A stretch of DNA of 64,000 bases from Candidatus Cloacimonadales bacterium (GTDB lineage Bacteria; Cloacimonadota; Cloacimonadia; Cloacimonadales; DAONDQ01). The stretch covers positions 160,001 through 224,000 of the forward strand of contig OY759316.1 in the NCBI GenBank assembly GCA_963662275.1, in the 5' to 3' direction. Each line of letters opens with the position of its first letter. Position 1 is the first letter of the stretch. Of the stretch, positions 1 to 64,000 are shown piece by piece. The position numbers and the translations under genes are program-made. Under the pieces are notes generated by a model. That model was not told the DNA's origin. It was given only the letters and a program-made list of their open reading frames with translations, and did no database searches.

Positions 1-2
1 CT

Positions 3-635
3 TACCTCAATAATGGAGAGACTGGTTCCATTACTTTCGTCGGAACCGTTTCACCCGCTGGTGGTAATTTGAAAGAACCTGTGACTGAATCAACGAAAAA
101 GGCTGCCCGTTGTTTTTACGCTCTCTCACAAGAGCGTGCAAACAGTAAGCGCTATCCGGCTGTTGATCCAATAGAAAGTTATTCCAAATATCTTGAATAT
201 CCTGAATTACAGGAATATATGAATACCCATATCGATCCGCATTGGGTGGAAGATGTGACTTATGCGAAGGATGTACTCCTGCGTGGTCGGGAAACCTTTG
301 AACAAATCAATATCCTTGGTGATGATGGTGTGCCGTTGAATTATCACGAGAGATTGTGGAAATCAGAATTGATCGATGCTATCATTCTCCAACAGAATGG
401 ATTTGATAAGATAGACCAATCCACACCAATGGAAAGACAGAAATATATGATGAATATGATCTTGGATATCTGTCGCCAGGAATTCAAATTTGAAACATTT
501 GAAGAAGTGATGCCATATTTTAAGAAAATCATCAACCTCTGTAAACAAATGAACTACGCCAAATTCCAGTCAGATAATTTTAACAAATTCGAGAATGAAG
601 TCAACGAATTGGTCATGGAAAAGGGGGTAGTATAA
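3..635 (+). CDS. ntpA: V-type ATP synthase subunit A, C-terminal part (5'-truncated by window)
   Basis: Frame is open from base 3: GSITFVGTVSPAGGNLKEPVTESTKK...RYPAVDP, typical of the V/A-ATPase A subunit; directly upstream of subunit B. Confidence 0.95.
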   Translation, partial: YLNNGETGSITFVGTVSPAGGNLKEPVTESTKKAARCFYALSQERANSKRYPAVDPIESYSKYLEYPELQEYMNTHIDPHWVEDVTYAKDVLLRGRETFEQINILGDDGVPLNYHERLWKSELIDAIILQQNGFDKIDQSTPMERQKYMMNMILDICRQEFKFETFEEVMPYFKKIINLCKQMNYAKFQSDNFNKFENEVNELVMEKGVV

Positions 636-1963
636 TGGAAACCAGAGCATTTCAACGTATTTATACACAACTGAATCAGATTACCAAAGCTACTTGTACT
701 GTCCAAGCTACAGGAATCGGCAATGAGGAAATGGCAATCGTTGATGGTCGTCTTTCCCAGGTTGTAAAGATCATGAATGACATGGTCACATTGCAGATAT
801 TCTCAGGAACGGAAGGTATCAGCACCGCTGCAGAAGTCGTGTTTTTAGGCAAACCACCGATGTTGAAAGTCAGTGAACTGTTAGCCGGACGCTTTTTCAA
901 TGCCTATGGAGAGCCTATCGATGATGGTCCTCCCATTGAAGGTGAGGAAGTTGAAATAGGCGGTCCCTCCGTTAATCCCGTACGTCGTGAACAGCCATCT
1001 GAGTTGATTGCTACGGGTATCGCTGGTATTGATCTGAATAACACTCTTGTGACTGGACAAAAGATACCATTCTTTGCAGACCCGGACCAGCCCTTTAACC
1101 AGGTTATGGCAATGGTTGGTTTACGTGCAAAAGCAGATAAAATCATCCTTGGTGGAATGGGTATGTCACATGATGACTATCTTTTCTTTAAAAATACCTT
1201 CGAAAATGCAGGAGCTCTTGATCGAATCATTTCCTTTGTGAATACAACAGAAGATCCACCGGTGGAAAGATTGCTGGTCCCGAATATGGCATTAGCTGCT
1301 GCTGAGTACTTTGCTGTTGAAAAGAATGAGAAAGTTCTCGTTCTTTTAACAGATATGACTCTTTTCTGCGATGCGCTCAGTATTGTGTCCAATCGTATGG
1401 ATCAGATTCCTTCTAAAGACAGTATGCCTGGATCACTCTATTCCGATTTGGCACGTATCTATGAAAAAGCAGTGCAGTTCCCGGCAGGCGGGTCAATTAC
1501 CATTGTAGCTGTCACAACACTCTCAAGCGGTGATATCACTCATGCTATTCCGGATAATACGGGATATATCACGGAAGGACAGCTTTTCCTGCTGCGTGAT
1601 ACTGATATCGGAAAAGTAATCGTGGATCCCTTCAACAGCTTATCTCGTTTGAAGCAGTTGGTTATTGGTAAGAAGACACGTGCTGATCATCCCGAGGTTA
1701 TGAATGCTGCTGTGCGTTTATATTCTGATGCAGCAAATTCAAAGACCAAGCTGGAGAATGGTTTTGATCTAACAGATTATGATGCACGTCTCCTGGATTA
1801 TGCAAAAGAGTATGCCGATAAGTTACTGGCTATTGATGTGAATATAGAAATTGACGCTATGCTTGATACTTCCTGGAAATTGTTTGCCAAGTATTTTACC
1901 CAGGCAGAAGTCAATATCAAGCAGGAATTTGTCGAACTTTACTGGCCTAAGTCAAATAGCTAA
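635..1963 (+). CDS. ntpB: V-type ATP synthase subunit B
   Basis: TGIAGIDLNNTLVTGQKIPFF, PGSLYSDLARIYEKA, THAIPDNTGYITEGQ motifs. Confidence 0.96.
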   Translation: METRAFQRIYTQLNQITKATCTVQATGIGNEEMAIVDGRLSQVVKIMNDMVTLQIFSGTEGISTAAEVVFLGKPPMLKVSELLAGRFFNAYGEPIDDGPPIEGEEVEIGGPSVNPVRREQPSELIATGIAGIDLNNTLVTGQKIPFFADPDQPFNQVMAMVGLRAKADKIILGGMGMSHDDYLFFKNTFENAGALDRIISFVNTTEDPPVERLLVPNMALAAAEYFAVEKNEKVLVLLTDMTLFCDALSIVSNRMDQIPSKDSMPGSLYSDLARIYEKAVQFPAGGSITIVAVTTLSSGDITHAIPDNTGYITEGQLFLLRDTDIGKVIVDPFNSLSRLKQLVIGKKTRADHPEVMNAAVRLYSDAANSKTKLENGFDLTDYDARLLDYAKEYADKLLAIDVNIEIDAMLDTSWKLFAKYFTQAEVNIKQEFVELYWPKSNS

Positions 1964-1974
1964 GGGAATTAACT

Positions 1975-2571
1975 ATGGCTGTACGCTTTCAATATAACAA
2001 AACTTCTTTAAACCTTCTGAACAGGCAATTGAAGGTCAGATTGCGAGCACTTCCCACACTAAAGAATAAGGAATCTGCTCTCCGAATGGAAGTGAAGCGT
2101 GCCCGTGATATGGCTACCGAATTTGATGCCAAAGTAAAACAGCAGACGGCAGCCCTTGATAAGTTCATGCGCTTGTGGACAGAATTCGATGCGAACCTGG
2201 TGACTATCAAGCATGTGGAAATGCAAACGAAGAAGATCGCAGGAGTAAAGATTCCCATTATGGGTGAGATCGTTTTTGATTATGCTGAATTCAGCGTATT
2301 TAACAGACCTAAATGGTACTTGGATGGAATATCGATCATAGAAAAGCTGGCAGCGATCACGATCGAAAAGCAATTTTACCTGAGAAAGATGAGAATCCTG
2401 GATGCAGTTCGCAAGAAAACGACCCAGAAAGTCAATCTCTATGAAAAAGTTCAAATCCCTGAATATAATGATTCTATACGTAAGATAAAACGCTTTCTTG
2501 AAGATGAGGAAAACCTGTCTAAATCAGGACAAAAAATCATGAAAAAAAGAAGCAGCGAGGTGGCAGTATGA
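1975..2571 (+). CDS. ntpD: V-type ATP synthase subunit D
   Basis: LPTLKNKESAL...KKTTQKVNLYEKVQIP; operon position. Confidence 0.93.
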   Translation: MAVRFQYNKTSLNLLNRQLKVRLRALPTLKNKESALRMEVKRARDMATEFDAKVKQQTAALDKFMRLWTEFDANLVTIKHVEMQTKKIAGVKIPIMGEIVFDYAEFSVFNRPKWYLDGISIIEKLAAITIEKQFYLRKMRILDAVRKKTTQKVNLYEKVQIPEYNDSIRKIKRFLEDEENLSKSGQKIMKKRSSEVAV

Positions 2572-4358
2572 TCATTCCCATGAAGAAATACACCTTCCTC
2601 ATCTATCATCATGATTACATCGAATTCCTGAGAAACCTACAGGAAATTGGCGTTCTGCACATCATTCGCACCATCGATAAGAACGATCCTGCCTTAAAAG
2701 AGAGCAAGGATAAGATAGATGCTTTGACGCAGATGATCAACTTCCTGAAGAAGAGAAACCAGGTTGCCCAGGATGTTCCACTTACAAGGACTCCTGATGA
2801 AATCATTACTCAACTTAACTCTCGAATCAGGAGTAAGGAAGTCCTCTCCCATCAACTTCAGACTGTTCAGAAAACAATCAGTCTCCTGGATCCCTGGGGT
2901 AATTTCTCTCGTGAACAGTTAAAAGACCTTGAATCCAAGAATATCTATATCGATTTCTTTACATGTTCCAAGAATAAGTTCCAGGAATCCTGGAAGGAAA
3001 AATACTCAATCGAGATCATTGCTTCGATTGCTCAAACCGATTATTTTGCGGTTATTCATGGTGCTGAAGATATAGTGGAAATCGATGCGGACTCAGTGAA
3101 GTTACCAGAGATAACCCTAGCAGAAGCTCGTGAATTGCTGAAGAGAATTCAATTCGACTTAGAGAAAATTGATGCTGATTTTAATGAAAGTGCTGCAAAA
3201 GAGCTTCCTCATCTCAACCAGTATCGGATAGAACTACTCAGCAAGTTTGAGTTTGAAGATGCAAGCTTGAATTCTCTCAAGGATGCTGATGATCAACTGA
3301 TAATTCTACGCGGTTGGGTTTCTAAACCCTTGGAAAAGAATCTTGTCGCTTTTCTTGAAGATAAGAGTGTCTATTATTTCGCTGAAGAACCCATGGACGG
3401 CGATAATGTACCTGTGCAGTTAAAGAACAACTGGTTTGCCAAACTGTTTGAACCAATCGGCAAACTTTATTCCCTGCCAGCTTATGGTGAATTAGACCTG
3501 ACAGCATCCTTTGCCCCATTCTTCATGCTGTTCTTTGGTTTCTGTACAGCGGATATGGGATATGGTATTGTCATTTTGGCAGCAGGAACACTTCTAAAGC
3601 TAAAAGTCAAGGATCCCAAGGTAAGACCATTACTTTCTCTCATGCAAGTGTTAGGTTTATCGACAACTGTTATGGGATTTGTGATGGGTTCTCTTCTTGC
3701 CTTCGATATGACCAAATTTAAGACAATAGGTGATTGGATTCCGATCAGGGACAAAGGGCAGATATTTAATTTTGCTCTATTACTTGGTGTGATACAGATA
3801 CTTTTTGGTGTGATCAGAAACTTCCTGAATCGAGTTAAGTACAATGGCTTTAAAGCCGGACTATCTATGATTGGAACCTTTCTCTTCATGATTGGCGTTA
3901 CGGTATTGGGTGCACCGATGTTGGGGGCAGTTCCTCCTGAAGCGTTGAAAGCAAATATGAAATATGTCATATATGCAGGCTTATTCCTGATATTCTTCTT
4001 CAATGCACCTGGGAAAAGTATCTTCGTCAACCTCGGATTGGGAATATGGGAAATGTATAATATTATCACCGGTTTCTTTGGTGACCTGTTATCCTATATC
4101 CGATTATTTGCCTTAGGTGTATCTGGCGGTATCTTGGGATTTGTCATCAATTCTATGGCTCATCAGTTTGGTGCTATTCCCATTATTGGTCCAGTTATTT
4201 TCATTGTCATGATGCTTGTTGGTCATGCTGTCAATATTGCGTTAGGTTCCTTGGGTGGATTTGTTCATCCGATGCGTCTTACGTTTGTCGAATTTTATAA
4301 GAATTCCGGATTCTCCGGTGGTGGAAAAGCATATAAACCATTCGGTAGTAAAGAATAA
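2568..4358 (+). CDS. ntpI: V-type ATP synthase subunit I
   Basis: Soluble N-half and hydrophobic C-half with DLLSYIRLFAL and VHPMRLTFVEF. Confidence 0.95.
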   Translation: MIIPMKKYTFLIYHHDYIEFLRNLQEIGVLHIIRTIDKNDPALKESKDKIDALTQMINFLKKRNQVAQDVPLTRTPDEIITQLNSRIRSKEVLSHQLQTVQKTISLLDPWGNFSREQLKDLESKNIYIDFFTCSKNKFQESWKEKYSIEIIASIAQTDYFAVIHGAEDIVEIDADSVKLPEITLAEARELLKRIQFDLEKIDADFNESAAKELPHLNQYRIELLSKFEFEDASLNSLKDADDQLIILRGWVSKPLEKNLVAFLEDKSVYYFAEEPMDGDNVPVQLKNNWFAKLFEPIGKLYSLPAYGELDLTASFAPFFMLFFGFCTADMGYGIVILAAGTLLKLKVKDPKVRPLLSLMQVLGLSTTVMGFVMGSLLAFDMTKFKTIGDWIPIRDKGQIFNFALLLGVIQILFGVIRNFLNRVKYNGFKAGLSMIGTFLFMIGVTVLGAPMLGAVPPEALKANMKYVIYAGLFLIFFFNAPGKSIFVNLGLGIWEMYNIITGFFGDLLSYIRLFALGVSGGILGFVINSMAHQFGAIPIIGPVIFIVMMLVGHAVNIALGSLGGFVHPMRLTFVEFYKNSGFSGGGKAYKPFGSKE

Positions 4359-4386
4359 ATAAAAAAAGGTAAAATAGGAGGTCTCC

Positions 4387-4878
4387 ATGATCGATTCTCT
4401 CGCAACTGCAGCAGCACATGTGGCACCAATAACACCTGAACTTTTCATTGCATGGGCAGGCATGATATTTATGGTTGCCTTATCAGGATTAGGAAGCGCA
4501 ACCGGTACAGTTATGGGCGGTAGCGCTACGATTGGGGCTATCAAAAAAAATGATGATATCTTCGGGAATTGCATGCTGTTATCCGCTCTCCCAGGTACAC
4601 AGGGCTTGTACGGTTTCGGTGCATTCTTCATTCTCAAGGCGAAAATCATGGTCGGAATGCCACTGATCAGCGCTTGCGCAATTTTTGCAGCAGGTGCTAT
4701 CGTGGGATTAGTATGTTATTTTTCAGCAATTCAACAGGCTAAGATCGTTTCTTGTGGTATCGATAGTCTTGGACAAGGTAACGATGTATTCGGTAAAACT
4801 CTAATCCTGGCTGTTTATCCTGAATTGTATGCGATCATTTCCTTCGCAACGGCATTCCTGATCAGTACAATGATCTAG
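4387..4878 (+). CDS. ntpK: V-type ATP synthase subunit K (proteolipid)
   Basis: Four TM helices; LPGTQGLYG and PELYA (conserved Glu). Confidence 0.93.
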   Translation: MIDSLATAAAHVAPITPELFIAWAGMIFMVALSGLGSATGTVMGGSATIGAIKKNDDIFGNCMLLSALPGTQGLYGFGAFFILKAKIMVGMPLISACAIFAAGAIVGLVCYFSAIQQAKIVSCGIDSLGQGNDVFGKTLILAVYPELYAIISFATAFLISTMI

Positions 4879-4900
4879 TCATTTAATTATTAAAAAAATG

Positions 4901-4930
4901 AAAAGAGCCGTCGAAAGACGGCTCTTTTTT
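4901..4930 (+). terminator. Rho-independent terminator of the V-ATPase operon
   Basis: aaaagagccgtc-gaaa-gacggctctttttt perfect hairpin plus T-run. Confidence 0.85.
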
Positions 4931-4958
4931 GTAGCACCTACTTCAGGAGGTAATATCC

Positions 4959-5020
4959 GTGGAGTAGGATGCCGATCCTACTGTCTGTATTGTAAAGTAA
5001 GACGCCGTTCTTGCTGTCTT
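4959..5020 (+). repeat. REP-like doublet (2 x 33 bp), family A
   Basis: gtggagtaggatgccgatcctact and gtaaagtaagacgccgttcttgct; near copy of 6069-6130. Confidence 0.7.
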
Positions 5021-5079
5021 CTATGCAGTCCGAAGGATGCAATTCTGCTAGCCCAGGAAGTTCTTCCTGGGATAATACA

Positions 5080-5721
5080 TCATTTCTTTATTATAACCTC
5101 CATTTCCTTATGCTCTTCCATTTCATTATAGTCTTTATGCAGATGAATGATGGAAGTTAAATAACTCACTAGATGCTGATCTTTGGCTTTTATCTTTTTC
5201 ATGACATACTGCAACGCTTTCTTCACTGAATAGAACATTTGGATTTCATCCACCCGAAAAACTCTTACTCTTTTCTTTTGCGAGTATATGCTTTTCAGGT
5301 ATTTTTGAAGCTTTTCCAGTTCTTCTGCCCTTTCCTCCAGTGCGCCATAATCATGATAGCTTTCCAGTTCATATATCTGATTTTGAATAATCAGTATTTG
5401 TTTTGCTACATCCTTAATTGTAATGCTATCCGCTTTAGGAATTGGCGAATACCAGCTATTTTCATGGAAGCCATATTTCAGCATTAACATATCATGAGAG
5501 TCTTCAAATTTGATATCCGGTTCTTTACATTTCCCTTGTGAGATCAAATTAGAATAAAGGATTTTTTGCTTTTGATTAGTTAGTAATTGAGAGAGATAAT
5601 ACATTCCGATGTTATCAGCTATTGTGAATGACAATCCATTACTGGAAGTTATTTGCCATTCTTTTCCGTTCAATACCCATTGGTATCTTTCCATCTTCAC
5701 CCTCCTTATTAGGGAATCCAT
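5080..5721 (-). CDS. Hypothetical protein resembling the helical C-terminal domain of large ATP-binding transcriptional regulators, here stand-alone
   Basis: 213-aa ORF; pattern W..NG.EW...G..YL..LL...D...E...L..YL...R.F...SV.KA...I...HL recognised by eye. Confidence 0.55.
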   Translation of the reverse strand: MDSLIRRVKMERYQWVLNGKEWQITSSNGLSFTIADNIGMYYLSQLLTNQKQKILYSNLISQGKCKEPDIKFEDSHDMLMLKYGFHENSWYSPIPKADSITIKDVAKQILIIQNQIYELESYHDYGALEERAEELEKLQKYLKSIYSQKKRVRVFRVDEIQMFYSVKKALQYVMKKIKAKDQHLVSYLTSIIHLHKDYNEMEEHKEMEVIIKK

Positions 5722-5862
5722 AACTGATTAATTTCATGGCTGTTCCATGAATGCTATGCATAAAGGGGTAAAGATAAAAACTATCATTAATACTAATAAT
5801 GAATGCTATAAACCATAATTATTCAATGGTTATTATGATGTCAAATAATAAATCAATGCAGC

Positions 5863-5977
5863 GTAGGGGTTTTGCGGAAGTAAACCCATCTTCATTTCAT
5901 CGTAGGGGTTTGCGGTAGTACGCCCTTCCTGTATGTATTTTCACTCCATTCAAGGGTTTACTTCCGCAAACCCCTAC
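5863..5977. repeat. Cluster of three REP-like GTAGGGG hairpins (two direct, one inverted), family B
   Basis: gtaggggttttgcggaagtaaaccc (5863), gtaggggtttgcggtagtacgccct (5902), inverted agggtttacttccgcaaacccctac (5953-5977). Confidence 0.7.
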
Positions 5978-6068
5978 GATTTCTCTTAACCTGAAACCTG
6001 TCACCTGTATGCTAAATACCAGGGTGATCCGCTGACCACCATGGCTTTTACGATTGCATTGCAGCTTT

Positions 6069-6130
6069 GTAGAGTAAGACGCCGATCTTACTGTCTGCGT
6101 TGTAGAGTATGACGCCGTTCTTACTATCTT
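6069..6130 (+). repeat. REP-like doublet (2 x 33 bp), family A
   Basis: gtagagtaagacgccgatcttact and gtagagtatgacgccgttcttact. Confidence 0.7.
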
Positions 6131-6133
6131 CCC

Positions 6134-6161
6134 CTACAAGCTACCAGCTACAAGCTATAAG
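6134..6161. repeat. Heptamer tandem repeat, 4 copies
   Basis: ctacaag ctaccag ctacaag ctataag. Confidence 0.75.
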
Positions 6162-6172
6162 CTTCCGCGAGC

Positions 6173-6631
6173 CTACGCAATCAGGTTTGTGAGCGTTTGA
6201 TAGCCATCCACACGTGGCAGATACCCGGCATCGACAGCATCTTTCACTGATTTACAGGCGATGTTCTTGTCGATAATATCTTCCGCTGTGACCACTGCGA
6301 GATCGTTTTCTGTGGGGTTGACCTTGTGCCAAGCCCAGAGCATCTTGATGAAGAGTGCCTTGGAACTGGGTGGCAACTGCTTGTTTTTCTTGATCTTGGC
6401 TTTGAACTTTCTGCTGTAGGTCTTCAGGTCAGCAATGTAGGTTGCCTGGGCAGAATTGTACACGGCAGCCAGGTTCAAACAGATCGTTTTCATGAGCTGT
6501 GTGTTAGCTGTGGGAGTTGGCTCTAAGAAAGTATGTGCCAGGCACATCTGTTCGCCATTGTACATTCCGTACACCAGACCGTCCAACTTTCCCGAGTAGC
6601 CTTTGTGACTGTGGTTGAATTTGGGTTTCAT
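6173..6631 (-). CDS. Uncharacterised 152-aa protein, paralog 1
   Basis: RBS gagg upstream; aligns by eye with 27184-27642 (EPT, DL..Y, LP.S..ALF..MLW, DLA.T.E.I, SV...G.L). Confidence 0.8.
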   Translation of the reverse strand: MKPKFNHSHKGYSGKLDGLVYGMYNGEQMCLAHTFLEPTPTANTQLMKTICLNLAAVYNSAQATYIADLKTYSRKFKAKIKKNKQLPPSSKALFIKMLWAWHKVNPTENDLAVVTAEDIIDKNIACKSVKDAVDAGYLPRVDGYQTLTNLIA

Positions 6632-6692
6632 TTTCTTTTCCTCTTTTCATTTATTTCTGGGGTCTTGTCTCTTCTCTGACTCTCTGCTCCGC

Positions 6693-6725
6693 TAATTTTT
6701 AACTTTTAATTTTTAATTCTTAATT
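6693..6725. repeat. Heptamer tandem repeat (taatttt-like) x4.5
   Basis: taatttt taacttt taatttt taattct taatt. Confidence 0.6.
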
Positions 6726-6815
6726 AGCGTTGTTTTGAACCCGTTCAAAAACAGAGCCCTCATATATATAGGAGGGAGCATTATGATTTATTTCACAAAG
6801 TGAAAATAATTTGCT

Positions 6816-6846
6816 TTCGAACTTCGAATATCGGACTTCGAACTTC
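6816..6846. repeat. Heptamer tandem repeat (ttcgaac-like) x4
   Basis: ttcgaac ttcgaat atcggac ttcgaac ttc. Confidence 0.7.
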
Positions 6847-7039
6847 TAAATGAGCTAGTTCTGGTCTGCCCTCTCCTACAAGCTTCTGCCAGGGAGGGCA
6901 TTTGCCTCAGTGTTTTCCTATGCCGTTAAGTGTAAGTAAAGAGCAAAATAAAAGATATCTAAACATCATAATGAAAAGCAATAAATAGAGTTAGGGATGT
7001 TCCCATTTTAAATTAACCTATAGTTACCAAAAAATTACA

Positions 7040-7067
7040 TTGACACCAAAGGACAGAATATTATCTT
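7040..7067 (+). promoter_or_regulatory. Possible sigma70 promoter for the higB operon
   Basis: TTGACA-16 nt-TATCTT. Confidence 0.35.
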
Positions 7068-7195
7068 ATCACCATGTTGAATATCTTAATATACCACTTT
7101 GATTATCTACATCCGGATCAGGTTAAGTTGATCGGCATAGGAGAGATCCCCTATGTTTATAGGGCTTTCAACTTACTCATAATAAAAGGTAATGT

Positions 7196-7507
7196 ATGAC
7201 AATCAGTGGTCAAGGTATTTTAACAGCTTTTAAGGATATCTTTCCTGATGCAAAGGACGCAGTTAAGTCATTAACTCTTGAAATCAAGAAAGCTGCCTGG
7301 GAGACACCAAATGAACTGAAAGCTCAATATGGTTCCGCCAGTTTCCTTGGACAGGGATGTGTTGTTTTTAACGTCTGTGGCAACAAATACCGCATTGTAG
7401 CCAAAGTTGATTATCTTAGCCAGATACTCAGAATACGTTGGGCTGGCTCACACAAAGAATATGATAAATTAGATATAAGAGGTACAAAATGTTTAAGCTC
7501 AAAATAA
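7196..7507 (+). CDS. higB: HigB-family type II toxin (mRNA interferase)
   Basis: W.TP.ELK..YGSAS...VVFNVCGNKYRIV..VDY....IRWAGSHKEYDK. Confidence 0.9.
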   Translation: MTISGQGILTAFKDIFPDAKDAVKSLTLEIKKAAWETPNELKAQYGSASFLGQGCVVFNVCGNKYRIVAKVDYLSQILRIRWAGSHKEYDKLDIRGTKCLSSK

Positions 7508-8700
7508 TCAAGACCGAAAATGATTATCAGGAAGCCATGTCATGCCTTGATGAGCTTTTAGACAAAGATGTTCTTTCACATGATGAAAGAAACATGATGG
7601 AGCTGATTGCTCATTTAGTCGGTGAGTATGAGAAAATAAAATATCCAATTGCTTTACCATCTCCCATTGCTGCGATCAAATTTCGTATGGAACAATCAAA
7701 TATCAAACAAAAAGATCTGATCCCCTTTATCGGCAGTCGAGGGAAAGTATCAGATATTCTGAATGGCAAACGTCAATTATCTTTATCTATGATCAAGGCG
7801 CTTCATACGAATCTGAATATTCCCTTGGAAGCTCTGATGAATAGCGATAAGATAAGCAATTCCGAACAGGACGATGATATCGAATGGAACAAATTCCCTA
7901 TCAAAGCGATGTGCGATCAAGGAAAGAGTGATTACTTTCCTAATGTCAAAGCAACCTGTCAGCAAATCAAAGAGCATGCATCAGAATACTTAAGTCAAAT
8001 GATCATACCCATTAAAGAAATGGCTTTTGGGAACGGATTCTTACGCCAAAATATCAGGATGGGCGGTCGCTCCGATAAATATGCTTTAGCTGCTTGGATT
8101 GCCGCATGTTACAATAAAGCCAACCAGGAAGTTTTACCTTCATTTCAAGCAGAAAAGCTTGAGCTAATCATCAACCAACTTCGCGCACTGAGTATCCTGG
8201 ATGACGGTCCAAAACAAGCAGTGAAATTCTTAGGGAAAGTCGGCATTCACGTTGTCCTTCTGAAGCATCTGCCCAAAACACATCTCGACGGCGCGGCTTT
8301 CATTGCGGATGATAAAAACCCGGTTATAGCCCTCACTCTTCGTTATGACCGTATCGATTATTTCTGGTTTACTCTCTTCCACGAATTGGGTCATATTAAA
8401 TACCATTTATTCGAAGAGGATAAGCAGAACTTCTTCGTGGATGACCTTTCCCTGAAGTCTGTTGAATCGTACGAAGAACAAGCGGATACGTTTGCCTCCG
8501 AATCGTTGGTAACAGATGCTGAATTGGAAGCCAGTGGATTGATAGATGATTACTCTACAGAAAAAGTCATCGAGTTTGCAGAGCAGAGATTCATCAATAA
8601 GGCTATCGTTGCTGGTAGATTACGTCATAAACTGGACAACTACTATATCCTTTCAAACCTGATCGGAAATGGATGTGTAAGGAAAATGCTAATGGAATAA
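7489..8700 (+). CDS. higA: HigA-like XRE HTH antitoxin fused to an ImmA/IrrE zinc metallopeptidase
   Basis: IKTENDY...PIAAIKFRMEQ...QKDL..FIGSRGKVSDILNGKRQLSL at N-term; HLDGAA...LRYDRIDYFWFTLFHELGH (HEXXH) at C-term. Confidence 0.88.
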   Translation: MFKLKIIKTENDYQEAMSCLDELLDKDVLSHDERNMMELIAHLVGEYEKIKYPIALPSPIAAIKFRMEQSNIKQKDLIPFIGSRGKVSDILNGKRQLSLSMIKALHTNLNIPLEALMNSDKISNSEQDDDIEWNKFPIKAMCDQGKSDYFPNVKATCQQIKEHASEYLSQMIIPIKEMAFGNGFLRQNIRMGGRSDKYALAAWIAACYNKANQEVLPSFQAEKLELIINQLRALSILDDGPKQAVKFLGKVGIHVVLLKHLPKTHLDGAAFIADDKNPVIALTLRYDRIDYFWFTLFHELGHIKYHLFEEDKQNFFVDDLSLKSVESYEEQADTFASESLVTDAELEASGLIDDYSTEKVIEFAEQRFINKAIVAGRLRHKLDNYYILSNLIGNGCVRKMLME

Positions 8701-8857
8701 AAAAGACCGCTCACAAGCGGGGCTTGTAAACGGCCATAAGACTTATTATGTCCTGTCTAGTTAACGGCACAATAAGTCTGAAAGGGTTTTTCGTCAAGAT
8801 TTTCCCGAATTGGTCTTTACAACCTCCTGAAAGCGGAATAATAAAATGGAGGTTAAA

Positions 8858-8983
8858 ATGAGTAAAAAAACTCACGCACCGGTTAAATCCAGTCGTAGTG
8901 CTATTACTGGTCGTTATGTTAGTCCAAGCTACGCTAACAAACACCCGAATACCACTGTTACTGAAACCAACAAGAAAAAGTAA
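8858..8983 (+). CDS. Small basic 41-aa protein MSKKTHAPVKSSRSAITGRYVSPSYANKHPNTTVTETNKKK (not in ORF track)
   Basis: GGAGG RBS just before ATG 8858; RSAxTGRYV...HPxTTVxE motif; followed by a hairpin. Confidence 0.75.
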   Translation: MSKKTHAPVKSSRSAITGRYVSPSYANKHPNTTVTETNKKK

Positions 8984-8993
8984 TGCCCACAAA

Positions 8994-9015
8994 GCAAGGG
9001 GCTTCTGCCCCTTGC
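8994..9015 (+). terminator. GC hairpin after the 41-aa ORF (no T-run)
   Basis: gcaaggggc-ttct-gccccttgc. Confidence 0.45.
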
Positions 9016-9076
9016 ACGCACTTTAAGAAGAATTTGTTGTTTCCCTAACAAACTAAACGATTTACAAGGAGTAAAC

Positions 9077-9340
9077 ATGAGTCAGATCGAAGGTGCAGTT
9101 GTGAAAGAGCAAGGCATTACTTTCGCAATTGTCATAGTTAAACAATATGTCTTAAATTCTACGAGTGAATGTCAGAAAGCATTATTGTCATTCCAATCAT
9201 ATTTCCCTGGAATGCCAATTATTTTAATGGCACAAGATTCAAGTGGAACCCCTACATACTATGGACGTAAGGATATTGCTGCTTTTTTAGCTAATATCCC
9301 TATGTCGAGTATACCTTGGAAAAGATATACGTTCAATTAA
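9077..9340 (+). CDS. Hypothetical 87-aa protein
   Basis: AAGGAG RBS; protein-like sequence (GAVVKEQGITFAIVIVK...YYGR.DI..FL...IPW). Confidence 0.75.
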   Translation: MSQIEGAVVKEQGITFAIVIVKQYVLNSTSECQKALLSFQSYFPGMPIILMAQDSSGTPTYYGRKDIAAFLANIPMSSIPWKRYTFN

Positions 9341-9390
9341 AACGACGTGGAGGGTAGTTCCCCTGCCCTCCAACTTATTATGGTGGTAAT

Positions 9391-11754
9391 ATGCTTTATC
9401 GAGATGAGAAACTGACACGACGTGACCTAATTGATCCGACCATTATGAACCGTTTCTGGACTGCTGATCTGATCAAGATTGAGAAGACACCAGGCGGTGT
9501 GGATATCATTGACGGAAAACCTGTCAAACGTAGTGGACGTTGTGATTATCTGCTTTGTATCCCGATAAGAGACGGAAAACCGCCATTACCCATTGCAATC
9601 CTTGAAGCGAAAAAGGAATCCGATTATGCAGGTATGGGACTGGTCCAGGCAAAGAAATACTGCCAGCAATTCCATGTGCCTTTTGCGTTTTCCACAAACG
9701 GTCATCAATTTGTAGAATATGCAGAAGATACAGATCTCATTTCACATGAAAAGTCTTTAAAGGAAATCCCGACTCCCCATGAACTGCGTCTTCGTTATGA
9801 AGCACTGAAGCAAATCAAACTCGATTCTACTTTGGCAGATGCCTTATCGTCATCTTACAAAGGCGGAGAAGGTGTCAGAAGATATTACCAGGATGCTGCC
9901 ATACGTGCAGTTTTGGAGAAGATAGCTCAAGGTGAAAAACGCTGTTTATTATCTTTAGCAACCGGTACCGGCAAAACTGTGATTGCCAAACTTCTTTTGT
10001 ATAAGATCGCTTCTGCAGATCAATTGACCAGGGCTTTGTTTTTATGTGATCGGGATGAATTACGAACCAACGGTATTGGTCACATGACCGATATGTTTGG
10101 CGATGATGCTCAAATCGTTTCAACAGAAAATCCCCATCCAAATGCCAGAGTTCTTGTTGCCACCTATCAAACCCTGAATATCTCCGATGAAGATTCCGAA
10201 CCTCGCTTTTGGAGAGAGAATTTCCCTCCGAATTACTTCAGCCATATCATCATTGATGAATGTCACCGTAGTGCCTGGAGTCGCTGGAGCATTGTCCTTA
10301 CAGATAATCCTGATGCGATTCAAATTGGTTTGACAGCCACTCCCAGGATCATCACAGGTGGAAAAGCGGATTCAGAAGACCGACTCGAAGATGAAGAGAT
10401 CACAGCGAATAACGTTAAGTATTTCGGTGAACCTGTTTATGAATATTCCATCTCTCAAGGACAAAAAGACGGATACCTGGCAGCTTGTGAAGTGATTAGA
10501 CCCAGTGTTGACCTGGATAGTAAAAGCATTGTTCGTGAAGATATTGAAGCTAGAACAGCCGTTGATCTCTATACAGGAAAGCAAGTCAATCCTTCTGATA
10601 TTGATGAAGTCTATTCCAAGGAAAGATTTGATGTGGACTTATTGCTTGATGACCGCATGAACGCCATGTCGCAGGATTTGTTTCAAATGCTGTTGGATAC
10701 CGGTGGACCTTACCAGAAAACGATTATCTTCTGTGCCGGTGAATATCATGCTGATCAAATCGCCACAAGATTACAGAATCTCTATATTCAATGGTGTAAA
10801 CAGTATGCAAGGGCTCCGCGTAAGTTCTATGCTTTCAAATGCACATCTGCAAATACAGGCGAAAAAGCCAAAGACCTCATTCCTGAACTGCGTGGCTCCA
10901 TCATGTCGCATTATATAGCAACCACAGTCGATTTACTGTCAACTGGCGTGGATATTCCCAACCTGCAGAATGTAGTATTTTTCCAATACATCAAATCACC
11001 TATCTGCTTCTACCAGATGGTTGGCAGGGGGACACGAACAGGCAATCCCATCGGTTCAAAAATGATGTTCAGAGTATATGATTACACAAATGCCACCCGT
11101 CTTTTTGGAGAAGCATTTGAAAGTAAGGCATCACCGAGTAAGCCCGATGAAAATGACGATATAGAACCAATGATCCAAAAGAAACACATCAAAATTCTGG
11201 AGAATGAGTTTGAAATAACGATCCAAAACGAAGGCAGATCAATTCTATGCAATATCAATGGAATTGATACTCTCGTACCTTATGAGGAATATAAAAAACA
11301 ATTGGGAAATAAACTGCTTGAAGAAGTTACAAGTGTGGAAGAATTACGCAGTCATTGGGTCGTATATAAGAAAAGGCGTTCCCTCATAGACCAGTTACCG
11401 GGTGGAGAAGGAGCAATTCGTCTGATCAGGGAACTGGAAAGTGAACAGGATTGTGACCTATACGACGTATTAGCTGAAGTAGGTTTTCAATATGAACCCA
11501 AATCAAGGGCTGAACGTGCTTCGGGTTTTTCTTTCAGGAACAAAGACTGGCTCAGCAACTATCCTGAAAAAACACAAAAGGTACTGGAATCAGTTGTGAA
11601 GCAATTTGAATACGGTGGAATCGATGAACTGGAAAGCGATTCACTGTTTGATGTCCCGGAAATTAAAGATAACGGCGGATTCTCCGCCTTGCTCAGATTA
11701 CCGATTCAACCCGATGAACTAATAAATGAAACTAAATTAAGGTTGTTAAGATGA
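9391..11754 (+). CDS. hsdR: Type I restriction endonuclease subunit R (short EcoAI/EcoEI-like)
   Basis: CDYLL...LEAK nuclease motif; ATGTGKT, DECHRS, TATP, QMVGRGTR helicase motifs. Confidence 0.92.
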   Translation: MLYRDEKLTRRDLIDPTIMNRFWTADLIKIEKTPGGVDIIDGKPVKRSGRCDYLLCIPIRDGKPPLPIAILEAKKESDYAGMGLVQAKKYCQQFHVPFAFSTNGHQFVEYAEDTDLISHEKSLKEIPTPHELRLRYEALKQIKLDSTLADALSSSYKGGEGVRRYYQDAAIRAVLEKIAQGEKRCLLSLATGTGKTVIAKLLLYKIASADQLTRALFLCDRDELRTNGIGHMTDMFGDDAQIVSTENPHPNARVLVATYQTLNISDEDSEPRFWRENFPPNYFSHIIIDECHRSAWSRWSIVLTDNPDAIQIGLTATPRIITGGKADSEDRLEDEEITANNVKYFGEPVYEYSISQGQKDGYLAACEVIRPSVDLDSKSIVREDIEARTAVDLYTGKQVNPSDIDEVYSKERFDVDLLLDDRMNAMSQDLFQMLLDTGGPYQKTIIFCAGEYHADQIATRLQNLYIQWCKQYARAPRKFYAFKCTSANTGEKAKDLIPELRGSIMSHYIATTVDLLSTGVDIPNLQNVVFFQYIKSPICFYQMVGRGTRTGNPIGSKMMFRVYDYTNATRLFGEAFESKASPSKPDENDDIEPMIQKKHIKILENEFEITIQNEGRSILCNINGIDTLVPYEEYKKQLGNKLLEEVTSVEELRSHWVVYKKRRSLIDQLPGGEGAIRLIRELESEQDCDLYDVLAEVGFQYEPKSRAERASGFSFRNKDWLSNYPEKTQKVLESVVKQFEYGGIDELESDSLFDVPEIKDNGGFSALLRLPIQPDELINETKLRLLR

Positions 11755-12983
11755 ATGTTATGATAAAAAATATGAGTTGTAAGATTAGAAAACTTAGTGA
11801 ATTGGCAACCGTTCTAAACGGGGCAACCCCGGATACAAACACTCCTGAATATTGGAATGGCAATATATTATGGCTGACACCAAAAGACATTGGCAGGCTT
11901 AGTTCAAAGTTCATCAGCGATTCTGAACGGAAAATAACAGAACTTGGACTGCAAAGCTGTTCTTCTACAATAATTCCTGAATACTCTGTATTATTAACAA
12001 GTAGAGCACCTGTAGGGAATATAGCCGTTAATACTGTCCCTGTATGTACGAATCAAGGTTTTAAGAGTATTATCCCTAAAGAAGGTATTTATTGGGATTA
12101 TCTTTACCATTATTTATGCTTTCTTCGCCCAACATTAGATAGTCTGAGCCACGGTAATACTTTTATGGAGATTATGAAGGAAAAAGTCGATTCCTTAGAT
12201 ATCCTTATACCGGATAAATACGAAGATCAAGTAGCAATTGCCAATCAGCTTGATGACAAGCTCCAAAAAGTTGAGAAATTACATAAAGCAATATTGATGC
12301 AGGAAGAAGCTTTCCAAAATCTATACTCAGCTTATTTTAGGGATGTATGGCCTTGGAATCCTCTTGATCCTCAACCTGATGGATTAAAATGGAAAAAATC
12401 TTCATTAAAGAAATTGTGCATAGATATAAAAGGTGGCGGTACACCTGATAGGTCAAATCCAGATTACTGGAATGGAGACATTCCTTGGATTTCAAGTGCA
12501 GATATAATCAATTTATACACTGTTCAACCAAGAAGATATATCACACAGAAAGCAATAAAAGAATCTGCAACAAATATAGTTCCTAAAGGCAGTATAATCA
12601 TAGTAACCAGAGTCGGAGTGGGAAAACTATGTGTAGCTCCTTTTGATTTATGCTTCAGCCAAGATTCACATGGATTGATTCTTGATACTAATCAAATAAA
12701 TCCAAATTATCTTCTATTGTATCTTTTATCCATCATGAAATCTGTGATATTTTCATCCCAAGGATCAACCGTTAAAGGTATAACACGCGATGTGTTAGAA
12801 ACAATACCAATCATAATACCAATTGATCATATAGAACAAATCACAATTGCTGAAAAACTATATAGTATATTCGGACATCTTGACCAAATCAATCAAGATT
12901 TGGGAAAACAGAAAAATGCAATATTCTCATTAAATACGACAATACTCAATGAGACTTTCTCAAAAGTAAAGGAATCATTATGA
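11751..12983 (+). CDS. hsdS: Type I R-M specificity subunit
   Basis: Two TRDs each opening with G.TP....YWNG.I.W; IP...EQ..I coiled-coil spacers. Confidence 0.92.
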   Translation: MNVMIKNMSCKIRKLSELATVLNGATPDTNTPEYWNGNILWLTPKDIGRLSSKFISDSERKITELGLQSCSSTIIPEYSVLLTSRAPVGNIAVNTVPVCTNQGFKSIIPKEGIYWDYLYHYLCFLRPTLDSLSHGNTFMEIMKEKVDSLDILIPDKYEDQVAIANQLDDKLQKVEKLHKAILMQEEAFQNLYSAYFRDVWPWNPLDPQPDGLKWKKSSLKKLCIDIKGGGTPDRSNPDYWNGDIPWISSADIINLYTVQPRRYITQKAIKESATNIVPKGSIIIVTRVGVGKLCVAPFDLCFSQDSHGLILDTNQINPNYLLLYLLSIMKSVIFSSQGSTVKGITRDVLETIPIIIPIDHIEQITIAEKLYSIFGHLDQINQDLGKQKNAIFSLNTTILNETFSKVKESL

Positions 12984-14575
12984 ACTCAACTAAAGCTCAA
13001 AAGAATGGCAAATCTGTAAATACGCAAGCCAATATGGACAAAACGATTAAATCAATCTGCGATATATTACGCCGCGATAAAGCCAAAGGTGCCCGTCTCT
13101 ATATACCTGAATTAACCTGGATGCTTTTCCTATGTTATCTGGACATCATTGAGATAGAACAGAAACAAAGAGCGCAGGCATTGGGGAAAGACTATTCTCC
13201 GATATTGGAATCACCGTACCGCTGGCAGGATTGGGCTGCGCCATTCGACCGCAAGAAAGACCCTGATGAACTGATTAGGAACCAGGAACAGGGATGGAAA
13301 CGCTGTGAACTCAGCAACAAACGGATGGGTTCCTTCCTCAAGTTTGTGAATGAAGAGCTGTTTCCCCATTTGATGAATCTCGAAAGCAATTTCAATGTGA
13401 CACATAAGCAGCGGATCATCTCTGAAATCTTTAAGACTAAACAAAATACGATCCTCGATTCCGAAAACAACTTGCAGGACGTTTTGGATAAAGTGCATGA
13501 TCTCGCCAATTCAAAGATCGACGACACACACTTGTTTCCTATTTCACAGGCATTTGAAGGCATACTGCCCAGCCTGGGTGAAAAGAAGAATGATGGTGGA
13601 CAGTTTTTCACTCCCCGCGAAGTGATTCGTGTGATCGTGGATATCGTCAAACCAAAACTCGGTTGTACCATCTACGATCCCTGCTGTGGAACAGGCGGTT
13701 TTTTAATTGAAGCCTACAAATATCTCCTGAAACAAAATCCTTCCTCTACCCAACTCGAACAACTCAAAACAGAAGCCTTCTGGGGTAGAGAAGATGCAGG
13801 GGAAGTAATACCTATCCTGTTAGCCAATCTTCTGCTGCATGATATCGATTTGCCCCATATCTGGCATGGTAATACCCTGACCGGTAAAACAACCTATGGT
13901 GAGTTATTTGCAGGTGCTCCCAATCAGTTTGATTATATTTTAACAAATCCGCCTTTTGGCAGCAAAGAGAGCCTTTCAGCCCAGTCCAGGTTTGCCTTTA
14001 AAAGCGGAAAAGCCCAGATTCTCTTTTTACAGCATATTATCGATAGCTTGGCTGATAACGGAGTCTGCGGTATGGTAATCGATGAAGGTGTTTTATTCCA
14101 TACAAAAACCAAAGCGTACGAACAGACCAAACGCAAACTACTGAACGAATGCAATCTGTTTTGTATTATAAGCTTGCCGGGCGGTGTATTTGTTAATGCC
14201 GGTGCCGGTGTTAAAACCAATCTGTTCTTCTTCCAGAAAGGCAAACCAACCAGGAAAGTCTGGTATTATGATATGACCCTCGACGATGAATTCAAAACAC
14301 GAAAAGTCAACAAAGGCACACCTTTTCTCTCTTCCCATTTCAATGATTGCCTCAGACGCTTAGCCCTACCGGAAGATCACCAGGAACGCATCAGTGAACG
14401 AAGCTGGTTCCTGACGATAGCAGAAATTGAAGCCAGAAACTATGACCTGAAAGCTGTGAATAATAATGCTCCTGACTTCTCTGATAAACGTACATCAAAG
14501 GAATTGATTGAAGTGATTCAGAAGGCTCAGGAAGAGATAGGGGAATTGCTTGAACAACTAACAAAGGAGAAGTAA
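12980..14575 (+). CDS. hsdM: Type I R-M N6-adenine methyltransferase
   Basis: GQFFTPR, YDPCCGTGGFL, TNPPFG motifs. Confidence 0.94.
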   Translation: MNSTKAQKNGKSVNTQANMDKTIKSICDILRRDKAKGARLYIPELTWMLFLCYLDIIEIEQKQRAQALGKDYSPILESPYRWQDWAAPFDRKKDPDELIRNQEQGWKRCELSNKRMGSFLKFVNEELFPHLMNLESNFNVTHKQRIISEIFKTKQNTILDSENNLQDVLDKVHDLANSKIDDTHLFPISQAFEGILPSLGEKKNDGGQFFTPREVIRVIVDIVKPKLGCTIYDPCCGTGGFLIEAYKYLLKQNPSSTQLEQLKTEAFWGREDAGEVIPILLANLLLHDIDLPHIWHGNTLTGKTTYGELFAGAPNQFDYILTNPPFGSKESLSAQSRFAFKSGKAQILFLQHIIDSLADNGVCGMVIDEGVLFHTKTKAYEQTKRKLLNECNLFCIISLPGGVFVNAGAGVKTNLFFFQKGKPTRKVWYYDMTLDDEFKTRKVNKGTPFLSSHFNDCLRRLALPEDHQERISERSWFLTIAEIEARNYDLKAVNNNAPDFSDKRTSKELIEVIQKAQEEIGELLEQLTKEK

Positions 14576-15456
14576 TGTTAATATCTGGAGGAGCTTCCAA
14601 AGACTTCACATATTATGTTGATCATAATCCAGGGGAAATCCCACATCAACGAGATTTTTGTGAATATATTAAACTACATAGGCCGAATAAAAGAATTTCA
14701 GGACCTGACATCAATCCCATGACTGTTAGGTTATTCTCCGCATATGCAGAAATGGAATTGATAGAATCGGAATACGCAAAGTTCAATTGCTTTTCAGAAG
14801 TTGAGTTTAAATATAAATCAGCTAATATTACCAAAGGAAGTCAACCTCTATCAACGGCTACGGGATCTGCAGTCGTTATTCCAGAAGTCCAAATTAACGA
14901 AGAAATAGAACTTTCTAATTGGAACTATATTAGCTCTTCTCCAAACATCTTTGTTTATCAAAATGACTCATGTAAATTGGTACTTTTCTACATACATAGG
15001 TCATTTTATAATTTTCTATATCATTGTTCATCCGTGTTAGATAGGGTAAAGCGTGAAACAGATACTTTCTATTCGATCATCTTATCCCAAAGAGCGATTA
15101 ATAGAAATATCAGGCATATTTATTTCTTGGATTTATTTGAAAACAAGTGGAAGTATTCCTTTCCAAATTCTGCAGGAGATTCACTAATAACCTCTCTTCA
15201 AACATTGCTCCCATCTAATTGTTATCTAAGAAATTTTAGAGAGTATAGAAATACAATTACCCATGATGGATTCATTAAGCTTCAAGAAGATATGGTGATT
15301 AATAAAATCTACATACAAGATGGTCCCAAAGTACCGACTTTCATTAATCAGATAGATTTGCTATCTTATTTGAATTCTACCTTTTCAGAAATTAAAAATT
15401 TCGTAGATAAATTCTACGAATTAATGCTTCAAGATGCAATCAACGGCAAAATCTAA
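14575..15456 (+). CDS. Putative HEPN-domain protein
   Basis: RxxxxH motif (YRNTITH) in a helical C-terminal region; TAATG overlap with the hsdM stop. Confidence 0.55.
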   Translation: MLISGGASKDFTYYVDHNPGEIPHQRDFCEYIKLHRPNKRISGPDINPMTVRLFSAYAEMELIESEYAKFNCFSEVEFKYKSANITKGSQPLSTATGSAVVIPEVQINEEIELSNWNYISSSPNIFVYQNDSCKLVLFYIHRSFYNFLYHCSSVLDRVKRETDTFYSIILSQRAINRNIRHIYFLDLFENKWKYSFPNSAGDSLITSLQTLLPSNCYLRNFREYRNTITHDGFIKLQEDMVINKIYIQDGPKVPTFINQIDLLSYLNSTFSEIKNFVDKFYELMLQDAINGKI

Positions 15457-15477
15457 ATCATCCAAAAAGGAGGACTA

Positions 15478-16281
15478 ATGGGAATAAGTATTGAAAAATA
15501 TAAACAAGATATTGAGGCTTTAATACAAAGAGGTAATTCGCTAGGGATTGCGATAAAAACTGAATGTGATCATAGTCAATTAGCAAATATCGGCAAGACA
15601 CCTGAAGAAATAGAGAAAATCAGAAAATCAATCCCTAATTTTCGAGTAGAATATCAAGCGTGGTATTCAGAAGCTAAAATTCTAATTAGAAATCTATTAC
15701 CTGATAGATTAGATGACTTTGTGAGATATTATGAAAAACCTAAATCAAGAAAGATAATTGATTTCGAAAGCTATAGAATTGAAGACTATCTACAGGGGGT
15801 TGTTGTCACAAATAGTTTCGACGGAGAAGTAATTGTCGGACATTCAGCTGCAATACCATTGTTCTATCAACAAATAGCCATAGTAAAAGCTCTAAGTAAA
15901 CGCTTTCAAAGTTCATTATTTGATATTAAACTTCATCTGCAAGCAGAAATGTTTGATGATGAACTAGATGCTGCTGAGTATTTGTTAATGAATAAATTTA
16001 CTAGAGCTGCCGGAGCAATCGCTGGTGTAATTCTTGAAAGGCATCTCAAACAGATATGTTTAAACTATCAAGTTACATTTGGGAATAAGAAAAACTTAGT
16101 TATTAGCGACTTGAATGATGCCTTAAAGAAAGCTAATATCCTTGAAACATCTGATTGGAGAAGAATTCAGCTTTTAGGCGATATTAGAAATAATTGTGAT
16201 CATGATAAGAAAACTGAGCCAAAAGAAGCAGAAGTTCAAGAATTGATTGATGGAGTAAAAAAGATCATTAAAACTTACTAG
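15478..16281 (+). CDS. Putative HEPN (DUF4145-like C-terminus) protein
   Basis: AAGAIAGVILERHLKQ...LNDALK...IRNNCDH (RxxxxH). Confidence 0.65.
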   Translation: MGISIEKYKQDIEALIQRGNSLGIAIKTECDHSQLANIGKTPEEIEKIRKSIPNFRVEYQAWYSEAKILIRNLLPDRLDDFVRYYEKPKSRKIIDFESYRIEDYLQGVVVTNSFDGEVIVGHSAAIPLFYQQIAIVKALSKRFQSSLFDIKLHLQAEMFDDELDAAEYLLMNKFTRAAGAIAGVILERHLKQICLNYQVTFGNKKNLVISDLNDALKKANILETSDWRRIQLLGDIRNNCDHDKKTEPKEAEVQELIDGVKKIIKTY

Positions 16282-16306
16282 TGTATTTTGAGTTCTGATA
16301 GAAAAG

Positions 16307-16331
16307 AGGGCGTGCTTCCGCACGCCCCTAC
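16307..16331 (-). repeat. REP-like hairpin, family B, between convergent genes
   Basis: Minus strand gtaggggcgtgcggaagcacgccct. Confidence 0.65.
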
Positions 16332-16336
16332 TTTGT

Positions 16337-16578
16337 TTACATAACATTCGTTAACATACCCGCTTCAGGAATAACCAATAGCAATCCGACTAGCATAGCA
16401 TCCACTACTGTTATCACAGGATATTCTTGTTTCAGAATATCATCTTTGGTTATGGTTGATAGATCAACTTCAGGTATCTGTCTCTTCAGAGCAAACATCA
16501 TTCTAAGATAGTTGCATAGCAATTAGCAGGTATTTTGTCTGCTAAATCAGTATAATTCTTCATGAGTGCTATGCTTAA
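16337..16578 (-). pseudogene. Frameshifted, 5'-truncated remnant of the 152-aa family, paralog 2
   Basis: ...ALMKNYTDLADKIPANCYA [1-nt shift near 16511] YLRMMFALKRQIPEVDLSTITKDDILKQEYP... matches the C-half of 27184-27642. Confidence 0.75.
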
Positions 16579-16634
16579 TATAGAATTTAATGCCCATACA
16601 AAACCAACCATTCAAACAAATTCTTACTAAAGTA

Positions 16635-17336
16635 CTATAAGAACAGATTTTTTAATAAGAGTTTATCTGCTTGCAACGTTTGAGAAAGACCAGTAAAAAC
16701 TACTTTACCAATCTTCATTACATAAGATCTATCGCTAATTTTCAACACATCTGAAACTTTCTGTTCAACAATTAAAATGCTTACCTGTTGGTTTTGATTT
16801 ATTTCGACGATTTTGTTAAATACAGTGCTAACCTTATCGGGTGCTAATCCGAGAGATGGTTCATCTAGCAATAACAGCTTTGGAAGTGTAATAAGGGCTC
16901 TAGCCAAAGCCAACATTTGTTGTTCACCTCCAGAAAGGGTACCAGCATATTGCTTTAATCGATCTTTTACTTCAGGGAACGTAATTAACACATTTTCAAT
17001 ATTTTGTTTTAATAATTTATTAGAAAGATGAATACCACCTAGTTCAAGATTTTCCATGACTTTTAAATCGTTGAATACTCGATTTCCTTGGGGAACATAT
17101 GTTATTCCCATTTTAACATTCTGAGCTGGAGACAAACCATTTATAGTCGAAGAATCGTAAATTATATCACCATTCCATATAGGAATTATTCCGCATATTG
17201 TTTTCAATACAGTTGATTTGCCAGCACCATTGGGTCCGATGAGTGCTATAATTTCGCTTTCTTTAACTTCCATTGATATATTATAAAGAACTTGTTTCAA
17301 ACCATAGCCTGTTTCGAGATTTTTGATTTCCAACAT
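16635..17336 (-). CDS. livF: ABC transporter ATP-binding protein, LivF-like
   Basis: GPNGAGKST, LSGGEQQML, LLDEPSLGLAP, VEQ. Confidence 0.9.
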   Translation of the reverse strand: MLEIKNLETGYGLKQVLYNISMEVKESEIIALIGPNGAGKSTVLKTICGIIPIWNGDIIYDSSTINGLSPAQNVKMGITYVPQGNRVFNDLKVMENLELGGIHLSNKLLKQNIENVLITFPEVKDRLKQYAGTLSGGEQQMLALARALITLPKLLLLDEPSLGLAPDKVSTVFNKIVEINQNQQVSILIVEQKVSDVLKISDRSYVMKIGKVVFTGLSQTLQADKLLLKNLFL

Positions 17337-17344
17337 TATGAACC

Positions 17345-18100
17345 TCAGTGCAGATAAGTCTCAATAACCTTTGGATCATTTCTAACGAAATCTGGTTTCC
17401 CTTCACTAACGATCGTTCCACTATCCATGAATATTACACGGTCACAAATCTTCATAACAGCATCTAAATTGTGCTCTATTAGTATCACAGTCTTGCCTAG
17501 AGAAGGTAAACTCTTTATAATTGTGAGCATGGATTCGATAGTTTCAGGAGCTATTCCAGCAACGGGTTCATCAAGCAAAAGGACTTCAGATTTTGCAGCT
17601 AGACAACAAGCGATAGTTAGTAGTTTTTGCTGTCCATAAGATAATTTTTCAGCTGGATCATTTACCTTATTCCAGATACCCATTTCTTTCAATAACACCA
17701 TTGCTTCAATTTTGTTAGCAGTTTCTTGTTTTAAACAGTATTTCCAGTTAAAGAGAGTTCTATGCAGTTTTTCCCCCGGCTGGTTCTGAAATGCTAAGAG
17801 AACGTTATCCAAAACGCTTATTTGTTTAATAAGACGAAGATTCTGGAATGTCCTACTGATTCCAAGTCTTGTAATCCGAAAAGGGACAGCATTTGTAATA
17901 TCTTTGCTTTTAAAGATCACTTTCCCGTTATCGGGTATTACGAATCCACTTATTATATTAAAGAGAGTAGTTTTTCCTGCTCCATTGGGTCCTATTATTC
18001 CTAAAATCTCTCCTTTTTGTAAAGAGCAGGAGAAACCAGAAAGGGCACAAATTCCATTGTAACTTTTGTCCAGTAGCTGAATGTCAAGGATCCCGACCAT
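17345..18100 (-). CDS. livG: ABC transporter ATP-binding protein, LivG-like
   Basis: GPNGAGKTT, RTFQN, LSYGQQK, LDEPVAG, IEH, DPKVIETYL. Confidence 0.9.
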   Translation of the reverse strand: MVGILDIQLLDKSYNGICALSGFSCSLQKGEILGIIGPNGAGKTTLFNIISGFVIPDNGKVIFKSKDITNAVPFRITRLGISRTFQNLRLIKQISVLDNVLLAFQNQPGEKLHRTLFNWKYCLKQETANKIEAMVLLKEMGIWNKVNDPAEKLSYGQQKLLTIACCLAAKSEVLLLDEPVAGIAPETIESMLTIIKSLPSLGKTVILIEHNLDAVMKICDRVIFMDSGTIVSEGKPDFVRNDPKVIETYLH

Positions 18101-18101
18101 T

Positions 18102-18983
18102 TTAGAGTTTTCCTTTCAAAAATGAATATTCGCCGATGAGACCTCTAGGTCTCCATAACATAAATGCAACAAGCAAACCCCCGTAGATAATTTGTCTAAA
18201 ATTAGCAGCTATGGAACTTGGAAGTCCAATGAAACGCAAAATCTCAGGTAGAATCACAAGAAGAACTGAACCAATAACTGGTCCCCACATGCTACCTGAG
18301 CCTCCAATTATTACAATAGAAATCATGAAGATAGATTCCATTACAGTGAAACTGGTTGGATCTATAAAACTAATGTAATAGGCAAATAAAACTCCAGCAA
18401 TTGCAGCTAAGGCAGAGCCGATTGTGAAGACTAAAATTTTATATGAAGCTACATTTTTTCCTGTTGCTTGGGATAAAACTTCATCTTCACGGATCGCTTT
18501 CAACACACGCCCAAATGGTGAAATGATAATTCGTTTAATGAACAAGAAAGTAAAAGCACCAAAAAAAGAAACAAGTAGAAGAAAGCCAAATGTCGTGGAA
18601 AACTGTATCCCGAAAATTGATGGAATTGGAATACCCGGTAAGCCAATAGGACCACCTGTAAAGGAAATCAAATTGTTTAATATATTGAAAGAAATTACCT
18701 GCAATGCGAAAGTAGCAATTACAAAATAGTCATCTTTAATTCTGAGAGTCGGAATACCAATCAATGTACTAGAAACAATGCTAGTTACAATAGCAAAACT
18801 GAGCGTTAAAATGAAAGGACTATGGAGTTTTATTGATAACAGTGCAGCGGCATAGGCACCGATACCATAAAAAGTTGCATGAGCTATAGAAAGCAAACCT
18901 GTGTAGCCCATGATTAGGTTTAGTGATATTGTAAGAATAGAATAAATACCAATTAAAATAAAGATATGTATCAAATACTCCAT
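18102..18983 (-). CDS. livM: ABC transporter permease, LivM-like (start reassigned to MEYLIH)
   Basis: GYTGLLSIAHATFYGIGAY, SPFGRVLKAIREDE, RPRGLIG; ATG 10 nt after the livH stop, with a G-rich RBS. Confidence 0.88.
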   Translation of the reverse strand: MEYLIHIFILIGIYSILTISLNLIMGYTGLLSIAHATFYGIGAYAAALLSIKLHSPFILTLSFAIVTSIVSSTLIGIPTLRIKDDYFVIATFALQVISFNILNNLISFTGGPIGLPGIPIPSIFGIQFSTTFGFLLLVSFFGAFTFLFIKRIIISPFGRVLKAIREDEVLSQATGKNVASYKILVFTIGSALAAIAGVLFAYYISFIDPTSFTVMESIFMISIVIIGGSGSMWGPVIGSVLLVILPEILRFIGLPSSIAANFRQIIYGGLLVAFMLWRPRGLIGEYSFLKGKL

Positions 18984-18993
18984 TCTATATCCC

Positions 18994-19875
18994 CTACACC
19001 TCGGTTTTGAGAAATTGTTTTCGAAAAATACCTTTTGGACGTATAGCAAGAAAACTTAACAGCAAAATAAAAGCAGTTACTTCCCCCCACTGTGCTCCGA
19101 ATTGCCAACCAGCTATCTGCTGTAGAGTTGCTAAAATGAATGAGATTAAAGCAATTGAACAAGTTTTCCCATTTCCATTTATCACAACAACAACGATACC
19201 TAGCAATAGCATAGGTAGACCCATCGTCGGTGTCATTCCAACATCGTAAGCTTGAAGAATTCCAGTTGTACTCGCAATAAAAGAACCTAAGCAGAAGCAA
19301 ATTCCAGTAACTTTGTCTATTTCAATCCCACTTATCTTTGCTAACTCTTGATTGTTAGTTATTGCCCGCATAATTAAGCCAATTTTGGTTTTATCGATAA
19401 ATAAAGTCTTTGAAAGTAGAATGATTATCGCAAAACCGATTAGAATCAATTGGATGGGTGTAATCAAAGCTCCAAATAAATTGAGCGCTGGGGTAATTGA
19501 AGCGTTGCTAATTATTTTTGTATCGTCCCCGAATAGCAAAGATATCACATTCTGAATAACTGTATAGAGACCAAGGGAAGAAAGTAAAAGGACTAAAGAG
19601 GACGCATCTCGATGTCTCATTGGCCGATATACTGCCCAATCTAATAACCAACCTAATCCTGTTCCTGCTATTAACGCAAGAGGAAAAGCAGCATAGATTG
19701 AGAGGTGAATGACCTGAGAAAAAGCAAAAAAACTGTAGGCTCCAAATGTGATGATTACAGCATGAGTAAAATGAAAGAATCTAACTGCTGAGAATATTAT
19801 AGAGAAACTGCTACTTATAAGAAAGATTATGGAAGCAGAAATTAGAATATTTACAATGAATTGTTCCAATACCAA
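18994..19875 (-). CDS. livH: ABC transporter permease, LivH-like
   Basis: Multi-TM; TKIGLIMRA..N.ELA..SGI, RPKGIF. Confidence 0.85.
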   Translation of the reverse strand: MVLEQFIVNILISASIIFLISSSFSIIFSAVRFFHFTHAVIITFGAYSFFAFSQVIHLSIYAAFPLALIAGTGLGWLLDWAVYRPMRHRDASSLVLLLSSLGLYTVIQNVISLLFGDDTKIISNASITPALNLFGALITPIQLILIGFAIIILLSKTLFIDKTKIGLIMRAITNNQELAKISGIEIDKVTGICFCLGSFIASTTGILQAYDVGMTPTMGLPMLLLGIVVVVINGNGKTCSIALISFILATLQQIAGWQFGAQWGEVTAFILLLSFLAIRPKGIFRKQFLKTEV

Positions 19876-19878
19876 TCC

Positions 19879-21351
19879 TTAACGTCCGATATTTTCACAT
19901 TCGGCGCTTGTATCTTGTTGTACAAAATCTAACCACTCTACTTTATCTAAAATCAATCCTAATTGTAGAAGATAGGTTGCAAACTCCTGGTAACTCTCTA
20001 AATAATCAGGATATTTCTGAATCATCTTTCGAACTTCATATGAATAATTTACTGACCCATAGAAGGACTGATAAAGAAATTCTTTAATTTTGTTATACTC
20101 CGAAATTGAAATTCTTGAATTGTAAACAACAGGCATACTGACTGTATCAAAATCTTCCCAATTATTAGTTACCAGTAAGTTTTGATATGACACCCAGTCA
20201 TCAGTTCCAGGGAAAGGGGTAAAATAACTAATTTTGATTTCATTAGTATTTAATTTCTCAAGAAAAGTGGTCATAGTTTCTAAGAGATATTCAGGTGTTT
20301 CCCATGGAAATCCGATAATAAGGAAAACTTTTGTGATTATTCCCAGATCATTACACTTGCTGAATAGGCAATTCAGTTCGTCAAGACTGGCACTATCATT
20401 GTGTTTTAGTGTCTTACGCATTTTTATGTCAGCTGTTTCAACGCCAAAACCTATTTTACTACACCCCGCGGAAGCCATATCTTCAAGTAGAGTCATATCC
20501 AATGATGTTTTAGCCATGCAGAACCATCTTGCTTGTTCAGGAATTCCAGATTTCTGTAACTGTTCACATAGTTCATAAGTCCATTTTTTATCTTCTCCAA
20601 ATGCTTGATCTATGAATACTAACGAGTTGCAACCGGAATCAATAATAACTTTTTTAATCTCATTCACAGCAGAATAAGGTGTTCGAGTAATTAGTTGTGA
20701 ACCCCATACTAAATGAGAAGCACAAAATGAACAGTTGTTGTTACATCCTCGCGATAAGAGAAAAGACGCTGCCCCCGTCTGAATTGACGGTGATGGAAAC
20801 ATTAGTCCACGAAGTCTGCAGTTCTGTATATCCTTGACGCATCTCAATGGAGATGGTTGATTATCTAACAATTGGATTCTTTCCGCTCGAAGAACTTTTG
20901 ATTTTCTTGCAATTACAGATCTTGTTTCTTTGTTAGAAAGCTCATACATTATACTCAGAATAGCTTCCTCCCCTTCTCCAACAACAACATAATCGAACAA
21001 CTCAGTACCTGAATCTGCTGGTAGCGCGCTTACATGATAGCCTCCAACAATTAAAATAGACATTGGACTAATTCTACGAACTTGAGAAGCTAACGAGATA
21101 GCTTTGGGCCACTCAGATGTAGTTGCTGAAAAAAGAAGTATTCTTGGAGTATATTGTACTAAAAGCAATGCTTCCTCAGCTGTTACGGTTTTTAAAGAAA
21201 AATTCACCTTTTGTAAAACTGCTGCTATTATGTTATGAGTTAAAGTAGTTGGGTAATCATTAAGTAAATTTGGCATAATTGACTCAAGGTCAATCCAAAG
21301 CAAATCTTTCATTTCTAACTGCATTAAATTACTTGGTTTTATCTTGTCCAT
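19879..21351 (-). CDS. Cobalamin-binding radical SAM enzyme (class B methyltransferase-like)
   Basis: VGGYHVSALP...DYVVVGEGEE B12-binding domain; SRGCNNNCSFC; FGVET, IGFPWET, TPFPGT. Confidence 0.9.
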   Translation of the reverse strand: MDKIKPSNLMQLEMKDLLWIDLESIMPNLLNDYPTTLTHNIIAAVLQKVNFSLKTVTAEEALLLVQYTPRILLFSATTSEWPKAISLASQVRRISPMSILIVGGYHVSALPADSGTELFDYVVVGEGEEAILSIMYELSNKETRSVIARKSKVLRAERIQLLDNQPSPLRCVKDIQNCRLRGLMFPSPSIQTGAASFLLSRGCNNNCSFCASHLVWGSQLITRTPYSAVNEIKKVIIDSGCNSLVFIDQAFGEDKKWTYELCEQLQKSGIPEQARWFCMAKTSLDMTLLEDMASAGCSKIGFGVETADIKMRKTLKHNDSASLDELNCLFSKCNDLGIITKVFLIIGFPWETPEYLLETMTTFLEKLNTNEIKISYFTPFPGTDDWVSYQNLLVTNNWEDFDTVSMPVVYNSRISISEYNKIKEFLYQSFYGSVNYSYEVRKMIQKYPDYLESYQEFATYLLQLGLILDKVEWLDFVQQDTSAECENIGR

Positions 21352-21444
21352 AATAGTGCATATTTCTGAAAATTTAGTTCATGAATACACCATAGAGAAA
21401 TACAAGAGTTTGAATGGGAATGAACTTTTCTTTCTCTCACTTGA

Positions 21445-22608
21445 TCACTCTATTGCATCAAATAAAAGTTGACTATCTGAATCCTTAGTAATTGTCACTC
21501 CACAAAATTCTATTGGTTTAGAATCAGATTGATTTTCAATTCTCTCCAAAAGGCTGGCAAGTTCCTCAGCAGACATGGTTTTGGTCTTCATGAAGCAATT
21601 ATCGAACAGTTTCAAGTATTTATGTTCTGGTTCGAGAATCAGAGTACATAATTTTTCTTCTCCATTAACTCTTACATCTGTAGAAGCTTCTGTGGGATCA
21701 TTCCATTTAATAACCGCTTTCTGGTCAAACATCTGATAATCAACGTTAGCTAAGCCACAAGAACAATATGCTTTGCACAGTGTTTTTTCATATGCAAATC
21801 TAGTAGATATACTATAATCACTCATTTTCATCGAAAACCTTAGAAAACATTTTAACGCCTGACGGTTATTAATACTGAAAAAATCGTTAAGTTTATTTTC
21901 TGCTATTATCACGAAACGCTTTTTCACTTCTGTAACATTAGCACTTAAAAATGCCTTGGCGTGAGGTGGAAAATCGTTAAAATCAAGTTGATCAGTAAGT
22001 GCACGTTTACGTTTTTCCGGAGATTCTTCAAATACATTCTCAAACCACTCTTTCGGAGTATATGGGCATGTCATATATATGGACTTATGTGTGAATGGTA
22101 ACAACTCATTAATTATCTCTGAATACTCTGTAGCACTGGTTACTATTTGAATTTTTGTGGGAGATAGAAAATCTTTGCTTAATTTATGCGAAATAAATAA
22201 AGGAACAATCCACTTAGTTTTTGTCGGGATATTTTCTGATAAACGAAGGAGACTCTCAAAATTACCTTCATCTGTATGGAATGCTACGTATGGAGATAGA
22301 CGATCAAGAGAGTTCATAATATGTGAAAAATATTTCTCTTTAAACTGTATGTCTATATCATTAATTAATTCCTTTGTTTGTTTTCTATCAATTATTCTTA
22401 TTAATCCTAGAATATTATCTGAAATAAGTGCACAGAGACTTATGATGATAAAGTTCCAAGTTCCTATTCCTAAGCATTTAGGAACTGTCTGATGAGCAAT
22501 AATAAGTCCAATGATTATTCCAACACCATATTTAGATATCCGATATAGAGTATTCCAAGTGTGAGTACTAGATTGGTTGTTTTTCTGTTTTCGCTTTTTA
22601 TTACTCAT
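21445..22608 (-). CDS. Hypothetical protein with two N-terminal TM segments and a soluble domain
   Basis: 387-aa ORF starting 1 nt after the rSAM stop with a GGAGG RBS; hydrophobic stretches at about aa 27-70. Confidence 0.75.
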   Translation of the reverse strand: MSNKKRKQKNNQSSTHTWNTLYRISKYGVGIIIGLIIAHQTVPKCLGIGTWNFIIISLCALISDNILGLIRIIDRKQTKELINDIDIQFKEKYFSHIMNSLDRLSPYVAFHTDEGNFESLLRLSENIPTKTKWIVPLFISHKLSKDFLSPTKIQIVTSATEYSEIINELLPFTHKSIYMTCPYTPKEWFENVFEESPEKRKRALTDQLDFNDFPPHAKAFLSANVTEVKKRFVIIAENKLNDFFSINNRQALKCFLRFSMKMSDYSISTRFAYEKTLCKAYCSCGLANVDYQMFDQKAVIKWNDPTEASTDVRVNGEEKLCTLILEPEHKYLKLFDNCFMKTKTMSAEELASLLERIENQSDSKPIEFCGVTITKDSDSQLLFDAIE

Positions 22609-22609
22609 A

Positions 22610-23752
22610 TCACCTCCATTCTTCTATATATTGAGTAACATCAAAATCACTCAGATCAACAAAGATGCATGATGTCTTTTGTCCATTTATGAATCTTTTA
22701 TGCATTGGTCCTCCATCGCAGTATGCCCATTCTGAACACTGAACACAATCACCTGTTTTTCGCCAAGATGCATCTCGGAAAATCTGATACCGGTTTTCCC
22801 AAACTTCATGAATATTGTCTGTGCGAAGATCTCCCTGTATAAAATCTCTTGATATGTTACTACATGATGCAAGTTTACCATCGAATAGAATGCCCAGGTT
22901 ATTCAATCCTGCAATACAGTGAAAAATAAAAGGTCGCACACGTCCTTCAAGTTCTGTACCAAGCCATCCACCACATCCAAGTTCTACCATTGTTGAAGAT
23001 GGATTCGAATAAGTTGAACAAGAATTATCATATTCCTTCTTAAGAAAATCAATCACTCTCAGTAATTGGTTTGGTTTAAGGAGGTGATCAGAATTCTCTT
23101 GCACACGTCCCATAAGATCAATAAACATTACACGAAAAACTCGAGGTTTTATCTCATCCTTGACAAATTTAAAAAACGATTCAAGTTCATTGATATTGCC
23201 TGAATGAGCAACGAACGAAACAGTTACAACATAGCCCGCTGCGACTGTAAGTTGTGCAGCATTAACTGCTTTTACCCATGTCCCTGGTATTCCCCTGAGG
23301 GTGTCATGAGATGATTCGAATCCATCAATACTGATGCCTAATCCAGTAACTCCGAGGTTTTTTAATTCTTTGAGGATAAATGGGTTTTCCGAAATAAAAA
23401 CTCCATTCGTCTGGATATCTATATTTCTATAATAAGGCCAGCGATTGATAGTTTGCAGGATTGTAAGTAGGTCGTTTCGAACAAAAGGCTCTCCGCCAGT
23501 GATATTTATATGCCGAAAATGGTTCATATCGAAATCTTGTGCGATTTCGTTAAAAGCTTCAATAATTTCATATTTCGTTAGTTCAGAAGCAATATCAACT
23601 TCTTCAGAAGGAGAACCACAATGCGAGCACATAAGGTTGCATCTTCGAGTAGCTTCCCAACTAATGATTTGGAGAGGATGCTCCTTCTTAAGGGTTTCTA
23701 TTCGAGATTTCCAATTTTCAAAGAGTGGTTTTAAAACCTCATAATCTGTCAT
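22610..23752 (-). CDS. Radical SAM/SPASM peptide maturase, TIGR04133/splicease-like
   Basis: HPL....WE.T.RCNL.C.HCGS; ITGGEP; QTNG; SPASM cysteines FHCIAG, ASCSNI, CVQCSEWAYCDGG, TSC. Confidence 0.85.
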   Translation of the reverse strand: MTDYEVLKPLFENWKSRIETLKKEHPLQIISWEATRRCNLMCSHCGSPSEEVDIASELTKYEIIEAFNEIAQDFDMNHFRHINITGGEPFVRNDLLTILQTINRWPYYRNIDIQTNGVFISENPFILKELKNLGVTGLGISIDGFESSHDTLRGIPGTWVKAVNAAQLTVAAGYVVTVSFVAHSGNINELESFFKFVKDEIKPRVFRVMFIDLMGRVQENSDHLLKPNQLLRVIDFLKKEYDNSCSTYSNPSSTMVELGCGGWLGTELEGRVRPFIFHCIAGLNNLGILFDGKLASCSNISRDFIQGDLRTDNIHEVWENRYQIFRDASWRKTGDCVQCSEWAYCDGGPMHKRFINGQKTSCIFVDLSDFDVTQYIEEWR

Positions 23753-23928
23753 TATGCAAAAACTTGATCGAAATAATCGTTATTCTCATCATCAGGATGG
23801 CTTCCATACATGTTGTTGACGTATTCTACTGGATTCGACCACTTGAGCATTCTTCTTTTAAATTCGAGTACAGAATCTTTATTTTTTACGGCGGGTGCAT
23901 TGTTGTCCATCTGTGTAGTGTTTGACAT
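23752..23928 (-). CDS. Putative RiPP precursor, 58 aa: MSNTTQMDNNAPAVKNKDSVLEFKRRMLKWSNPVEYVNNMYGSHPDDENNDYFDQVFA (not in ORF track)
   Basis: GGAG RBS at 23940-23937; fills the livK-rSAM gap; stop overlaps the rSAM start (TAATG). Confidence 0.78.
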   Translation of the reverse strand: MSNTTQMDNNAPAVKNKDSVLEFKRRMLKWSNPVEYVNNMYGSHPDDENNDYFDQVFA

Positions 23929-23940
23929 AAGATAATCTCC

Positions 23941-25062
23941 TTATTTTAAGTTAACAGGTTGACCATTAATAATAGTCTTTTTTGCAAATGATTCTGAAAA
24001 AAGATCTCCGTTTGGACGAAAAGCGATTTCGCCAGAAACGCCCTGAAAAGTAACTCCTAAAAGTGCAGAGCGAATCTTTTCAGTGTTGATTGAATTTGCA
24101 GTTTTCACAGCTTTGAAAATCGCCATAGAGGCATCGTAAGCATAGGCTCCAAGTACATCTGGTTCTTCACCATATTTGGTTTTGTATTTCTTAGCGAATT
24201 CGATGAAGCTTGCAGTTTTACTATCAGATGGCGCAGTATAAAAAACACCTTCCGCAGCTTTTCCAGCTATTGTGATAAACTCGGGGGAACCCCAGTTATC
24301 ACCCCCGAAAAGGGGTAAGTTAAGTCCAAGTTCTTTCATCTGTCTAACAAAGACTCCTCCTTCTTTAGGATAAGTTGGAGAGACAATGGCATCGATGTTT
24401 TTCATTCTTTTAAGTTTAGTTATAATTGTACGAAAATCTGTTGAATTTTCTTCCACTCCTTCAGCATGTACTACCTGACCTCCTAATGCTTCAAACTTGC
24501 TTTGAAATCCTTCAGAAAGTGGTTTACCCCAAGCGTTATTTGAAAATACAATCGCAACTCTCTTTTTCCCAATTCCGTATACCCATTTTGAGAGTACTTC
24601 AGCTTGTTGATCATCAGCGGGACAAGTTCGGAAGAAATACTCCCCACCTTGAGTAGATAACTCAGTAGATGATGCTATTGGAGAAATTAATATAACCTTG
24701 AATCTGCTTGCTAAAGGTGCTATAGCTAGACATACGCCACTACCTGCAGAGCCAAATACAACCGGAATTTTATCAATAGAAGCAAATTTTGTCATAATAC
24801 TGACAGCTTCTTTCTTATCATTACGGTCATCCTGAAAATCAACAACAACCTGTTTCCCAAGAAGACCTCCTTTTGCATTCTGGTCTTCCACAGCCATTTC
24901 AATTCCTCGTTTTGCTTTTTGACCATATGATGCTACTTCGCCAGTTAAAGGGAAGGTTGCACCGAAAGTGATCGTGTTTGTTGTTTTATGCCAGGGATGA
25001 AAAATAATTAGTCCAGCAACAATGACTAGCACTAAAATGATAGGCCAAATTGAATTTCTCAT
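23941..25062 (-). CDS. livK: ABC transporter substrate-binding protein, LivJ/LivK-like
   Basis: N-terminal anchor; FPLTGEVASYG...IEMAVE..NAKGGLLGK; YFFRT.P.D; DFRTII; AYAYDA. Confidence 0.88.
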   Translation of the reverse strand: MRNSIWPIILVLVIVAGLIIFHPWHKTTNTITFGATFPLTGEVASYGQKAKRGIEMAVEDQNAKGGLLGKQVVVDFQDDRNDKKEAVSIMTKFASIDKIPVVFGSAGSGVCLAIAPLASRFKVILISPIASSTELSTQGGEYFFRTCPADDQQAEVLSKWVYGIGKKRVAIVFSNNAWGKPLSEGFQSKFEALGGQVVHAEGVEENSTDFRTIITKLKRMKNIDAIVSPTYPKEGGVFVRQMKELGLNLPLFGGDNWGSPEFITIAGKAAEGVFYTAPSDSKTASFIEFAKKYKTKYGEEPDVLGAYAYDASMAIFKAVKTANSINTEKIRSALLGVTFQGVSGEIAFRPNGDLFSESFAKKTIINGQPVNLK

Positions 25063-25103
25063 TAGAGTTCTCCTTTTTGAACATCAATGCAAAACATAAT
25101 TTC

Positions 25104-25132
25104 ATTCTTATCACATCGATTTTTCATGTCAA
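25104..25132 (-). promoter_or_regulatory. Possible promoter of the ABC/rSAM operon
   Basis: Minus strand TTGACA (25132-25127), 16 nt, then TAAGAAT preceded by TGA. Confidence 0.3.
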
Positions 25133-25239
25133 TTAGTTTTTATTATTGCTTGCATCCCCAAGTTATTTTTTAAAGGAAATACCGATTCGCGTCCTTTTGT
25201 GGGGCAATTGTAATTGGCAGAAAAGAGCATCAAACTCTC

Positions 25240-27137
25240 CTGGAGGTGTCCCGTAACTAGCATTAATCTATTTGCTTATTTTGTAAAATATATGATTGTT
25301 TTTAGATGTACACTAAATTACTCAATAGTTTCCGAAAAGCGATGCAAAGACAAGGAAAATGGAGTAATATTTACCTAATTCATGTTTGAATTCTGGTAGG
25401 AAGAGTCTTCATTAGGCTTTTCCTTCAGTATTTTGTAAGTGTAGAAACATTTTCCCTATATTATGTCCTAAAAAGAGGAGGTATAACTGTTCCTTGCATT
25501 TTCTCAATGAACGGACAGTAAATCTCTCAAACTTCCTGTTCCACTTCATGAAAGCAAATACAGCCTCCGGTTCGATGCCTCTTTGCTTTCTCAGCTTGTC
25601 GCCTTTTTCAGAAAGCAGATTATTGACGGTCTGACGTTTTAGGGGAGCTATATGAGGATCGTAGGTCAGCAATTTATGAGTTTTATCCTTGTAGGGAATA
25701 CACTTTTTATTGTGAGGACATTCTATGCAGTCATTACATATATAGGTTTTCACGATTCGTTTCGGACCGTTCTTCTCTGTCTCTTCTTCCTTGATTTTGA
25801 CCAGTCTCCGATTAAATTGACAGCCCCACTCATCATGCTCCTCATCATAGCTAAAGCCTGTCAGAAGAGAGTCCCGATAATCTCTCTTATAATCCTGGGT
25901 CTTGAGATAGCTTGTTATCTCTTTTTCAGCAGCATAATTCAAATTCAGCGCAGTGCCATAGGCAGCATCTCCAACAACGTCGGTAGGATATTGTCCCAAT
26001 TCATCATGCATTTGCTCCATGAGATTGGGAAATTCAACGGTTTCTTTAGGGATATTGAATAAGTGAATGCCTGTGACAAATTGCTCTGAAGTTCCGATAC
26101 TGGCAACATAACCCGGTGCCAGCTGTCCATTTTTCAATCGCATAAATGTGGCATCATTATCAGTCTTGGATGTGCTGCTGCGTCCTTCTCCAATTATCTC
26201 AAGCTGTTGCTCATATTTCTCCAGCTTAGTTATATCATTGCTCTTTGATTTGGAGATTTCGCGCAAAAGAGATTTGATTTTCTTGATAGCCCGAGTATCT
26301 GACGGATGATTTTTCTGTAGTCGGGACATTGCTTCTTTCAGCTTGTTTTCTGCTGAGACCAGTCTATCTCTGATCTGTTCAGATGCGACTGTAGCAGTTT
26401 TCTCTGATTCAACCGCATGCAATTGCTCACCAAGCTCAAGAAGATCAGCGGTTCCATATTGCTGTTGCTCTTCCTGATTATATTCCTCGATCTTTTTAAA
26501 CAATCCCTCAACTCGTGTCTTGACCAGTTCCTGATAACGAAGCGCATTGCTTTTCCAGATGTAGGAATTCTTGCCGGCATTTGCGTGAATCGTCGTCCCG
26601 TCAACAAAACAGGTGTCGAGATCAAGATATCCTAATGATGATGCTTTCAGTACTACCTGATAAAATACATCAATAAGAATATCAGAACACTTAGTCCAGG
26701 CAAAGGTGTTGATCGTTCTGAAATCAGGTTCCTGTTCTCCTGCCAGCCAGATAAAATTGATGTTCTCCCGAACAGCCTTAGCTATCTTCCGACAGGTATA
26801 AATACCATTGATATAGGCGTATACAATGATCTTCAACATCATCTTGGGATGATAAGCAGGTGTACCTTCATCAGAGTATCTTGAGTATAGCTCAGTTAAG
26901 TCCAGTTGCTCAATGATATCGTTAACATAACGAACCATATGTTTGGGGGGTATTTTTTCGCTTATATTAAGCCCGAAAAGAGTACCCTGATCCGGGTTGT
27001 GTTCTCTGAAATTCATAGTGTCTCTCTATACTTAGTTTTTAAAGGCAATAATACACCATAGAACAATATGTCAAGATATATAACTAATTATTTAATAGTT
27101 GCTATTTTTCTATCATTTAGTTTCGGGACATCTCCAG
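25240..27137 (-). mobile_element. IS1182-family insertion sequence
   Basis: Terminal IRs ctggaggtgtcccgtaacta / tagtttcgggacatctccag (18/20 match) enclosing the transposase; exact ends uncertain by a few nt. Confidence 0.85.
25412..27016 (-). CDS. IS1182-family transposase
   Basis: G.PAYHPKMMLK, PDFRTI, VDGTTIHANA, SKTD.DATFMR, GDAAY, R..EPE.VF..K. Confidence 0.93.
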   Translation of the reverse strand: MNFREHNPDQGTLFGLNISEKIPPKHMVRYVNDIIEQLDLTELYSRYSDEGTPAYHPKMMLKIIVYAYINGIYTCRKIAKAVRENINFIWLAGEQEPDFRTINTFAWTKCSDILIDVFYQVVLKASSLGYLDLDTCFVDGTTIHANAGKNSYIWKSNALRYQELVKTRVEGLFKKIEEYNQEEQQQYGTADLLELGEQLHAVESEKTATVASEQIRDRLVSAENKLKEAMSRLQKNHPSDTRAIKKIKSLLREISKSKSNDITKLEKYEQQLEIIGEGRSSTSKTDNDATFMRLKNGQLAPGYVASIGTSEQFVTGIHLFNIPKETVEFPNLMEQMHDELGQYPTDVVGDAAYGTALNLNYAAEKEITSYLKTQDYKRDYRDSLLTGFSYDEEHDEWGCQFNRRLVKIKEEETEKNGPKRIVKTYICNDCIECPHNKKCIPYKDKTHKLLTYDPHIAPLKRQTVNNLLSEKGDKLRKQRGIEPEAVFAFMKWNRKFERFTVRSLRKCKEQLYLLFLGHNIGKMFLHLQNTEGKA

Positions 27138-27183
27138 TTTCTTTAACCAAAGGGAGGATTGCCAATCGGGAAGGGGGGTATTT

Positions 27184-27642
27184 TCACATCACATGATCCA
27201 GCATACTTGCTTCCTCAATTTCCACCAGCAATCCGTTTTGCATACTCTCTACAACTGATCTCATCGGATATTCATTCTGCACTATCTCTTCCCTGGTGAT
27301 AGTCGCCAGATCGATCTCAGGGTGCAGTTTCTTCAGTTTCCACAGCATACCGGTGAACAGGGCGGAGCCGGAAGCTGGTAGTTTATCGTTATTTTCTGGC
27401 AACGTGGAAAACAGCTTTGCATAGCAGGATAAATCCAACTTATACTCCGCTGAGAGTGTTTTGTACATCTTATGCAGATGTTTGGTGATTGTGCCAAAGA
27501 TGTGATGATGGGCTTTTATGGTCGGTTCGGGTAAGGTCTTGGCAATGACGACTTCCCCGTTTTTATAACTGCTGTAGTATAGTTCTTCCTTGCGGTTTGT
27601 TCCGCGGAAGGATTTTACTGCGTGTTTGAATGTAGTTTTCAT
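27184..27642 (-). CDS. Uncharacterised 152-aa protein, paralog 3
   Basis: AAGGAG RBS; homologous to 6173-6631 and 16337-16578. Confidence 0.8.
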   Translation of the reverse strand: MKTTFKHAVKSFRGTNRKEELYYSSYKNGEVVIAKTLPEPTIKAHHHIFGTITKHLHKMYKTLSAEYKLDLSCYAKLFSTLPENNDKLPASGSALFTGMLWKLKKLHPEIDLATITREEIVQNEYPMRSVVESMQNGLLVEIEEASMLDHVM

Positions 27643-27659
27643 TTTAGTCTCCTTTTTTT

Positions 27660-27827
27660 AACCACGAAACACACTAAAAACACGAAAAGCAGAGCAGAGA
27701 AGATTAATTCTAAACTTGTAATCTTGTTTTAACGAAAGTCTAATGTATCTAAATATAATCTGATTTTCAATACTCAACAAAATACATAAAAATCTCTTCT
27801 TTCGTGTATTTCGTGTGTTTCGTGGTT
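27660..27827. repeat. Inverted repeat built of 9-mers (cacgaaaca-like) around a ~110-nt spacer; MITE-like
   Basis: aaccacgaaacacactaaaaacacgaaaa vs ctttcgtgtatttcgtgtgtttcgtggtt (26/29). Confidence 0.75.
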
Positions 27828-27842
27828 TAATTCTATCTTCTC

Positions 27843-27870
27843 TTCGAACTTCGAACTTCGTACTTCGCAC
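27843..27870. repeat. Heptamer tandem repeat (ttcgaac-like) x4
   Basis: ttcgaac ttcgaac ttcgtac ttcgcac. Confidence 0.75.
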
Positions 27871-27890
27871 TTTCTATTTGAGCTGGGTTT

Positions 27891-27930
27891 CATCTAGGCA
27901 TCATCTAGGGATCATCTAGGGATCATCTAG
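27891..27930. repeat. 11-mer tandem repeat (catctagggat) x4
   Basis: catctag at 27891, 27902, 27913, 27924. Confidence 0.8.
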
Positions 27931-28348
27931 ACTTTTTTAGATTTTCCTCAGGTTTTCCTTAGTTTTTGTTTCTTTTCTGTTTTCTTCATATTCCATTAGA
28001 GCTATAATTGGCTTTCACATATGACGTCTCCTCGATACAATTGGATAAATCCAATCACTCGGAGAACTCTTCTTTCTGTTCTGAACCTGTCGGCTGTTGC
28101 CTGTAAACTGTCAGCTTCTGCAAATTTGTTGTTGGGTTTGAAACCCAATAACTCTGGAAACCCCGAGGTTTCAAACCATCGGGGAAAACATGATACAATC
28201 ATATGATACAAGGTCGGAACGCTGTTTTCAAACGGCTATGCATTAATAAAAGGCACAAAATATAGCTTACTATAGGAAGGTTAGAAAATTAAGGTAGAAA
28301 AACCTCCCTCGTTGATATACATAGATCAAATCAACAAAGGAGGTAACA

Positions 28349-29626
28349 ATGATTACCACATCAAAATCTAACCCAAAGAGGTTTTTTGTCAACTCAGAAA
28401 TGATGCTTGTTGGCATTGATATCAGCAAGCACAAACACAGTGTGTATTTTTGTGATTTTACAGGTGAACGGAAGCGTAAGCCATTTTTTATTACAAACAA
28501 TCATGATGGTTTTCAGTATCTGCTAAAAGAAGCAGAACAGCAAAAGCGTTTGTGGAATCTGAACGAGATTGTATTTGGAATGGAACCAACAGGTTCATAT
28601 GTAAAGCCACTCCAGTACTTCTTGGAAGAACGCTGCTATCAAATCCAAAGCATCAACCCATTACACACTAAAAGATGGAAGGATATTGAAGATAATCATC
28701 CATCCAAGAATGATTTGAAAGACAGTATTATCATTACCTCTCTGTTAAGAATGGGCAAGAGCATCCATCATCGGAGACCTGAAGGTGTTTTCGCGGAGTT
28801 GAACAACTATGCAGCTTATTATCACCAGTTAATCACAGATATTCGCAGGCAGAGGAACTATCTGGAAGCCTCTTATGCCTGTTACTTTCCTGAATTGAGT
28901 AACTTTTTCAAATTTAACAGTACGGGAGTAATGTATATCATGGAGTGTTTTCCTCTTCCTCAGGATATCGTAAATGCAGGATATGAGAATTTTCTGAAGA
29001 TTATGAAAACAAAAAGCAAAGGGTGCATAGCTACAGAGAAGCTTCACAGTTTATATCAGGTATCTCTAACAAGTATTGGCATGAGTCAGGGAGCGGATAG
29101 TGCGAGAGTGGTCATAAATGCGATCTATGAGGATATCAGCTATAAACAATACCATCTCAAACAAATCAAAACAGCAATCATGACATGTGTAGATAAAATC
29201 AGTTATGGATCGTTATTGGTGACAATACCTGGTTTGAGTAAAGTATCAGTGGGGTTAATTCTGGCGGAGACTGGAGATATCAATCAATATGGTCGATATC
29301 AGGATTTAGTCAAACTTGCCGGATTGAGTTTAAAACACAATCAATCAGGAGAATACCATGGGCAATATCATATCTCTAAGGTAGGAAGAGTAAGGTTGCG
29401 AAGGATCTTGTATATGCTTACTCTGGAAATGATTATAAACAATCAATTAATCAATCAGATATATAATTATCAAGTAAAAAAGCGAGGTAATAACAAGGTC
29501 AAAACTATCGTTTCTTTGAGCAGTAAATTACTGGGAATCATGTACTCAATGGTTAAATATGAAAGGTCGTTTGATCCTGAACAGCGAAAGCTATATGCAG
29601 GTTATTTAACTGAAAATAATCAGTGA
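28349..29626 (+). CDS. IS110-family transposase/recombinase
   Basis: RuvC-like GIDISK, GMEPTG, KND.KD; C-terminal TIPG...ILAETGD...F/Y..AGL....QSG...ISK.G..LR. Confidence 0.93.
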   Translation: MITTSKSNPKRFFVNSEMMLVGIDISKHKHSVYFCDFTGERKRKPFFITNNHDGFQYLLKEAEQQKRLWNLNEIVFGMEPTGSYVKPLQYFLEERCYQIQSINPLHTKRWKDIEDNHPSKNDLKDSIIITSLLRMGKSIHHRRPEGVFAELNNYAAYYHQLITDIRRQRNYLEASYACYFPELSNFFKFNSTGVMYIMECFPLPQDIVNAGYENFLKIMKTKSKGCIATEKLHSLYQVSLTSIGMSQGADSARVVINAIYEDISYKQYHLKQIKTAIMTCVDKISYGSLLVTIPGLSKVSVGLILAETGDINQYGRYQDLVKLAGLSLKHNQSGEYHGQYHISKVGRVRLRRILYMLTLEMIINNQLINQIYNYQVKKRGNNKVKTIVSLSSKLLGIMYSMVKYERSFDPEQRKLYAGYLTENNQ

Positions 29627-29901
29627 GCCAAGAAAAAAAAGTAGTCAAAAAATAATGGAGGTGTTTAGATTGGTTCACTCGCCGGATGATGTAGTCATTA
29701 GGCACTAAGGCTTGTTTACAAGACCTTCTACCATAGCTCATTATAGCACACCGGCGGGTATTATCTCAGATAGGATAAAGTAAGAATAGGATACCATCAG
29801 AAGGTAATCCAGTATATCAGCAAGATCGGGATGTAGAACCAAGAGAGCTTTGATAAGTAATATTCGATTTAATCATAGAATTCAGATCGAAAATCAGCGT
29901 C

Positions 29902-29956
29902 TCTGGAACCCTGCAATGACGCTTCGGTACCCTACGCGTCATTGCAGGGTTCCAGA
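29902..29956. repeat. Perfect 21-bp-stem hairpin downstream of the IS110 transposase
   Basis: tctggaaccctgcaatgacgc -13 nt- gcgtcattgcagggttccaga. Confidence 0.85.
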
Positions 29957-30345
29957 AAGCCAAGTACTATGAATATATTATAATATATAACTATCTAACT
30001 ATATCAGCCTAATAAATTAAGCATTGCAACGCACATGCTGAAATCACGTATCATATAAATAGGGGTTTAAACCCCCAAACGGCTGAAGCAGTTGTTCCAA
30101 CGACTGAAGTAGTTGCTACTCACTTCAAAATTATTCCTTGCCAAAGAAAAGAATCTGAGCATTGAGTTATTTGAAAAGCATAGTAAGGGAAATGCTTGTT
30201 CCTGAAGGTTGTGGCAAGAACTCTTGAGGGGCTGGATATGTGAGGGCAGGTGGAGAAGAAGGTGAAAGAATAAGTAATAGTGTACTAACAAATAGTAACA
30301 TACAAGATAAGATAATAGATATTAACCAAACAAAGGAGAACTCAG

Positions 30346-32532
30346 ATGAAGTACTTTCTATTTTTAATTGTTCTACTTATTGCCTCAGTTTCAAGTGTGT
30401 TTGCAGAAGAATGGATTAACTATGGTAATCAAAATTTGATACTTTGCTCTTCACAGGAAGGTGACAATTTATGGGTAGGGGCTTGGGGAGGTCTGGTAAA
30501 GCTCAATATCGTAACCGGACAGAAAATCTATTACAATACAACAAACTCGGGACTTGTCGATAACAATGTACAATGCATTTTGATAGATAGCCAGGGGAAC
30601 AAATGGCTTGGTACAGATCGTGGACTTTGCCGTTTTGATGGAACGAACTGGATAACATGGAATGAAGATAATTCTGAAATACCGAATAATTATATTACAG
30701 GTATTGCAACTGATGCATATGCTAATATATGGATAACAACAGAGGGGGGATTGGGCAGGCTGAATAATGGTACTTGGACGAATTGGAATGAAACGAATTC
30801 TGCTCTGCCTACAAATCATCTATCGTGTATTGCCATTGACAATAGTGGTACAAAATGGATTGGATCAAGTGAAGGTGTTATTACTTTTTCAGGAAATACC
30901 TGGAACCAGCTTACGATGGATGATCATGTATCAGCAATTTCAATTGATAACCAGGGGAATAAGTGGTTTGGTTTCGGTAACTCCGGTCTTGGAAAACTCA
31001 GCGGTACGACGTGGACTTATTATAATCCTTCAAATTCTGATATTCCGGACGTCACTATAGAATGTATGGCAACAGATGCAGCAGGAAATGTATGGTTATG
31101 TACCGAAGAAGGTGAAGCAACTATTCGTGGAGGGTTAACAAAATTTGACGGAACGAATTGGACGACTTGGAACACGGCAAATTCAAATATTCCTTTTGAT
31201 ATAATCACATCAATTACAATCATGAATGGAACAGGTGTATGGACAGGAATGTTGTTTAGCGGGATGGTCAGATTTGACGGAACTAACTGGGTCTCATATT
31301 CGTTATCCAATGCAGGCTATTTCTTTCCAGCCGTTAATTGTATCGAAATTGACAGTTCACATAGAAAATGGATCGGAACGGAAGGAGGTTTATCTTTATT
31401 TGCTGGTAACAATTGGAGTTCATGGAGTCCTTTTAATACTCAAGAACAAGTTTTGAATGATGTAGCTCATATAGCAGCAGATAATGATAATGTTGTGTGG
31501 GTGGATTGTGATAACGGTGAAACAAGGGATATCTATAGCTATAATGGGTCAGTATGGACACTGCACCAACCTTCAGAATATGGATTGCAAGTAATAGATA
31601 TTAGTTGTATTAAAACCGATAACCAGAATAATAAGTGGATAGGAACAGGTCAGAGTTTAGTGAAGTTTAATGGGACAAATCATATCATCTATAATTCAAC
31701 AAATTCCCCGATCACCAGCCAGATCAATGATATTATAAGAGATCTGTACGGTAACTTCTGGGTCGCAACTGCAGAAAATGGACTACTTCAATTTAACGGA
31801 ACTGCCTGGACTGCCTTGAACACTTCAAATTCAAATATTCCATCCAACAGAATTAAACGGATAGCAATCGATAATGCTGGTAATAAATGGTTAGCTACTG
31901 CCAGTGGTCTATGCCGTTATGACGATTTAACCTGCACTATCTGGAACACGCAAAACTCTGGCATCCCCACGAATGATGTCTCGTCAGTTGTAACCGGTCA
32001 GAACAATCAAATTTGGTTAACAACAAATCATGTTGATCAATGGGGTGAACCTTCAGATGGAGTTTTATCACGCTTTGATGGCAGCACTTGGACATCCTGG
32101 ACATCACTTAATTCACGGTTACCCAATGGAGCTATCAATGATTTGAAAATCGATAGCTTTGGTAACAAATGGATTGCATCTTATGAAGGTGGTCTCATTG
32201 AGTTCAATGAAAACGTGATCGTTGCTGTTGATGATGAGACATTACCGAGCATAAGCCAGCAAATAGAAACATCAATATATCCTAATCCCTTCAATCCCTC
32301 TACTACGATCAAATTTAATGTCCCTAGTGAAGGAATTGTAAAGCTCAGTATCTTCAATATCAGAGGACAACTTGTGAAAACACTGGCAAATGAGAGAATG
32401 AGTGTTGGGGATCATCAAATCAACTGGAACGGTATGGATAAAAACGATAACCAACAGGCATCAGGAGTTTATTTCCTGCAAGTCCAAGCGAATGGATTAA
32501 AGTCCGTAAAAAAAATGCTGATGCTAAAATAG
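30346..32532 (+). CDS. Secreted beta-propeller (Reg_prop-like repeats) protein with YPNPFNP/FlgD-Ig C-terminal domain
   Basis: Signal peptide; repeated I.ID..GNKW.GT..GL..FDGT.W..N..NS.IP.N; YPNPFNP...WNG.D...SGVYF. Confidence 0.85.
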   Translation: MKYFLFLIVLLIASVSSVFAEEWINYGNQNLILCSSQEGDNLWVGAWGGLVKLNIVTGQKIYYNTTNSGLVDNNVQCILIDSQGNKWLGTDRGLCRFDGTNWITWNEDNSEIPNNYITGIATDAYANIWITTEGGLGRLNNGTWTNWNETNSALPTNHLSCIAIDNSGTKWIGSSEGVITFSGNTWNQLTMDDHVSAISIDNQGNKWFGFGNSGLGKLSGTTWTYYNPSNSDIPDVTIECMATDAAGNVWLCTEEGEATIRGGLTKFDGTNWTTWNTANSNIPFDIITSITIMNGTGVWTGMLFSGMVRFDGTNWVSYSLSNAGYFFPAVNCIEIDSSHRKWIGTEGGLSLFAGNNWSSWSPFNTQEQVLNDVAHIAADNDNVVWVDCDNGETRDIYSYNGSVWTLHQPSEYGLQVIDISCIKTDNQNNKWIGTGQSLVKFNGTNHIIYNSTNSPITSQINDIIRDLYGNFWVATAENGLLQFNGTAWTALNTSNSNIPSNRIKRIAIDNAGNKWLATASGLCRYDDLTCTIWNTQNSGIPTNDVSSVVTGQNNQIWLTTNHVDQWGEPSDGVLSRFDGSTWTSWTSLNSRLPNGAINDLKIDSFGNKWIASYEGGLIEFNENVIVAVDDETLPSISQQIETSIYPNPFNPSTTIKFNVPSEGIVKLSIFNIRGQLVKTLANERMSVGDHQINWNGMDKNDNQQASGVYFLQVQANGLKSVKKMLMLK

Positions 32533-32554
32533 TCAAAATTAGCCAAACGAACGG

Positions 32555-35500
32555 CTATTTCATCAGTATCATCTTATTTGTAATTGTTTGATTTCCTGAA
32601 GAAAGCCGATAGAAATAGACTCCGCTGGCAAGTTGCTTTGAATTAATATCCTTTCCATCGAAAGTAACCGAGTATTTGCCAGGGGCTTTTGCTTCATCTA
32701 CCAGGGTATTCACTAACTGCCCTTTGATGTTATAAATCTGCAGGATTGTTCTACCGAAATGTTTGATTGAGAAGTCAATTTTAGTAGTAGGATTGAATGG
32801 ATTCGGATAATTCCTGGATAACGCAAATACGCTTCGAGATTGGAGAGCATCATTATTTGCGGTATATGTGAACTGAAGAACATTGGAACTGTCACTTAAT
32901 ATCTCAGCATGATAGATATCATGGAAGACACTCTTAGTATAGATCGTATAATTCCCTCCCGTCATTACGTATTGATAATTCATAGAAGACGTAGTATCTT
33001 CAATAACCGTATTATTATGCTGCATATAAATACAATAGAAATCAGGAAGCATACGATTCTTTGATTTAGCGGGAGGACTTTCCAGGCACCAGGAAAGTGA
33101 AAGAGTATTTTCATTCAGAGCGTAGGTAAGATTAACAGGTTTCTCCAAATAAGACATGGCAAAATTAATATCAGCAGTTGTCTGATCACTAGTCACTACG
33201 ATGTTATTTTGATACTGCGGTAGAAAGTTTGCTAGCTCAGCTTTGATCGAGGAGTAAGTTCCCCTGTAAAGAGGCAGGATAAAAAGACCATTTTCATCTG
33301 GATGCACAAATTGCTCAGGAAAAAGTGTCGGTGCTATTCTTACTTGCGTAATATTCATCGCTGAGTATTCTAAATTAATGTTTCCACTGATATATCCCAA
33401 GGCATGATGAATAGCCTGGATGTGAATATCATCCAAGATAACCTGGCTAGTATTCTCACTTTGTGATATTGTTACCCATTTCAATTTTATTGTCTGTAAA
33501 TTGGCGGGCAGATCGTCAATATTGAATTGAACATGGACAGGACTAATTTGTACGGTATTGAAAGTATATAGTGAATTCCATGTATTTCCTTGGTCATAAC
33601 TAATATAGACTCCATTTGCTACATTGGGATTAAAATTACAGTAAGTAAATTCAACTTGAACTCTTTGGCAATCAAAACCATTGAGAAGTGGAGATTCAAC
33701 CTTGTATACCTGGTTAATTACTGACGGTGAAATGATGATTTCGGAACCACTTTCATGAATGTAGCTAGCTGGCAGTATTTCGATTCCTGGTGCAAAATGC
33801 CAGCCCGGTGACATGATAGGATTATCAAATGTTTCTAACAAAAGATCATCCCAATTCCCAATCATCAGTTGTTTCGTAAACAGACTATCATAAGAATTAG
33901 AACTGAATAAACCTCGGATCGTTAATTCATCACCACTGAGCGCAGTTGGCAGGATAGATATTTGGGATTCAATCCTGAAAGTACTAAATGCTGGAATACT
34001 ACAGTTAAATTGGGAAAGAGTAAGAGTACAATTGGCAGTTTCTTCAAACGCAAAATTTCCATCGATAGGTAAATTAGACATATTCTGTATTTGCATGATA
34101 ACCGGTACGGTTGTATTCGGATTCAGAACAGGATTTGTGACACCATCGATAAGACAATAAGAAAAACTAACCTGGGGTGCATGTACAATGACTGAAAAAT
34201 CTGAACCGTAATTTCCGCTGGTCGTCGAGTATTGAAGGTGAAAATTGATTTGTCTCATGTTAGGGCAATTTTGAGATACCACGATTATAAAAGGAATATC
34301 AATCGCAGCGTTTTGACCGGGTAAAATCTCAACTAATGAATAACTGTCATTTATAATGCTGATATAAGGATCGTTCGTAGACAGTAAAAGTGTCGAACTC
34401 TTCAAGTTTGCATTCCCTGAATTAGTGATAATAGGAGAAAGAGAAATTGTTTCACCGCAATCTATCTGATTATTCGGGTAAATTGCATTCGTTTCAATAT
34501 AAGGACAAGATAGAACAACTGGAATTGGTGCTGCAGTGTATGCCGGGATGGTTGTAAAATAGAGTGTTGAATTGCTGGCAAGGGCGGTTGCCGATACGGG
34601 ATAGGTTGCCTGGTACGTGTACTGTAACCCGATCAGTCCAGTATGATCAGCGATACCAACTGTGGCATATTGCCCGTGATCAACATTAACGACACCATAA
34701 TTACCGGCATCTACATTGTGAAAACTTTTATATTGGAAGAGAAAGGCATTATCACCAGTTGAAGTGGGATGTTGAAGGACATCATAGATAACTACTTCAA
34801 ATGTTTCAGTTTGAGAAGTATCATATCGATTCTTGAGCTGACTCCATTCTACGATAAATGAATTATTATCAGTGTCATATTTGTACACTATTTTAGAAGA
34901 GGATTGAATGATCAGGTCATCCCAGAAAGGGGCAATAATGGGTTTGAGTACCATAGGTCCTGGAATAGCCCAATTCATCCATTCCTGGCTTCCATTGCTG
35001 CCGGGCATAATGAAACCATTTGAACAAATTGTGATTTGATTATACATAACGCCATAATATCTGAATGAAAATGGCATGCTGACAGTTTGATAGCTGCCAC
35101 TACCATTAGTATCGCTATCAAAGAGAGAAAGAGTAGTTCCACATCCTCCTAGGCTGGGATTGATCTCTATCCAATTGTAGGGGTTAGCAAATGGATGATT
35201 ATCACTGTTAGCTACGCAGATATAACCATATTCATCAGGTCCTGTCATGGAAGATGTAAGAACATTCCCGATAGTAATATTTTTCATGAGCATTTGGGTT
35301 GAATCATTATTATATGTGATTTCCAAGACCAACTTTACCGGTGTTCCTGTGTATATCGACTGATTTGCAGAAATCGAGAAGGATGTAGTATTTATAGCAG
35401 TCGCATTAGAAGCGATGTTTCCAAAACTCTGTGTTCCTTCATTAATGCTTATATTTGGATTGGGACAAGATAGATGGGCAATAACATTATTCGCTGTTCC

Positions 35501-37822
35501 TGTACCAATATTCTTTATCGTGAATGTTAATTGACTGGTTTCACCAGGTATTAGAACGTTATCTGTCCCTATTTGAGAGCTAATGATTGTCAGGTCAGGT
35601 CCTCTTTCATTCACGTTAAAATTGATATTCTTACTAACAGTACTATTTAAATAATCTATCCCTTGAATATGTACCTGAAATGCCAGAACTTCATTTGCCG
35701 GACAAGATTCCAGGACTCTAAACTCTACATTCTGTAAAGATGTGACTATTTGGCTCAGTCCCATATGTCCAAGGTTAAGGTTACCGGATATGATTTCAAC
35801 ATATTCTGAAGAAGATGTCAAGCAAGCAGTTACATCATCTAAGGTTGAATCCTGATTATCAACTAACGAAAGGGGAAAAGAATAAATAGTCCCGGAATCA
35901 AGTTGATTGAAGCTACTCATGTTACTTAAAGTAAACCAATTGATCGTCTGGCTATTAAAACTAACGGTCCCCTGGTAAGTATAGTAATTTGGATTCGTGA
36001 CTGTTAATCTGCCTGTGCCTGTAGTCACTGAATTCCAGGCAAAGACAATGACTCCGTTTGCATCAGTAAAGCCGGTTTGGAATATTTCGTCACTGCCTTT
36101 TAGCAAACAAACCCTTGCATTTTTAACGGGATTTCCATCACTTACTTCTGTCACGGTGACTTGTAAAGAACCATTTAGAAGTGGTACAGCAGTATCGTAA
36201 TCCACATGAATATTTTCCGGTTGTTTCAACCAAATATCGACAGTTGGATCACCGAGTAAATTAATAGATTGGAAATTCTCAGGAATATAATCAATTGGAT
36301 ATTGAGGATAACAAGCCAGCAGTCCAATTTTGGAACGTAACAATGCCTGTCCCTGGTTCGTTAAACCTTCCTTGTAGAATCCGTATGCTACCGCACCGGT
36401 CATGATATTATTTAAACAGGTATGAGTTTCACAAGCAGCCCCGATAAAGCCAATTCCTCCCAACGGATTTGAGGCAGTTCCGACTCTCATGAATTGATCT
36501 CCAATACAGTTGGAAGAGGTTGTTCCAAAATTCCCAGAAAAACAAGTAATAAAACAAATAAAAGGATACATCCCATTATTAACCAAACCACTGATATTGC
36601 TATTTGTCAAACCGCTGTAACCATTATGTCCCCGATAATAGAAATTGCTGGCACCTAAGTTCATTGCAGACATCATCTGTGAGGATAGTGTACCGGAATT
36701 AATGTATGTAAATTGTGTTTGAGAGCTATAATCCGACATCAGATTTTTTACATAATCCATAGTCGTTGTACATGATGGACCTGAATCTGTGTTATCTGGA
36801 CAAAGAATAGCCCGATTATACCAATTATAACTTGAGAATCCTGTCATCTTTTCATAATTGATGGTTTTGCTGACCATAGCAGAGAGTTGAGCTGCTGAAC
36901 TGAAACTGAATCTTCCAATATAGGCATCAGGAATAATGTCATTTCCATCCAGCAAGCAATATTGGTAATCTCCAACCGTATTATGGTTATAATAAACCCA
37001 ATAAGTTGGAACTGTGTTAGTTTGGGTGGCTTTCCCTACCATCAATATATATTCAGGTGGATTTTCCCAAGTATCGTAGGCATTTTGGATATAATTTTTA
37101 ATGGAATTCGTATTATTGCCAATCTCTTGCGTATTAACGGCATGTACTTCCCATCCTTTTTGATGTTTCCAATCTAAGAGCGGTTGAATATAGCTTAGGG
37201 CAGCAGCATCCTGGTTATAGAAGACAAGGAAAGAACCGATTGCCTCTCCGGAACGTGTATTGTCCCGATAATTAATCACTGACTGGGATAACCACTGCTT
37301 AAATTGCCTGGTCTTTTTGGTATCTTTATTTAAAGATACTGATGCATCTGGAAGGAAATCAATTTCAATATCTGCTTCAGTCAGGATCTGCATATTCTTT
37401 GATTTATCTGCATAAAGAAATGGTTGAATCATCAGCGTTGCCAGGATATTACCCCGCATAATAAATGGGGCAGATATATTGATATATTCTGAGCTGATGG
37501 GTAAATCCTTGTCGATTGCCGATAGAACGATATGCTCTTGCCTGGTAATTTTCAAATTAGATAACTTCACAATTGCCCGACAATGATTGGGAACTTGAAT
37601 CATATAGTTTAGCGAGGGTAGATTATAATTATTCAACACATAGTTGTCTGCTTTTTCTTGCATGACAACAGGAATCTTTGAGTTAGAATCCTGCATGTGA
37701 TAATTGCCAAGTTCGAAATGCATTCTTAGTTGTGATGTATTATTATCAATTATAGAAAGGGTATTAGCTGTTAACAGCATTGGGAAAAGAACTGACAGAA
37801 ATACACAGATTACAATTTTCAT
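32555..37822 (-). CDS. Gingipain-like peptidase C25 family protein with Ig-like domains and YPNPFNP C-terminal domain
   Basis: DWKHQKG, PEYILMVG, DAYIGRFS, RGH and ITCFSGNF catalytic motifs, LLGDP; TGPDEYGY, IAPFWDDL. Confidence 0.88.
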   Translation of the reverse strand: MKIVICVFLSVLFPMLLTANTLSIIDNNTSQLRMHFELGNYHMQDSNSKIPVVMQEKADNYVLNNYNLPSLNYMIQVPNHCRAIVKLSNLKITRQEHIVLSAIDKDLPISSEYINISAPFIMRGNILATLMIQPFLYADKSKNMQILTEADIEIDFLPDASVSLNKDTKKTRQFKQWLSQSVINYRDNTRSGEAIGSFLVFYNQDAAALSYIQPLLDWKHQKGWEVHAVNTQEIGNNTNSIKNYIQNAYDTWENPPEYILMVGKATQTNTVPTYWVYYNHNTVGDYQYCLLDGNDIIPDAYIGRFSFSSAAQLSAMVSKTINYEKMTGFSSYNWYNRAILCPDNTDSGPSCTTTMDYVKNLMSDYSSQTQFTYINSGTLSSQMMSAMNLGASNFYYRGHNGYSGLTNSNISGLVNNGMYPFICFITCFSGNFGTTSSNCIGDQFMRVGTASNPLGGIGFIGAACETHTCLNNIMTGAVAYGFYKEGLTNQGQALLRSKIGLLACYPQYPIDYIPENFQSINLLGDPTVDIWLKQPENIHVDYDTAVPLLNGSLQVTVTEVSDGNPVKNARVCLLKGSDEIFQTGFTDANGVIVFAWNSVTTGTGRLTVTNPNYYTYQGTVSFNSQTINWFTLSNMSSFNQLDSGTIYSFPLSLVDNQDSTLDDVTACLTSSSEYVEIISGNLNLGHMGLSQIVTSLQNVEFRVLESCPANEVLAFQVHIQGIDYLNSTVSKNINFNVNERGPDLTIISSQIGTDNVLIPGETSQLTFTIKNIGTGTANNVIAHLSCPNPNISINEGTQSFGNIASNATAINTTSFSISANQSIYTGTPVKLVLEITYNNDSTQMLMKNITIGNVLTSSMTGPDEYGYICVANSDNHPFANPYNWIEINPSLGGCGTTLSLFDSDTNGSGSYQTVSMPFSFRYYGVMYNQITICSNGFIMPGSNGSQEWMNWAIPGPMVLKPIIAPFWDDLIIQSSSKIVYKYDTDNNSFIVEWSQLKNRYDTSQTETFEVVIYDVLQHPTSTGDNAFLFQYKSFHNVDAGNYGVVNVDHGQYATVGIADHTGLIGLQYTYQATYPVSATALASNSTLYFTTIPAYTAAPIPVVLSCPYIETNAIYPNNQIDCGETISLSPIITNSGNANLKSSTLLLSTNDPYISIINDSYSLVEILPGQNAAIDIPFIIVVSQNCPNMRQINFHLQYSTTSGNYGSDFSVIVHAPQVSFSYCLIDGVTNPVLNPNTTVPVIMQIQNMSNLPIDGNFAFEETANCTLTLSQFNCSIPAFSTFRIESQISILPTALSGDELTIRGLFSSNSYDSLFTKQLMIGNWDDLLLETFDNPIMSPGWHFAPGIEILPASYIHESGSEIIISPSVINQVYKVESPLLNGFDCQRVQVEFTYCNFNPNVANGVYISYDQGNTWNSLYTFNTVQISPVHVQFNIDDLPANLQTIKLKWVTISQSENTSQVILDDIHIQAIHHALGYISGNINLEYSAMNITQVRIAPTLFPEQFVHPDENGLFILPLYRGTYSSIKAELANFLPQYQNNIVVTSDQTTADINFAMSYLEKPVNLTYALNENTLSLSWCLESPPAKSKNRMLPDFYCIYMQHNNTVIEDTTSSMNYQYVMTGGNYTIYTKSVFHDIYHAEILSDSSNVLQFTYTANNDALQSRSVFALSRNYPNPFNPTTKIDFSIKHFGRTILQIYNIKGQLVNTLVDEAKAPGKYSVTFDGKDINSKQLASGVYFYRLSSGNQTITNKMILMK

Positions 37823-38031
37823 TATGAGTTCCTACTTTCAATAGACATTCGTGACTTACACCTATGCATAACGTATTCCAAATATAATAAAGGAAACAAA
37901 CAAGATTACTTTTTTTCTAGTAAAATGATAAATATTGTCATTACTTATTTGGAGAAGAAATCTTGGCGTGAATATCGGGCTTCAAAACCGACTTTTCATC
38001 CTCGGCAGCAAAAACCTACTTTCAGTTAGGT

Positions 38032-38493
38032 TCATTTATCCGGAGAAAACTTTATTGGTACAATCGCCCAGCAATCGACAGGCTTTCCCTTTCTTTTTGC
38101 AGGCTGGAATTTCCATTTCTTGATGGTTGCTATTGCAATCTTATCCACTCCAACAGGACCTTTGTTATTCGTTTTCCTCACTTCCACACTATCAATTCTT
38201 CCATTGGCACGAATATGTACTTCCAAATACAATGTTCCTTGAATGGCTGCTTTCCTCATCGCTTCAGTATATTCGGGCATTACTTTTGTAATTACAACAG
38301 GTGCATCATCATAATAAATGGATCTCTCAGGGTGAGGATGATCTTGAATACAAATGGTTTGTAATTCCGTAAAATCATCAGAGGTCGGTTTCGGATGATC
38401 TATGACAACATCGGGCTTTAATTTCTGAGTTGCACAATTTGCGAATGTAACAATACCCAGGACGATGATCAGGAAAAGAACTTTGAAATTCAT
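38032..38493 (-). CDS. TonB C-terminal domain protein (possible lipoprotein)
   Basis: P.Y..A.R.A.IQG...L.V.I...G.I..VEV...A...KWKF.PA...GKPV; FANC after the signal. Confidence 0.8.
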   Translation of the reverse strand: MNFKVLFLIIVLGIVTFANCATQKLKPDVVIDHPKPTSDDFTELQTICIQDHPHPERSIYYDDAPVVITKVMPEYTEAMRKAAIQGTLYLEVHIRANGRIDSVEVRKTNNKGPVGVDKIAIATIKKWKFQPAKRKGKPVDCWAIVPIKFSPDK

Positions 38494-38506
38494 AACAATC
38501 TCCTTT

Positions 38507-38734
38507 TTCAGCAGGAACGGTGTCCTGCTCTACAAGAAAGATGTAGGGACTGACGTCCTCGGCAGTCTCGTGTTCAGCGGATCGGCGTCCTGCTCTACAA
38601 GAAAGATGTAGGGACTGACGTCCTCGGCAGTCTCGTGTTCAGCAGGGACAGTGTTTTGCTCTACAATATTATAACCGTAGCGCACGACCTCCGGGCGTGC
38701 AAAAACGAAGGCTGCCAAGGATGTCAGCCCCTAC
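38507..38734. repeat. BIME-like mosaic of REP hairpins with a 65-bp tandem unit
   Basis: gtagggactgacgtcctcggcagtc at 38543 and 38608 alternating with three inverted family-A copies; final inverted ...tcagcccctac. Confidence 0.8.
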
Positions 38735-38745
38735 GATGATCGCTG

Positions 38746-39591
38746 CTATTGCTTCATGAGTTGTTCGAGTAATTCCTTTTTTTCTTCATCATTCGAGTAC
38801 TTGAAAATGATCTTTCCTCTTCCATTCTTGTCATCAATCTTCACATTCACTTTAAATATTTGTTTCAATTCAGTTTCTTCGATGACATGAGAGTATATTT
38901 TCGGATGACTTTGCCTGACAGAAGTATGAGGTTGCAACCATGATTTCGCCATTTCTTCTGCTTGGCGGACAGAACTGCCATTTGCTGCTAAATGTTTGGC
39001 GAAGCTTTCCTGAAGAGATTCTTCCACCTGGAGAATAGCCCGGGCATGACCAGCAGTCAATGTCCCGCTTAGTATATAATCCTGGATTGAACTACTCAAA
39101 CGTAATAAACGGAGAGAGTTTGTGATCGTTACCCTGTCTTTTCCCATGATTTCCGAGATCTGGGCATGAGTCATGTTAAATTCTACCACCAATTGCTGGT
39201 AAGCCATTGCCTCTTCAATTGCATTCAAATTTTCACGTTGGATATTCTCAATAATGGCAAATTGGAGTTGCTCTTTTTTTGACACGGAACGAATGATGAC
39301 CGGTACTTCTTCAAAACCTGCCAGTTTTGCAGCTTCCAAGCGACGTTCACCAGCGATTAATTCATAATCGGAATCTTCACGTTTAGTAACAATGATTGGC
39401 TGAATGATTCCATTCTGTTTGATGGAATCAGATAATTCCTTCAATTTGACTGGATCGAATGCTTTCCTGGGTTGATAACGATTTGGGCTAATGTGCTCCA
39501 CTCTAACTGTTGTAATACCTGTTGCCTGGTTCGTCCTTTCCGGGATATCACGAATCAGGGCATCTAAACCTTTTCCTAATCTTTCATTCAT
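38746..39591 (-). CDS. parB: Chromosome partitioning protein ParB
   Basis: LGKGLDALI, PNRYQPRK, LIAGERR, IENIQRENLN, HARA. Confidence 0.95.
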   Translation of the reverse strand: MNERLGKGLDALIRDIPERTNQATGITTVRVEHISPNRYQPRKAFDPVKLKELSDSIKQNGIIQPIIVTKREDSDYELIAGERRLEAAKLAGFEEVPVIIRSVSKKEQLQFAIIENIQRENLNAIEEAMAYQQLVVEFNMTHAQISEIMGKDRVTITNSLRLLRLSSSIQDYILSGTLTAGHARAILQVEESLQESFAKHLAANGSSVRQAEEMAKSWLQPHTSVRQSHPKIYSHVIEETELKQIFKVNVKIDDKNGRGKIIFKYSNDEEKKELLEQLMKQ

Positions 39592-40346
39592 CTTTGCAAC
39601 ACTTCCATCGCTAATTGAAGATAATTCTGCGCCCCCACAGATTTGATATCATAATGAAATATAGATTTCCCAAAGCTGGGAGCTTCACTTAATTTGACAT
39701 TACGAACAATGATAGTTTTGAATACTTTTTCCTTAAAATAGCGTCGTACTTCTTTTGCTACCTGGTTGGAAAGGTTCAAACGCTTATCATACATAGTCAT
39801 CAGGATGCCGAGTATATTCAGGTTCGGGTTTAAATTCTTTTGAATTAGCCTGACTGTATTTAATAATTGGCTAACACCTTCTAGAGCATAATATTCACAT
39901 TGAATAGGAATGATAACATCTGTACAAGCTGTCAAGGCGTTGACGGTTAACAGACCCAATGAAGGCGGGCAATCGATAAGAATATATTCATAATCATTCA
40001 GGATGGGTTGAATGGCATCTTTGAGTTTCTGTTCACGGGAAAATTCCTTTACAAGCTCAATTTCAGCTCCTGTCAGATCGATATTACCGGGAATAATATC
40101 CAGATGCTCGATCACTGTATGGAGAATTGTCTCTTTTGTTGGAACACGTTGAATTAGAGCATCATAGATTTGGAGAGGTGTATTGTCTTTTTCAATCCCA
40201 AAGCCACTGGATGCATTTCCCTGGGGATCGAAATCTATGAGAAGTGTCTTTTTTTCCAATATTCCTAAGCCGGCAGCAAGATTGACTGTCGTCGTTGTCT
40301 TACCAACACCGCCTTTCTGATTTACAATCGCAATGATTTTCTTCAT
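39588..40346 (-). CDS. parA: Chromosome partitioning ATPase ParA/Soj
   Basis: NQKGGVGKTTT, DPQGNA, DCPPSLG, EAPSFG. Confidence 0.96.
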   Translation of the reverse strand: MKKIIAIVNQKGGVGKTTTTVNLAAGLGILEKKTLLIDFDPQGNASSGFGIEKDNTPLQIYDALIQRVPTKETILHTVIEHLDIIPGNIDLTGAEIELVKEFSREQKLKDAIQPILNDYEYILIDCPPSLGLLTVNALTACTDVIIPIQCEYYALEGVSQLLNTVRLIQKNLNPNLNILGILMTMYDKRLNLSNQVAKEVRRYFKEKVFKTIIVRNVKLSEAPSFGKSIFHYDIKSVGAQNYLQLAMEVLQR

Positions 40347-40957
40347 ATTTTTCCAATTTCTATTATATTTCTCGTACCCACTGCCACGTGACTGACATCA
40401 TGAATTTTGAAGGATGAGAATTGTTCAGCATCCTCCCAGGACTTGCTTTTATAGAGAAGAATCCTACCATCTTTCTTAAGGAGTTTTTGCATTGAATCCC
40501 GGAATTCCGGTATTATTTTCACTGACCTGCAGACGATTAAATCAAATCCTTCTGTATCATGGTAATTTTCTAAACGATTCCAAACTGGATAACAATGTTC
40601 TAGATTCAGAGCTTCTATTATCTCATGCAACGCTTTTACTTTCTTGCCTTTGGCGTCAAGTAAAATCATATCCAGTCGAGGTTTCACCAACTGAAGGGGA
40701 ATACCTGGAAGACCACCCCCCGAACCGAAGTCGAGAATCCTCTCATGGTCAAGATTAAAGCATTTCAGTAACAACAGACTATCCAGGAAATGAACAGTCC
40801 AAATATCGTCTGGATTCATTTGACGGGAGTAGAGATTGATATGCTCATTAATCTGTATCAGTGTTTTATGTAGAATCTCAAACTGAGAAAGCACGGTATT
40901 CCATGTTTCTGGCAATAGTTCCATCAGAAATTGAGTGAACTGTTCTTTCTGTCCCAT
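40343..40957 (-). CDS. rsmG: 16S rRNA m7G527 methyltransferase RsmG
   Basis: HFLDSL, LDFGSGGGLPGIPL; classic rsmG-parA-parB order. Confidence 0.92.
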   Translation of the reverse strand: MGQKEQFTQFLMELLPETWNTVLSQFEILHKTLIQINEHINLYSRQMNPDDIWTVHFLDSLLLLKCFNLDHERILDFGSGGGLPGIPLQLVKPRLDMILLDAKGKKVKALHEIIEALNLEHCYPVWNRLENYHDTEGFDLIVCRSVKIIPEFRDSMQKLLKKDGRILLYKSKSWEDAEQFSSFKIHDVSHVAVGTRNIIEIGKI

Positions 40958-40975
40958 CTAACCTCTATCTATGTT

Positions 40976-41090
40976 GTGGAGTAAGATTCCGATCTTACTG
41001 AATCTTGATTTAACAATGTAGGGGACCGCGTCAGCAGACCCATCTACCTCGAGAGCATTGAAGAATGGGTCTGCTGACGCAGACCCCTAC
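40976..41090. repeat. REP-like cluster: one family-A copy plus an inverted GTAGGGG pair
   Basis: gtggagtaagattccgatcttact; gtaggggaccgcgtcagcagacccat ... atgggtctgctgacgcagacccctac. Confidence 0.7.
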
Positions 41091-41233
41091 AGCGCATACT
41101 TTATTGAAAGAAATGTCTATCCTGTAAAGAGAAAGTTTCAGCAGGAAGGAAAGAGAATAAAATAAAACTTGCTCTCTTTATCAGCTTATCTTTCATAGTA
41201 TGAAGATTATTAATTTGAGGAGAAAGTGAGGAT

Positions 41234-42340
41234 ATGCTTGATTTATTGAGTGGCTTCATCGTACTGGTTACTGATTACAAAGCTTTAATTATGATACTTG
41301 TTGGAGCTGGTCTGATCTACCTTGCAATTCGCAAAGAATATGAGCCTGCACTATTACTGCCTATCGGTTTCGGTACAATCCTGGCTAATCTCCCCATGTC
41401 CTCAGCAATAGGAGCTGATGGCATCCTGACTTTCCTGTTTAAAATCGGTATTCTGACAGAACTCTTCCCACTCCTAATATTTATTGCAATCGGAGCGATG
41501 ATTGACTTCACTCCTTTATTAAAAAATCCGCTAATGCTCTTATTTGGGGCAGCTGCACAATTTGGTATTTTCTTTACTTTATCGACTGCAACCTTACTTG
41601 GCTTTTCTCTTAAACAATCAGCCTCTATCGGTATTATCGGTGCAGCGGATGGTCCAACTTCCATTTATGTAGCCACAAAATTTGCCACTGAATTATTGGG
41701 ACCTATATCTGTTGCCGCCTATTCATATATGGCGCTTGTACCAATTATTCAACCACCAGTCATTCGCCTTCTAACTTCTTCTAAAGAAAGAAAGATACGA
41801 ATGGATTATCAAGCGGGTGATGTCTCTCGAACTGTGAAAATTATCTTTCCTATTTTAGTAACCATGCTTGCTGGTATCATTGCACCTACTTCCGTCGCGC
41901 TGATCGGATTTCTTATGTTTGGAAACCTGATTCGTGAATGCGGTGTTTTAAAAAATCTTTCCGAAACTGCTCAAAAAGAATTAGCAAATCTTGTAACTAT
42001 CCTACTTGGAATCACAATTGCTTCTACAATGACTGGGGAGCGATTCATCCAGCCAACGACACTGATGATTCTTGTTATGGGATTATTTGCTTTTATCTTC
42101 GATACCGCTGGTGGTGTTCTTTTTGCTAAATTATTGAATCTTTTTTTAAAGAAGAAGATCAATCCCATGGTGGGAGCTTGCGGTATTTCGGCTTTCCCCA
42201 TGTCGGCTAGGGTCATTCAGAAAATGGGACAAAAGGAAGATCCCTTCAATTTTCTATTGATGCCTGCCGTAAGTGCTAATGTTGCTGGTCAAATCGGATC
42301 AGTTATTGCTGGTGGTTTAATCCTGGCACTTGTACATTAA
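41234..42340 (+). CDS. Na+-translocating decarboxylase beta subunit (OadB/MmdB/GcdB family)
   Basis: EPALLLPIGFG, GAAAQFGIF, IGIIGAADGPT, AAYSYMALVPIIQPP. Confidence 0.93.
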   Translation: MLDLLSGFIVLVTDYKALIMILVGAGLIYLAIRKEYEPALLLPIGFGTILANLPMSSAIGADGILTFLFKIGILTELFPLLIFIAIGAMIDFTPLLKNPLMLLFGAAAQFGIFFTLSTATLLGFSLKQSASIGIIGAADGPTSIYVATKFATELLGPISVAAYSYMALVPIIQPPVIRLLTSSKERKIRMDYQAGDVSRTVKIIFPILVTMLAGIIAPTSVALIGFLMFGNLIRECGVLKNLSETAQKELANLVTILLGITIASTMTGERFIQPTTLMILVMGLFAFIFDTAGGVLFAKLLNLFLKKKINPMVGACGISAFPMSARVIQKMGQKEDPFNFLLMPAVSANVAGQIGSVIAGGLILALVH

Positions 42341-42350
42341 GGAGAATGTA

Positions 42351-42743
42351 ATGAATGATATCATGAAAGAATTATTAGATATAGCGAAACAAGCATCCAA
42401 GAATGCTTATGCTCCCTACTCGAATTTCAAGGTTGGGGCTGCTGTCCGCGCATCAAGTGGTGCAATCTATTCAGCATGCAATGTGGAAAATTCTTCCTAC
42501 TCTCTTACTCTCTGTGCTGAACGAAATGCAATATTCCAGGCGATATCTAAAGGTGAACGCATAATTACAGAAATCGCAATTTATGTTGATAGTGATAAGC
42601 TTTTTCCCCCTTGTGGTGCATGTCGGCAGGTAATGGCTGAATTTGCTTCCGACTTACCTATCGTTTATGCTTCTCATAATGAAGTTCTAGAGTCTAAATT
42701 ATCAGATCTATTACCCCAGAGTTTTTTATTAAAAAATGACTGA
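42351..42743 (+). CDS. cdd: Cytidine deaminase
   Basis: AYAPYSNFKVGAA, NVENSSY...CAER, PCGACRQ; AAGGAG RBS before ATG 42351. Confidence 0.94.
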   Translation: MNDIMKELLDIAKQASKNAYAPYSNFKVGAAVRASSGAIYSACNVENSSYSLTLCAERNAIFQAISKGERIITEIAIYVDSDKLFPPCGACRQVMAEFASDLPIVYASHNEVLESKLSDLLPQSFLLKND

Positions 42744-43629
42744 TCCATTATTTCTGGAGTATCAGAATTGTCTGCTTTGCCCTCGAAATTGCAGTATAAA
42801 TCGTTATGAAACCACAGGATATTGCAATAGTACAGCAAACTTGAAAATGAATATTGCTCAACTGCATTTTGGAGAAGAACCCCCTATTTCCGGTACAAAT
42901 GGCAGCGGTACAATTTTTCTCAGTAATTGTAATCTGAAGTGTGTGTTTTGCCAAAATTACGAGATCAACGACTTTGGACAGGGTAAGGAAATATCGCTGG
43001 AAATGCTCGTTCAGATCATGTTTGATTTGAAAAACAAAGGTGCTCATAATATCAACTTTGTCACCCCAACTCACTTCACACCTCATATAAGAGCAGCTAT
43101 CATCCAGGCAAAAAACAACGGATTGAATATTCCAATCGTTTGGAATTCCAATGCCTATGAAAAACTGGAAACTCTGAAATCCATGGAAGGTTTAGTGGAT
43201 ATTTATCTTCCAGACTTGAAATATGCTGCAGGTATCTTTGCAGGTAAGTATTCGGGTGCAAAGGACTATCCTCAAATTGCTCAGCCTGGTATCTTGGAGA
43301 TGTATCGCCAAGTTGGTAACCTGCAGGAAAATCTTGGTATTGCTTCAAAAGGATTAATTATTCGGCTGCTTGTTTTACCTAATCAACTGGCAGGAATACG
43401 TCAAAATCTGTATTGGATTCATGAAAATCTCGGTGTAGAAACATATATTAGTCTCATGGGGCAATATTATCCAACGCATAAGGCGAACGAATACCCTGAG
43501 ATCAATCGTGGTATCACCCATGATGAATACAGCAAAGTATCAGATTTATTGCATGACTTGGGTTTTCAAAATGGTTTTATCCAGGATTGCGGCAGTACTT
43601 CAGATTGGACTCCAACATTTGAAGAATAA
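42736..43629 (+). CDS. pflX: PflX-like radical SAM protein
   Basis: CLLCPRNC, HFGEEPPISG..GSGTIF..CNLKCVFCQN, NINFVTPTH, DIYLPDLKY. Confidence 0.88.
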   Translation: MTDPLFLEYQNCLLCPRNCSINRYETTGYCNSTANLKMNIAQLHFGEEPPISGTNGSGTIFLSNCNLKCVFCQNYEINDFGQGKEISLEMLVQIMFDLKNKGAHNINFVTPTHFTPHIRAAIIQAKNNGLNIPIVWNSNAYEKLETLKSMEGLVDIYLPDLKYAAGIFAGKYSGAKDYPQIAQPGILEMYRQVGNLQENLGIASKGLIIRLLVLPNQLAGIRQNLYWIHENLGVETYISLMGQYYPTHKANEYPEINRGITHDEYSKVSDLLHDLGFQNGFIQDCGSTSDWTPTFEE

Positions 43630-43714
43630 AACGGTGTTTCCTTCTCTGGTAACGGAGTAATCAACCCATTCTTTAACAGCTTAACAAGGCGTGATGATAT
43701 TAAAACATAAGTAA

Positions 43715-43743
43715 TAGGGGCAGACACATTGGTCTGCCCCTAC
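43715..43743. terminator. REP-like hairpin / bidirectional terminator between convergent genes
   Basis: taggggcagac-acattg-gtctgccccta. Confidence 0.6.
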
Positions 43744-43753
43744 AAGCTATAAG

Positions 43754-45211
43754 CTATTTGACCATCACCATTTTGTGGGTCAAGATCCTGCCTCCGGTTT
43801 CAAGTTTAGTAAAATAGACTCCGGAAGAGACTTTATTGCCATCCTGGTTATCGCCATTCCATGTGATCTTGTGATTACCAATTGCCATCGTCTCATTGAC
43901 CATTAGTTTAACCAATTGTCCTTTCATATTGTAGATACCAATTTGGACATTTTCATTTTTGGGTACAAAATAACTGATCGTGGTCGTAGGATTAAATGGG
44001 TTTGGATAGTTCGATATCGTGAGTGGAGCACTAGGACTGGTCTGATCATTATTCGGGGTAACAATTGGTAAAGTCAGGAAATGCGTAGTAAATAAGGTTT
44101 CATACCCCCCAGCGTTGCTTAATCCACCAGTGAAAAGTATCCGCCCATCCTGTAATTGAGACCATTCCATATTGCTGTTACCGACTAAATTATCAAAATC
44201 TAGCCTTGTTGTATCAGAAACGGCAACATTACCTGCAATAGCGATTAAGTGGTTTGCATTACTTTGAATATTATACGCCAGCAAGAAGGGCATACTATAG
44301 GTATAGTCATACATCACATTGTTTCGTAACCCATCCGTAGAAGAATTGGGTAAAATTACCGGGAGCTTGGTTATTTCAGCAGTTGTGGGATTTACTGTAA
44401 ACAAAGTGTAACTGGTAATACCTTCAATTGCTCTTTCAGCCAGGCAAAGGAAATTGCCACTAGGTAGTAGCAATTGTTGGTTCATGTCTGAATTAATAGT
44501 CCAGCCGATCTCACCGGGAAATAATTGCTCAGAGACCAGTGTAAATTGATTTGTTGTACGGTTAAAACGTTCAACACTGGTACGTAAGGAATCGGGATGA
44601 TTAAACGAGGACAACCCGCCTATTACCAATGCTCCGCCATCGTTGAGAGGTAGCACAACAGTGGCAGAACGACCAAAAAACATGTTACCTGTGGGTGTCC
44701 AGGTATTGTTTGTGGGTGAATAAATCTCACCAGTTTTGTCAGCATTTGAATTGTACCAGGCACCGACTGCCAAAACAGTCCCATCGCTTAGTAAGCAGGA
44801 ACCGAAAAGCATACGCTGCTGATTCATTGATGCACATGGTTCAATTGCATGAGACATGGTATTGATGATATCGCAGTTGTTAACACCGGGAGCATTCCCC
44901 ATCGTAGCAAATGCCCCACCGCAAACTATCCATCTGGCGTCATCAAGTTGACTCACCGAACACATATCATGATTGGATGATAAGGCTAGCTGAGTAAAAA
45001 CACCAGATATGGGAATATAATATTCCGCTGTGCTTAAGGCAACAAATCCGTTTGTATGACCACCGACTAGCCATACAGTACCATTATTGTCAGTAAATTG
45101 AAAATGCGAACGACGCGCTACGGTCATGTCAGGACCGGTTGTCAATGTTAATGCCTGACAGATTAAAGGGAGAGCCATACAAAATAACAGAACAATAATC
45201 AAGGTTTTCAT
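43754..45211 (-). CDS. Secreted Kelch-repeat protein with YPNPFNP/FlgD-Ig C-terminal domain
   Basis: M..R..H...L.DG.VL.VGG...EIY.P....W..TG.M repeats; NYPNPFNP. Confidence 0.82.
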   Translation of the reverse strand: MKTLIIVLLFCMALPLICQALTLTTGPDMTVARRSHFQFTDNNGTVWLVGGHTNGFVALSTAEYYIPISGVFTQLALSSNHDMCSVSQLDDARWIVCGGAFATMGNAPGVNNCDIINTMSHAIEPCASMNQQRMLFGSCLLSDGTVLAVGAWYNSNADKTGEIYSPTNNTWTPTGNMFFGRSATVVLPLNDGGALVIGGLSSFNHPDSLRTSVERFNRTTNQFTLVSEQLFPGEIGWTINSDMNQQLLLPSGNFLCLAERAIEGITSYTLFTVNPTTAEITKLPVILPNSSTDGLRNNVMYDYTYSMPFLLAYNIQSNANHLIAIAGNVAVSDTTRLDFDNLVGNSNMEWSQLQDGRILFTGGLSNAGGYETLFTTHFLTLPIVTPNNDQTSPSAPLTISNYPNPFNPTTTISYFVPKNENVQIGIYNMKGQLVKLMVNETMAIGNHKITWNGDNQDGNKVSSGVYFTKLETGGRILTHKMVMVK

Positions 45212-45301
45212 GATAACTCCTATCTTATGTATTTTGCTACGTAAAAGTTAATAGAAATATTTGACGCTGTAATATGAATGTCAAGTTATTTTTTTATCTA
45301 G

Positions 45302-46947
45302 CTCACATCCCCCCGTTTTTCAAACCAGGTATTTTTAGCTGCTGATTATCCAGCCATTTTCCTGCAAAAGGATTGAGCCTGTACCTTGTCACGGTGGCAA
45401 AACACATCTCTATCAGCATTGACAGACGATAATACACAAAGTCATATATCTGCTTCCACTGTTTATTTGAGTATTTCATAAGATTTGGGAAGGCATCTAA
45501 AAATACGCCAGCATACTTTTTCAGAGAATACAGGTAGCACATAGCTAGCAGAAGCAGCTGGTTCATGTTTTTCAGACGGGTATATGATTTCAGTTGTATC
45601 TTTTCCCAACCATATTCCTGCTTGATATGGCGATGGACCTCTTCGATTTTCCAGCGTATGCGATACATCCGCAAAACCTTCTCCATGATAGCATTTTCCG
45701 TCAGATAAGGTTGTGTCGGAAAGTCGCAGATGAAATAGAAATATCCCTGTCTGCCACTAGCATCGGGACTGAACTGTGCAACAATAAGCCAGGCATCTGT
45801 AGTATCAGGGTATTTTACAGGGTAAGGATTCAAACGCAGCTTCACCCGCGTTAAACCACATTTTATCTGTTGTCCTGATTCTTGCAGATTGAATGTATGA
45901 TCGAGTTTCACTGTCTTTGCCACTGCCATGAAGTTCTGTTCGCAGCCATCCATGATAAGACTTCTTTCACCTGTTGATCTGATGATATAGCTTAGTCCAT
46001 GTTCATGCAGAAAGCTGAATAGATTTCGGTTGTCAAAGCCACGGTCGAAAATAGTTACTCCACGGTTACCACTTGCAAGAATAATCCCCACTAGCCGGTC
46101 TTCCATGATCTGAGAGACGCTATCCAGTTCCATGTTTCGGGCTATCAGGTCTGAACTGATGGGTTTTATCTCATAGCCTGTACTGCCTGCCTGATAGGCA
46201 ATTATATTCAGCAATGCATAGCCCTGCTGATCATGACTGCCGGTGCTGCCATCACGCACCTTCTGCAATCCCTCCATCTTTTTGGCTTTGGTTTTTACGA
46301 TATCACTTTCATCAACTATGATGCCTGTCTCATCATCAAAACCCTGGCACTGATGCCTAATTATTTCCGCTTGCAGCTTATCTCCTAAGGGCTTCTTATT
46401 CAAATGTCGGGTGAAACGTTCGCAGAGCTTTTTAACCGTGATTGGTTCATTTAGCTGTTTCGCTATTTGGAGCATAATTACAGATTTACTTTTCAGTATC
46501 CCTAAGCAGATATCCTGTATGAACTTATACACAGGTAGAGATTGCGTTTCTCTAAAATTATTCAGAAATTGTAACAATTTTACTTGCAAGGTTTCTCTGG
46601 TTTTGATTTGCTTCTTATTAATCATGGGTGTCTCCTTCTTAGGTTTGGTTTAGTGCTTGAACAAAAGATCGGAGACACTTTTTTTGTACAGTTTTATTAT
46701 GGACATTCTATATAGTTATCTTATTTTCTCACATAATTTTATAAGTTTTATTAAAATACCTGCTTTTTGCTTTTACCGTGAAAACACAACTCTTCTGTTT
46801 ACCGTAAATTACAAATTGCACTAGTTTCTGTTTAGGAGTTTTGACCAACCAGTGATGTTAAACAGATTTTCAAAGTCGGCAAAACGTTTGACTGTTACTA
46901 TAAACGCTTCTAAACTAATTGTTAAGAAAATTACGGGGGGATGCCTG
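45302..46947 (-). mobile_element. IS4-like insertion sequence, copy 1 (1646 bp)
   Basis: Ends ctcacatccccccgt / acggggggatgcctg; 14-bp direct repeat atttttttatctag at 45288 and 46948. Confidence 0.88.
45303..46625 (-). CDS. IS4-superfamily DDE transposase
   Basis: IVDESD, FDRGFD, YRIRWKIEEVHRHIKQ (YREK signature). Confidence 0.9.
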   Translation of the reverse strand: MINKKQIKTRETLQVKLLQFLNNFRETQSLPVYKFIQDICLGILKSKSVIMLQIAKQLNEPITVKKLCERFTRHLNKKPLGDKLQAEIIRHQCQGFDDETGIIVDESDIVKTKAKKMEGLQKVRDGSTGSHDQQGYALLNIIAYQAGSTGYEIKPISSDLIARNMELDSVSQIMEDRLVGIILASGNRGVTIFDRGFDNRNLFSFLHEHGLSYIIRSTGERSLIMDGCEQNFMAVAKTVKLDHTFNLQESGQQIKCGLTRVKLRLNPYPVKYPDTTDAWLIVAQFSPDASGRQGYFYFICDFPTQPYLTENAIMEKVLRMYRIRWKIEEVHRHIKQEYGWEKIQLKSYTRLKNMNQLLLLAMCYLYSLKKYAGVFLDAFPNLMKYSNKQWKQIYDFVYYRLSMLIEMCFATVTRYRLNPFAGKWLDNQQLKIPGLKNGGM

Positions 46948-46961
46948 ATTTTTTTATCTAG

Positions 46962-48607
46962 CTCACATCCCCCCGTTTTTCAAACCAGGTATTTTTAGCT
47001 GCTGATTATCCAGCCATTTTCCTGCAAAAGGATTGAGCCTGTACCTTGTCACGGTGGCAAAACACATCTCTATCAGCATTGACAGACGATAATACACAAA
47101 GTCATATATCTGCTTCCACTGTTTATTTGAGTATTTCATAAGATTTGGGAAGGCATCTAAAAATACGCCAGCATACTTTTTCAGAGAATACAGGTAGCAC
47201 ATAGCTAGCAGAAGCAGCTGGTTCATGTTTTTCAGACGGGTATATGATTTCAGTTGTATCTTTTCCCAACCATATTCCTGCTTGATATGGCGATGGACCT
47301 CTTCGATTTTCCAGCGTATGCGATACATCCGCAAAACCTTCTCCATGATAGCATTTTCCGTCAGATAAGGTTGTGTCGGAAAGTCGCAGATGAAATAGAA
47401 ATATCCCTGTCTGCCACTAGCATCGGGACTGAACTGTGCAACAATAAGCCAGGCATCTGTAGTATCAGGGTATTTTACAGGGTAAGGATTCAAACGCAGC
47501 TTCACCCGCGTTAAACCACATTTTATCTGTTGTCCTGATTCTTGCAGATTGAATGTATGATCGAGTTTCACTGTCTTTGCCACTGCCATGAAGTTCTGTT
47601 CGCAGCCATCCATGATAAGACTTCTTTCACCTGTTGATCTGATGATATAGCTTAGTCCATGTTCATGCAGAAAGCTGAATAGATTTCGGTTGTCAAAGCC
47701 ACGGTCGAAAATAGTTACTCCACGGTTACCACTTGCAAGAATAATCCCCACTAGCCGGTCTTCCATGATCTGAGAGACGCTATCCAGTTCCATGTTTCGG
47801 GCTATCAGGTCTGAACTGATGGGTTTTATCTCATAGCCTGTACTGCCTGCCTGATAGGCAATTATATTCAGCAATGCATAGCCCTGCTGATCATGACTGC
47901 CGGTGCTGCCATCACGCACCTTCTGCAATCCCTCCATCTTTTTGGCTTTGGTTTTTACGATATCACTTTCATCAACTATGATGCCTGTCTCATCATCAAA
48001 ACCCTGGCACTGATGCCTAATTATTTCCGCTTGCAGCTTATCTCCTAAGGGCTTCTTATTCAAATGTCGGGTGAAACGTTCGCAGAGCTTTTTAACCGTG
48101 ATTGGTTCATTTAGCTGTTTCGCTATTTGGAGCATAATTACAGATTTACTTTTCAGTATCCCTAAGCAGATATCCTGTATGAACTTATACACAGGTAGAG
48201 ATTGCGTTTCTCTAAAATTATTCAGAAATTGTAACAATTTTACTTGCAAGGTTTCTCTGGTTTTGATTTGCTTCTTATTAATCATGGGTGTCTCCTTCTT
48301 AGGTTTGGTTTAGTGCTTGAACAAAAGATCGGAGACACTTTTTTTGTACAGTTTTATTATGGACATTCTATATAGTTATCTTATTTTCTCACATAATTTT
48401 ATAAGTTTTATTAAAATACCTGCTTTTTGCTTTTACCGTGAAAACACAACTCTTCTGTTTACCGTAAATTACAAATTGCACTAGTTTCTGTTTAGGAGTT
48501 TTGACCAACCAGTGATGTTAAACAGATTTTCAAAGTCGGCAAAACGTTTGACTGTTACTATAAACGCTTCTAAACTAATTGTTAAGAAAATTACGGGGGG
48601 ATGCCTG
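46962..48607 (-). mobile_element. IS4-like insertion sequence, copy 2 (tandem copy)
   Basis: Same ends; direct repeats at 46948 and 48608. Confidence 0.88.
46963..48285 (-). CDS. IS4-superfamily DDE transposase (identical to 45303-46625)
   Basis: Identical translation. Confidence 0.9.
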   Translation of the reverse strand: MINKKQIKTRETLQVKLLQFLNNFRETQSLPVYKFIQDICLGILKSKSVIMLQIAKQLNEPITVKKLCERFTRHLNKKPLGDKLQAEIIRHQCQGFDDETGIIVDESDIVKTKAKKMEGLQKVRDGSTGSHDQQGYALLNIIAYQAGSTGYEIKPISSDLIARNMELDSVSQIMEDRLVGIILASGNRGVTIFDRGFDNRNLFSFLHEHGLSYIIRSTGERSLIMDGCEQNFMAVAKTVKLDHTFNLQESGQQIKCGLTRVKLRLNPYPVKYPDTTDAWLIVAQFSPDASGRQGYFYFICDFPTQPYLTENAIMEKVLRMYRIRWKIEEVHRHIKQEYGWEKIQLKSYTRLKNMNQLLLLAMCYLYSLKKYAGVFLDAFPNLMKYSNKQWKQIYDFVYYRLSMLIEMCFATVTRYRLNPFAGKWLDNQQLKIPGLKNGGM

Positions 48608-49036
48608 ATTTTTTTATCTAGTCTGTTTCTGATAGATTTTCCTCGTTTTTTTCTCTTTAAATAGACTTTTAAGTAAAAAAATATATCAATAAAAAGTATC
48701 TAAAGCTAGAAAGATTAAGGGCAAGATACAAACACTTCCAAGAGATGCTTTGGGATACTGTAAGAGTGCTGAATAGTATATCATGCTTTCAAATCAAGTA
48801 TACGGTAAATTGGAATGACAGGGATGATTCAAATTAACAGATAACATCCAGGATTTATTACAATATTCTTGAGACTAAAAAGCACAGTATCAAAAGAAAA
48901 ATGATCATAAAAAAGCAGGTGCTAGACAACATGACACAGCAATTACAAAAAAAACAGTTGACTAATTCTTCTAGTACAGTTCCTGCTCTTATTAGTAACT
49001 GATGAATTAGAAAAGACTTAAGAATGGATGATATAA

Positions 49037-50149
49037 ATGAAATATAGATATATGCTACTCATGTTGCTGATTTGTGTTACTTTATCAGCAGATATCAAGA
49101 TCACTTTTCAAAAAGTACCTATCTGCAGCATGCTGCAAACTAGTATTATAGAAAATCAAGAATATTTTAAGCTAGCTGATTTCAATGCTATCTTCCGTTC
49201 CTATTCTTCAGAAGAGATAGCTGATTCGCGATTAAATCTTAATCTTTATGGGGAACAGTTTTTCTTTTTATTGAATTCACCTTATGTGCTTTTTCAAAAC
49301 AAAGTATATGATATCAAATATTCAACCAAAGTTCAGAACAACTATTATTATCTTCCGCTGAATTTCATTACTGATCTTCTACCAGTCGTATTATCTAATC
49401 AATTCAGAAAACAGGGAGATGAGCTTGTTTGCCAGAAACCTCTAGATAATTCCATCCAGACAATCGTGATCGACCCGGGACATGGGGGAAAAGATCCAGG
49501 CGCTGTTGGATATCGGAAAACTCATGAAAGCGACATAACCCTGAAATTGGCTCTTATGCTGAAAGCTATGCTGGAAAAGGAACTAGGTGTAAGAGTATTA
49601 CTGACACGTTCAACGAATGAATTTGTCTCTCTGAATGAAAGGACTACTTTTGCCAATAACCAGAAAGCTGATCTATTTATCTCAATTCACTGCAATGCAT
49701 CCAAATCACGTACTGCTGAAGGAACGGAATTATACTATCTTTCCACAGCAAGAACGACAGAATCACGTGCTGTGGAATCTATGGAAAATGAAGTGGTTGC
49801 CAAGTATGAAGGTGGTCAAAACGCTGTTAAAAAATACGATGACCTGACATTCATTCTTTCCGACATGATGCAGACTGAACAATTGGAAGAAAGCAATGCG
49901 CTTTCCCAAAAACTAATCAATAATATCGTCATTGGTACTTCCGGTCTGGATCACGGTGTTCACCAAGCTGGTTTCTATGTACTTAGGGGAGCATTCATGC
50001 CTTCGGTACTGATAGAAACTGAATATATCTCCAACTTGAAAGCAGAAAAAAAAATAAATGATCCTCTTTACCAGGAAATGGTAGTTAAATCCATATTCTA
50101 TGGCATTAAAAGCTTCAAATATCAATATGATCGGATTCGAAATTCTTAA
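49037..50149 (+). CDS. N-acetylmuramoyl-L-alanine amidase (Amidase_3)
   Basis: IDPGHGGKDPGA, E, FISIHCNA, PSVLIE. Confidence 0.92.
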   Translation: MKYRYMLLMLLICVTLSADIKITFQKVPICSMLQTSIIENQEYFKLADFNAIFRSYSSEEIADSRLNLNLYGEQFFFLLNSPYVLFQNKVYDIKYSTKVQNNYYYLPLNFITDLLPVVLSNQFRKQGDELVCQKPLDNSIQTIVIDPGHGGKDPGAVGYRKTHESDITLKLALMLKAMLEKELGVRVLLTRSTNEFVSLNERTTFANNQKADLFISIHCNASKSRTAEGTELYYLSTARTTESRAVESMENEVVAKYEGGQNAVKKYDDLTFILSDMMQTEQLEESNALSQKLINNIVIGTSGLDHGVHQAGFYVLRGAFMPSVLIETEYISNLKAEKKINDPLYQEMVVKSIFYGIKSFKYQYDRIRNS

Positions 50150-50167
50150 TATCCAACAGGAGACCAC

Positions 50168-52672
50168 ATGAAAGAAGGTTTCTTATTCAGAAACGAGCAA
50201 TCTATTTTTTTTACAGATAGCATAAGCAACTGTGAAGATGTACTTCATAATTCAATTCTTGAACACCTGGAATATACGTTAGGCAAAGATAGAACAACGA
50301 CAAGGTACTGGGATGTATACCAGGCGTTGGCGTTAGCACTCAGAGACAGGCTCACGGAAAAGTGGTTGCGCACCCAGTATGAATACCGTAAGCGAGATGT
50401 AAAAAAATTATATTATTTATCCATGGAGTTTCTTGTTGGTCGTTTACTTGGTAATACCCTGATCAACTTGGACATCTACGAAGATTGCCGTAAAGTGCTT
50501 AAGGAAGTGGGATTCAATCTTGATGATATCGCTGAACTTGAACCGGATATGGGACTGGGGAATGGTGGTTTGGGAAGATTAGCAGCTTGTTTCATGGATT
50601 CACTTGCGACCCAGGAATATCCGGCTTATGGATATGGTATTCGTTATGAGTTCGGTATTTTCAAACAATGTATTCAGCAAGGATACCAGGTGGAAGAACC
50701 GGATAATTGGTTGAAAGGTGGTAACCCCTGGGAAATATGCAGACCATCAATCAATTATCGGGTACGTTTTGCAGGGAAAGTTGAAAAATATGAACAATCC
50801 GATGGAAGGACAGTTTATCATTGGGTAGATACAAGTGATGTTATGGCTGTTGCCTGGGATACACCTATACCGGGATATCAGACAAATACTGTCAATAATC
50901 TGCGTCTTTGGCAGGCAAAAGCCACCGATGAATTTGACTTTGATTATTTTAATCATGGTGATTATGTAAAAGCTGTTGAACGCAAGAATATCTCAGAGAA
51001 TATATCAAAAGTTCTTTATCCTAATGATAATCTTCATTTGGGCAAGATTCTCCGTCTTCAACAGGAGTACTTCTTTGTTTCTGCTACATTACAGGATATC
51101 TTCCATCATTATAAACGAGATCATGATTCCTTTAAGGAATTTCCTGAAAAGATAGCTGTTCAGTTGAATGATACACATCCTGCAATCGCTATTCCTGAAA
51201 TGATGCGAATACTAATGGATGAAGAACGTCTTAATTGGGAAGAAGCTTGGGATATCACTCAAAAAACCTTTGGTTATACAAATCATACGGTCATGCCTGA
51301 GGCTTTGGAAAAGTGGTCAGTGGCAATTTTTGAACAGATGCTTCCTCGGCATTTACTCATCATCTTCGAAATCAATAATCGTTTATTGAGTGAGGTTTCC
51401 AGTCTCTATCCCGGGAACCTGATTAAATTGAAGAACATGTCAATTATTGAAGAAGGCAAAGAGCAATTTGTACGTATGGCACAATTGTCTGTATTGGGTA
51501 GCCATTCCGTGAATGGTGTGGCTGAAATTCATACAGATATCATTAAAACACGTATTTTTCCTGATTACTTTGAACTATATCCTCAGAAATTCAATAACAA
51601 GACAAATGGTATTACCCAACGCTTATGGCTCAAGGAATGCAATCCATGGCTTGCAAAATTGATTACGAAAACCATCGGGGATAGATGGGCAATTGATTTA
51701 TACGAAATGAAGAAACTTGAATCTTGGGCTGATGATCCAGCTTTTCGTGCAAAATTCACGGAAGAAAAATGGAAAAATAAACAAGCATTGGCACGTTTTA
51801 TCCACAAGGAAAATGGAGTTCGGGTGAATCCTGCTTCGATGTTTGATGTGCATGTGAAACGTCTTCATGAATATAAACGTCAGCTTCTTAACTTATTACA
51901 TGTAATAACGTTGTATAACAGGATCAAAGCCGATCCCACCATTGATATTGTTCCCCGGACTGTGATCTTTGCCGGAAAAGCAGCGCCTGGGTATTTCGTG
52001 GCAAAATTAATTATCAAATTGATAAATTCCGTTTCAGATATTGTTAATTCAGACCCAGATGTTGGTGATAAACTCAAAGTGGTATTCTTGAAGAATTACT
52101 GTGTATCTCTTGCGGAACGGATTATTCCGGCAGCCGACCTCTCAGAACAGATATCAACCGCAGGTTATGAAGCTTCCGGAACTGGTAACATGAAGTTTGC
52201 TCTCAATGGAGCATTGACAATAGGCACTTTGGATGGTGCGAATGTCGAAATGATGGAGGAGTTTGGAGAAGAAAATATCTTCATATTTGGTCTAAAGGCA
52301 AACGAAGTGGTTGCTTTAAAAGAACATGGTTACCATCCCAACGATTACTATCATGGCAACATGGAATTGAAGAAAGCTCTGGATATGATTCAGTACAATT
52401 ACTTCTCCGTTAAGGAACCTGGTATCTTCAAACCGATCATTGATTCCCTGTTAAAACATGGAGATCATTTCCTATTGCTTGCTGATTATGCTTCTTACAT
52501 AGAAACGCAGGAAAGAGTCAGCAATGAGTTCCGCGATACTTCTAATTGGATGCGTAAAGCAATCCTGAATGTTGCCAGGATTGGTAAGTTCTCCAGTGAT
52601 CGAGCAATCAAAGAATATGCTGATGAAATCTGGCATATCAAACCTCGTGAAATCCAGATGAATAAAAACTGA
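50168..52672 (+). CDS. glgP: Glycogen/starch phosphorylase
   Basis: GLGNGGLGRLAACF, NDTHP, KRLHEYKRQ, EASGTGNMKF. Confidence 0.97.
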   Translation: MKEGFLFRNEQSIFFTDSISNCEDVLHNSILEHLEYTLGKDRTTTRYWDVYQALALALRDRLTEKWLRTQYEYRKRDVKKLYYLSMEFLVGRLLGNTLINLDIYEDCRKVLKEVGFNLDDIAELEPDMGLGNGGLGRLAACFMDSLATQEYPAYGYGIRYEFGIFKQCIQQGYQVEEPDNWLKGGNPWEICRPSINYRVRFAGKVEKYEQSDGRTVYHWVDTSDVMAVAWDTPIPGYQTNTVNNLRLWQAKATDEFDFDYFNHGDYVKAVERKNISENISKVLYPNDNLHLGKILRLQQEYFFVSATLQDIFHHYKRDHDSFKEFPEKIAVQLNDTHPAIAIPEMMRILMDEERLNWEEAWDITQKTFGYTNHTVMPEALEKWSVAIFEQMLPRHLLIIFEINNRLLSEVSSLYPGNLIKLKNMSIIEEGKEQFVRMAQLSVLGSHSVNGVAEIHTDIIKTRIFPDYFELYPQKFNNKTNGITQRLWLKECNPWLAKLITKTIGDRWAIDLYEMKKLESWADDPAFRAKFTEEKWKNKQALARFIHKENGVRVNPASMFDVHVKRLHEYKRQLLNLLHVITLYNRIKADPTIDIVPRTVIFAGKAAPGYFVAKLIIKLINSVSDIVNSDPDVGDKLKVVFLKNYCVSLAERIIPAADLSEQISTAGYEASGTGNMKFALNGALTIGTLDGANVEMMEEFGEENIFIFGLKANEVVALKEHGYHPNDYYHGNMELKKALDMIQYNYFSVKEPGIFKPIIDSLLKHGDHFLLLADYASYIETQERVSNEFRDTSNWMRKAILNVARIGKFSSDRAIKEYADEIWHIKPREIQMNKN

Positions 52673-52691
52673 AAAAACTACCAGATTATGG

Positions 52692-52840
52692 GACTCCCCC
52701 CACTTTTGTAAAGAGGGGGATTAAGGGGGCGTTAGTTCTGCTCTGCATTCGCACTTCATCCTTCACACTTCGAAATGGGGAATTAGTTCTGCTCTTTACT
52801 AGTCTCTAGCTTCTTCTGCATAAGGGAGAGTTAGTTCTCC
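52692..52840. repeat. Intergenic mosaic: C/G-run hairpin, heptamer array (52748-52775) and three ttagttct copies
   Basis: ctcccccc...gaggggg; ttcgcac ttcatcc ttcacac ttcgaaa; ttagttctgctct twice and ttagttctcc. Confidence 0.5.
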
Positions 52841-52871
52841 TTCAACAATTTAAGAAAGTATAAATTTTGAG

Positions 52872-54732
52872 GAGACTGTTCATGAAGTTATTCATAATAT
52901 TCAATAAGTTAGAAAGTAGCAAGTTGAAAAAAGTGGTCGAAACGGTCATAATTTAACATACCTTCCAGAATTGACAGATAAGCTCTGCTAAGGACACCAA
53001 ATCACAAGTTAAGCTTTTTGACTAAAATTGAAAAACACGCGATTATAAGTAATGTTTCGAAGCCGTTTCTGACTAAATGTGTAGTTAAAATCATATAAAA
53101 TAGTTCTTTACAAGTTTTTTGCTATAGCTTCAATGGCATTTGTTACCTGGTAACAAAAGGGAGGATATTATGACAAAAAAACACTCCAATTCAAGAAGCG
53201 GTAAGTGTTAGTCATGAAAGTAACCAATACCATGTAAGTATTAACGTACCATTTTCATTCACTTTGCCTGAGACAACATCAAACCACAAGTTCTTAATAG
53301 CGTTTCTACGCTTATTAGTAGGAATAGGCGGAGACAACCTCCTTACACTTCAGCAAATAGCTGATCTGTTTAACTACGCAGACCGCAGGAATGTACATAA
53401 TTTCTGGCAAGAGTTTGAGCAGCATGGTCATGATATCCTGGCATATTTAAGCCGGAAAGTTGACCTGCTGGAGTGTATTCCTCAGATCGAGAATTTTGTT
53501 ATCAATAACCTGCTTTTACCTTTAAATGTCATGTATCAGGAGTTCATCAGCCATCATGATTTTAAAATGTCCTATACCACTTTCTGCAAATATGCTTCTC
53601 AGGTCAATTCTCTGTCTGTAGTTAAGCAAGCTCAGAAGCTTCTTCTGAAAAAGACAGTAGGCGGTGATGCTGTACATCTGCTGAAACTGCTTGCCGGTCA
53701 GCAGAATACACCTGTTATCTGTGACAGACTCCTGGAACAAATGAAGACTGCTAAAGGCAATACATCCCATAGAACCGCCGATGCAAAGCCGTTCCATAGT
53801 CTGGAACGCAAGAACCTGTGTCTGCTGGTACATTACCTGGTTGGAAGCGGTATGAACTTCGAGACGATAGCTTTGCTGCTCAACACCTGTAAAGCTACAG
53901 TCTCAAATCTCTGGCATGAAATCGCTGACCTGCAGAGCCTGATTCTGAACTCAATCGGTAAGTGGAGCGGAAAGATCAGCATTGATGAGAAATATGTGAA
54001 GATCAAAGGTATTCCGTACTATGTCATCAGTATTGTTGATTTTGTGACTCACATCCCTCTGTTTTGTGAGTTGTATCCTGACACAAAGAAAGAATCATTC
54101 GAAGCATGTTTCAGAACCTTCAGACAGCTCTACAGGAAAGATCCAACCCTGATTGTCAGTGATGGCAGTAAATCGTTAGCAGTTGCAAGAAAAACAGTGT
54201 TTCCAAAAGTCCATTACCAACTCTGTAAGTTCCATAAGATACGAAATCTCTTCAAAAGAATCAGTCAATGTCATCTCCCTGAAGACAGGGACAAGTTCTT
54301 TAAGAAGAGGATTATGAAAGCTTTCCGAAGAGAAACGGCGGGCGGAAGGAAAAAGGGTATCGCAAGCCTGACAGCTATTACTCCCCCAACCGCCGCCGAA
54401 TACATCAAAAGCAATATCATTAGTGATTGGAGACACCTCAGCAAAGGTTTGACTTCCAATGTCTCTGAACGCTGGAACCGCAAAATCAAGAAGGTGACAT
54501 CCGGTAGATTTGGACTAAAATCTGAAGAAACCACCCGCAACCTTGTGTTTTCGCTTTGGTTCAAAGAACTGGTCGATAAAGGTCAACCAATCATGCGTCA
54601 GGAATCACTTTTAGCAAGTTTAAATATCTCCCGCATATGTCAAGAAAATGTGGATTGGTCGCACTTAGACCACTTTTTCTCTGTCACTACCAATAAGGCT
54701 GCGTAAAATGGAGGTTAATTTTGAACAGTCTC
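52872..54732 (+). mobile_element. IS256-family-like insertion sequence
   Basis: 11-bp perfect IRs gagactgttca/tgaacagtctc; 8-bp target duplication attttgag at 52864 and 54733. Confidence 0.85.
53170..54706 (+). CDS. DDE transposase; RBS-supported ATG at 53170 is out of frame with the long ORF because of an A7 run
   Basis: SIDEKY, VSDG, FP...QLCKFH (CxxH), TSNVSE.WN; long frame open from 53174. Confidence 0.75.
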
Positions 54733-54860
54733 ATTTTGAGATTATGAAGTAAAAAACAAATAATACTTGACTCGCTAAGTTGCTCAATCACAGGATAATA
54801 ATATTATCCGAAATTTCTTGTATTTCTTCATGAATTGCATAGAATTATAAGGAGAACGAG

Positions 54861-57800
54861 ATGTATTTAGCCAAAAAATTAGGTACTTTTCTGCTTAAAC
54901 AACTTAAATTAACTTTATTATGTGTTTCAATCCTATGTATCCCATTGAGTCTAGTCGCCCAGTTCACTCATATCGATGCTGGATTAACTGGTGTTGAAAG
55001 TGGTGCAGTAGCTTGGGGTGACTACGATAATGACGGAGACTTAGATATTTTGCTAACTGGGGCAATTAATAGTACTGGAAATTGTATTTCCAAAATTTAT
55101 TGCAATAATGGAAATTCTACTTTTACTAGCTTAAACGCGGGACTAACTAATGTTGATTTAAGCGCTGTTGCATGGGGAGACTTAGATAATGATGGTGATT
55201 TAGATATTATTTTAACGGGGAATACAAGTTCAAGTAGTGTTACAAGAATCACTAAAATTTATCGTAACAACGGAAATTCTACATTCACTAGCATAACTAC
55301 AGGACTTATTAGCATATATTGTGGCTCTGTCGCCTGTGGAGATTATGATAATGACGGTGACCTTGATATTCTGTTATCCGGGGGCGCAAGCACAGGATAT
55401 ATTTCTCGAATTTATCGCAATGACGGAAATTTTATCTTCACAGACATTAATGCGGGTCTGCCCGGTGTTAGTGGTTCTGTTGCCTGGGGTGACTATGATA
55501 ACGACGGGGATCTGGATATTCTATTGACAGGATCGTCTAATCTTGGTAATATTTCACGAATCTATCGCAACGATGGTAATTCTACTTTCACCGACATCAT
55601 CGCAGGATTACCTGGCGTTTATGCTAGCTCTGTAGCCTGGGGTGACTACGATAACGATGGGGATATTGATATCCTTTTAACAGGATCCACTGGTAATGAG
55701 TTCATTTCGAAAATCTACCACAATAATGGGAATTCTACATTCTCTGCTATCAACGCCGGATTAACTGGCATTATATCTGGCTCTGCAGCTTGGGGAGACT
55801 ACGATAATGATGGGGATTTAGATGTTCTATTGTCAGGATATTCTTCTAGCAGAATTTCCAGAATCTATCGCAACGATGGTAACTCAGTTTTCACTAACAT
55901 TAGTGCGGGACTTATTGGCGTTGATGGTTGCTCAGTAGCCTGGGGTGATTATGATAATGACAAAGACTTAGATTTTCTTTTATCTGGTAATTGGAGCGGA
56001 GATTATATTTCCTATATCTATCGCAACAATATCAATTCTCTTAATAGTGTCCCATCAGCGCCTTCGAATCTTAGAAAATCCGTTATTGGAACTAACTTAA
56101 TACTGCAATGGAATGCATCGAGCGATATACAAACACCTTCAGCAGGTTTGAATTATGTGCTCAGAATTGGTACTGCCTCTGGAAGTTACAACATAAGTTC
56201 ACCTATGGCAAATCTGACAACCGGTTATAGAAGAATACCTATAATTGGTTATGCTAATTCGATTTGTAAATGGAAAATTGATAGAAATTCACTCATTCAA
56301 GGAACGACATATTATTGGAGTGTACAAGCCATAGATACCGCACTTGGGGGGTCTTCATTTTCAGCAGAAGCAACATTTAATGGAAATATGGTTTATTATT
56401 CAATTTCGGGCAATATCCTTGATTATCAAAATGTTGGGATAGAGGGTGTTATTATCACTGCTTCAGATGTTGGTAGTTGTCAATCTCAATCCGACGGTTC
56501 TTTTCAAATTAGTGTTCCCGAGAACTGGAACGGTATTTGTAGTGCCAGTAAAACTGGTTGGGTTTTCAGCCCGTCTTCAAAATCTTACTCGAATGTATGT
56601 GCTACTACAACCGATCAGAACTTCAGAGGTAAATTAGCTCCTCCAATATTTTCGGTAGCAGGGGGAAATTATTCTACGGCTCAAAGTATCACTCTATCAT
56701 CATTAGCTCAAGGAATCATCAAATATAAATATTCATTATTATACATAACTCCCACGTATTATTCAGGTACAAATTTCTGGTTTCCTATTAATATATCCCA
56801 TAATTCGACAATTCAAGCGATTGCATATATAGAAGGACAGCCTGGGACGGTATCTGACAAAGCAACTGCCAGTTATAATATTGGAACAGGACAAAATGAT
56901 CCTCTGAATCTAACCGTAATTGATTCCCGGAATCAAGCTTATTCTGTCGAATTAACAATCGACAAACCTGGTCTCTATTTGAATTCACATATTAATAAAG
57001 ACATTGGCAGCAGTGGTAAAGTTTCTTTCATAATAGATGATTTTACAAATCAATCTCATTTCGATTCAAGTAATTTAACCAGAATTTCGATTCTAAATGA
57101 AGCAGGCATTGAAATCGGACACATGAAAATAAACGATCTTCCAATCAGCAAGATAGTAACAAGTACAATAAATGCAATCATCGTTGTACATAGTGAACAT
57201 ACACCTTTTGATTCACCAACAGGCTACCCTTGGCAATACTATGCTTATAACGAACGCATGGTTTCCATGATCATCAAACCACCGGTTATCCGCAATAGTA
57301 AAGTTCCTTTACTGCTTGTGCATGGCATTGGCGATTCCTACCCACATTTTGGAGAAAACTGGCTCTCCCAGTTGCAAACAGCCAAAGATTTTGATATCTG
57401 GCAATTTTACTATCCCTACGACCAACAGATAGAACTATCTGCCGGACTGCTTCGCGACGCCCTGGCTCGAATTCAAGTCAACAACTATACACTAAACAAT
57501 GGTCGCATCAATATCCTGGCTTATAGCATGGGTGGACTAGTTACACGAACTTACATACAAAGTCCTAATTATCAAAACAACATTAATAAATTACTTATGC
57601 TGGGAACTCCTAATCACGGTTCCCATTCGACTTATCGATTGAACAAAACCGGATATCCATTAACAGAAATCGCTAATGATTTTTTAATACACCAGGATCA
57701 AAACTCTCCTGCTGTAAAAGAAATGGTTCCTAATTCTTATTTCATTAATGGGCTGAATGCTTCTCCACCCCGTCCTTTGTTTCCTGGAGCTAATAATCAA

Positions 57801-60677
57801 AATACATACCTAGTGCTTGCCGGTAATTTGAACGAGTCAAAATTTATGCCGTTGACTTCAGTCGGAGAAGTGTATTATCCGGAAAATTCAGATGATGCTG
57901 TTGTGTCCGTCAGTAGTGCCAGTCTATTGGAATTCAATATTCCTCTGGCAATTTATTCATGTAATCATAAGGCACTTGTTGGTAATCCAATACCTCTGAT
58001 CCACATCACATCAGTGATATACCCCGGACAGCACATCGCACCATTTTTCGATAATTCCTACAACCCTATGACAAGCTCATTTAAGAATTCCTTTAACAGG
58101 TTCCTAACCCATGTTCCAAACGAAATGAATTGTGCAGGTAATTTTTATGCAACTTTCAACACATTACTCAATTCTAAAGTTATTCCGGTTGAATTAGGGA
58201 ATCACAACGGACAGTTGATTCTCGATTTGAACTTCGGAATTACGGAAACAATCATACACAAAATTACAAATCACTCCAAAAGTATGGATGATTTACTTGA
58301 TAGCCAGGGAGCATCACTACTTTCAGCAAATTCCCAAATAATCGATTCTAATTACTTTCTCGAAGTGACCAATATATTTAATGAACCTCTTGCTTATGTT
58401 AAAAAGGGTCTTGGTTCAAACTTCAACAGCGGTTCGTATTTATTTAGGCTTAAGAAGCTGGGATCAACCTTCAAAACGGTTCGGAGTCCAGTTAATTTTG
58501 GCAGTTATTGTACCAATAATGTTTATTTTAATTTAGTACCAGGTGAACAGGCGATTGCACGGCTCAATAACGGTTTACCTCAACCGACACGTACCTGCTT
58601 TCGGGAACAGGGACGAACAATTCGTGAAGAGCAGTATTATGTGGACAGCTCAATGGATTCACTTGTATTCTATCTTGGTTCAGAGGATAATCCCATCTTT
58701 GCATCTCATGGAGCTTATCTCTTGGCTCCTGATAATACAATCATAGATACTCTGTATGCCTTTAACTCTCCAGATGTTGATTTCAGCCAGGATATTGAAG
58801 CCGGATTTGCATATTATTATGTAAGAAATCCTATGGCAGGTTTATGGAAATTACGCTATAACGATGCCCTACCAGATTCTGTTTCAGCTACTTACATTGA
58901 TAGTCCCATCTCCATATCCGTTACTATCCCTGATTCTTCATATGCCATCAGGGAAAGAGTTGATGTTAAACTGCCATTGCCAAAGCCTATAACCTATACC
59001 CAACCTCAATTCATGGTAGGTCTCAGCTATGTGGATTCAACGGGTGTTAATCACATAATAGGCAATATCACATCTACCAATAATCCTGCAGATTCATCTT
59101 ATTCCTGCTTTTTCATACCAGTAAATCCAGGTAGTTATAGAATCAATGTTGATTTCCAATGTCAATTGGGAACAGAAACTGTCCGCAGGCATTTGGAAAG
59201 TTTTGTGAATGTCCAGGAAATACAGATTCCTCAGTTACTGACTCCTTCTGATGGAACTGCCAATTTGCTGAATCCGGTGACATTGACTTGGAAATCAACC
59301 CCAAGTGCTTCGTCCTATTATTTGGAAATTTATTCCTGGGCTGATTCTTTGCCTGCAGTATCTATCTCTGTAACTGATACCACATATTCCGTAAATAACT
59401 TGTTACCTGGCAGCAAGTATTATTGGCTGGTGCGGTCTGTCAGTCCTTATGGTACAAGCCAATCCTCTTCCATAAATCATTTCTATACAAAAATCAACAG
59501 CCCTGTACTGCTTAGTCCTACTCATAATTCACTGGATATGCCAAAAGTTGTGGATCTCAACTGGGAAGCTGCCAGGGGCGCAACTTACTACCATTTTCAA
59601 TTATCTGAGTCTCCCACCTTCAGCTTTTGTACAATCAGCGATTCACTCTGCTCAGAAAACAGCTATCAGATCAATGATCTGAGCAATACTCAAACGTATT
59701 ACTGGCGGGTGGCAGCCATTAACGAATATGGAAAAAGTGAATGGTCTCAAGTTTTTTCTTTTACAATAAGAAGATACACGATCAGTTTTCCAGCCAATAT
59801 GCAGAGCAATGAAGATAATATTCTCTCCCTCTACTTGCCTAGATATATTGACGATTTTGATCCAAACAACACCCAAGTCTCTATATCCGGGAATGTGCAT
59901 CTAATTCCAACCTATTTAACGGACAGTATTAATCTTACACCAAATGAGAATTGGTCAGGTCATGAAGATCTAATCCTGACAATCAGCTCTGCTTCCCGAA
60001 CTCAAAATTCTCATGCAGAACAAATGGTGAAGGGACAGAATGATCGAAATACCATCATTGATACAATCAGTGTGGATATACTTCCTGTGAATGATCTGCC
60101 AACGATGTCATTTCAAAATACATTAGTCTTTTGGGATAATGAGTCAACAGTCATTGATTTCACTCCCTTTTTAGGCGATATTGACAACGCAGTTTCAGAA
60201 ATCAGTGTTACAGCAGTTGGAAGTACTCACTTGGGAATTAGAGTTAGAGGAAGAGTGATCAGAATTATTCGGGAAGATGGATGGTATGGAAATGAACCGA
60301 TTACGATTAATCTGTCTAATAGCCTGCGTGGCTCATCAAAGAATATCAATGATTGCAGTTCCTACAATATCAATGTTTTCTTTATCAATTCACAACCTGT
60401 CATCTTTGCTTTCACTATCGCTAACAATATGATGACGCTGAAATGGAATTTGATCAAGGATGCCACTTCCTATCGAGTACTCTCTTCAAGTATTTACTCA
60501 GATAACTTTACCGATATTACCGATACTGGAACGATATACTTCCATAAGAATGAGATTATGTGGCAATCAGCAGCTACAAACCAGGAGAGGTCTTTTTATC
60601 AGGTACAGGCAATTAAAAACCAATTGAGAAATACTGGTGCAGGAAATTCCTTAACAAAAGATCTATTCGAGAGATAA
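54861..60677 (+). CDS. Large secreted modular protein: FG-GAP/VCBS repeats, FN3-like domains, alpha/beta-hydrolase, cadherin-like domains
   Basis: 7 x VAWGDYDNDGDLD-type repeats; LLVHGIG...AYSMGGL...LGTPNHGS; TYYWRV-type FN3 motifs; PVND.P. Confidence 0.82.
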   Translation: MYLAKKLGTFLLKQLKLTLLCVSILCIPLSLVAQFTHIDAGLTGVESGAVAWGDYDNDGDLDILLTGAINSTGNCISKIYCNNGNSTFTSLNAGLTNVDLSAVAWGDLDNDGDLDIILTGNTSSSSVTRITKIYRNNGNSTFTSITTGLISIYCGSVACGDYDNDGDLDILLSGGASTGYISRIYRNDGNFIFTDINAGLPGVSGSVAWGDYDNDGDLDILLTGSSNLGNISRIYRNDGNSTFTDIIAGLPGVYASSVAWGDYDNDGDIDILLTGSTGNEFISKIYHNNGNSTFSAINAGLTGIISGSAAWGDYDNDGDLDVLLSGYSSSRISRIYRNDGNSVFTNISAGLIGVDGCSVAWGDYDNDKDLDFLLSGNWSGDYISYIYRNNINSLNSVPSAPSNLRKSVIGTNLILQWNASSDIQTPSAGLNYVLRIGTASGSYNISSPMANLTTGYRRIPIIGYANSICKWKIDRNSLIQGTTYYWSVQAIDTALGGSSFSAEATFNGNMVYYSISGNILDYQNVGIEGVIITASDVGSCQSQSDGSFQISVPENWNGICSASKTGWVFSPSSKSYSNVCATTTDQNFRGKLAPPIFSVAGGNYSTAQSITLSSLAQGIIKYKYSLLYITPTYYSGTNFWFPINISHNSTIQAIAYIEGQPGTVSDKATASYNIGTGQNDPLNLTVIDSRNQAYSVELTIDKPGLYLNSHINKDIGSSGKVSFIIDDFTNQSHFDSSNLTRISILNEAGIEIGHMKINDLPISKIVTSTINAIIVVHSEHTPFDSPTGYPWQYYAYNERMVSMIIKPPVIRNSKVPLLLVHGIGDSYPHFGENWLSQLQTAKDFDIWQFYYPYDQQIELSAGLLRDALARIQVNNYTLNNGRINILAYSMGGLVTRTYIQSPNYQNNINKLLMLGTPNHGSHSTYRLNKTGYPLTEIANDFLIHQDQNSPAVKEMVPNSYFINGLNASPPRPLFPGANNQNTYLVLAGNLNESKFMPLTSVGEVYYPENSDDAVVSVSSASLLEFNIPLAIYSCNHKALVGNPIPLIHITSVIYPGQHIAPFFDNSYNPMTSSFKNSFNRFLTHVPNEMNCAGNFYATFNTLLNSKVIPVELGNHNGQLILDLNFGITETIIHKITNHSKSMDDLLDSQGASLLSANSQIIDSNYFLEVTNIFNEPLAYVKKGLGSNFNSGSYLFRLKKLGSTFKTVRSPVNFGSYCTNNVYFNLVPGEQAIARLNNGLPQPTRTCFREQGRTIREEQYYVDSSMDSLVFYLGSEDNPIFASHGAYLLAPDNTIIDTLYAFNSPDVDFSQDIEAGFAYYYVRNPMAGLWKLRYNDALPDSVSATYIDSPISISVTIPDSSYAIRERVDVKLPLPKPITYTQPQFMVGLSYVDSTGVNHIIGNITSTNNPADSSYSCFFIPVNPGSYRINVDFQCQLGTETVRRHLESFVNVQEIQIPQLLTPSDGTANLLNPVTLTWKSTPSASSYYLEIYSWADSLPAVSISVTDTTYSVNNLLPGSKYYWLVRSVSPYGTSQSSSINHFYTKINSPVLLSPTHNSLDMPKVVDLNWEAARGATYYHFQLSESPTFSFCTISDSLCSENSYQINDLSNTQTYYWRVAAINEYGKSEWSQVFSFTIRRYTISFPANMQSNEDNILSLYLPRYIDDFDPNNTQVSISGNVHLIPTYLTDSINLTPNENWSGHEDLILTISSASRTQNSHAEQMVKGQNDRNTIIDTISVDILPVNDLPTMSFQNTLVFWDNESTVIDFTPFLGDIDNAVSEISVTAVGSTHLGIRVRGRVIRIIREDGWYGNEPITINLSNSLRGSSKNINDCSSYNINVFFINSQPVIFAFTIANNMMTLKWNLIKDATSYRVLSSSIYSDNFTDITDTGTIYFHKNEIMWQSAATNQERSFYQVQAIKNQLRNTGAGNSLTKDLFER

Positions 60678-60759
60678 GAAATCACATTTCAAACATTATA
60701 AGAACTAAATACAAAAAGAATTCATCATACACTCTAAAGAAACTCAACCATCTCTCAAA

Positions 60760-60814
60760 TCCTGAGAGAATCATATGTGGATCCTGAGAGAGTCCTGAGG
60801 GAGTCCTGAGGGAG
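60760..60814. repeat. 11-mer tandem repeat (tcctgagrgag) x5, one degenerate
   Basis: Units at 60760, 60771, 60782, 60793, 60804. Confidence 0.7.
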
Positions 60815-60999
60815 ACTTTATTGTGCATTCTTTGCAATGTATAATAACGAAAAGGAAACATTTTATTACAGGTTAGTCGGTTTAAAATAATATACTAGTT
60901 TTGAAAAATCTTCTTGACTTAAGGATAATACAAACCTAAAGAAGAAAAAATAAAATAACAGAAAATATGAAAATAACAGCAAACCACTGGAGGCTGATT

Positions 61000-63900
61000 A
61001 TGACAAAAAATCAATTACTTTTTTTGGTTGTATTGCTTCTCGCTTCTGTGTCACTTCTGGCGATTTCCGTCCATGATATCCAATACACGACCATTGCTGG
61101 GACAGATAATACCTACCCATCGTTGTATTTACAACTAACTGTGACACTTACCAACGTTGTTGTGACAGCAAAAAATTATTCAGGAGGCTATACAATTGGA
61201 GATACATGGTTCGTTTCTGATCCTGGAGGCGGACCTTGGTCAGGTTTATTCGTGTATAACCATTCCTTTTTGGATGGAATTTTAGTAGGTGATCTTGTCA
61301 ATATAACAGGTTATATATATGAATATTATGGAACGACTGAATTAGCAGGTGTGACAGCAGTTGAAATAATCAGTCACGGGAATCCAATTCCTGAACCGAT
61401 TAACATCACCACAGGAATCATGACTCAACCTGAACTGATCGAACCTTATGAAAATGTACTTGTCCAAGTTCAGGATGTTACAGTGACAGCTATTCCTTCA
61501 GCTTCAGCAAATTATGAATGGAGTGTGACAGATAACAGTGGTGCCTGTCTAATAGATGATGGGTTTTCAACTGTCCTTATGTGGTCCGGTTTACATACCC
61601 AGCCATTTCTCAATGAAAATTGGGTATTGATAACGGGTATGGTTTTGAGTGTTGCTCCAAGTAATGAAATGACTATTAATCCCCGTTTTTATTCTGATCT
61701 AATTCAACAGGTTGGTATTCACTCAGTTTATGATGTCCAATATACTCCTTTTGCTGGCAATGGCACATATCCATCACAGCTTAGTGATCAAACAATAACC
61801 CTTACAAATGTCATGGTAACTGCGAAGGACTATTCAGGTTCTAACACTGCGGGAAACAAATGGTTTGTTTCCGATATTGGCGGAGGTCCTTGGTCAGGTT
61901 TGCTCATCAATGATTCATCCTACTATAATAATATTTTAGTTGGTGATATTGTCAATGTCACAGGGACTGTGGCTGAATATAATGGACAAACAGAATTGGG
62001 AGAAGTGACTTCTGTTGAAGTGATTAGTCATGGAAATATACAACCTCGTCCTATCCAGATAACTACGAGTATGATGTCCCAACCAAATCAGATCGAACCC
62101 TATGAAAGTGTTCTTGTGAAAGTCCTGGGAGTAAGAGTGACAACTGCTCCTTCTGTTCCTAATTATGAATGGTATGTAACAGATAACAATGGTCTCTGCC
62201 AGATAGATGACGGTTTTACTCCACTTCTTGCCTGGAATGGGTTAAATCCTTACCCGATAATCAACCAGACTTGGGTGAAGATTGTCGGAATTATTGATTA
62301 TAGTAATAACGAATATGCAATCAACCCTCGTTTTACAACAGATCTGATGCAAACAGGAGATGGTGGTCCCATTTATGAAATCCAATACACAACCGTTGCT
62401 GGCATAGGTAATACATACACATCGCTGTATGTAGGTCAAACTGTCACACTTACTAATGTCGTTGTCAGTGCAAAAGGATATGGAAATATCCAGGGCAATT
62501 CCTGGTTTATATCTGATCCTGCCGGAGGTCCCTGGTCAGGTCTGTATGTTTATGACTATACATTTTATAATAATATTTTAGTTGGGGATATGGTCAATAT
62601 TACGGGAACGATTGTAGAATATTCCGGGTTAACCGAGTTTAATCCTTCAGCAGTTGAAGTGATCAGCCATGGAAATCCAATTCCTGGACCGGTTATTATA
62701 TCAACAGGAATGATGACTCAACCGGAGCAGATCGAACCTTATGAAAGTTCTTTGGTTCAAGTTCAAAATGTTAGGGTGACAGCTATTCCTTCTGCAACTT
62801 ATTATGAATGGTATGTGACTGATAATAGCGGTATTTGTCAAATAGATGATGGTTTTTCAACAGTGCTTACTTGGTCAGGAGTCATTCCTCCAATTTATAT
62901 TAACCAAACTTGGGATATAATCAAGGGTATTGTTGATTACAGCCACAATGCGTATGCAATTAATCCGCGGTTTTATGCTGATTTGAATATACCCGGCAAT
63001 GTTCAATCTGTCCGGACAGTCCAATATACGACAATTGCCGGAGATGGCACATATCCATCACTATTTGCCGGTCAGACAGTGACATTAAATGTCGTAGTCA
63101 CCGCAAAAGGTTACTCGGGTACAAATGGTACTGGAGACAAGTGGTTTGTTTCCGATCTTGCAGGAGGTCCCTGGTCAGGTTTACTTATTAACGATACTGC
63201 TCATGCCGATAGTATTTTGGTTGGAGATCTCGTTTCAGTGTCAGGAACGGTAACAGAAAATAATGGAATGACTGAATTGACTGATGTTACATCAGTTTCC
63301 GTTGTAGGGCACGGCTATTCGGTTCCTCAGCCGATTGTTATCACTACAGACAAGATGACACAACCAGCACAGATTGAACAATATGAAGGTTGTCCTGTCA
63401 TTATTAGTAATGTTTGTGTGACATCTCCTCCATCTGCTGAAAATTATGAATGGTATGTAACAGATAATAGTGGTCAGTGTCAGGTTGATGACGGTTTTAC
63501 TTCAGTACTTGCTTGGAATGGATTGACCCCTTATCCAATAATAGACCAAAACTGGATTCAGATAAAAGGTATAATAGATTATAGTAATAATGAATATGCC
63601 ATCAATCCACGTTTTACTTCGGATTTGATGCAAACAGCAGTTGGTATGTCAGTTCATGATATTCAGTTCACCACAATTGCCGGTGATGGCACATTTCCAT
63701 CCTTGTATTCAGGTCAAACAGTCACAATTGCGAATGTCGTTGTAACAGCTAAAGGCTATTCAGGTTCAACCTTTGCGGGAGATAGGTGGTTTGTTTCCGA
63801 TCCTGCTGGAGGTCCTTGGTCTGGTTTATATGTTTATGATAATACATATTACAATAGTGTTCAAGTTGGCGATCTTGTGCTTGTGACAGGACAGATAACT

Positions 63901-64000
63901 GAATATCTTGGTTTTACTGAATTAGGTCCTCTAACCTCAGTTGTTGTGATTAGTCATGGCAACCCAATACCGGAACCGGTTATTATTACAACTGGTATGA
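61000..64000 (+). CDS. Secreted protein with at least 5 tandem ~215-aa double-OB-fold-like repeats (3'-truncated; not in ORF track)
   Basis: GGAGG RBS; signal peptide MTKNQLLFLVVLLLASVSLLA; repeated HDIQY...YPS...VVTAK...WFVSD..GGPWSGL...VGD.V..TG...EY.G.TEL...EPYE..LV...IDDGF...INPRF; frame appears open to window end. Confidence 0.85.
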   Translation, partial: MTKNQLLFLVVLLLASVSLLAISVHDIQYTTIAGTDNTYPSLYLQLTVTLTNVVVTAKNYSGGYTIGDTWFVSDPGGGPWSGLFVYNHSFLDGILVGDLVNITGYIYEYYGTTELAGVTAVEIISHGNPIPEPINITTGIMTQPELIEPYENVLVQVQDVTVTAIPSASANYEWSVTDNSGACLIDDGFSTVLMWSGLHTQPFLNENWVLITGMVLSVAPSNEMTINPRFYSDLIQQVGIHSVYDVQYTPFAGNGTYPSQLSDQTITLTNVMVTAKDYSGSNTAGNKWFVSDIGGGPWSGLLINDSSYYNNILVGDIVNVTGTVAEYNGQTELGEVTSVEVISHGNIQPRPIQITTSMMSQPNQIEPYESVLVKVLGVRVTTAPSVPNYEWYVTDNNGLCQIDDGFTPLLAWNGLNPYPIINQTWVKIVGIIDYSNNEYAINPRFTTDLMQTGDGGPIYEIQYTTVAGIGNTYTSLYVGQTVTLTNVVVSAKGYGNIQGNSWFISDPAGGPWSGLYVYDYTFYNNILVGDMVNITGTIVEYSGLTEFNPSAVEVISHGNPIPGPVIISTGMMTQPEQIEPYESSLVQVQNVRVTAIPSATYYEWYVTDNSGICQIDDGFSTVLTWSGVIPPIYINQTWDIIKGIVDYSHNAYAINPRFYADLNIPGNVQSVRTVQYTTIAGDGTYPSLFAGQTVTLNVVVTAKGYSGTNGTGDKWFVSDLAGGPWSGLLINDTAHADSILVGDLVSVSGTVTENNGMTELTDVTSVSVVGHGYSVPQPIVITTDKMTQPAQIEQYEGCPVIISNVCVTSPPSAENYEWYVTDNSGQCQVDDGFTSVLAWNGLTPYPIIDQNWIQIKGIIDYSNNEYAINPRFTSDLMQTAVGMSVHDIQFTTIAGDGTFPSLYSGQTVTIANVVVTAKGYSGSTFAGDRWFVSDPAGGPWSGLYVYDNTYYNSVQVGDLVLVTGQITEYLGFTELGPLTSVVVISHGNPIPEPVIITTGM

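Follow-up and report, generated by a model that had tools for sequence, protein, structure and literature searches.

The window, i.e., the whole stretch of 64,000 nucleotides analysed here, carries at positions 16635-25062 an operon of nine ORFs, which all lie on the minus strand and are read in the same direction. The genes and the features next to them are:

23941..25062, minus strand: Liv-type (HAAT family) substrate-binding protein (SBP), 373 aa; Pfam Peripla_BP_6, 198.9 bits
23752..23928, minus strand: 58-aa precursor-like small protein; core motif NPVEYVNNMYGSHP, residues 32-45
22610..23752, minus strand: radical SAM/SPASM enzyme, 380 aa; Pfam Radical_SAM 62 bits, SPASM 29 bits
21445..22608, minus strand: membrane-tethered protein with a predicted PLD-like fold, 387 aa; AF2 model, Foldseek
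19879..21351, minus strand: B12-binding-domain radical SAM enzyme (class B-like), 490 aa; Pfam B12-binding and Radical_SAM
18994..19875, minus strand: LivH/UrtB-like ABC permease, 293 aa; Pfam BPD_transp_2, 93.5 bits
18102..18983, minus strand: LivM-like ABC permease, 293 aa from ATG; Pfam BPD_transp_2, 152.7 bits
17345..18100, minus strand: LivG-like ABC ATPase, 251 aa; Pfam ABC_tran and BCA_ABC_TP_C
16635..17336, minus strand: LivF/UrtE-like ABC ATPase, 233 aa; Pfam ABC_tran, 110.8 bits
16307..16328, minus strand: terminator-like GC-rich hairpin, candidate operon end; consensus scan, pattern match only
25412..27016, minus strand: IS5/IS1182-family transposase adjoining the cluster upstream, 534 aa; Pfam DDE_Tnp_1_6, DUF772 and DDE_Tnp_1

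The ORF calls reproduce the tight, co-oriented packing of the nine genes described in an earlier, sequence-only reading of this DNA, with gaps from the SBP gene to livF of 12, -1, 1, 93, 3, 10, 1 and 8 nt, the 10-nt gap between livH and livM being counted from the ATG at 18983. The livM ORF opens at a TTG at 19049 (315 aa) and tblastn matches in related loci start at query residues 13-23; the ATG at 18983, giving 293 aa, is the likely start. The hairpin about 300 nt downstream of livF consists of 9 pairs, of which 7 are GC, followed by a T-rich tail. The combination of DDE_Tnp_1_6 and DUF772 in the 534-aa ORF is presumably typical of IS5/IS1182-group elements; a second IS element follows at a further distance of about 3.3 kb, on the far side of a 152-aa ORF, and the region also contains a type I restriction-modification system. 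The transposase named as one flank by the sequence-only reading is therefore confirmed by its domains, whereas the decayed gene named as the other flank is not, the ORFs at 16174-16522 showing no Pfam match. The cluster is mildly AT-richer, as had been noted, with a GC content of 35.9% compared to 39.0% in the remainder of the window; among 112 sliding windows of 8.4 kb it ranks 8. Since the SPASM gene was found in 0 of 40 relatives, IS elements lie beside the cluster and its GC content is lower, the whole cassette was probably acquired horizontally, as had been proposed. Agreement also exists that neither a protease nor a stand-alone RRE is visible in the cluster.

The ORF of the 58-aa protein is preceded by an AAGGAG box 8 nt ahead of its ATG and its stop codon overlaps the start codon of the SPASM gene (TAATG, -1 nt gap). 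It is present as a single copy in the genome and its product has no match in Pfam or NCBIfam. As the protein is conserved beside the SPASM gene in related loci, comparison identifies the ORF as a real gene and not as a chance ORF. The family motif NPVE[YF]VNNMYG[C/S]HP is kept among 74 unique sequences, with Tyr-Gly and His each invariant in 74/74, Pro-Val-Glu and Asn-Asn each in 73/73, and the residue ahead of the Tyr being Met in 71, Leu in 2 and Ile in 1. The Cys position is occupied by Cys in 59, Ser in 10, Ala in 3 and Thr in 2 peptides, and this variability counts against a thioether. E35, Y41 and H44 are all invariant, a second invariant Tyr-Phe is found at residues 52-53, a helix-like stretch [FY]K[KR]R[MI]LxW is conserved, and the peptide of one locus (L074) contains two copies of the motif. 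Altogether, about 40 residues are strongly conserved across phyla, which points to a small protein retained in the cell rather than to a typical variable secreted RiPP. Hydropathy analysis revealed no hydrophobic segment in the peptide, the SPASM and the B12 proteins, for which a cytoplasmic location is predicted.

The SPASM enzyme carries the CX3CX2C motif (C38/C42/C45) and, in the alignment, seven invariant Cys in its C-terminal half. The best-scoring curated family in NCBIfam is TIGR04133, matched over the full length (229.1 bits, residues 19-362) and below the cut-off of 425. The score of 96.7 bits against TIGR04103, the PlpX-type model (cut-off 725), is no better than those against NirJ1, NirJ, AhbD and AhbC (88-103 bits), and the mycofactocin maturase (84.3 bits) and PqqE (72.5 bits) models are matched far below their cut-offs; PqqE is also matched in the PDB (E 1.4e-8). 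The 266 relatives at E<=1e-30 bear generic names only. In 75 of 79 related loci with at least 250 nt of upstream sequence, the gene immediately ahead of the SPASM gene encodes a homologue of the peptide. In the four exceptions this homologue is located downstream (L081), ahead of a tandem second SPASM paralogue (L069, L083) or is absent (L068). These and the other locus counts overstate independence, since they include near-duplicate metagenome contigs (L042-L044, L049-L054, L056/L057). The comparison thus bears out that the short ORF and the SPASM radical-SAM enzyme form a conserved pair, and identifies this pair as the core unit of the family. Complex prediction for the peptide and the enzyme gave a median of 0.35 (runs 0.88, 0.02 and 0.35) compared to 0.01 for the best control; the mark applied is reached by 116/157 solved complexes and 2/215 mismatched pairs, among which 18/157 solved complexes and both passing mismatches have scores <=0.60. 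At least 30% of the contacts agreed between the runs and the partner pLDDT was at least 41. The model-based result lends weak support to the pairing.

The importer genes are linked to this pair beyond the window. In 40 of 54 loci the SBP gene immediately precedes the pair, LivHMGF accompanies it in 12 of 20, and the transporter linkage also occurs in other gene orders (L047, L058, L066); the association persists in transporter-linked loci with interleaved methyltransferase genes. The nesting in a Liv-type operon is hence real and recurrent, and homologous radical-SAM enzymes lacking both peptide and transporter, which the sequence-only reading had named as speaking against it, are not the pattern found. 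MAGs labelled Planctomycetota, Zixibacteria, Deltaproteobacteria and Bacteroidetes share the interleaved order, as do dozens of metagenome contigs. The SBP has an N-terminal hydrophobic anchor or signal (residues 1-27 by hydropathy), and in the PDB it comes closest to Leu/Ile/Val- and amino-acid-binding proteins (E 1.5e-44). The LivJ positions Y18, S79, Y202 and D121 are kept in 39/39 cluster SBPs, T102 is replaced by Ser in 37/39 and E226 by Asp in 38/39. The positions that bind the amino-acid head group are thereby retained and an amino-acid-type site is predicted. The pocket-lining residues differ from those of LivJ and are fixed within the family (A in 38, G in 37, W in 38 and N in 36 of 39); the cluster SBPs constitute a single orthologous group, and their pocket is specific to the family. 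The SBP and SPASM identities to the window correlate over 40 loci, which are not independent (Spearman 0.68). As in the LivJ/K-LivHMGF importers of the HAAT family, all five parts with the expected domains are present. However, no subunit reaches an equivalog cut-off (livG product versus LivG, 212 bits, cut-off 362; livF product versus UrtE and LivF, 214 and 198.7 bits; livH product below cut-off for UrtB and LivH), and, unlike in a Liv operon, four non-transport genes separate the SBP and the permease genes.

The 387-aa protein has no match in Pfam or NCBIfam, and its family counts 84 representatives at E<=1e-3; other loci have, in the corresponding place, genes of different size that are related to it (hhalign). 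Its AF2 model (pLDDT 83.7, pTM 0.70) matches PLD, Nuc, TrmB-C and FAM83 structures (Foldseek E 2.8e-5 and above; VIA Z 9.7-7.6 in the top 20 rows). Within the family H216 is found in 40/43, position 218 is basic in 26/43 and Asp at 223 occurs in none. The protein is accordingly modelled as N-terminal hydrophobic helices followed by a cytoplasmic alpha/beta domain with a phospholipase-D-like fold that lacks the HKD motif. It had been described as a 2-TM protein, of which the membrane tether stands: two clear hydrophobic segments are seen in the relative L003_384, but in the window only one (residues 44-73) exceeds the Kyte-Doolittle threshold, a weaker one ahead of it, seen by eye, scoring below, and the remainder is the PLD fold. 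The protein accompanies 26 of 31 SBP-linked loci versus 0 of 6 SBP-less loci.

The B12 radical-SAM enzyme matches Pfam B12-binding (38.9 bits, cut-off 32.1) and Radical_SAM (44.3 bits). Its best NCBIfam match, HpnJ (105 bits), is so far below the cut-off of 577.6 that the enzyme is no equivalog, and its sole PDB sequence match is AprD4 (E 8.5e-15). Like the class B RiPP methyltransferases (TIGR03975, PoyC-type) it combines B12-binding and radical-SAM domains beside a peptide/radical-SAM pair, but it scores only 50.5 bits against TIGR03975 (cut-off 281.85) and its best match is no peptide methylase. It is present in 14 and absent from 17 of 31 related loci, and class I methyltransferases stand in for it in some, which is consistent with a predicted methylating role. 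By this distribution the enzyme is accessory and not core; a doubly modified product, as had been suggested, may therefore apply to the window but not family-wide.

In 14 of 54 loci, at least one of them on an archaeal-looking contig, the peptide-SPASM pair has no transporter beside it. These transporter-less loci contain a divergent tandem gene of the Lrp/AsnC-like type, an amino-acid-binding family. In 14 loci the neighbours of the pair include such tandem AsnC-type proteins, about 320 aa in length.

Among known systems the spliceotide systems (PlpX/PcpX with a Y protein; the binary RhaX/RcsX/RasX with A precursors) are similar in that a SPASM enzyme lies beside a precursor with an X-Tyr-Gly site. 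Splicing by SPASM spliceases has been demonstrated experimentally at MYG and LYG, and the binary enzymes work with a leader helix but lack an RRE (PMC11414181, PMC11626197, PMC10533398, PMC9811515); the native end products of spliceotides are given as still unknown (PMC11414181, PMC11626197, PMC9811515). With Tyr-Gly invariant in the family and MYG a published splice site (PMC11414181, PMC11626197), the label splicease-like in the sequence-only reading is reasonable. The enzyme, though, does not reach the family model of the PlpX-type spliceases, the peptide is not NHLP/Nif11-like, about 40 of its residues are conserved across phyla, an exporter or peptidase is lacking in the cluster, and the genes sit in an SBP-dependent importer operon together with a PLD-fold membrane protein. 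The literature search, outside whose scope the main survey of spliceases (Scott et al. 2022, Chem 8:2659) lay, returned no description of a peptide/radical-SAM pair inside an importer operon.

The sister family TIGR04133/TIGR04134 (radical SAM-associated putative lipoprotein, Bacteroidota), for which the literature search found no functional characterisation, offers a second comparison. The enzyme of the window is 33-35% identical to true TIGR04133 members, one of which (L009) scores 589 bits. Its partner is a 58-aa cytoplasmic peptide whereas that of TIGR04133 is a lipoprotein of about 150 aa, and the TIGR04133-type loci L008 and L009 lack the transporter linkage. In 5/5 lipoprotein partners, three of which were scored against TIGR04134, EYG[C/M]P follows just after the lipobox, close to the N-terminus of the mature lipoprotein. 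With MYG[C/S] in the peptides, the partners of the two sister families thus share only the Tyr-Gly-Cys site. A very short conserved peptide with a target Tyr, a SPASM neighbour and a conservation pattern resembling that of a cofactor precursor are also features of PQQ (PqqA/PqqE) and mycofactocin (MftA/MftC). In contrast to these, the locus has neither a PqqD/MftB RRE nor PqqB/C/F or MftD/E/F genes, and its Tyr lies inside the peptide with an invariant Gly after it.

Taken together, we see about even chances that the locus encodes a RiPP-like protein-maturation module fused into an amino-acid-type ABC importer operon. This proposal builds on the observed gene content, gene order and conservation, from which we infer the chemistry and the physiological role. 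Because TIGR04133 enzymes pair with EYGCP lipoproteins and MYG is a known splicease site, the best reading would be that a small cytoplasmic protein, functionally tied to the importer, undergoes a spliceotide-like modification directed at Tyr-Gly. The adjoining SPASM enzyme would take the 58-aa peptide as its substrate, probably recognising the helix-like [FY]K[KR]R[MI]LxW and targeting the invariant Tyr41-Gly42. If a tyramine equivalent were excised from Met-Tyr-Gly, as by spliceases, this would leave a backbone alpha-keto-beta-amino amide; given the peptide as substrate, such splicing is the most likely chemistry, although its chances are put at somewhat below even. In the window the B12 radical-SAM enzyme might add a second change to the same peptide, most likely a C-methylation, where other loci would use class I methyltransferases or nothing. 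With neither exporter nor protease encoded in the cluster and strong constraint on some 40 residues, the modified peptide probably stays in the cell. Its partners there may be the PLD-fold protein and the LivK/HMGF-like alpha-amino-acid importer, and its part either that of a regulator or that of a cofactor protein bearing a carbonyl group. Such a system may contribute to amino-acid handling within the cell itself and not yield a secreted antibiotic. Several points speak against the proposal. The enzyme stays below the cut-offs of TIGR04133 and TIGR04103, one of the three complex-prediction runs scored 0.02, and the pair is found in loci that lack the transporter or the B12 enzyme. The conserved part of the peptide is unusually long for a RiPP core, its second invariant Tyr (Y52) and the invariant Glu (E35) permit other target sites, and a peptide pathway offers no evident function for an SBP-dependent importer.

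The main alternative to splicing is a Tyr-centred cross-link (Glu35-Tyr41 as in PqqE, Tyr-His or Tyr-Cys) formed without tyramine excision. Most characterised SPASM peptide maturases form cross-links, E35, Y41 and H44 are invariant, and PqqE, SkfB and MftC-type models also match the enzyme. This chemistry is nevertheless unlikely: in the sister lipoproteins the lipobox Cys and EYG are just 2-11 residues apart, so that nothing there corresponds to the Glu of NPVE five residues upstream, 15/74 peptide sequences have Ser, Ala or Thr in place of the Cys, and the invariant Gly after the Tyr fits the XYG rule of spliceases. An excised peptide-derived cofactor or small molecule, active as a free product as in PQQ and mycofactocin, would explain why a short, extremely conserved peptide with an invariant Tyr lies beside a SPASM enzyme and why its motif is kept across phyla and in the archaeal-looking locus, a pattern that suits a cofactor but not an antibiotic. 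It is quite improbable, as PqqB/C/D/F- or MftB/D/E/F-like genes, a peptidase or an RRE do not recur in the loci and about 40 conserved residues far exceed the needs of a two-residue product.

The radical-SAM enzymes might instead act on an imported amino acid or other small molecule, with the 58-aa protein as accessory subunit or scaffold. The amino-acid-type head-group site of the SBP, the interleaving of transporter and enzyme genes, the Lrp/AsnC-like proteins in SBP-less loci and the similarity of the B12 enzyme to the small-molecule enzymes HpnJ, BchE and PhpK agree with this. We consider it very unlikely given that the peptide-SPASM pair is the only invariant unit, that partners of the sister enzyme family share the Tyr-Gly site and that the motif is duplicated in one peptide, which is typical of substrates. 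A tetrapyrrole system, comprising a NirJ/AhbC/AhbD-like radical-SAM enzyme, a BchE-like B12 enzyme and the small protein as carrier of a haem-type ligand, would account for the NirJ- and Ahb-type scores, a BchE-like B12 enzyme in L064 (142.7 bits) and the 14 loci with tandem AsnC-type proteins, one of which matches NirdL-like_HTH (32 bits). But these NirJ/Ahb-type scores fall well short of the equivalog cut-offs (500-650 bits) and are equalled by the true TIGR04133 member L009, the best matches of the tandem AsnC proteins in NCBIfam and the PDB are Lrp/LysM/AsnC regulators, and a Liv-type SBP with an amino-acid head-group site is ill-suited to tetrapyrrole uptake, making this reading highly improbable. 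It includes the tandem AsnC-like proteins as siroheme-decarboxylase relatives, and the small protein is rich in His, Met, Tyr and Cys. Finally, the region is mobile and the pair can occur without the transporter, as would fit an unrelated peptide/radical-SAM cassette inserted by chance into a Liv operon; such a juxtaposition is barely conceivable, being contradicted by the interleaved order shared by MAGs of four labelled groups and dozens of contigs and by the single orthologous SBP group with its own pocket.

The gene cluster is located on the minus strand (16635–25062) and, by Pfam and NCBIfam, its nine genes encode in order a Liv-type substrate-binding protein (SBP, 373 residues), a peptide of 58 residues (23752–23928), a radical-SAM enzyme with a SPASM domain (SPASM enzyme, 380 residues, 22610–23752), a membrane protein of 387 residues (21445–22608), a B12-radical-SAM enzyme (B12 enzyme, 490 residues, 19879–21351), two BPD_transp_2 permeases (livH, livM) and two ABC ATPases (livG, livF). 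The tightly packed arrangement described in the sequence-only reading is borne out by the ORF coordinates and by the intergenic gaps of 12, −1, 1, 93, 3, 10, 1 and 8 nt. An AAGGAG box precedes the ATG of the peptide ORF by 8 nt, and the stop codon of this ORF overlaps the start codon of the SPASM gene in the sequence TAATG.

The same reading took these genes for a candidate RiPP system inside a Liv-type ABC transporter operon. The arrangement is real and more general than could be seen from this one stretch. A scan of species-representative genomes resulted in seven close loci (SPASM enzyme 58–71% identical), at which the order SBP, peptide, SPASM enzyme, variable gene, B12 enzyme, livH, livM, livG, livF is found up to the contig ends; the contigs of L004 and L006 stop shortly past the SPASM gene, and at L001 methyltransferase genes replace the B12 enzyme. 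A metagenome scan yielded 80 further loci, and 86 loci were analysed, L092 with a SPASM match below 50% identity being left out. With several contigs being near-duplicates and the locus counts thus non-independent, a peptide homologue is encoded directly upstream of the SPASM gene at 75 of the 79 loci whose contigs reach at least 250 nt upstream, the SBP directly upstream at 40 of 54 (at least 1.5 kb upstream), the B12 enzyme of the type found here at 14 of 31 (at least 4 kb downstream) and all four LivHMGF genes at 12 of 20 (at least 7.5 kb downstream). At L081 the peptide gene lies downstream, at L069 and L083 it precedes a second SPASM paralogue arranged in tandem, and no peptide homologue was found at L068. 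Transporter genes also occur in other orders, with livG/F ahead of the SBP (L047, L058) or SBP and ATPase past an IS element (L066). These counts make the peptide and the SPASM enzyme the invariant core, and the importer often accompanies this pair and is inherited with it; across 40 loci the identities of SBP and SPASM enzyme to those of the window are correlated (Spearman 0.68). Among the recurrent gene families of the 86 loci neither a leader peptidase nor an exporter nor an RRE domain was found.

From these loci 86 peptides were recovered, 74 of them unique. The N-terminal ~20 residues are freely variable and are followed by [FY]K[KR]R[MI]LxW, NPVE[YF]VNNMYG[C/S]HP, an acidic stretch and [ED]YFxx[VI][FY]. 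Tyr-Gly, the His and the second Tyr are each present in all 74 unique peptides, and Pro-Val-Glu and Asn-Asn in 73 of 73. The residue preceding the Tyr of Tyr-Gly is Met in 71, Leu in two and Ile in one. The peptide gene is present in one copy in its own genome. A search for near relatives resulted in 10 proteins including the window's own, a low number that is probably due to small ORFs rarely being called, and a search for longer proteins, which gives weak evidence, found no fused or longer forms.

The SPASM enzyme has Pfam Radical_SAM and SPASM matches and carries the CX3CX2C motif as C38/C42/C45, and an alignment of the family shows seven more invariant cysteines in the C-terminal part, which would be enough for two auxiliary clusters. 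As the radical-SAM motif begins at residue 38, an N-terminal RRE could not be accommodated. Relatives of the enzyme number 266 at E≤1e-30, of which the best 120 are 58–72% identical and all generically named. The best curated model, TIGR04133 (rSAM_w_lipo), gave 229.1 bits and thereby stays below its cut-off of 425, compared to 589.2 bits for the enzyme of L009 as control. The PlpX-type model TIGR04103, which we take to be equivalent to IPR026482, gave 96.7 bits with a cut-off of 725, comparable to the scores of NirJ/Ahb-type models.

The true TIGR04133 members examined (L008, L009) are 33% identical to the SPASM enzyme and adjoin TIGR04134 lipoproteins. In all five TIGR04133-associated lipoproteins examined, EYG[C/M]P is located 2–11 residues past the lipobox Cys. 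At L009 (4367–6052) four tandem lipoprotein genes, two of them scored as TIGR04134, lie ahead of one TIGR04133 gene, and each product has a lipobox followed within 2–11 residues by [PNV]EYGCP. The peptide itself does not qualify as a TIGR04134 partner, having no hydrophobic segment and no NCBIfam match, nor does it match a Pfam family. TIGR04134 was found neither in its own genome nor among 151 genomes from the phylum of the window, whereas the positive control, Bacteroides thetaiotaomicron, gave a match. The partners of both enzyme families, although otherwise unrelated, have a common Tyr-Gly-Cys site, and this sharing by two sister families is the strongest comparative argument for Tyr-Gly as the target. 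Our literature searches resulted in no paper on TIGR04133 and in one that mentions TIGR04134 in passing; a description of the function of this lipoprotein system was not found, and its Tyr-Gly site in Bacteroidota seems undiscussed in the papers searched.

Spliceases are described as radical-SAM enzymes with a SPASM domain by which a tyramine equivalent is cut out at X-Tyr-Gly, an α-keto-β-amino amide being left behind, with MYG and LYG as proven splice sites and with binary systems that use a leader helix instead of an RRE-like Y protein (PMC11414181, PMC11626197, PMC10533398, PMC9811515, PMC10849128, PMC11002830). The PlpX subclass is named there as IPR026482 (PMC11002830), the splicease types described later are reported to be phylogenetically broader than PlpX (PMC11414181), and native products and roles of spliceotides are stated to be not yet known (PMC9811515). 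Here, the CX3CX2C radical-SAM motif together with the SPASM domain and an adjacent precursor with a conserved X-Tyr-Gly are present, whereas membership in the PlpX subclass is absent, TIGR04103 scoring far below its cut-off. Because the PlpX-type model failed, splicease-family membership is not established. The peptide contains MYG and a helix-prone conserved stretch just upstream, which makes splicing the most likely chemistry. By analogy, and provided that the peptide is the substrate, splicing at Tyr-Gly would have somewhat less than an even chance of being correct; a loss of C8H9NO (135.06 Da) together with an α-keto-β-amino amide would define it. The next likeliest chemistry is a Tyr-centred cross-link.

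The position following Tyr-Gly is Cys in 59, Ser in 10, Ala in three and Thr in two of the 74 unique peptides, the peptide of the window having Ser. Formylglycine formation at (C/S)-x-P as by anSME-like enzymes and a sactipeptide-type thioether were both rejected, as Ala or Thr occupies this position in 5 of 74. Structure prediction of the complex of enzyme and peptide gave a median score of 0.35 (runs 0.88, 0.02 and 0.35) compared to 0.01 for the best control; at least 30% of contacts were common to the runs, and the pLDDT of the partner was at least 41. The prediction thereby gives weak support to the pairing of enzyme and peptide.

The importer encoded in the operon has the parts of the HAAT family, i.e., a Peripla_BP_6 SBP, two BPD_transp_2 permeases and two ABC ATPases (Pfam); NCBIfam equivalog cut-offs were not reached by its subunits. 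By sequence, the best structural relatives of the SBP are Leu/Ile/Val and general amino-acid binding proteins. We aligned 39 unique cluster SBPs (L096 supplying the reference sequences) with E. coli LivJ and LivK. In LivJ, S79, T102, Y202 and E226 are reported from the LivJ/LivK structures to hold the α-amino and α-carboxylate groups of the ligand. The positions of this head-group site are occupied by Ser (39 of 39), Ser (37), Tyr (39) and Asp (38, with Glu in one), respectively. Positions lining the pocket differ from LivJ yet are fixed within the family: L77 is replaced by Ala in 38, C78 by Gly in 37, Y150 by Trp in 38 and G227 by Asn in 36 of the 39. As the head-group positions are retained, the ligand is probably an α-amino acid or a molecule bearing that head group, and probably the same one across the family. 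The B12 enzyme scored 38.9 bits for PF02310 (cut-off 32.1) and 44.3 bits for PF04055, reaching no equivalog cut-off; it combines an N-terminal cobalamin-binding domain with a radical-SAM core as expected for a class B radical-SAM enzyme. Class I methyltransferase genes are located between livH and livM at L001, L002 and L031.

The 387-residue protein has no match to a Pfam or NCBIfam family and only unnamed clusters in the ESM Atlas (best score 0.92); a search of 1.8 billion proteins yielded 84 representatives (E≤1e-3). Its AF2 model (pLDDT 83.7, pTM 0.70) consists of long N-terminal helices bearing hydrophobic segments, followed by an α/β domain (residues ~110–387). This domain resembles the phospholipase D (PLD)/Nuc fold: the top 20 VIA-align matches have Z scores of 9.7–7.6 over 124–182 residues, led by 7e0m (Z 9.7, rmsd 4.2, 164 residues aligned), NucT (9.6) and Nuc/TrmBL2/FAM83 (9.4), with Foldseek E values of 2.8e-5 to 1.5e-3. 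We take all 20 to be members of the PLD/Nuc superfamily; among them are the TrmB sugar-binding and FAM83 domains, which are non-catalytic. The catalytic HxK(x)4D (HKD) motif is incomplete in the family, with H216 in 40 of 43 and Arg/Lys at position 218 in 26 of 43 sequences, and Ser/Ala/Leu at position 223, where Asp is never among the five commonest residues. In lacking HKD, it resembles the non-catalytic superfamily members such as the TrmB sugar-binding domain and FAM83. The N-terminus and the stretch past the second helix are basic, which by the positive-inside rule suggests that the PLD-fold domain faces the cytoplasm. Differently sized genes in the same slot at other loci encode remote homologues (hhalign 99.6% with E 2e-24, 93.9% and 93.9%). 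The methyltransferase-containing proteins of 904 (L001) and 815 (L068) residues at the same position gave no sign of relationship to it (hhalign probability 0.1%). A PLD-fold superfamily member follows the SPASM gene at 26 of 31 SBP-linked loci versus 0 of 6 SBP-less loci, as a description and not a test, since the loci counted also supplied the sequences for the HMMs. This distribution places the PLD-fold protein with the transporter branch and not with the modification step.

At 14 SBP-less loci a tandem Lrp/AsnC-like protein of ~320 residues is encoded divergently upstream of the peptide/SPASM pair; a TrmB-type regulator takes its place at L081. The best matches of these tandem proteins are Lrp/LysM/AsnC regulators, and their 28 PDB sequence matches (E≤1e-3) comprise Lrp/AsnC-type regulators and three weak ubiquitin-fusion chains. 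An assignment as siroheme decarboxylases was rejected, as neither AhbA/B nor NirDL is among these 28. It is suggestive that in both classes the pair is linked to an amino-acid-binding protein type, since either the importer SBP or the Lrp/AsnC-like protein adjoins it. Some SBP-less loci have class-B-like radical-SAM genes of their own (L064, L073, L056). L056 (5422–9608) and L064 (353–5660) each have two tandem Lrp/AsnC-like genes, separate from one another and flanking the pair, and extra radical-SAM genes are present (641 residues, TIGR03975-like; 382 residues, SPASM-like). The transporter-less class may represent a larger pathway. GatD/GatE-type genes, a hallmark of Archaea, are found at L074, an archaeal-looking contig whose peptide ORF contains two copies of the motif NPVE.VNN[MI]YGCHP and so resembles a precursor with two cores; this ORF is located directly upstream of the SPASM match (10001–11065), the second motif copy at ~9863–9967.

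As a whole, the core is a known kind of system, a peptide with a SPASM radical-SAM enzyme, which most likely acts in a Tyr-Gly-directed manner like the spliceases. What is new is that the core is conserved inside the operon of an amino-acid-type importer, that it has a membrane partner with a PLD fold, that conservation of the peptide is cofactor-like and that it is alternatively paired with Lrp/AsnC-like proteins. In our literature searches no peptide/SPASM pair in a Liv-type operon was described; a splicease survey may list the family. Pairs of a peptide and a SPASM radical-SAM enzyme are usually interpreted as makers of secreted natural products. This system departs from that view, as the peptide is nearly residue-for-residue constant over distant phyla, lacks export or cleavage machinery and is coupled to an uptake system whose SBP retains the amino-acid head-group site next to a family-specific pocket, and as an amino-acid-sensing protein type, Lrp/AsnC-like, stands in where the transporter is absent. 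Should this link prove functional, a small protein rewritten after translation would take part in amino-acid uptake or sensing in anaerobes. It is conceivable, at low probability, that the Tyr-Gly-directed radical-SAM reaction puts an electrophilic carbonyl (α-ketoamide) into the backbone of the universally conserved 14-residue motif, turning the 58-residue protein into a protein-derived cofactor or a covalent amino-acid receptor. It would act inside the cell, in bacteria alongside the importer and the membrane-tethered PLD-fold partner, and in archaea-like lineages alongside tandem amino-acid-binding proteins of the Lrp/AsnC type. If true, spliceotide chemistry would thereby have its first physiological role of a housekeeping type, as opposed to a secreted protease inhibitor. 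Moreover, the peptide/SPASM system possibly represents a new branch of Tyr-Gly-directed radical-SAM chemistry, common to the TIGR04133/TIGR04134 system widespread in gut Bacteroidota.

The operon lies among the following features of the window:

9391–14575, plus strand, complete type I restriction-modification system (hsdR-like, 787 residues; hsdS-like, 410 residues; hsdM-like, 531 residues)
14575–16281, plus strand, two co-oriented unknown genes after the restriction-modification system, no Pfam match
16307–16328, terminator-like hairpin, pattern match only
25412–27016, minus strand, transposase by its Pfam domains, of IS5/IS1182 type, upstream of the operon
28349–29626, plus strand, IS110-family transposase (Pfam), farther out upstream of the operon
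within 30346–37822, cargo protein of 728 residues with Reg_prop repeats
within 30346–37822, C25 (gingipain-family) peptidase of 1755 residues with a Por_Secre_tail domain

The two transposase genes, which are of different types, are both located within 4.5 kb upstream of the operon; they and the restriction-modification system mark this region as variable or mobile. A decayed gene, which had been proposed downstream of livF, found no support, short ORFs without Pfam match being present there. At 35.9%, the GC content of the cluster is below the 39.0% of the remaining window, which puts it at rank 8 among 112 windows. The SPASM gene was found in none of the 40 relatives searched (one of the same genus, 39 of the same order; 36 at least 90% complete); its closest named homologues are from MAGs labelled Sedimentisphaerales and Zixibacteriota (68–71% identity), and copies in Bacteroidetes MAGs are 58–60% identical. 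Horizontal acquisition of the cluster is the simplest reading. The stretch 30346–37822 encodes two large type IX secretion cargo proteins, and as nearby genes carry type IX secretion sorting domains, the host is placed in the FCB group.

Finally, additional genes are inserted at some of the related loci. An accessory gene of 327–405 residues without Pfam match is present at six loci, two of them near-duplicate (mean column identity in the alignment 49%), and is located ahead of livH or in the livH–livM interval:

L017, 12316–13533, accessory gene
L032, 5085–6068, accessory gene
L035, 14225–15406, accessory gene
L039, 15219–16385, accessory gene
L042, 5935–7068, accessory gene
L043, 6433–7566, accessory gene

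At L007 (15517–16531), a Bacteroidetes MAG, a gene with a nucleotidyltransferase domain (203 residues) and a gene of 136 residues lie between livH and livM, and this two-gene insert may be a small toxin-antitoxin-like or mobile element.

Follow-up and report, generated by a model that had tools for sequence, protein, structure and literature searches.

The 58-residue peptide encoded directly before a radical SAM (rSAM) enzyme in the window (the whole analysed stretch of 64,000 nucleotides from a Candidatus Cloacimonadales bacterium) is, as comparison with its relatives indicates, the product of a genuine gene under purifying selection. Sequence comparison and a predicted complex suggest that it is the likely substrate of the adjoining enzyme, with Tyr41-Gly42 as the best candidate for the modification site and, by analogy with the spliceases, excision of tyramine as the leading chemistry. 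The complete reading, in which Tyr41 of the M-Y-G motif is attacked, a splicease-type excision takes place and the product stays inside the cell together with a Liv-type importer, has in our judgement an even chance of being right. The features are collected in Table 1.

Table 1. Features of the peptide cassette and the importer operon (positions in the window)
Feature	Position	Strand	Basis
58-aa precursor-like peptide gene	23752..23928	minus	ORF list, homologues, alignments, codon analysis
GGAG ribosome-binding site	23937..23940	minus	8 nt 5' of the peptide ATG
Predicted recognition helix E22-W30 (F-K-R-R-M-L-K-W)	23839..23865	minus	conserved R26, M27, L28; predicted contacts
Conserved core N32-P45	23794..23835	minus	alignments; residues 31-44 contact the enzyme in the model
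M40-Y41-G42 codons, proposed modification site	23803..23811	minus	sequence and conservation
Radical SAM/SPASM enzyme, 380 aa	22610..23752	minus	family searches, homologue alignment, tree
387-aa protein, N-terminal hydrophobic helices, PLD/Nuc-like fold at 151-350	21445..22608	minus	structure model
B12-binding radical SAM enzyme, 490 aa, accessory	19879..21351	minus	Pfam B12-binding and Radical_SAM
LivK/LivJ-like substrate-binding protein of ABC importer	23941..25062	minus	Peripla_BP_6, 2.4e-58
LivH, LivM, LivG, LivF permease and ATPase genes, one operon	16635..19875	minus	ORFs, tblastn synteny
LivH	18994-19875	minus	ORF and conserved synteny
LivM	18102-19049	minus	ORF and conserved synteny
LivG	17345-18100	minus	ORF and conserved synteny
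LivF	16635-17336	minus	ORF and conserved synteny

The peptide gene and its operon

An earlier sequence-only reading had quoted a 58-residue ORF with an M-Y-G motif, its own ribosome-binding site and a translational overlap with the rSAM gene, and the residues encoded there are exactly as quoted. The GGAG (CTCC on the plus strand) comes immediately after the TAA that ends the binding-protein gene, and in the TAATG at 23750-23754 the peptide TAA and the rSAM ATG have one base in common. The peptide comprises a variable region (residues 1-21), a basic helix (22-30), the core N-P-V-E-Y-V-N-N-M-Y-G-S-H-P (32-45) and a tail Y-F-x-x-V-F (52-57). It is soluble and acidic, has neither signal peptide nor lipobox, and gave no match in Pfam or NCBIfam, TIGR04134 included.

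The tight coupling to the rSAM gene proposed in that reading extends to the relatives. A SPASM rSAM gene starts no more than 45 nt from the peptide stop in 81 of the 89 loci with enough downstream sequence (78 of 86 among those with 300 nt or more of downstream sequence, and 3 of 3 additional loci), and the stop and start codons overlap in 22 loci. The peptide is without an adjoining rSAM in the other eight, among which L101 has one immediately upstream. In bacteria the pair is flanked by the gene of a LivK-like binding protein on one side and by LivHMGF on the other, the peptide being directly 3' of the binding-protein gene in 59 of the 77 loci with upstream sequence, while in DPANN archaea it adjoins a tandem Lrp-type regulator, with no transporter genes. 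The importer operon carrying the peptide is patchily spread over bacteria and small archaea. The nearest solved structures to the LivK-like protein are Leu/Ile/Val-binding proteins, and its counterparts in other phyla are 50-76% identical.

Neither a leader protease nor an exporter was found among the conserved cassette genes, the sole transporter being the importer that depends on the substrate-binding protein; for this reason the product is presumed to be intracellular. No small Y-like ORF after the rSAM gene was conserved across the compared loci, and no PqqD-like gene was seen in the cassette.

Conservation of the peptide

Relatives of the peptide were collected from genomes (15 loci) and from metagenomes (80 loci, the best of 97 confirmed out of 108 pattern matches). 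A first metagenome search had given nine homologues (E 1e-8 to 3e-15), and a profile run against 1.84 billion representatives yielded 57 clusters at E<=1e-3, nearly all of 42-95 aa. A conserved Y-G peptide beside rSAM homologues, suggested in the sequence-only reading as a check, is thus present in both genome and metagenome loci. Ninety-four loci yielded 73 distinct DNA versions of a 39-nt core, all of which keep P-V-E-x-V-N-N-M-Y-G-x-H-P apart from substitutions of Gly42. These versions make use of every synonymous codon, yet the residues P, V, E, V, N, Y, H and P stay fixed, which points to purifying selection at the protein level.

Tyr41 is invariant across every sequence aligned. Position 42 is Gly in 70, Ala in two and Ser in one of the 73 distinct cores, the replacements occurring in four loci (Ala in L072, L077 and L078, Ser in L020). 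M40-Y41-G42 as the modification site stands in part: Tyr41-Gly42 is the best conserved and most plausible target, the tyrosine is fixed and x-Y-G is common to the partners of related rSAMs (see below), but the glycine can be exchanged. Among 33 divergent representatives N38, Y41, G42 and H44 are invariant, position 40 is Met, Leu or Ile and position 43 is Cys, Ser, Thr or Ala. Position 36 is variable (Tyr, Phe, Leu, Ile, Gly, Val, also Pro), and position 30 can be Ser. The core unit is present in two tandem copies in four relatives (P0133, P0146, P0161 and P0170). The N-terminal half was earlier described as leader-like, which does not agree with the alignment: the first 20 residues are not conserved, conservation begins at F23 and the C-terminal 36 residues are constrained.

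Two other modifications were considered and rejected. The Cys/Ser alternation at position 43 resembles that of anaerobic sulfatase maturase substrates, but formylglycine or a thioether at this position is out, since Ala and Thr also occur. A three-residue cyclophane at W30-x-N32 or Y36-V-N38 is likewise out, given Ser at position 30 and Leu, Ile, Gly, Val or Pro at position 36. Conservation extends to N38, H44, P45 and the Y52-F53 of the tail. This exceeds the needs of a splice tag and leaves room for a cross-link or for a role in structure.

The radical SAM enzyme and its relatives

The rSAM matches Pfam Radical_SAM (1e-16) and SPASM (1.3e-6). Its CxxxCxxC motif is C38/C42/C45, and seven more cysteines are invariant or near-invariant in 48 homologues. 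The best NCBIfam family is TIGR04133, with 229.1 bits over the full length against a cut-off of 425 (true members score 516-592). TIGR04103 (nif11-class peptide radical SAM maturase 3) ranks fourth in NCBIfam with 96.7 bits against a cut-off of 725, and TIGR03913 (89 against 592), MftC (84.3 against 265) and PqqE (72.5 against 381) are likewise far below their own cut-offs. After TIGR04133, the best plasmid matches are GDL and nif11-class maturases (2e-23 to 8e-19) and then MftC (9e-16), and a sequence search of solved structures returned generic matches alone (MoaA, PqqE, SkfB, Tes).

A careful tree of 37 rows with seven outgroup lineages joined the rSAM with that of the sister locus L113 (99/99), then with TIGR04133 (94/98), and then, in a superclade of 28 rows that includes a Nostoc nif11-class maturase, with the PlpX and GDL types (84/94, branch not starred). 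This superclade leaves out MftC, PqqE, AcgM and others. MoaA, which had a branch length of 4.6 in a quick tree and joined the base of the peptide-partner rSAM family there, was omitted, as was a C. perfringens plasmid rSAM annotated in two pieces. By its sequence, then, the enzyme belongs to the TIGR04133 lineage and is not a member of the PlpX family (TIGR04103), whose chemistry the sequence-only reading had drawn on; the TIGR04133 lineage itself appears, with moderate support, to group with the PlpX-type and GDL-motif maturases.

The x-Tyr-Gly motif in partners of related enzymes

Through a survey of the partners across the superclade, it was found that they carry motifs such as LYGLPP, MYGTP, KYGVP, DYGPP and LYG/MYA. 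The partner at the sister locus L113 reads ...SIYGDIA, those at TIGR04133-like loci read VVYGPP, VDYGPP, ISYGPQ, MDYGPP and IYAPP, and eight of nine TIGR04134 lipoproteins have x-Y-G/A-x-P. CYGMP was seen in Treponema, VMYGTG in Agathobacter, ALYGLPP at the genuine PlpX-type locus of Nostoc (nif11-class maturase 3), and LYG, PYG, LYA and MYA in DUF1843/GDL peptides. By chance, Y[GA]xP would turn up in 1.3-4.7% of proteins 48-176 aa long. In the 58-residue peptide the motif is M-Y-G-S/C-H-P, with one additional residue before the proline. Because x-Tyr-Gly/Ala recurs in partners across the whole superclade, Tyr41-Gly42 is put forward as the best candidate site.

This survey bears directly on an alternative in which the peptide is indeed the substrate but the chemistry is another one: a C-C or ether cross-link of Tyr41 (for example to His44), beta-hydroxylation or dehydrogenation, leading to a rigidified small protein instead of a ketoamide. 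We regard this as unlikely. In its favour, the peptide family keeps His44, Pro45 and Asn38 as strictly as Tyr41, the cross-linkers PqqE, MftC and WgkB match the rSAM at similar HMM scores, and the rSAM lies below the PlpX family cut-off. On the other hand, the sole feature common to the partners of the related lineages is x-Y-G/A, often followed by Pro, whereas the His and Asn are not shared, and positions 43 and 36 vary within the family.

Predicted complex of the peptide and the enzyme

The complex of the peptide and the rSAM was predicted with a score of 0.94, the best of three controls reaching 0.01. In calibration, 116 of 157 solved complexes came up to this mark, as did 2 of 215 mismatched pairs, though purpose-made alignments and accompanying ligands make the present prediction unlike the calibration jobs. 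At least 63% of the contacts recur between prediction runs, and the partner pLDDT is 66 or higher. Peptide residues 23-29 and 31-44 are predicted to contact rSAM residues 3-21, 78-83, 110-114, 136-139, 175-177 and 204-205 as well as the SPASM region. For helix 22-30, the contacts of lowest predicted error are at rSAM residues 7-18 and 269-276, and residues 31-44 are placed inside the enzyme barrel.

The predicted threading of the core into the active-site barrel argues against the proposal that the peptide is mainly a small functional protein or module that travels with the rSAM, for example one that regulates the importer, serves it as an accessory subunit or partners a histidine-phosphatase-type enzyme. 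It is opposed as well by the adjacency of the rSAM in most loci, often with an overlapping stop codon, by the archaeal pair without transporter genes and by the tandem duplicated cores. What speaks for it is the presence of solo or fused peptides (L015/L052, L022, L027, L025/L092 and L087), the frequent position right after the binding-protein gene and conservation throughout F23 to F57. With the query used, no rSAM orthologue was found in four of four genomes with solo or fused peptides (best match 31% identity), these being possibly incomplete MAGs of 0.6-1.6 Mb; in all, five archaeal genomes have the peptide and no rSAM orthologue that could be found, with two fusions to a histidine-phosphatase domain (His_Phos_1), one in each order. 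On balance, we consider this proposal improbable.

Proposed reaction and fate of the peptide

For the preferred reading, a substrate spliced at Tyr41, the following course may be proposed. The basic helix 22-30 would dock onto the N-terminal helix and the SPASM region of the rSAM, the invariant core N32-P45 would thread into the barrel, and the enzyme would attack Tyr41 of M-Y-G, so that a tyramine equivalent (C8H9NO) is excised and an alpha-keto-beta-amino (ketoamide) residue arises from Met40. About two thirds of the cassettes also encode either a B12-radical-SAM enzyme or a methyltransferase of class I, which probably adds a methyl group afterwards. The modified small protein would not leave the cell and would work, in the bacterial operon, with the Liv-type importer.

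To our knowledge, splicease-type excision is the only chemistry characterised for the x-Tyr-Gly motif in the superclade, and it is on this ground that tyramine excision is taken as the most likely one. According to PMC11414181, PMC10533398 and PMC11626197, XYG is the site at which spliceases remove tyramine, MYG and LYG being among the variants used, and ...RPLYGLPI is the sequence of natural splice tags; PMC10533398 gives 939 predicted splicease systems for Scott et al. 2022 (Chem 8:2659). Among the splicease matches listed, none concerned a Liv importer or archaea in its title or abstract opening, and searches of the accessible literature for TIGR04133 and for splicease with lipoprotein found no paper.

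If Tyr41 is spliced, backbone tyramine excision would reach a new enzyme lineage (TIGR04133-like) and also the archaea, and its substrate, unlike the variable peptides that are secreted, would be a small protein of the cell interior with hardly any sequence variation, in fixed partnership with an amino-acid ABC importer. The long-unexplained rSAM-lipoprotein pair of Bacteroides and Treponema (TIGR04133/TIGR04134) would thereby gain a testable function. The pair is small (58 and 380 aa) and its docking is predicted at high confidence, which would make it a convenient system for mass spectrometry and possibly a compact splice tag.

A more far-reaching view, which we hold to be rather improbable, is that the modified peptide, rather than being a secreted natural product, is an intracellular, electrophilic alpha-ketoamide cofactor or regulator derived from a protein, which acts on or senses the amino acids taken up by the Liv-type importer. 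Many bacterial phyla and the DPANN archaea would then have in common a mobile unit of an importer and a carbonyl-bearing peptide built into it. In some archaea, histidine-phosphatase and PEP-utiliser phosphotransfer proteins would be connected with a form of the peptide that is unmodified or put to another use. The parallel pairing of a Y-G peptide and an rSAM with a Pot-type importer in Azospirillum hints that the link to an importer is not accidental.

Accessory genes of the cassette

The peptide and the rSAM are the only universal genes of the cassette. The B12-binding rSAM is present in 20 of 39 loci, and its best NCBIfam match is HpnJ (105 against 578). The 387-aa protein belongs to a family of nine, gave no match in Pfam or NCBIfam and matched unnamed clusters alone in the ESM Atlas. 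Its model (pLDDT 65) aligns with NucT (6ehi) over 134 residues (Z 9.8, rmsd 3.0), and it lacks the HKD lysine. A kinship of this family with the ~600-aa family that substitutes for it at other loci was discarded, as the hhalign probability is just 31%.

PqqA is the precursor of PQQ, and MftA that of mycofactocin. These tailoring genes (B12-rSAM, methyltransferase, PLD-fold protein), together with the extreme conservation of the core over bacteria and archaea and a cassette without exporter, could point to a similar sacrificial role of the peptide, with a small diffusible cofactor built from Tyr41 and its neighbours and then cut out. This is, however, highly improbable in our estimation: the cassette has no conserved peptidase or oxidase, its universal genes are two only, the rSAM comes nowhere near the cut-offs of the PqqE and MftC models, and both of these lineages lie beyond the superclade.

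Comparison with known systems

The spliceotide systems (PlpA/PcpA/RhaA with PlpX-type enzymes, TIGR04103, IPR026482) share with the present pair a SPASM rSAM right after a short precursor with hydrophobic-Tyr-Gly, and the x-Y-G seen as ALYGLPP at a genuine nif11-class locus; the enzymes appear, with moderate support, to fall in one superclade. According to PMC11414181, a leader helix binds the enzyme in type II systems, as is predicted here too, and some systems are binary, having no Y protein. In contrast to spliceotides, the rSAM is not a TIGR04103 member, no Nif11/NHLP leader or Y protein is present, and the peptide hardly varies over 36 residues; its cassette is set within the operon of a Liv-type importer and occurs also in DPANN archaea, with no protease or exporter; moreover, the chemistry here is a predicted one. 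Classical secreted RiPPs differ in the same respect, the peptide cassette having neither leader protease nor exporter.

The nearest curated family is the sister group TIGR04133/TIGR04134 of Bacteroides, Parabacteroides and Treponema, whose lipoprotein partner has x-Y-G/A-x-P just past the lipobox; its variant MYACP resembles the MYACHP variant of the peptide. Apart from the sub-threshold rSAM score, the differences are that the peptide is soluble and acidic without a lipobox or a TIGR04134 match, that its motif is one residue longer (Y-G-x-H-P) and that the genomic contexts are unlike. PqqA/PqqE and MftA/MftC also have a short, highly conserved peptide beside a SPASM rSAM, a reactive Tyr and an intracellular product, but both lie outside the superclade with models below their cut-offs, and the PqqD/MftB chaperone, peptidase and oxidase are missing here.

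The GDL/DUF1843 peptides with TIGR03913 enzymes are ~60-aa, cytoplasmic-looking and carry x-Y-G/A; their rSAM shares 47-48% identity with the PlpX type. The neighbouring gene is that of a class I methyltransferase in Aureibacter, and in Azospirillum a binding protein and an ABC-importer ATPase are encoded next door, a parallel to the methyltransferase and importer of the peptide cassettes. They differ in having the x-Y-G/A motif at the peptide N-terminus, in three paralogous peptides before each enzyme, in an importer of the Pot rather than the Liv type, and in the rSAM, that of the 58-residue peptide scoring low in TIGR03913.

The peptide gene and its conservation

The 58-aa peptide is encoded by a real gene. 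A polar and variable N-terminus is followed by the segment F23-K-R-R-M-L-K-W30, the core N32-P-V-E-Y-V-N-N-M-Y-G-S-H-P45 and the tail Y52-F-D-Q-V-F57. A GGAG lies 8 nt upstream of the ATG, abutting the TAA of the preceding gene, and the peptide TAA and the ATG of the downstream gene overlap by one base (TAATG); every checkable detail of the ORF, the ribosome-binding site and the overlap with the radical SAM/SPASM enzyme (rSAM) that the sequence-only reading had claimed was correct on the window sequence. A check for conservation of the ORF and its Tyr-Gly at rSAM-linked loci found homologues in which Y41 is invariant and the rSAM usually adjoins. Of the 86 loci that have 300 nt or more of downstream sequence, 78 have an rSAM start no further than 45 nt from the peptide stop; with three loci missed by the regular expression the count is 81/89. 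Stop and start codons overlap in 22 loci.

Nine metagenome homologues (the window's own protein excluded) were found, together with 15 loci in species-representative genomes, whose titles name Zixibacteria, Planctomycetota, Acidobacteriota, Armatimonadota, a deltaproteobacterium, Bacteroidetes, Woese- and Pacearchaeota. Metagenome pattern matches were confirmed in 97 of 108 cases, and the best 80 of the 97 were retained. Among 94 loci the 39-nt core occurs in 73 distinct DNA versions with every synonymous codon in use, and P33, V34, E35, V37, N38, Y41, H44 and P45 are constant despite this synonymous variation. The loci are partly non-independent: L015 and L052 lie on a single contig, L058-L062 agree in peptide length and in flanking-gene identities, and L073 and L074 have identical rows in the locus tables. 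A profile search of 1.84 billion representatives returned 57 clusters only (51 at E<=1e-10), nearly all of 42-95 aa; the family is compact and without distant kin.

Operon context and spread

Coordinates of the window features and of related loci
Feature	Location	Strand	Position
HsdR, HsdS, HsdM (type I restriction-modification)	9391-14575	+	one side of cassette
LivH, LivM, LivG, LivF	16635-19875	-	end of operon
B12-binding rSAM	19879-21351	-	after 387-aa protein
387-aa protein	21445-22608	-	after SPASM rSAM
SPASM rSAM	22610-23752	-	directly after peptide
Peptide ORF, 58 codons (ORF listing of window)	23752-23928	-	
LivK-like binding protein	23941-25062	-	first in operon, upstream of peptide
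DDE transposase	25412-27016	-	opposite side from Hsd genes
IS110-family transposase	28349-29626	+	same side as DDE transposase
728-aa secreted protein	30346-32532	+	
Peptide ORF	L113:354-500		
rSAM	L113:618-1736		
MFS transporter	L113:1826-2986		
Unannotated small ORF with Y-G	L171:1210-1416		
Related rSAM	L171:1498-2652		
MFS transporter	L171:2670-3929		
His_Phos_1-peptide fusion	L022:7377-8129		
His_Phos_1-peptide fusion	L027:4244-4996		

The gene order is matched in other phyla by tblastn, at identities of 50-76% for the binding protein and 57-74% for the rSAM. Where more than 700 nt upstream was available (77 loci), the upstream neighbour is a binding protein in 59 and a divergent tandem Lrp/AsnC regulator in 12, these being archaeal; the remainder have a fused histidine-phosphatase domain (2), an rSAM (1) or no query gene (3). 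Downstream sequence of 5 kb or more was available for 39 loci that bear the rSAM; a B12-rSAM is present in 20 of them, only a class I methyltransferase in 6 and neither in 13, and Liv permease or ATPase genes occur in 29. Because these neighbour counts show the other genes to be variable, the universal core consists of the peptide and the SPASM rSAM. Hydrophobic helices occupy the N-terminus of the 387-aa protein, and its model (pLDDT 65) shows a PLD/Nuc-like fold (Z 9.8, rmsd 3.0 over 134 aligned residues) with the His conserved and the HKD lysine absent; in other cassettes a ~600-aa family of weak profile similarity (hhalign probability 31%) takes its place.

The cassette, that is, the peptide, the rSAM and their accessory genes, looks horizontally acquired. 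Of 232 genomes from the window's phylum, this is the only one in which the peptide was found, and no rSAM orthologue was found among 40 relatives (best match 25% identity). The cassette lies between a type I restriction-modification system on one side and two transposases on the other, and its GC content is 0.34-0.36 versus 0.38-0.42 in the flanks. Such an importer-embedded, cross-domain distribution is unusual. One small DPANN genome (G848) carries two diverged peptide-rSAM pairs (L152 and L159). The 728-aa secreted protein of the window, judged from its sequence only, contains repeats that look like beta-propeller units and ends in a tail resembling a type IX secretion sorting domain.

Enzyme family and phylogeny

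The best NCBIfam model for the rSAM is TIGR04133 (229 bits over the full length, below the cut-off of 425). The enzyme is a relative of the PlpX family, whose spliceases the sequence-only reading had cited, but not a member, since TIGR04103 scores 96.7 bits against a cut-off of 725. In an IQ-TREE LG+C20 tree of 37 rows and 403 columns, from which MoaA (branch length 4.6), a split C. perfringens gene, the truncated L122 and redundant loci were omitted, the window rSAM family (11 rows) has a support of 100/99; the clade that adds L113, a sister locus in the window's phylum, has 99/99, and the one that then adds true TIGR04133 has 94/98. A 28-row superclade (84/94) adds TIGR04133-like, PlpX-type, GDL-motif and Agathobacter enzymes and two further lineages; MftC, PqqE, a Rhizobium rSAM, a Brevibacillus rSAM, AcgM and four SPASM paralogues of relatives fall outside. 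MoaA joined the base of the window family in a quick tree, which we read as a long-branch effect. The plasmid tblastn ranking agrees with the tree, with TIGR04133 (1e-36 to 5e-45) followed by the Aureibacter, GDL, nif11-class and Agathobacter enzymes (2e-23 to 8e-19), and MftC (9e-16) weaker than the GDL/nif11-class group.

Partner motifs of related enzymes

In L113 a 48-aa ORF (...R-M-M-L...D-P-L-E-G-I-Y-S-I-Y-G-D-I-A) precedes the rSAM and has R-M-M-L...D-P-L-E in common with the window peptide. This small ORF and that of L171 are unannotated and contain I/M-Y-G, and an MFS transporter follows each rSAM. TIGR04133-like enzymes adjoin small membrane proteins or lipoproteins with VVYGPP, VDYGPP, ISYGPQ or MDYGPP, and with IYAPP in an archaeal MAG labelled Woesearchaeota (G044). 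True TIGR04133 members adjoin TIGR04134 lipoproteins, and x-Y-G/A-x-P stands right behind the lipobox Cys in 8/9 TIGR04134 proteins above cut-off; the variants are LYGTP, MYGTP, KYGVP, LYGVP and MYACP, and the Treponema partner has CYGMP. This is the same type of site as in spliceotide precursors, and by analogy the TIGR04133/TIGR04134 pair may splice lipoproteins before they are exported. The loci of this pair (L121, L123, L137-L149, L162) are from Bacteroidota genomes and a Treponema plasmid; several paralogous TIGR04134 lipoproteins per genome lie distant from the single TIGR04133 rSAM.

On a Nostoc plasmid, at a locus with the annotation 'nif11-class peptide radical SAM maturase 3', the Nif11 precursor ends ...ALYGLPPELF. 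GDL-motif maturases share 47-48% identity with the Nostoc enzyme, and each is preceded by three DUF1843 peptides beginning ...LYG, ...PYG, ...LYA or ...MYA. Downstream of the GDL maturase lies a class I methyltransferase on an Aureibacter plasmid (L164), and a binding protein with a potA ATPase, an ABC importer, on an Azospirillum plasmid (L163), the latter being a second, independent pairing of a Y-G peptide and rSAM with an importer. The Agathobacter rSAM shares 32.5% identity with the Nostoc enzyme; an MFS gene lies downstream of this rSAM, and an unannotated ORF upstream of it ends ...VMYGTGVRM. No obvious Y-G partner was found for the superclade lineages L124/L125 and L134.

In ORFs of at least 150 aa (table-11 translations of all loci fetched to that point), Y[GA] occurs at 0.0045 and Y[GA]xP at 0.00027 per residue; the latter rate gives Y[GA]xP a chance of 1.3-4.7% in a protein of 48-176 aa. 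Because the partners of related rSAMs carry x-Y-G/A against this low background, the motif belongs to the enzyme clade and did not arise in the window peptide by coincidence.

Candidate modification site and predicted complex

Sequence comparison gives good support to the earlier placement of the site at M40-Y41-G42. Across 33 divergent representatives the invariant residues, the initiating Met aside, are N38, Y41, G42 and H44 only; position 40 is M/L/I, position 43 C/S/T/A and position 36 Y/F/L/I/G/V. Natural exceptions to Gly42 are Ala (L072, L077, L078) and Ser (L020). Four relatives have two tandem copies of the helix-N-P-V-E-x-V-N-N-x-Y-G-x-H-P unit, a pattern typical of repeated cores.

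Prediction of the peptide-rSAM complex from the rSAM alignment, SAM, three 4Fe-4S clusters and the peptide alignment gave a score of 0.94 versus 0.01 for the best of 3 controls; this mark was reached by 116/157 solved complexes and 2/215 mismatched pairs in a calibration from which the present job differs in its own alignments and included ligands. The runs had a contact agreement of at least 63% and a partner pLDDT of at least 66. In the model, helix 23-29 of the peptide is predicted to pack against rSAM 3-21 and 269-276, residues 31-44 to contact the barrel strand ends (78-83, 110-114, 136-139, 175-177 and 204-205) and the tail 53-58 to contact rSAM 245-249.

Proposed mechanism

Background on spliceases comes from PMC11414181, PMC10533398, PMC11626197, PMC9811515, PMC10849128 and PMC11002830. 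Spliceases are described there as SPASM rSAMs by which C8H9NO is cut out at XYG, with MYG and LYG among the natural sites and ...RPLYGLPI in natural splice tags (PMC11414181, PMC10533398, PMC11626197), and in binary systems a leader helix binds the enzyme (PMC11414181). A 2022 survey, as cited there, reported that such enzymes have YG-rich neighbours in 189 genera, and its predicted number of systems was 939 (PMC10533398). TIGR04133 is not mentioned in the literature searched, and the survey may list the window rSAM family.

With the conservation of the peptide gene, its coupling to the rSAM and the clade-wide x-Y-G/A partner motif established, splicease chemistry on the peptide stays, by analogy, the leading hypothesis. 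Helix 22-30 would dock on the enzyme and the core would enter the barrel, where a 5'-deoxyadenosyl radical would attack Tyr41; the tyramine equivalent would depart, the Met40 carbonyl would join the former Tyr carbonyl to give a ketoamide, and in most cassettes a B12-rSAM or methyltransferase would decorate the product. The modified product probably stays in the cell, because there is no conserved protease or exporter and the sole transporter is an importer of the Leu/Ile/Val type that depends on a binding protein.

Solo and fused peptides

The peptide module may also have a role without modification, because solo and fused forms occur in genomes where no orthologous rSAM was found (four genomes searched with this query, MAGs of 0.6-1.6 Mb that may be incomplete). 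The peptide stands solo amid translation and RNA-polymerase genes in L025/L092, in an unrelated neighbourhood in L087, and upstream of binding proteins and LivHMGF with the rSAM absent in L015/L052. In two archaeal MAGs (L022 and L027) it makes up the last 40 residues of a His_Phos_1 protein of 250 aa. Downstream of this fusion gene come 1-4 paralogues that carry a PEP-utiliser mobile domain at the C-terminus and, in L027, also Pta (phosphate acetyltransferase). The metagenome protein P0175 has the reverse order, the peptide preceding a His_Phos-like domain.
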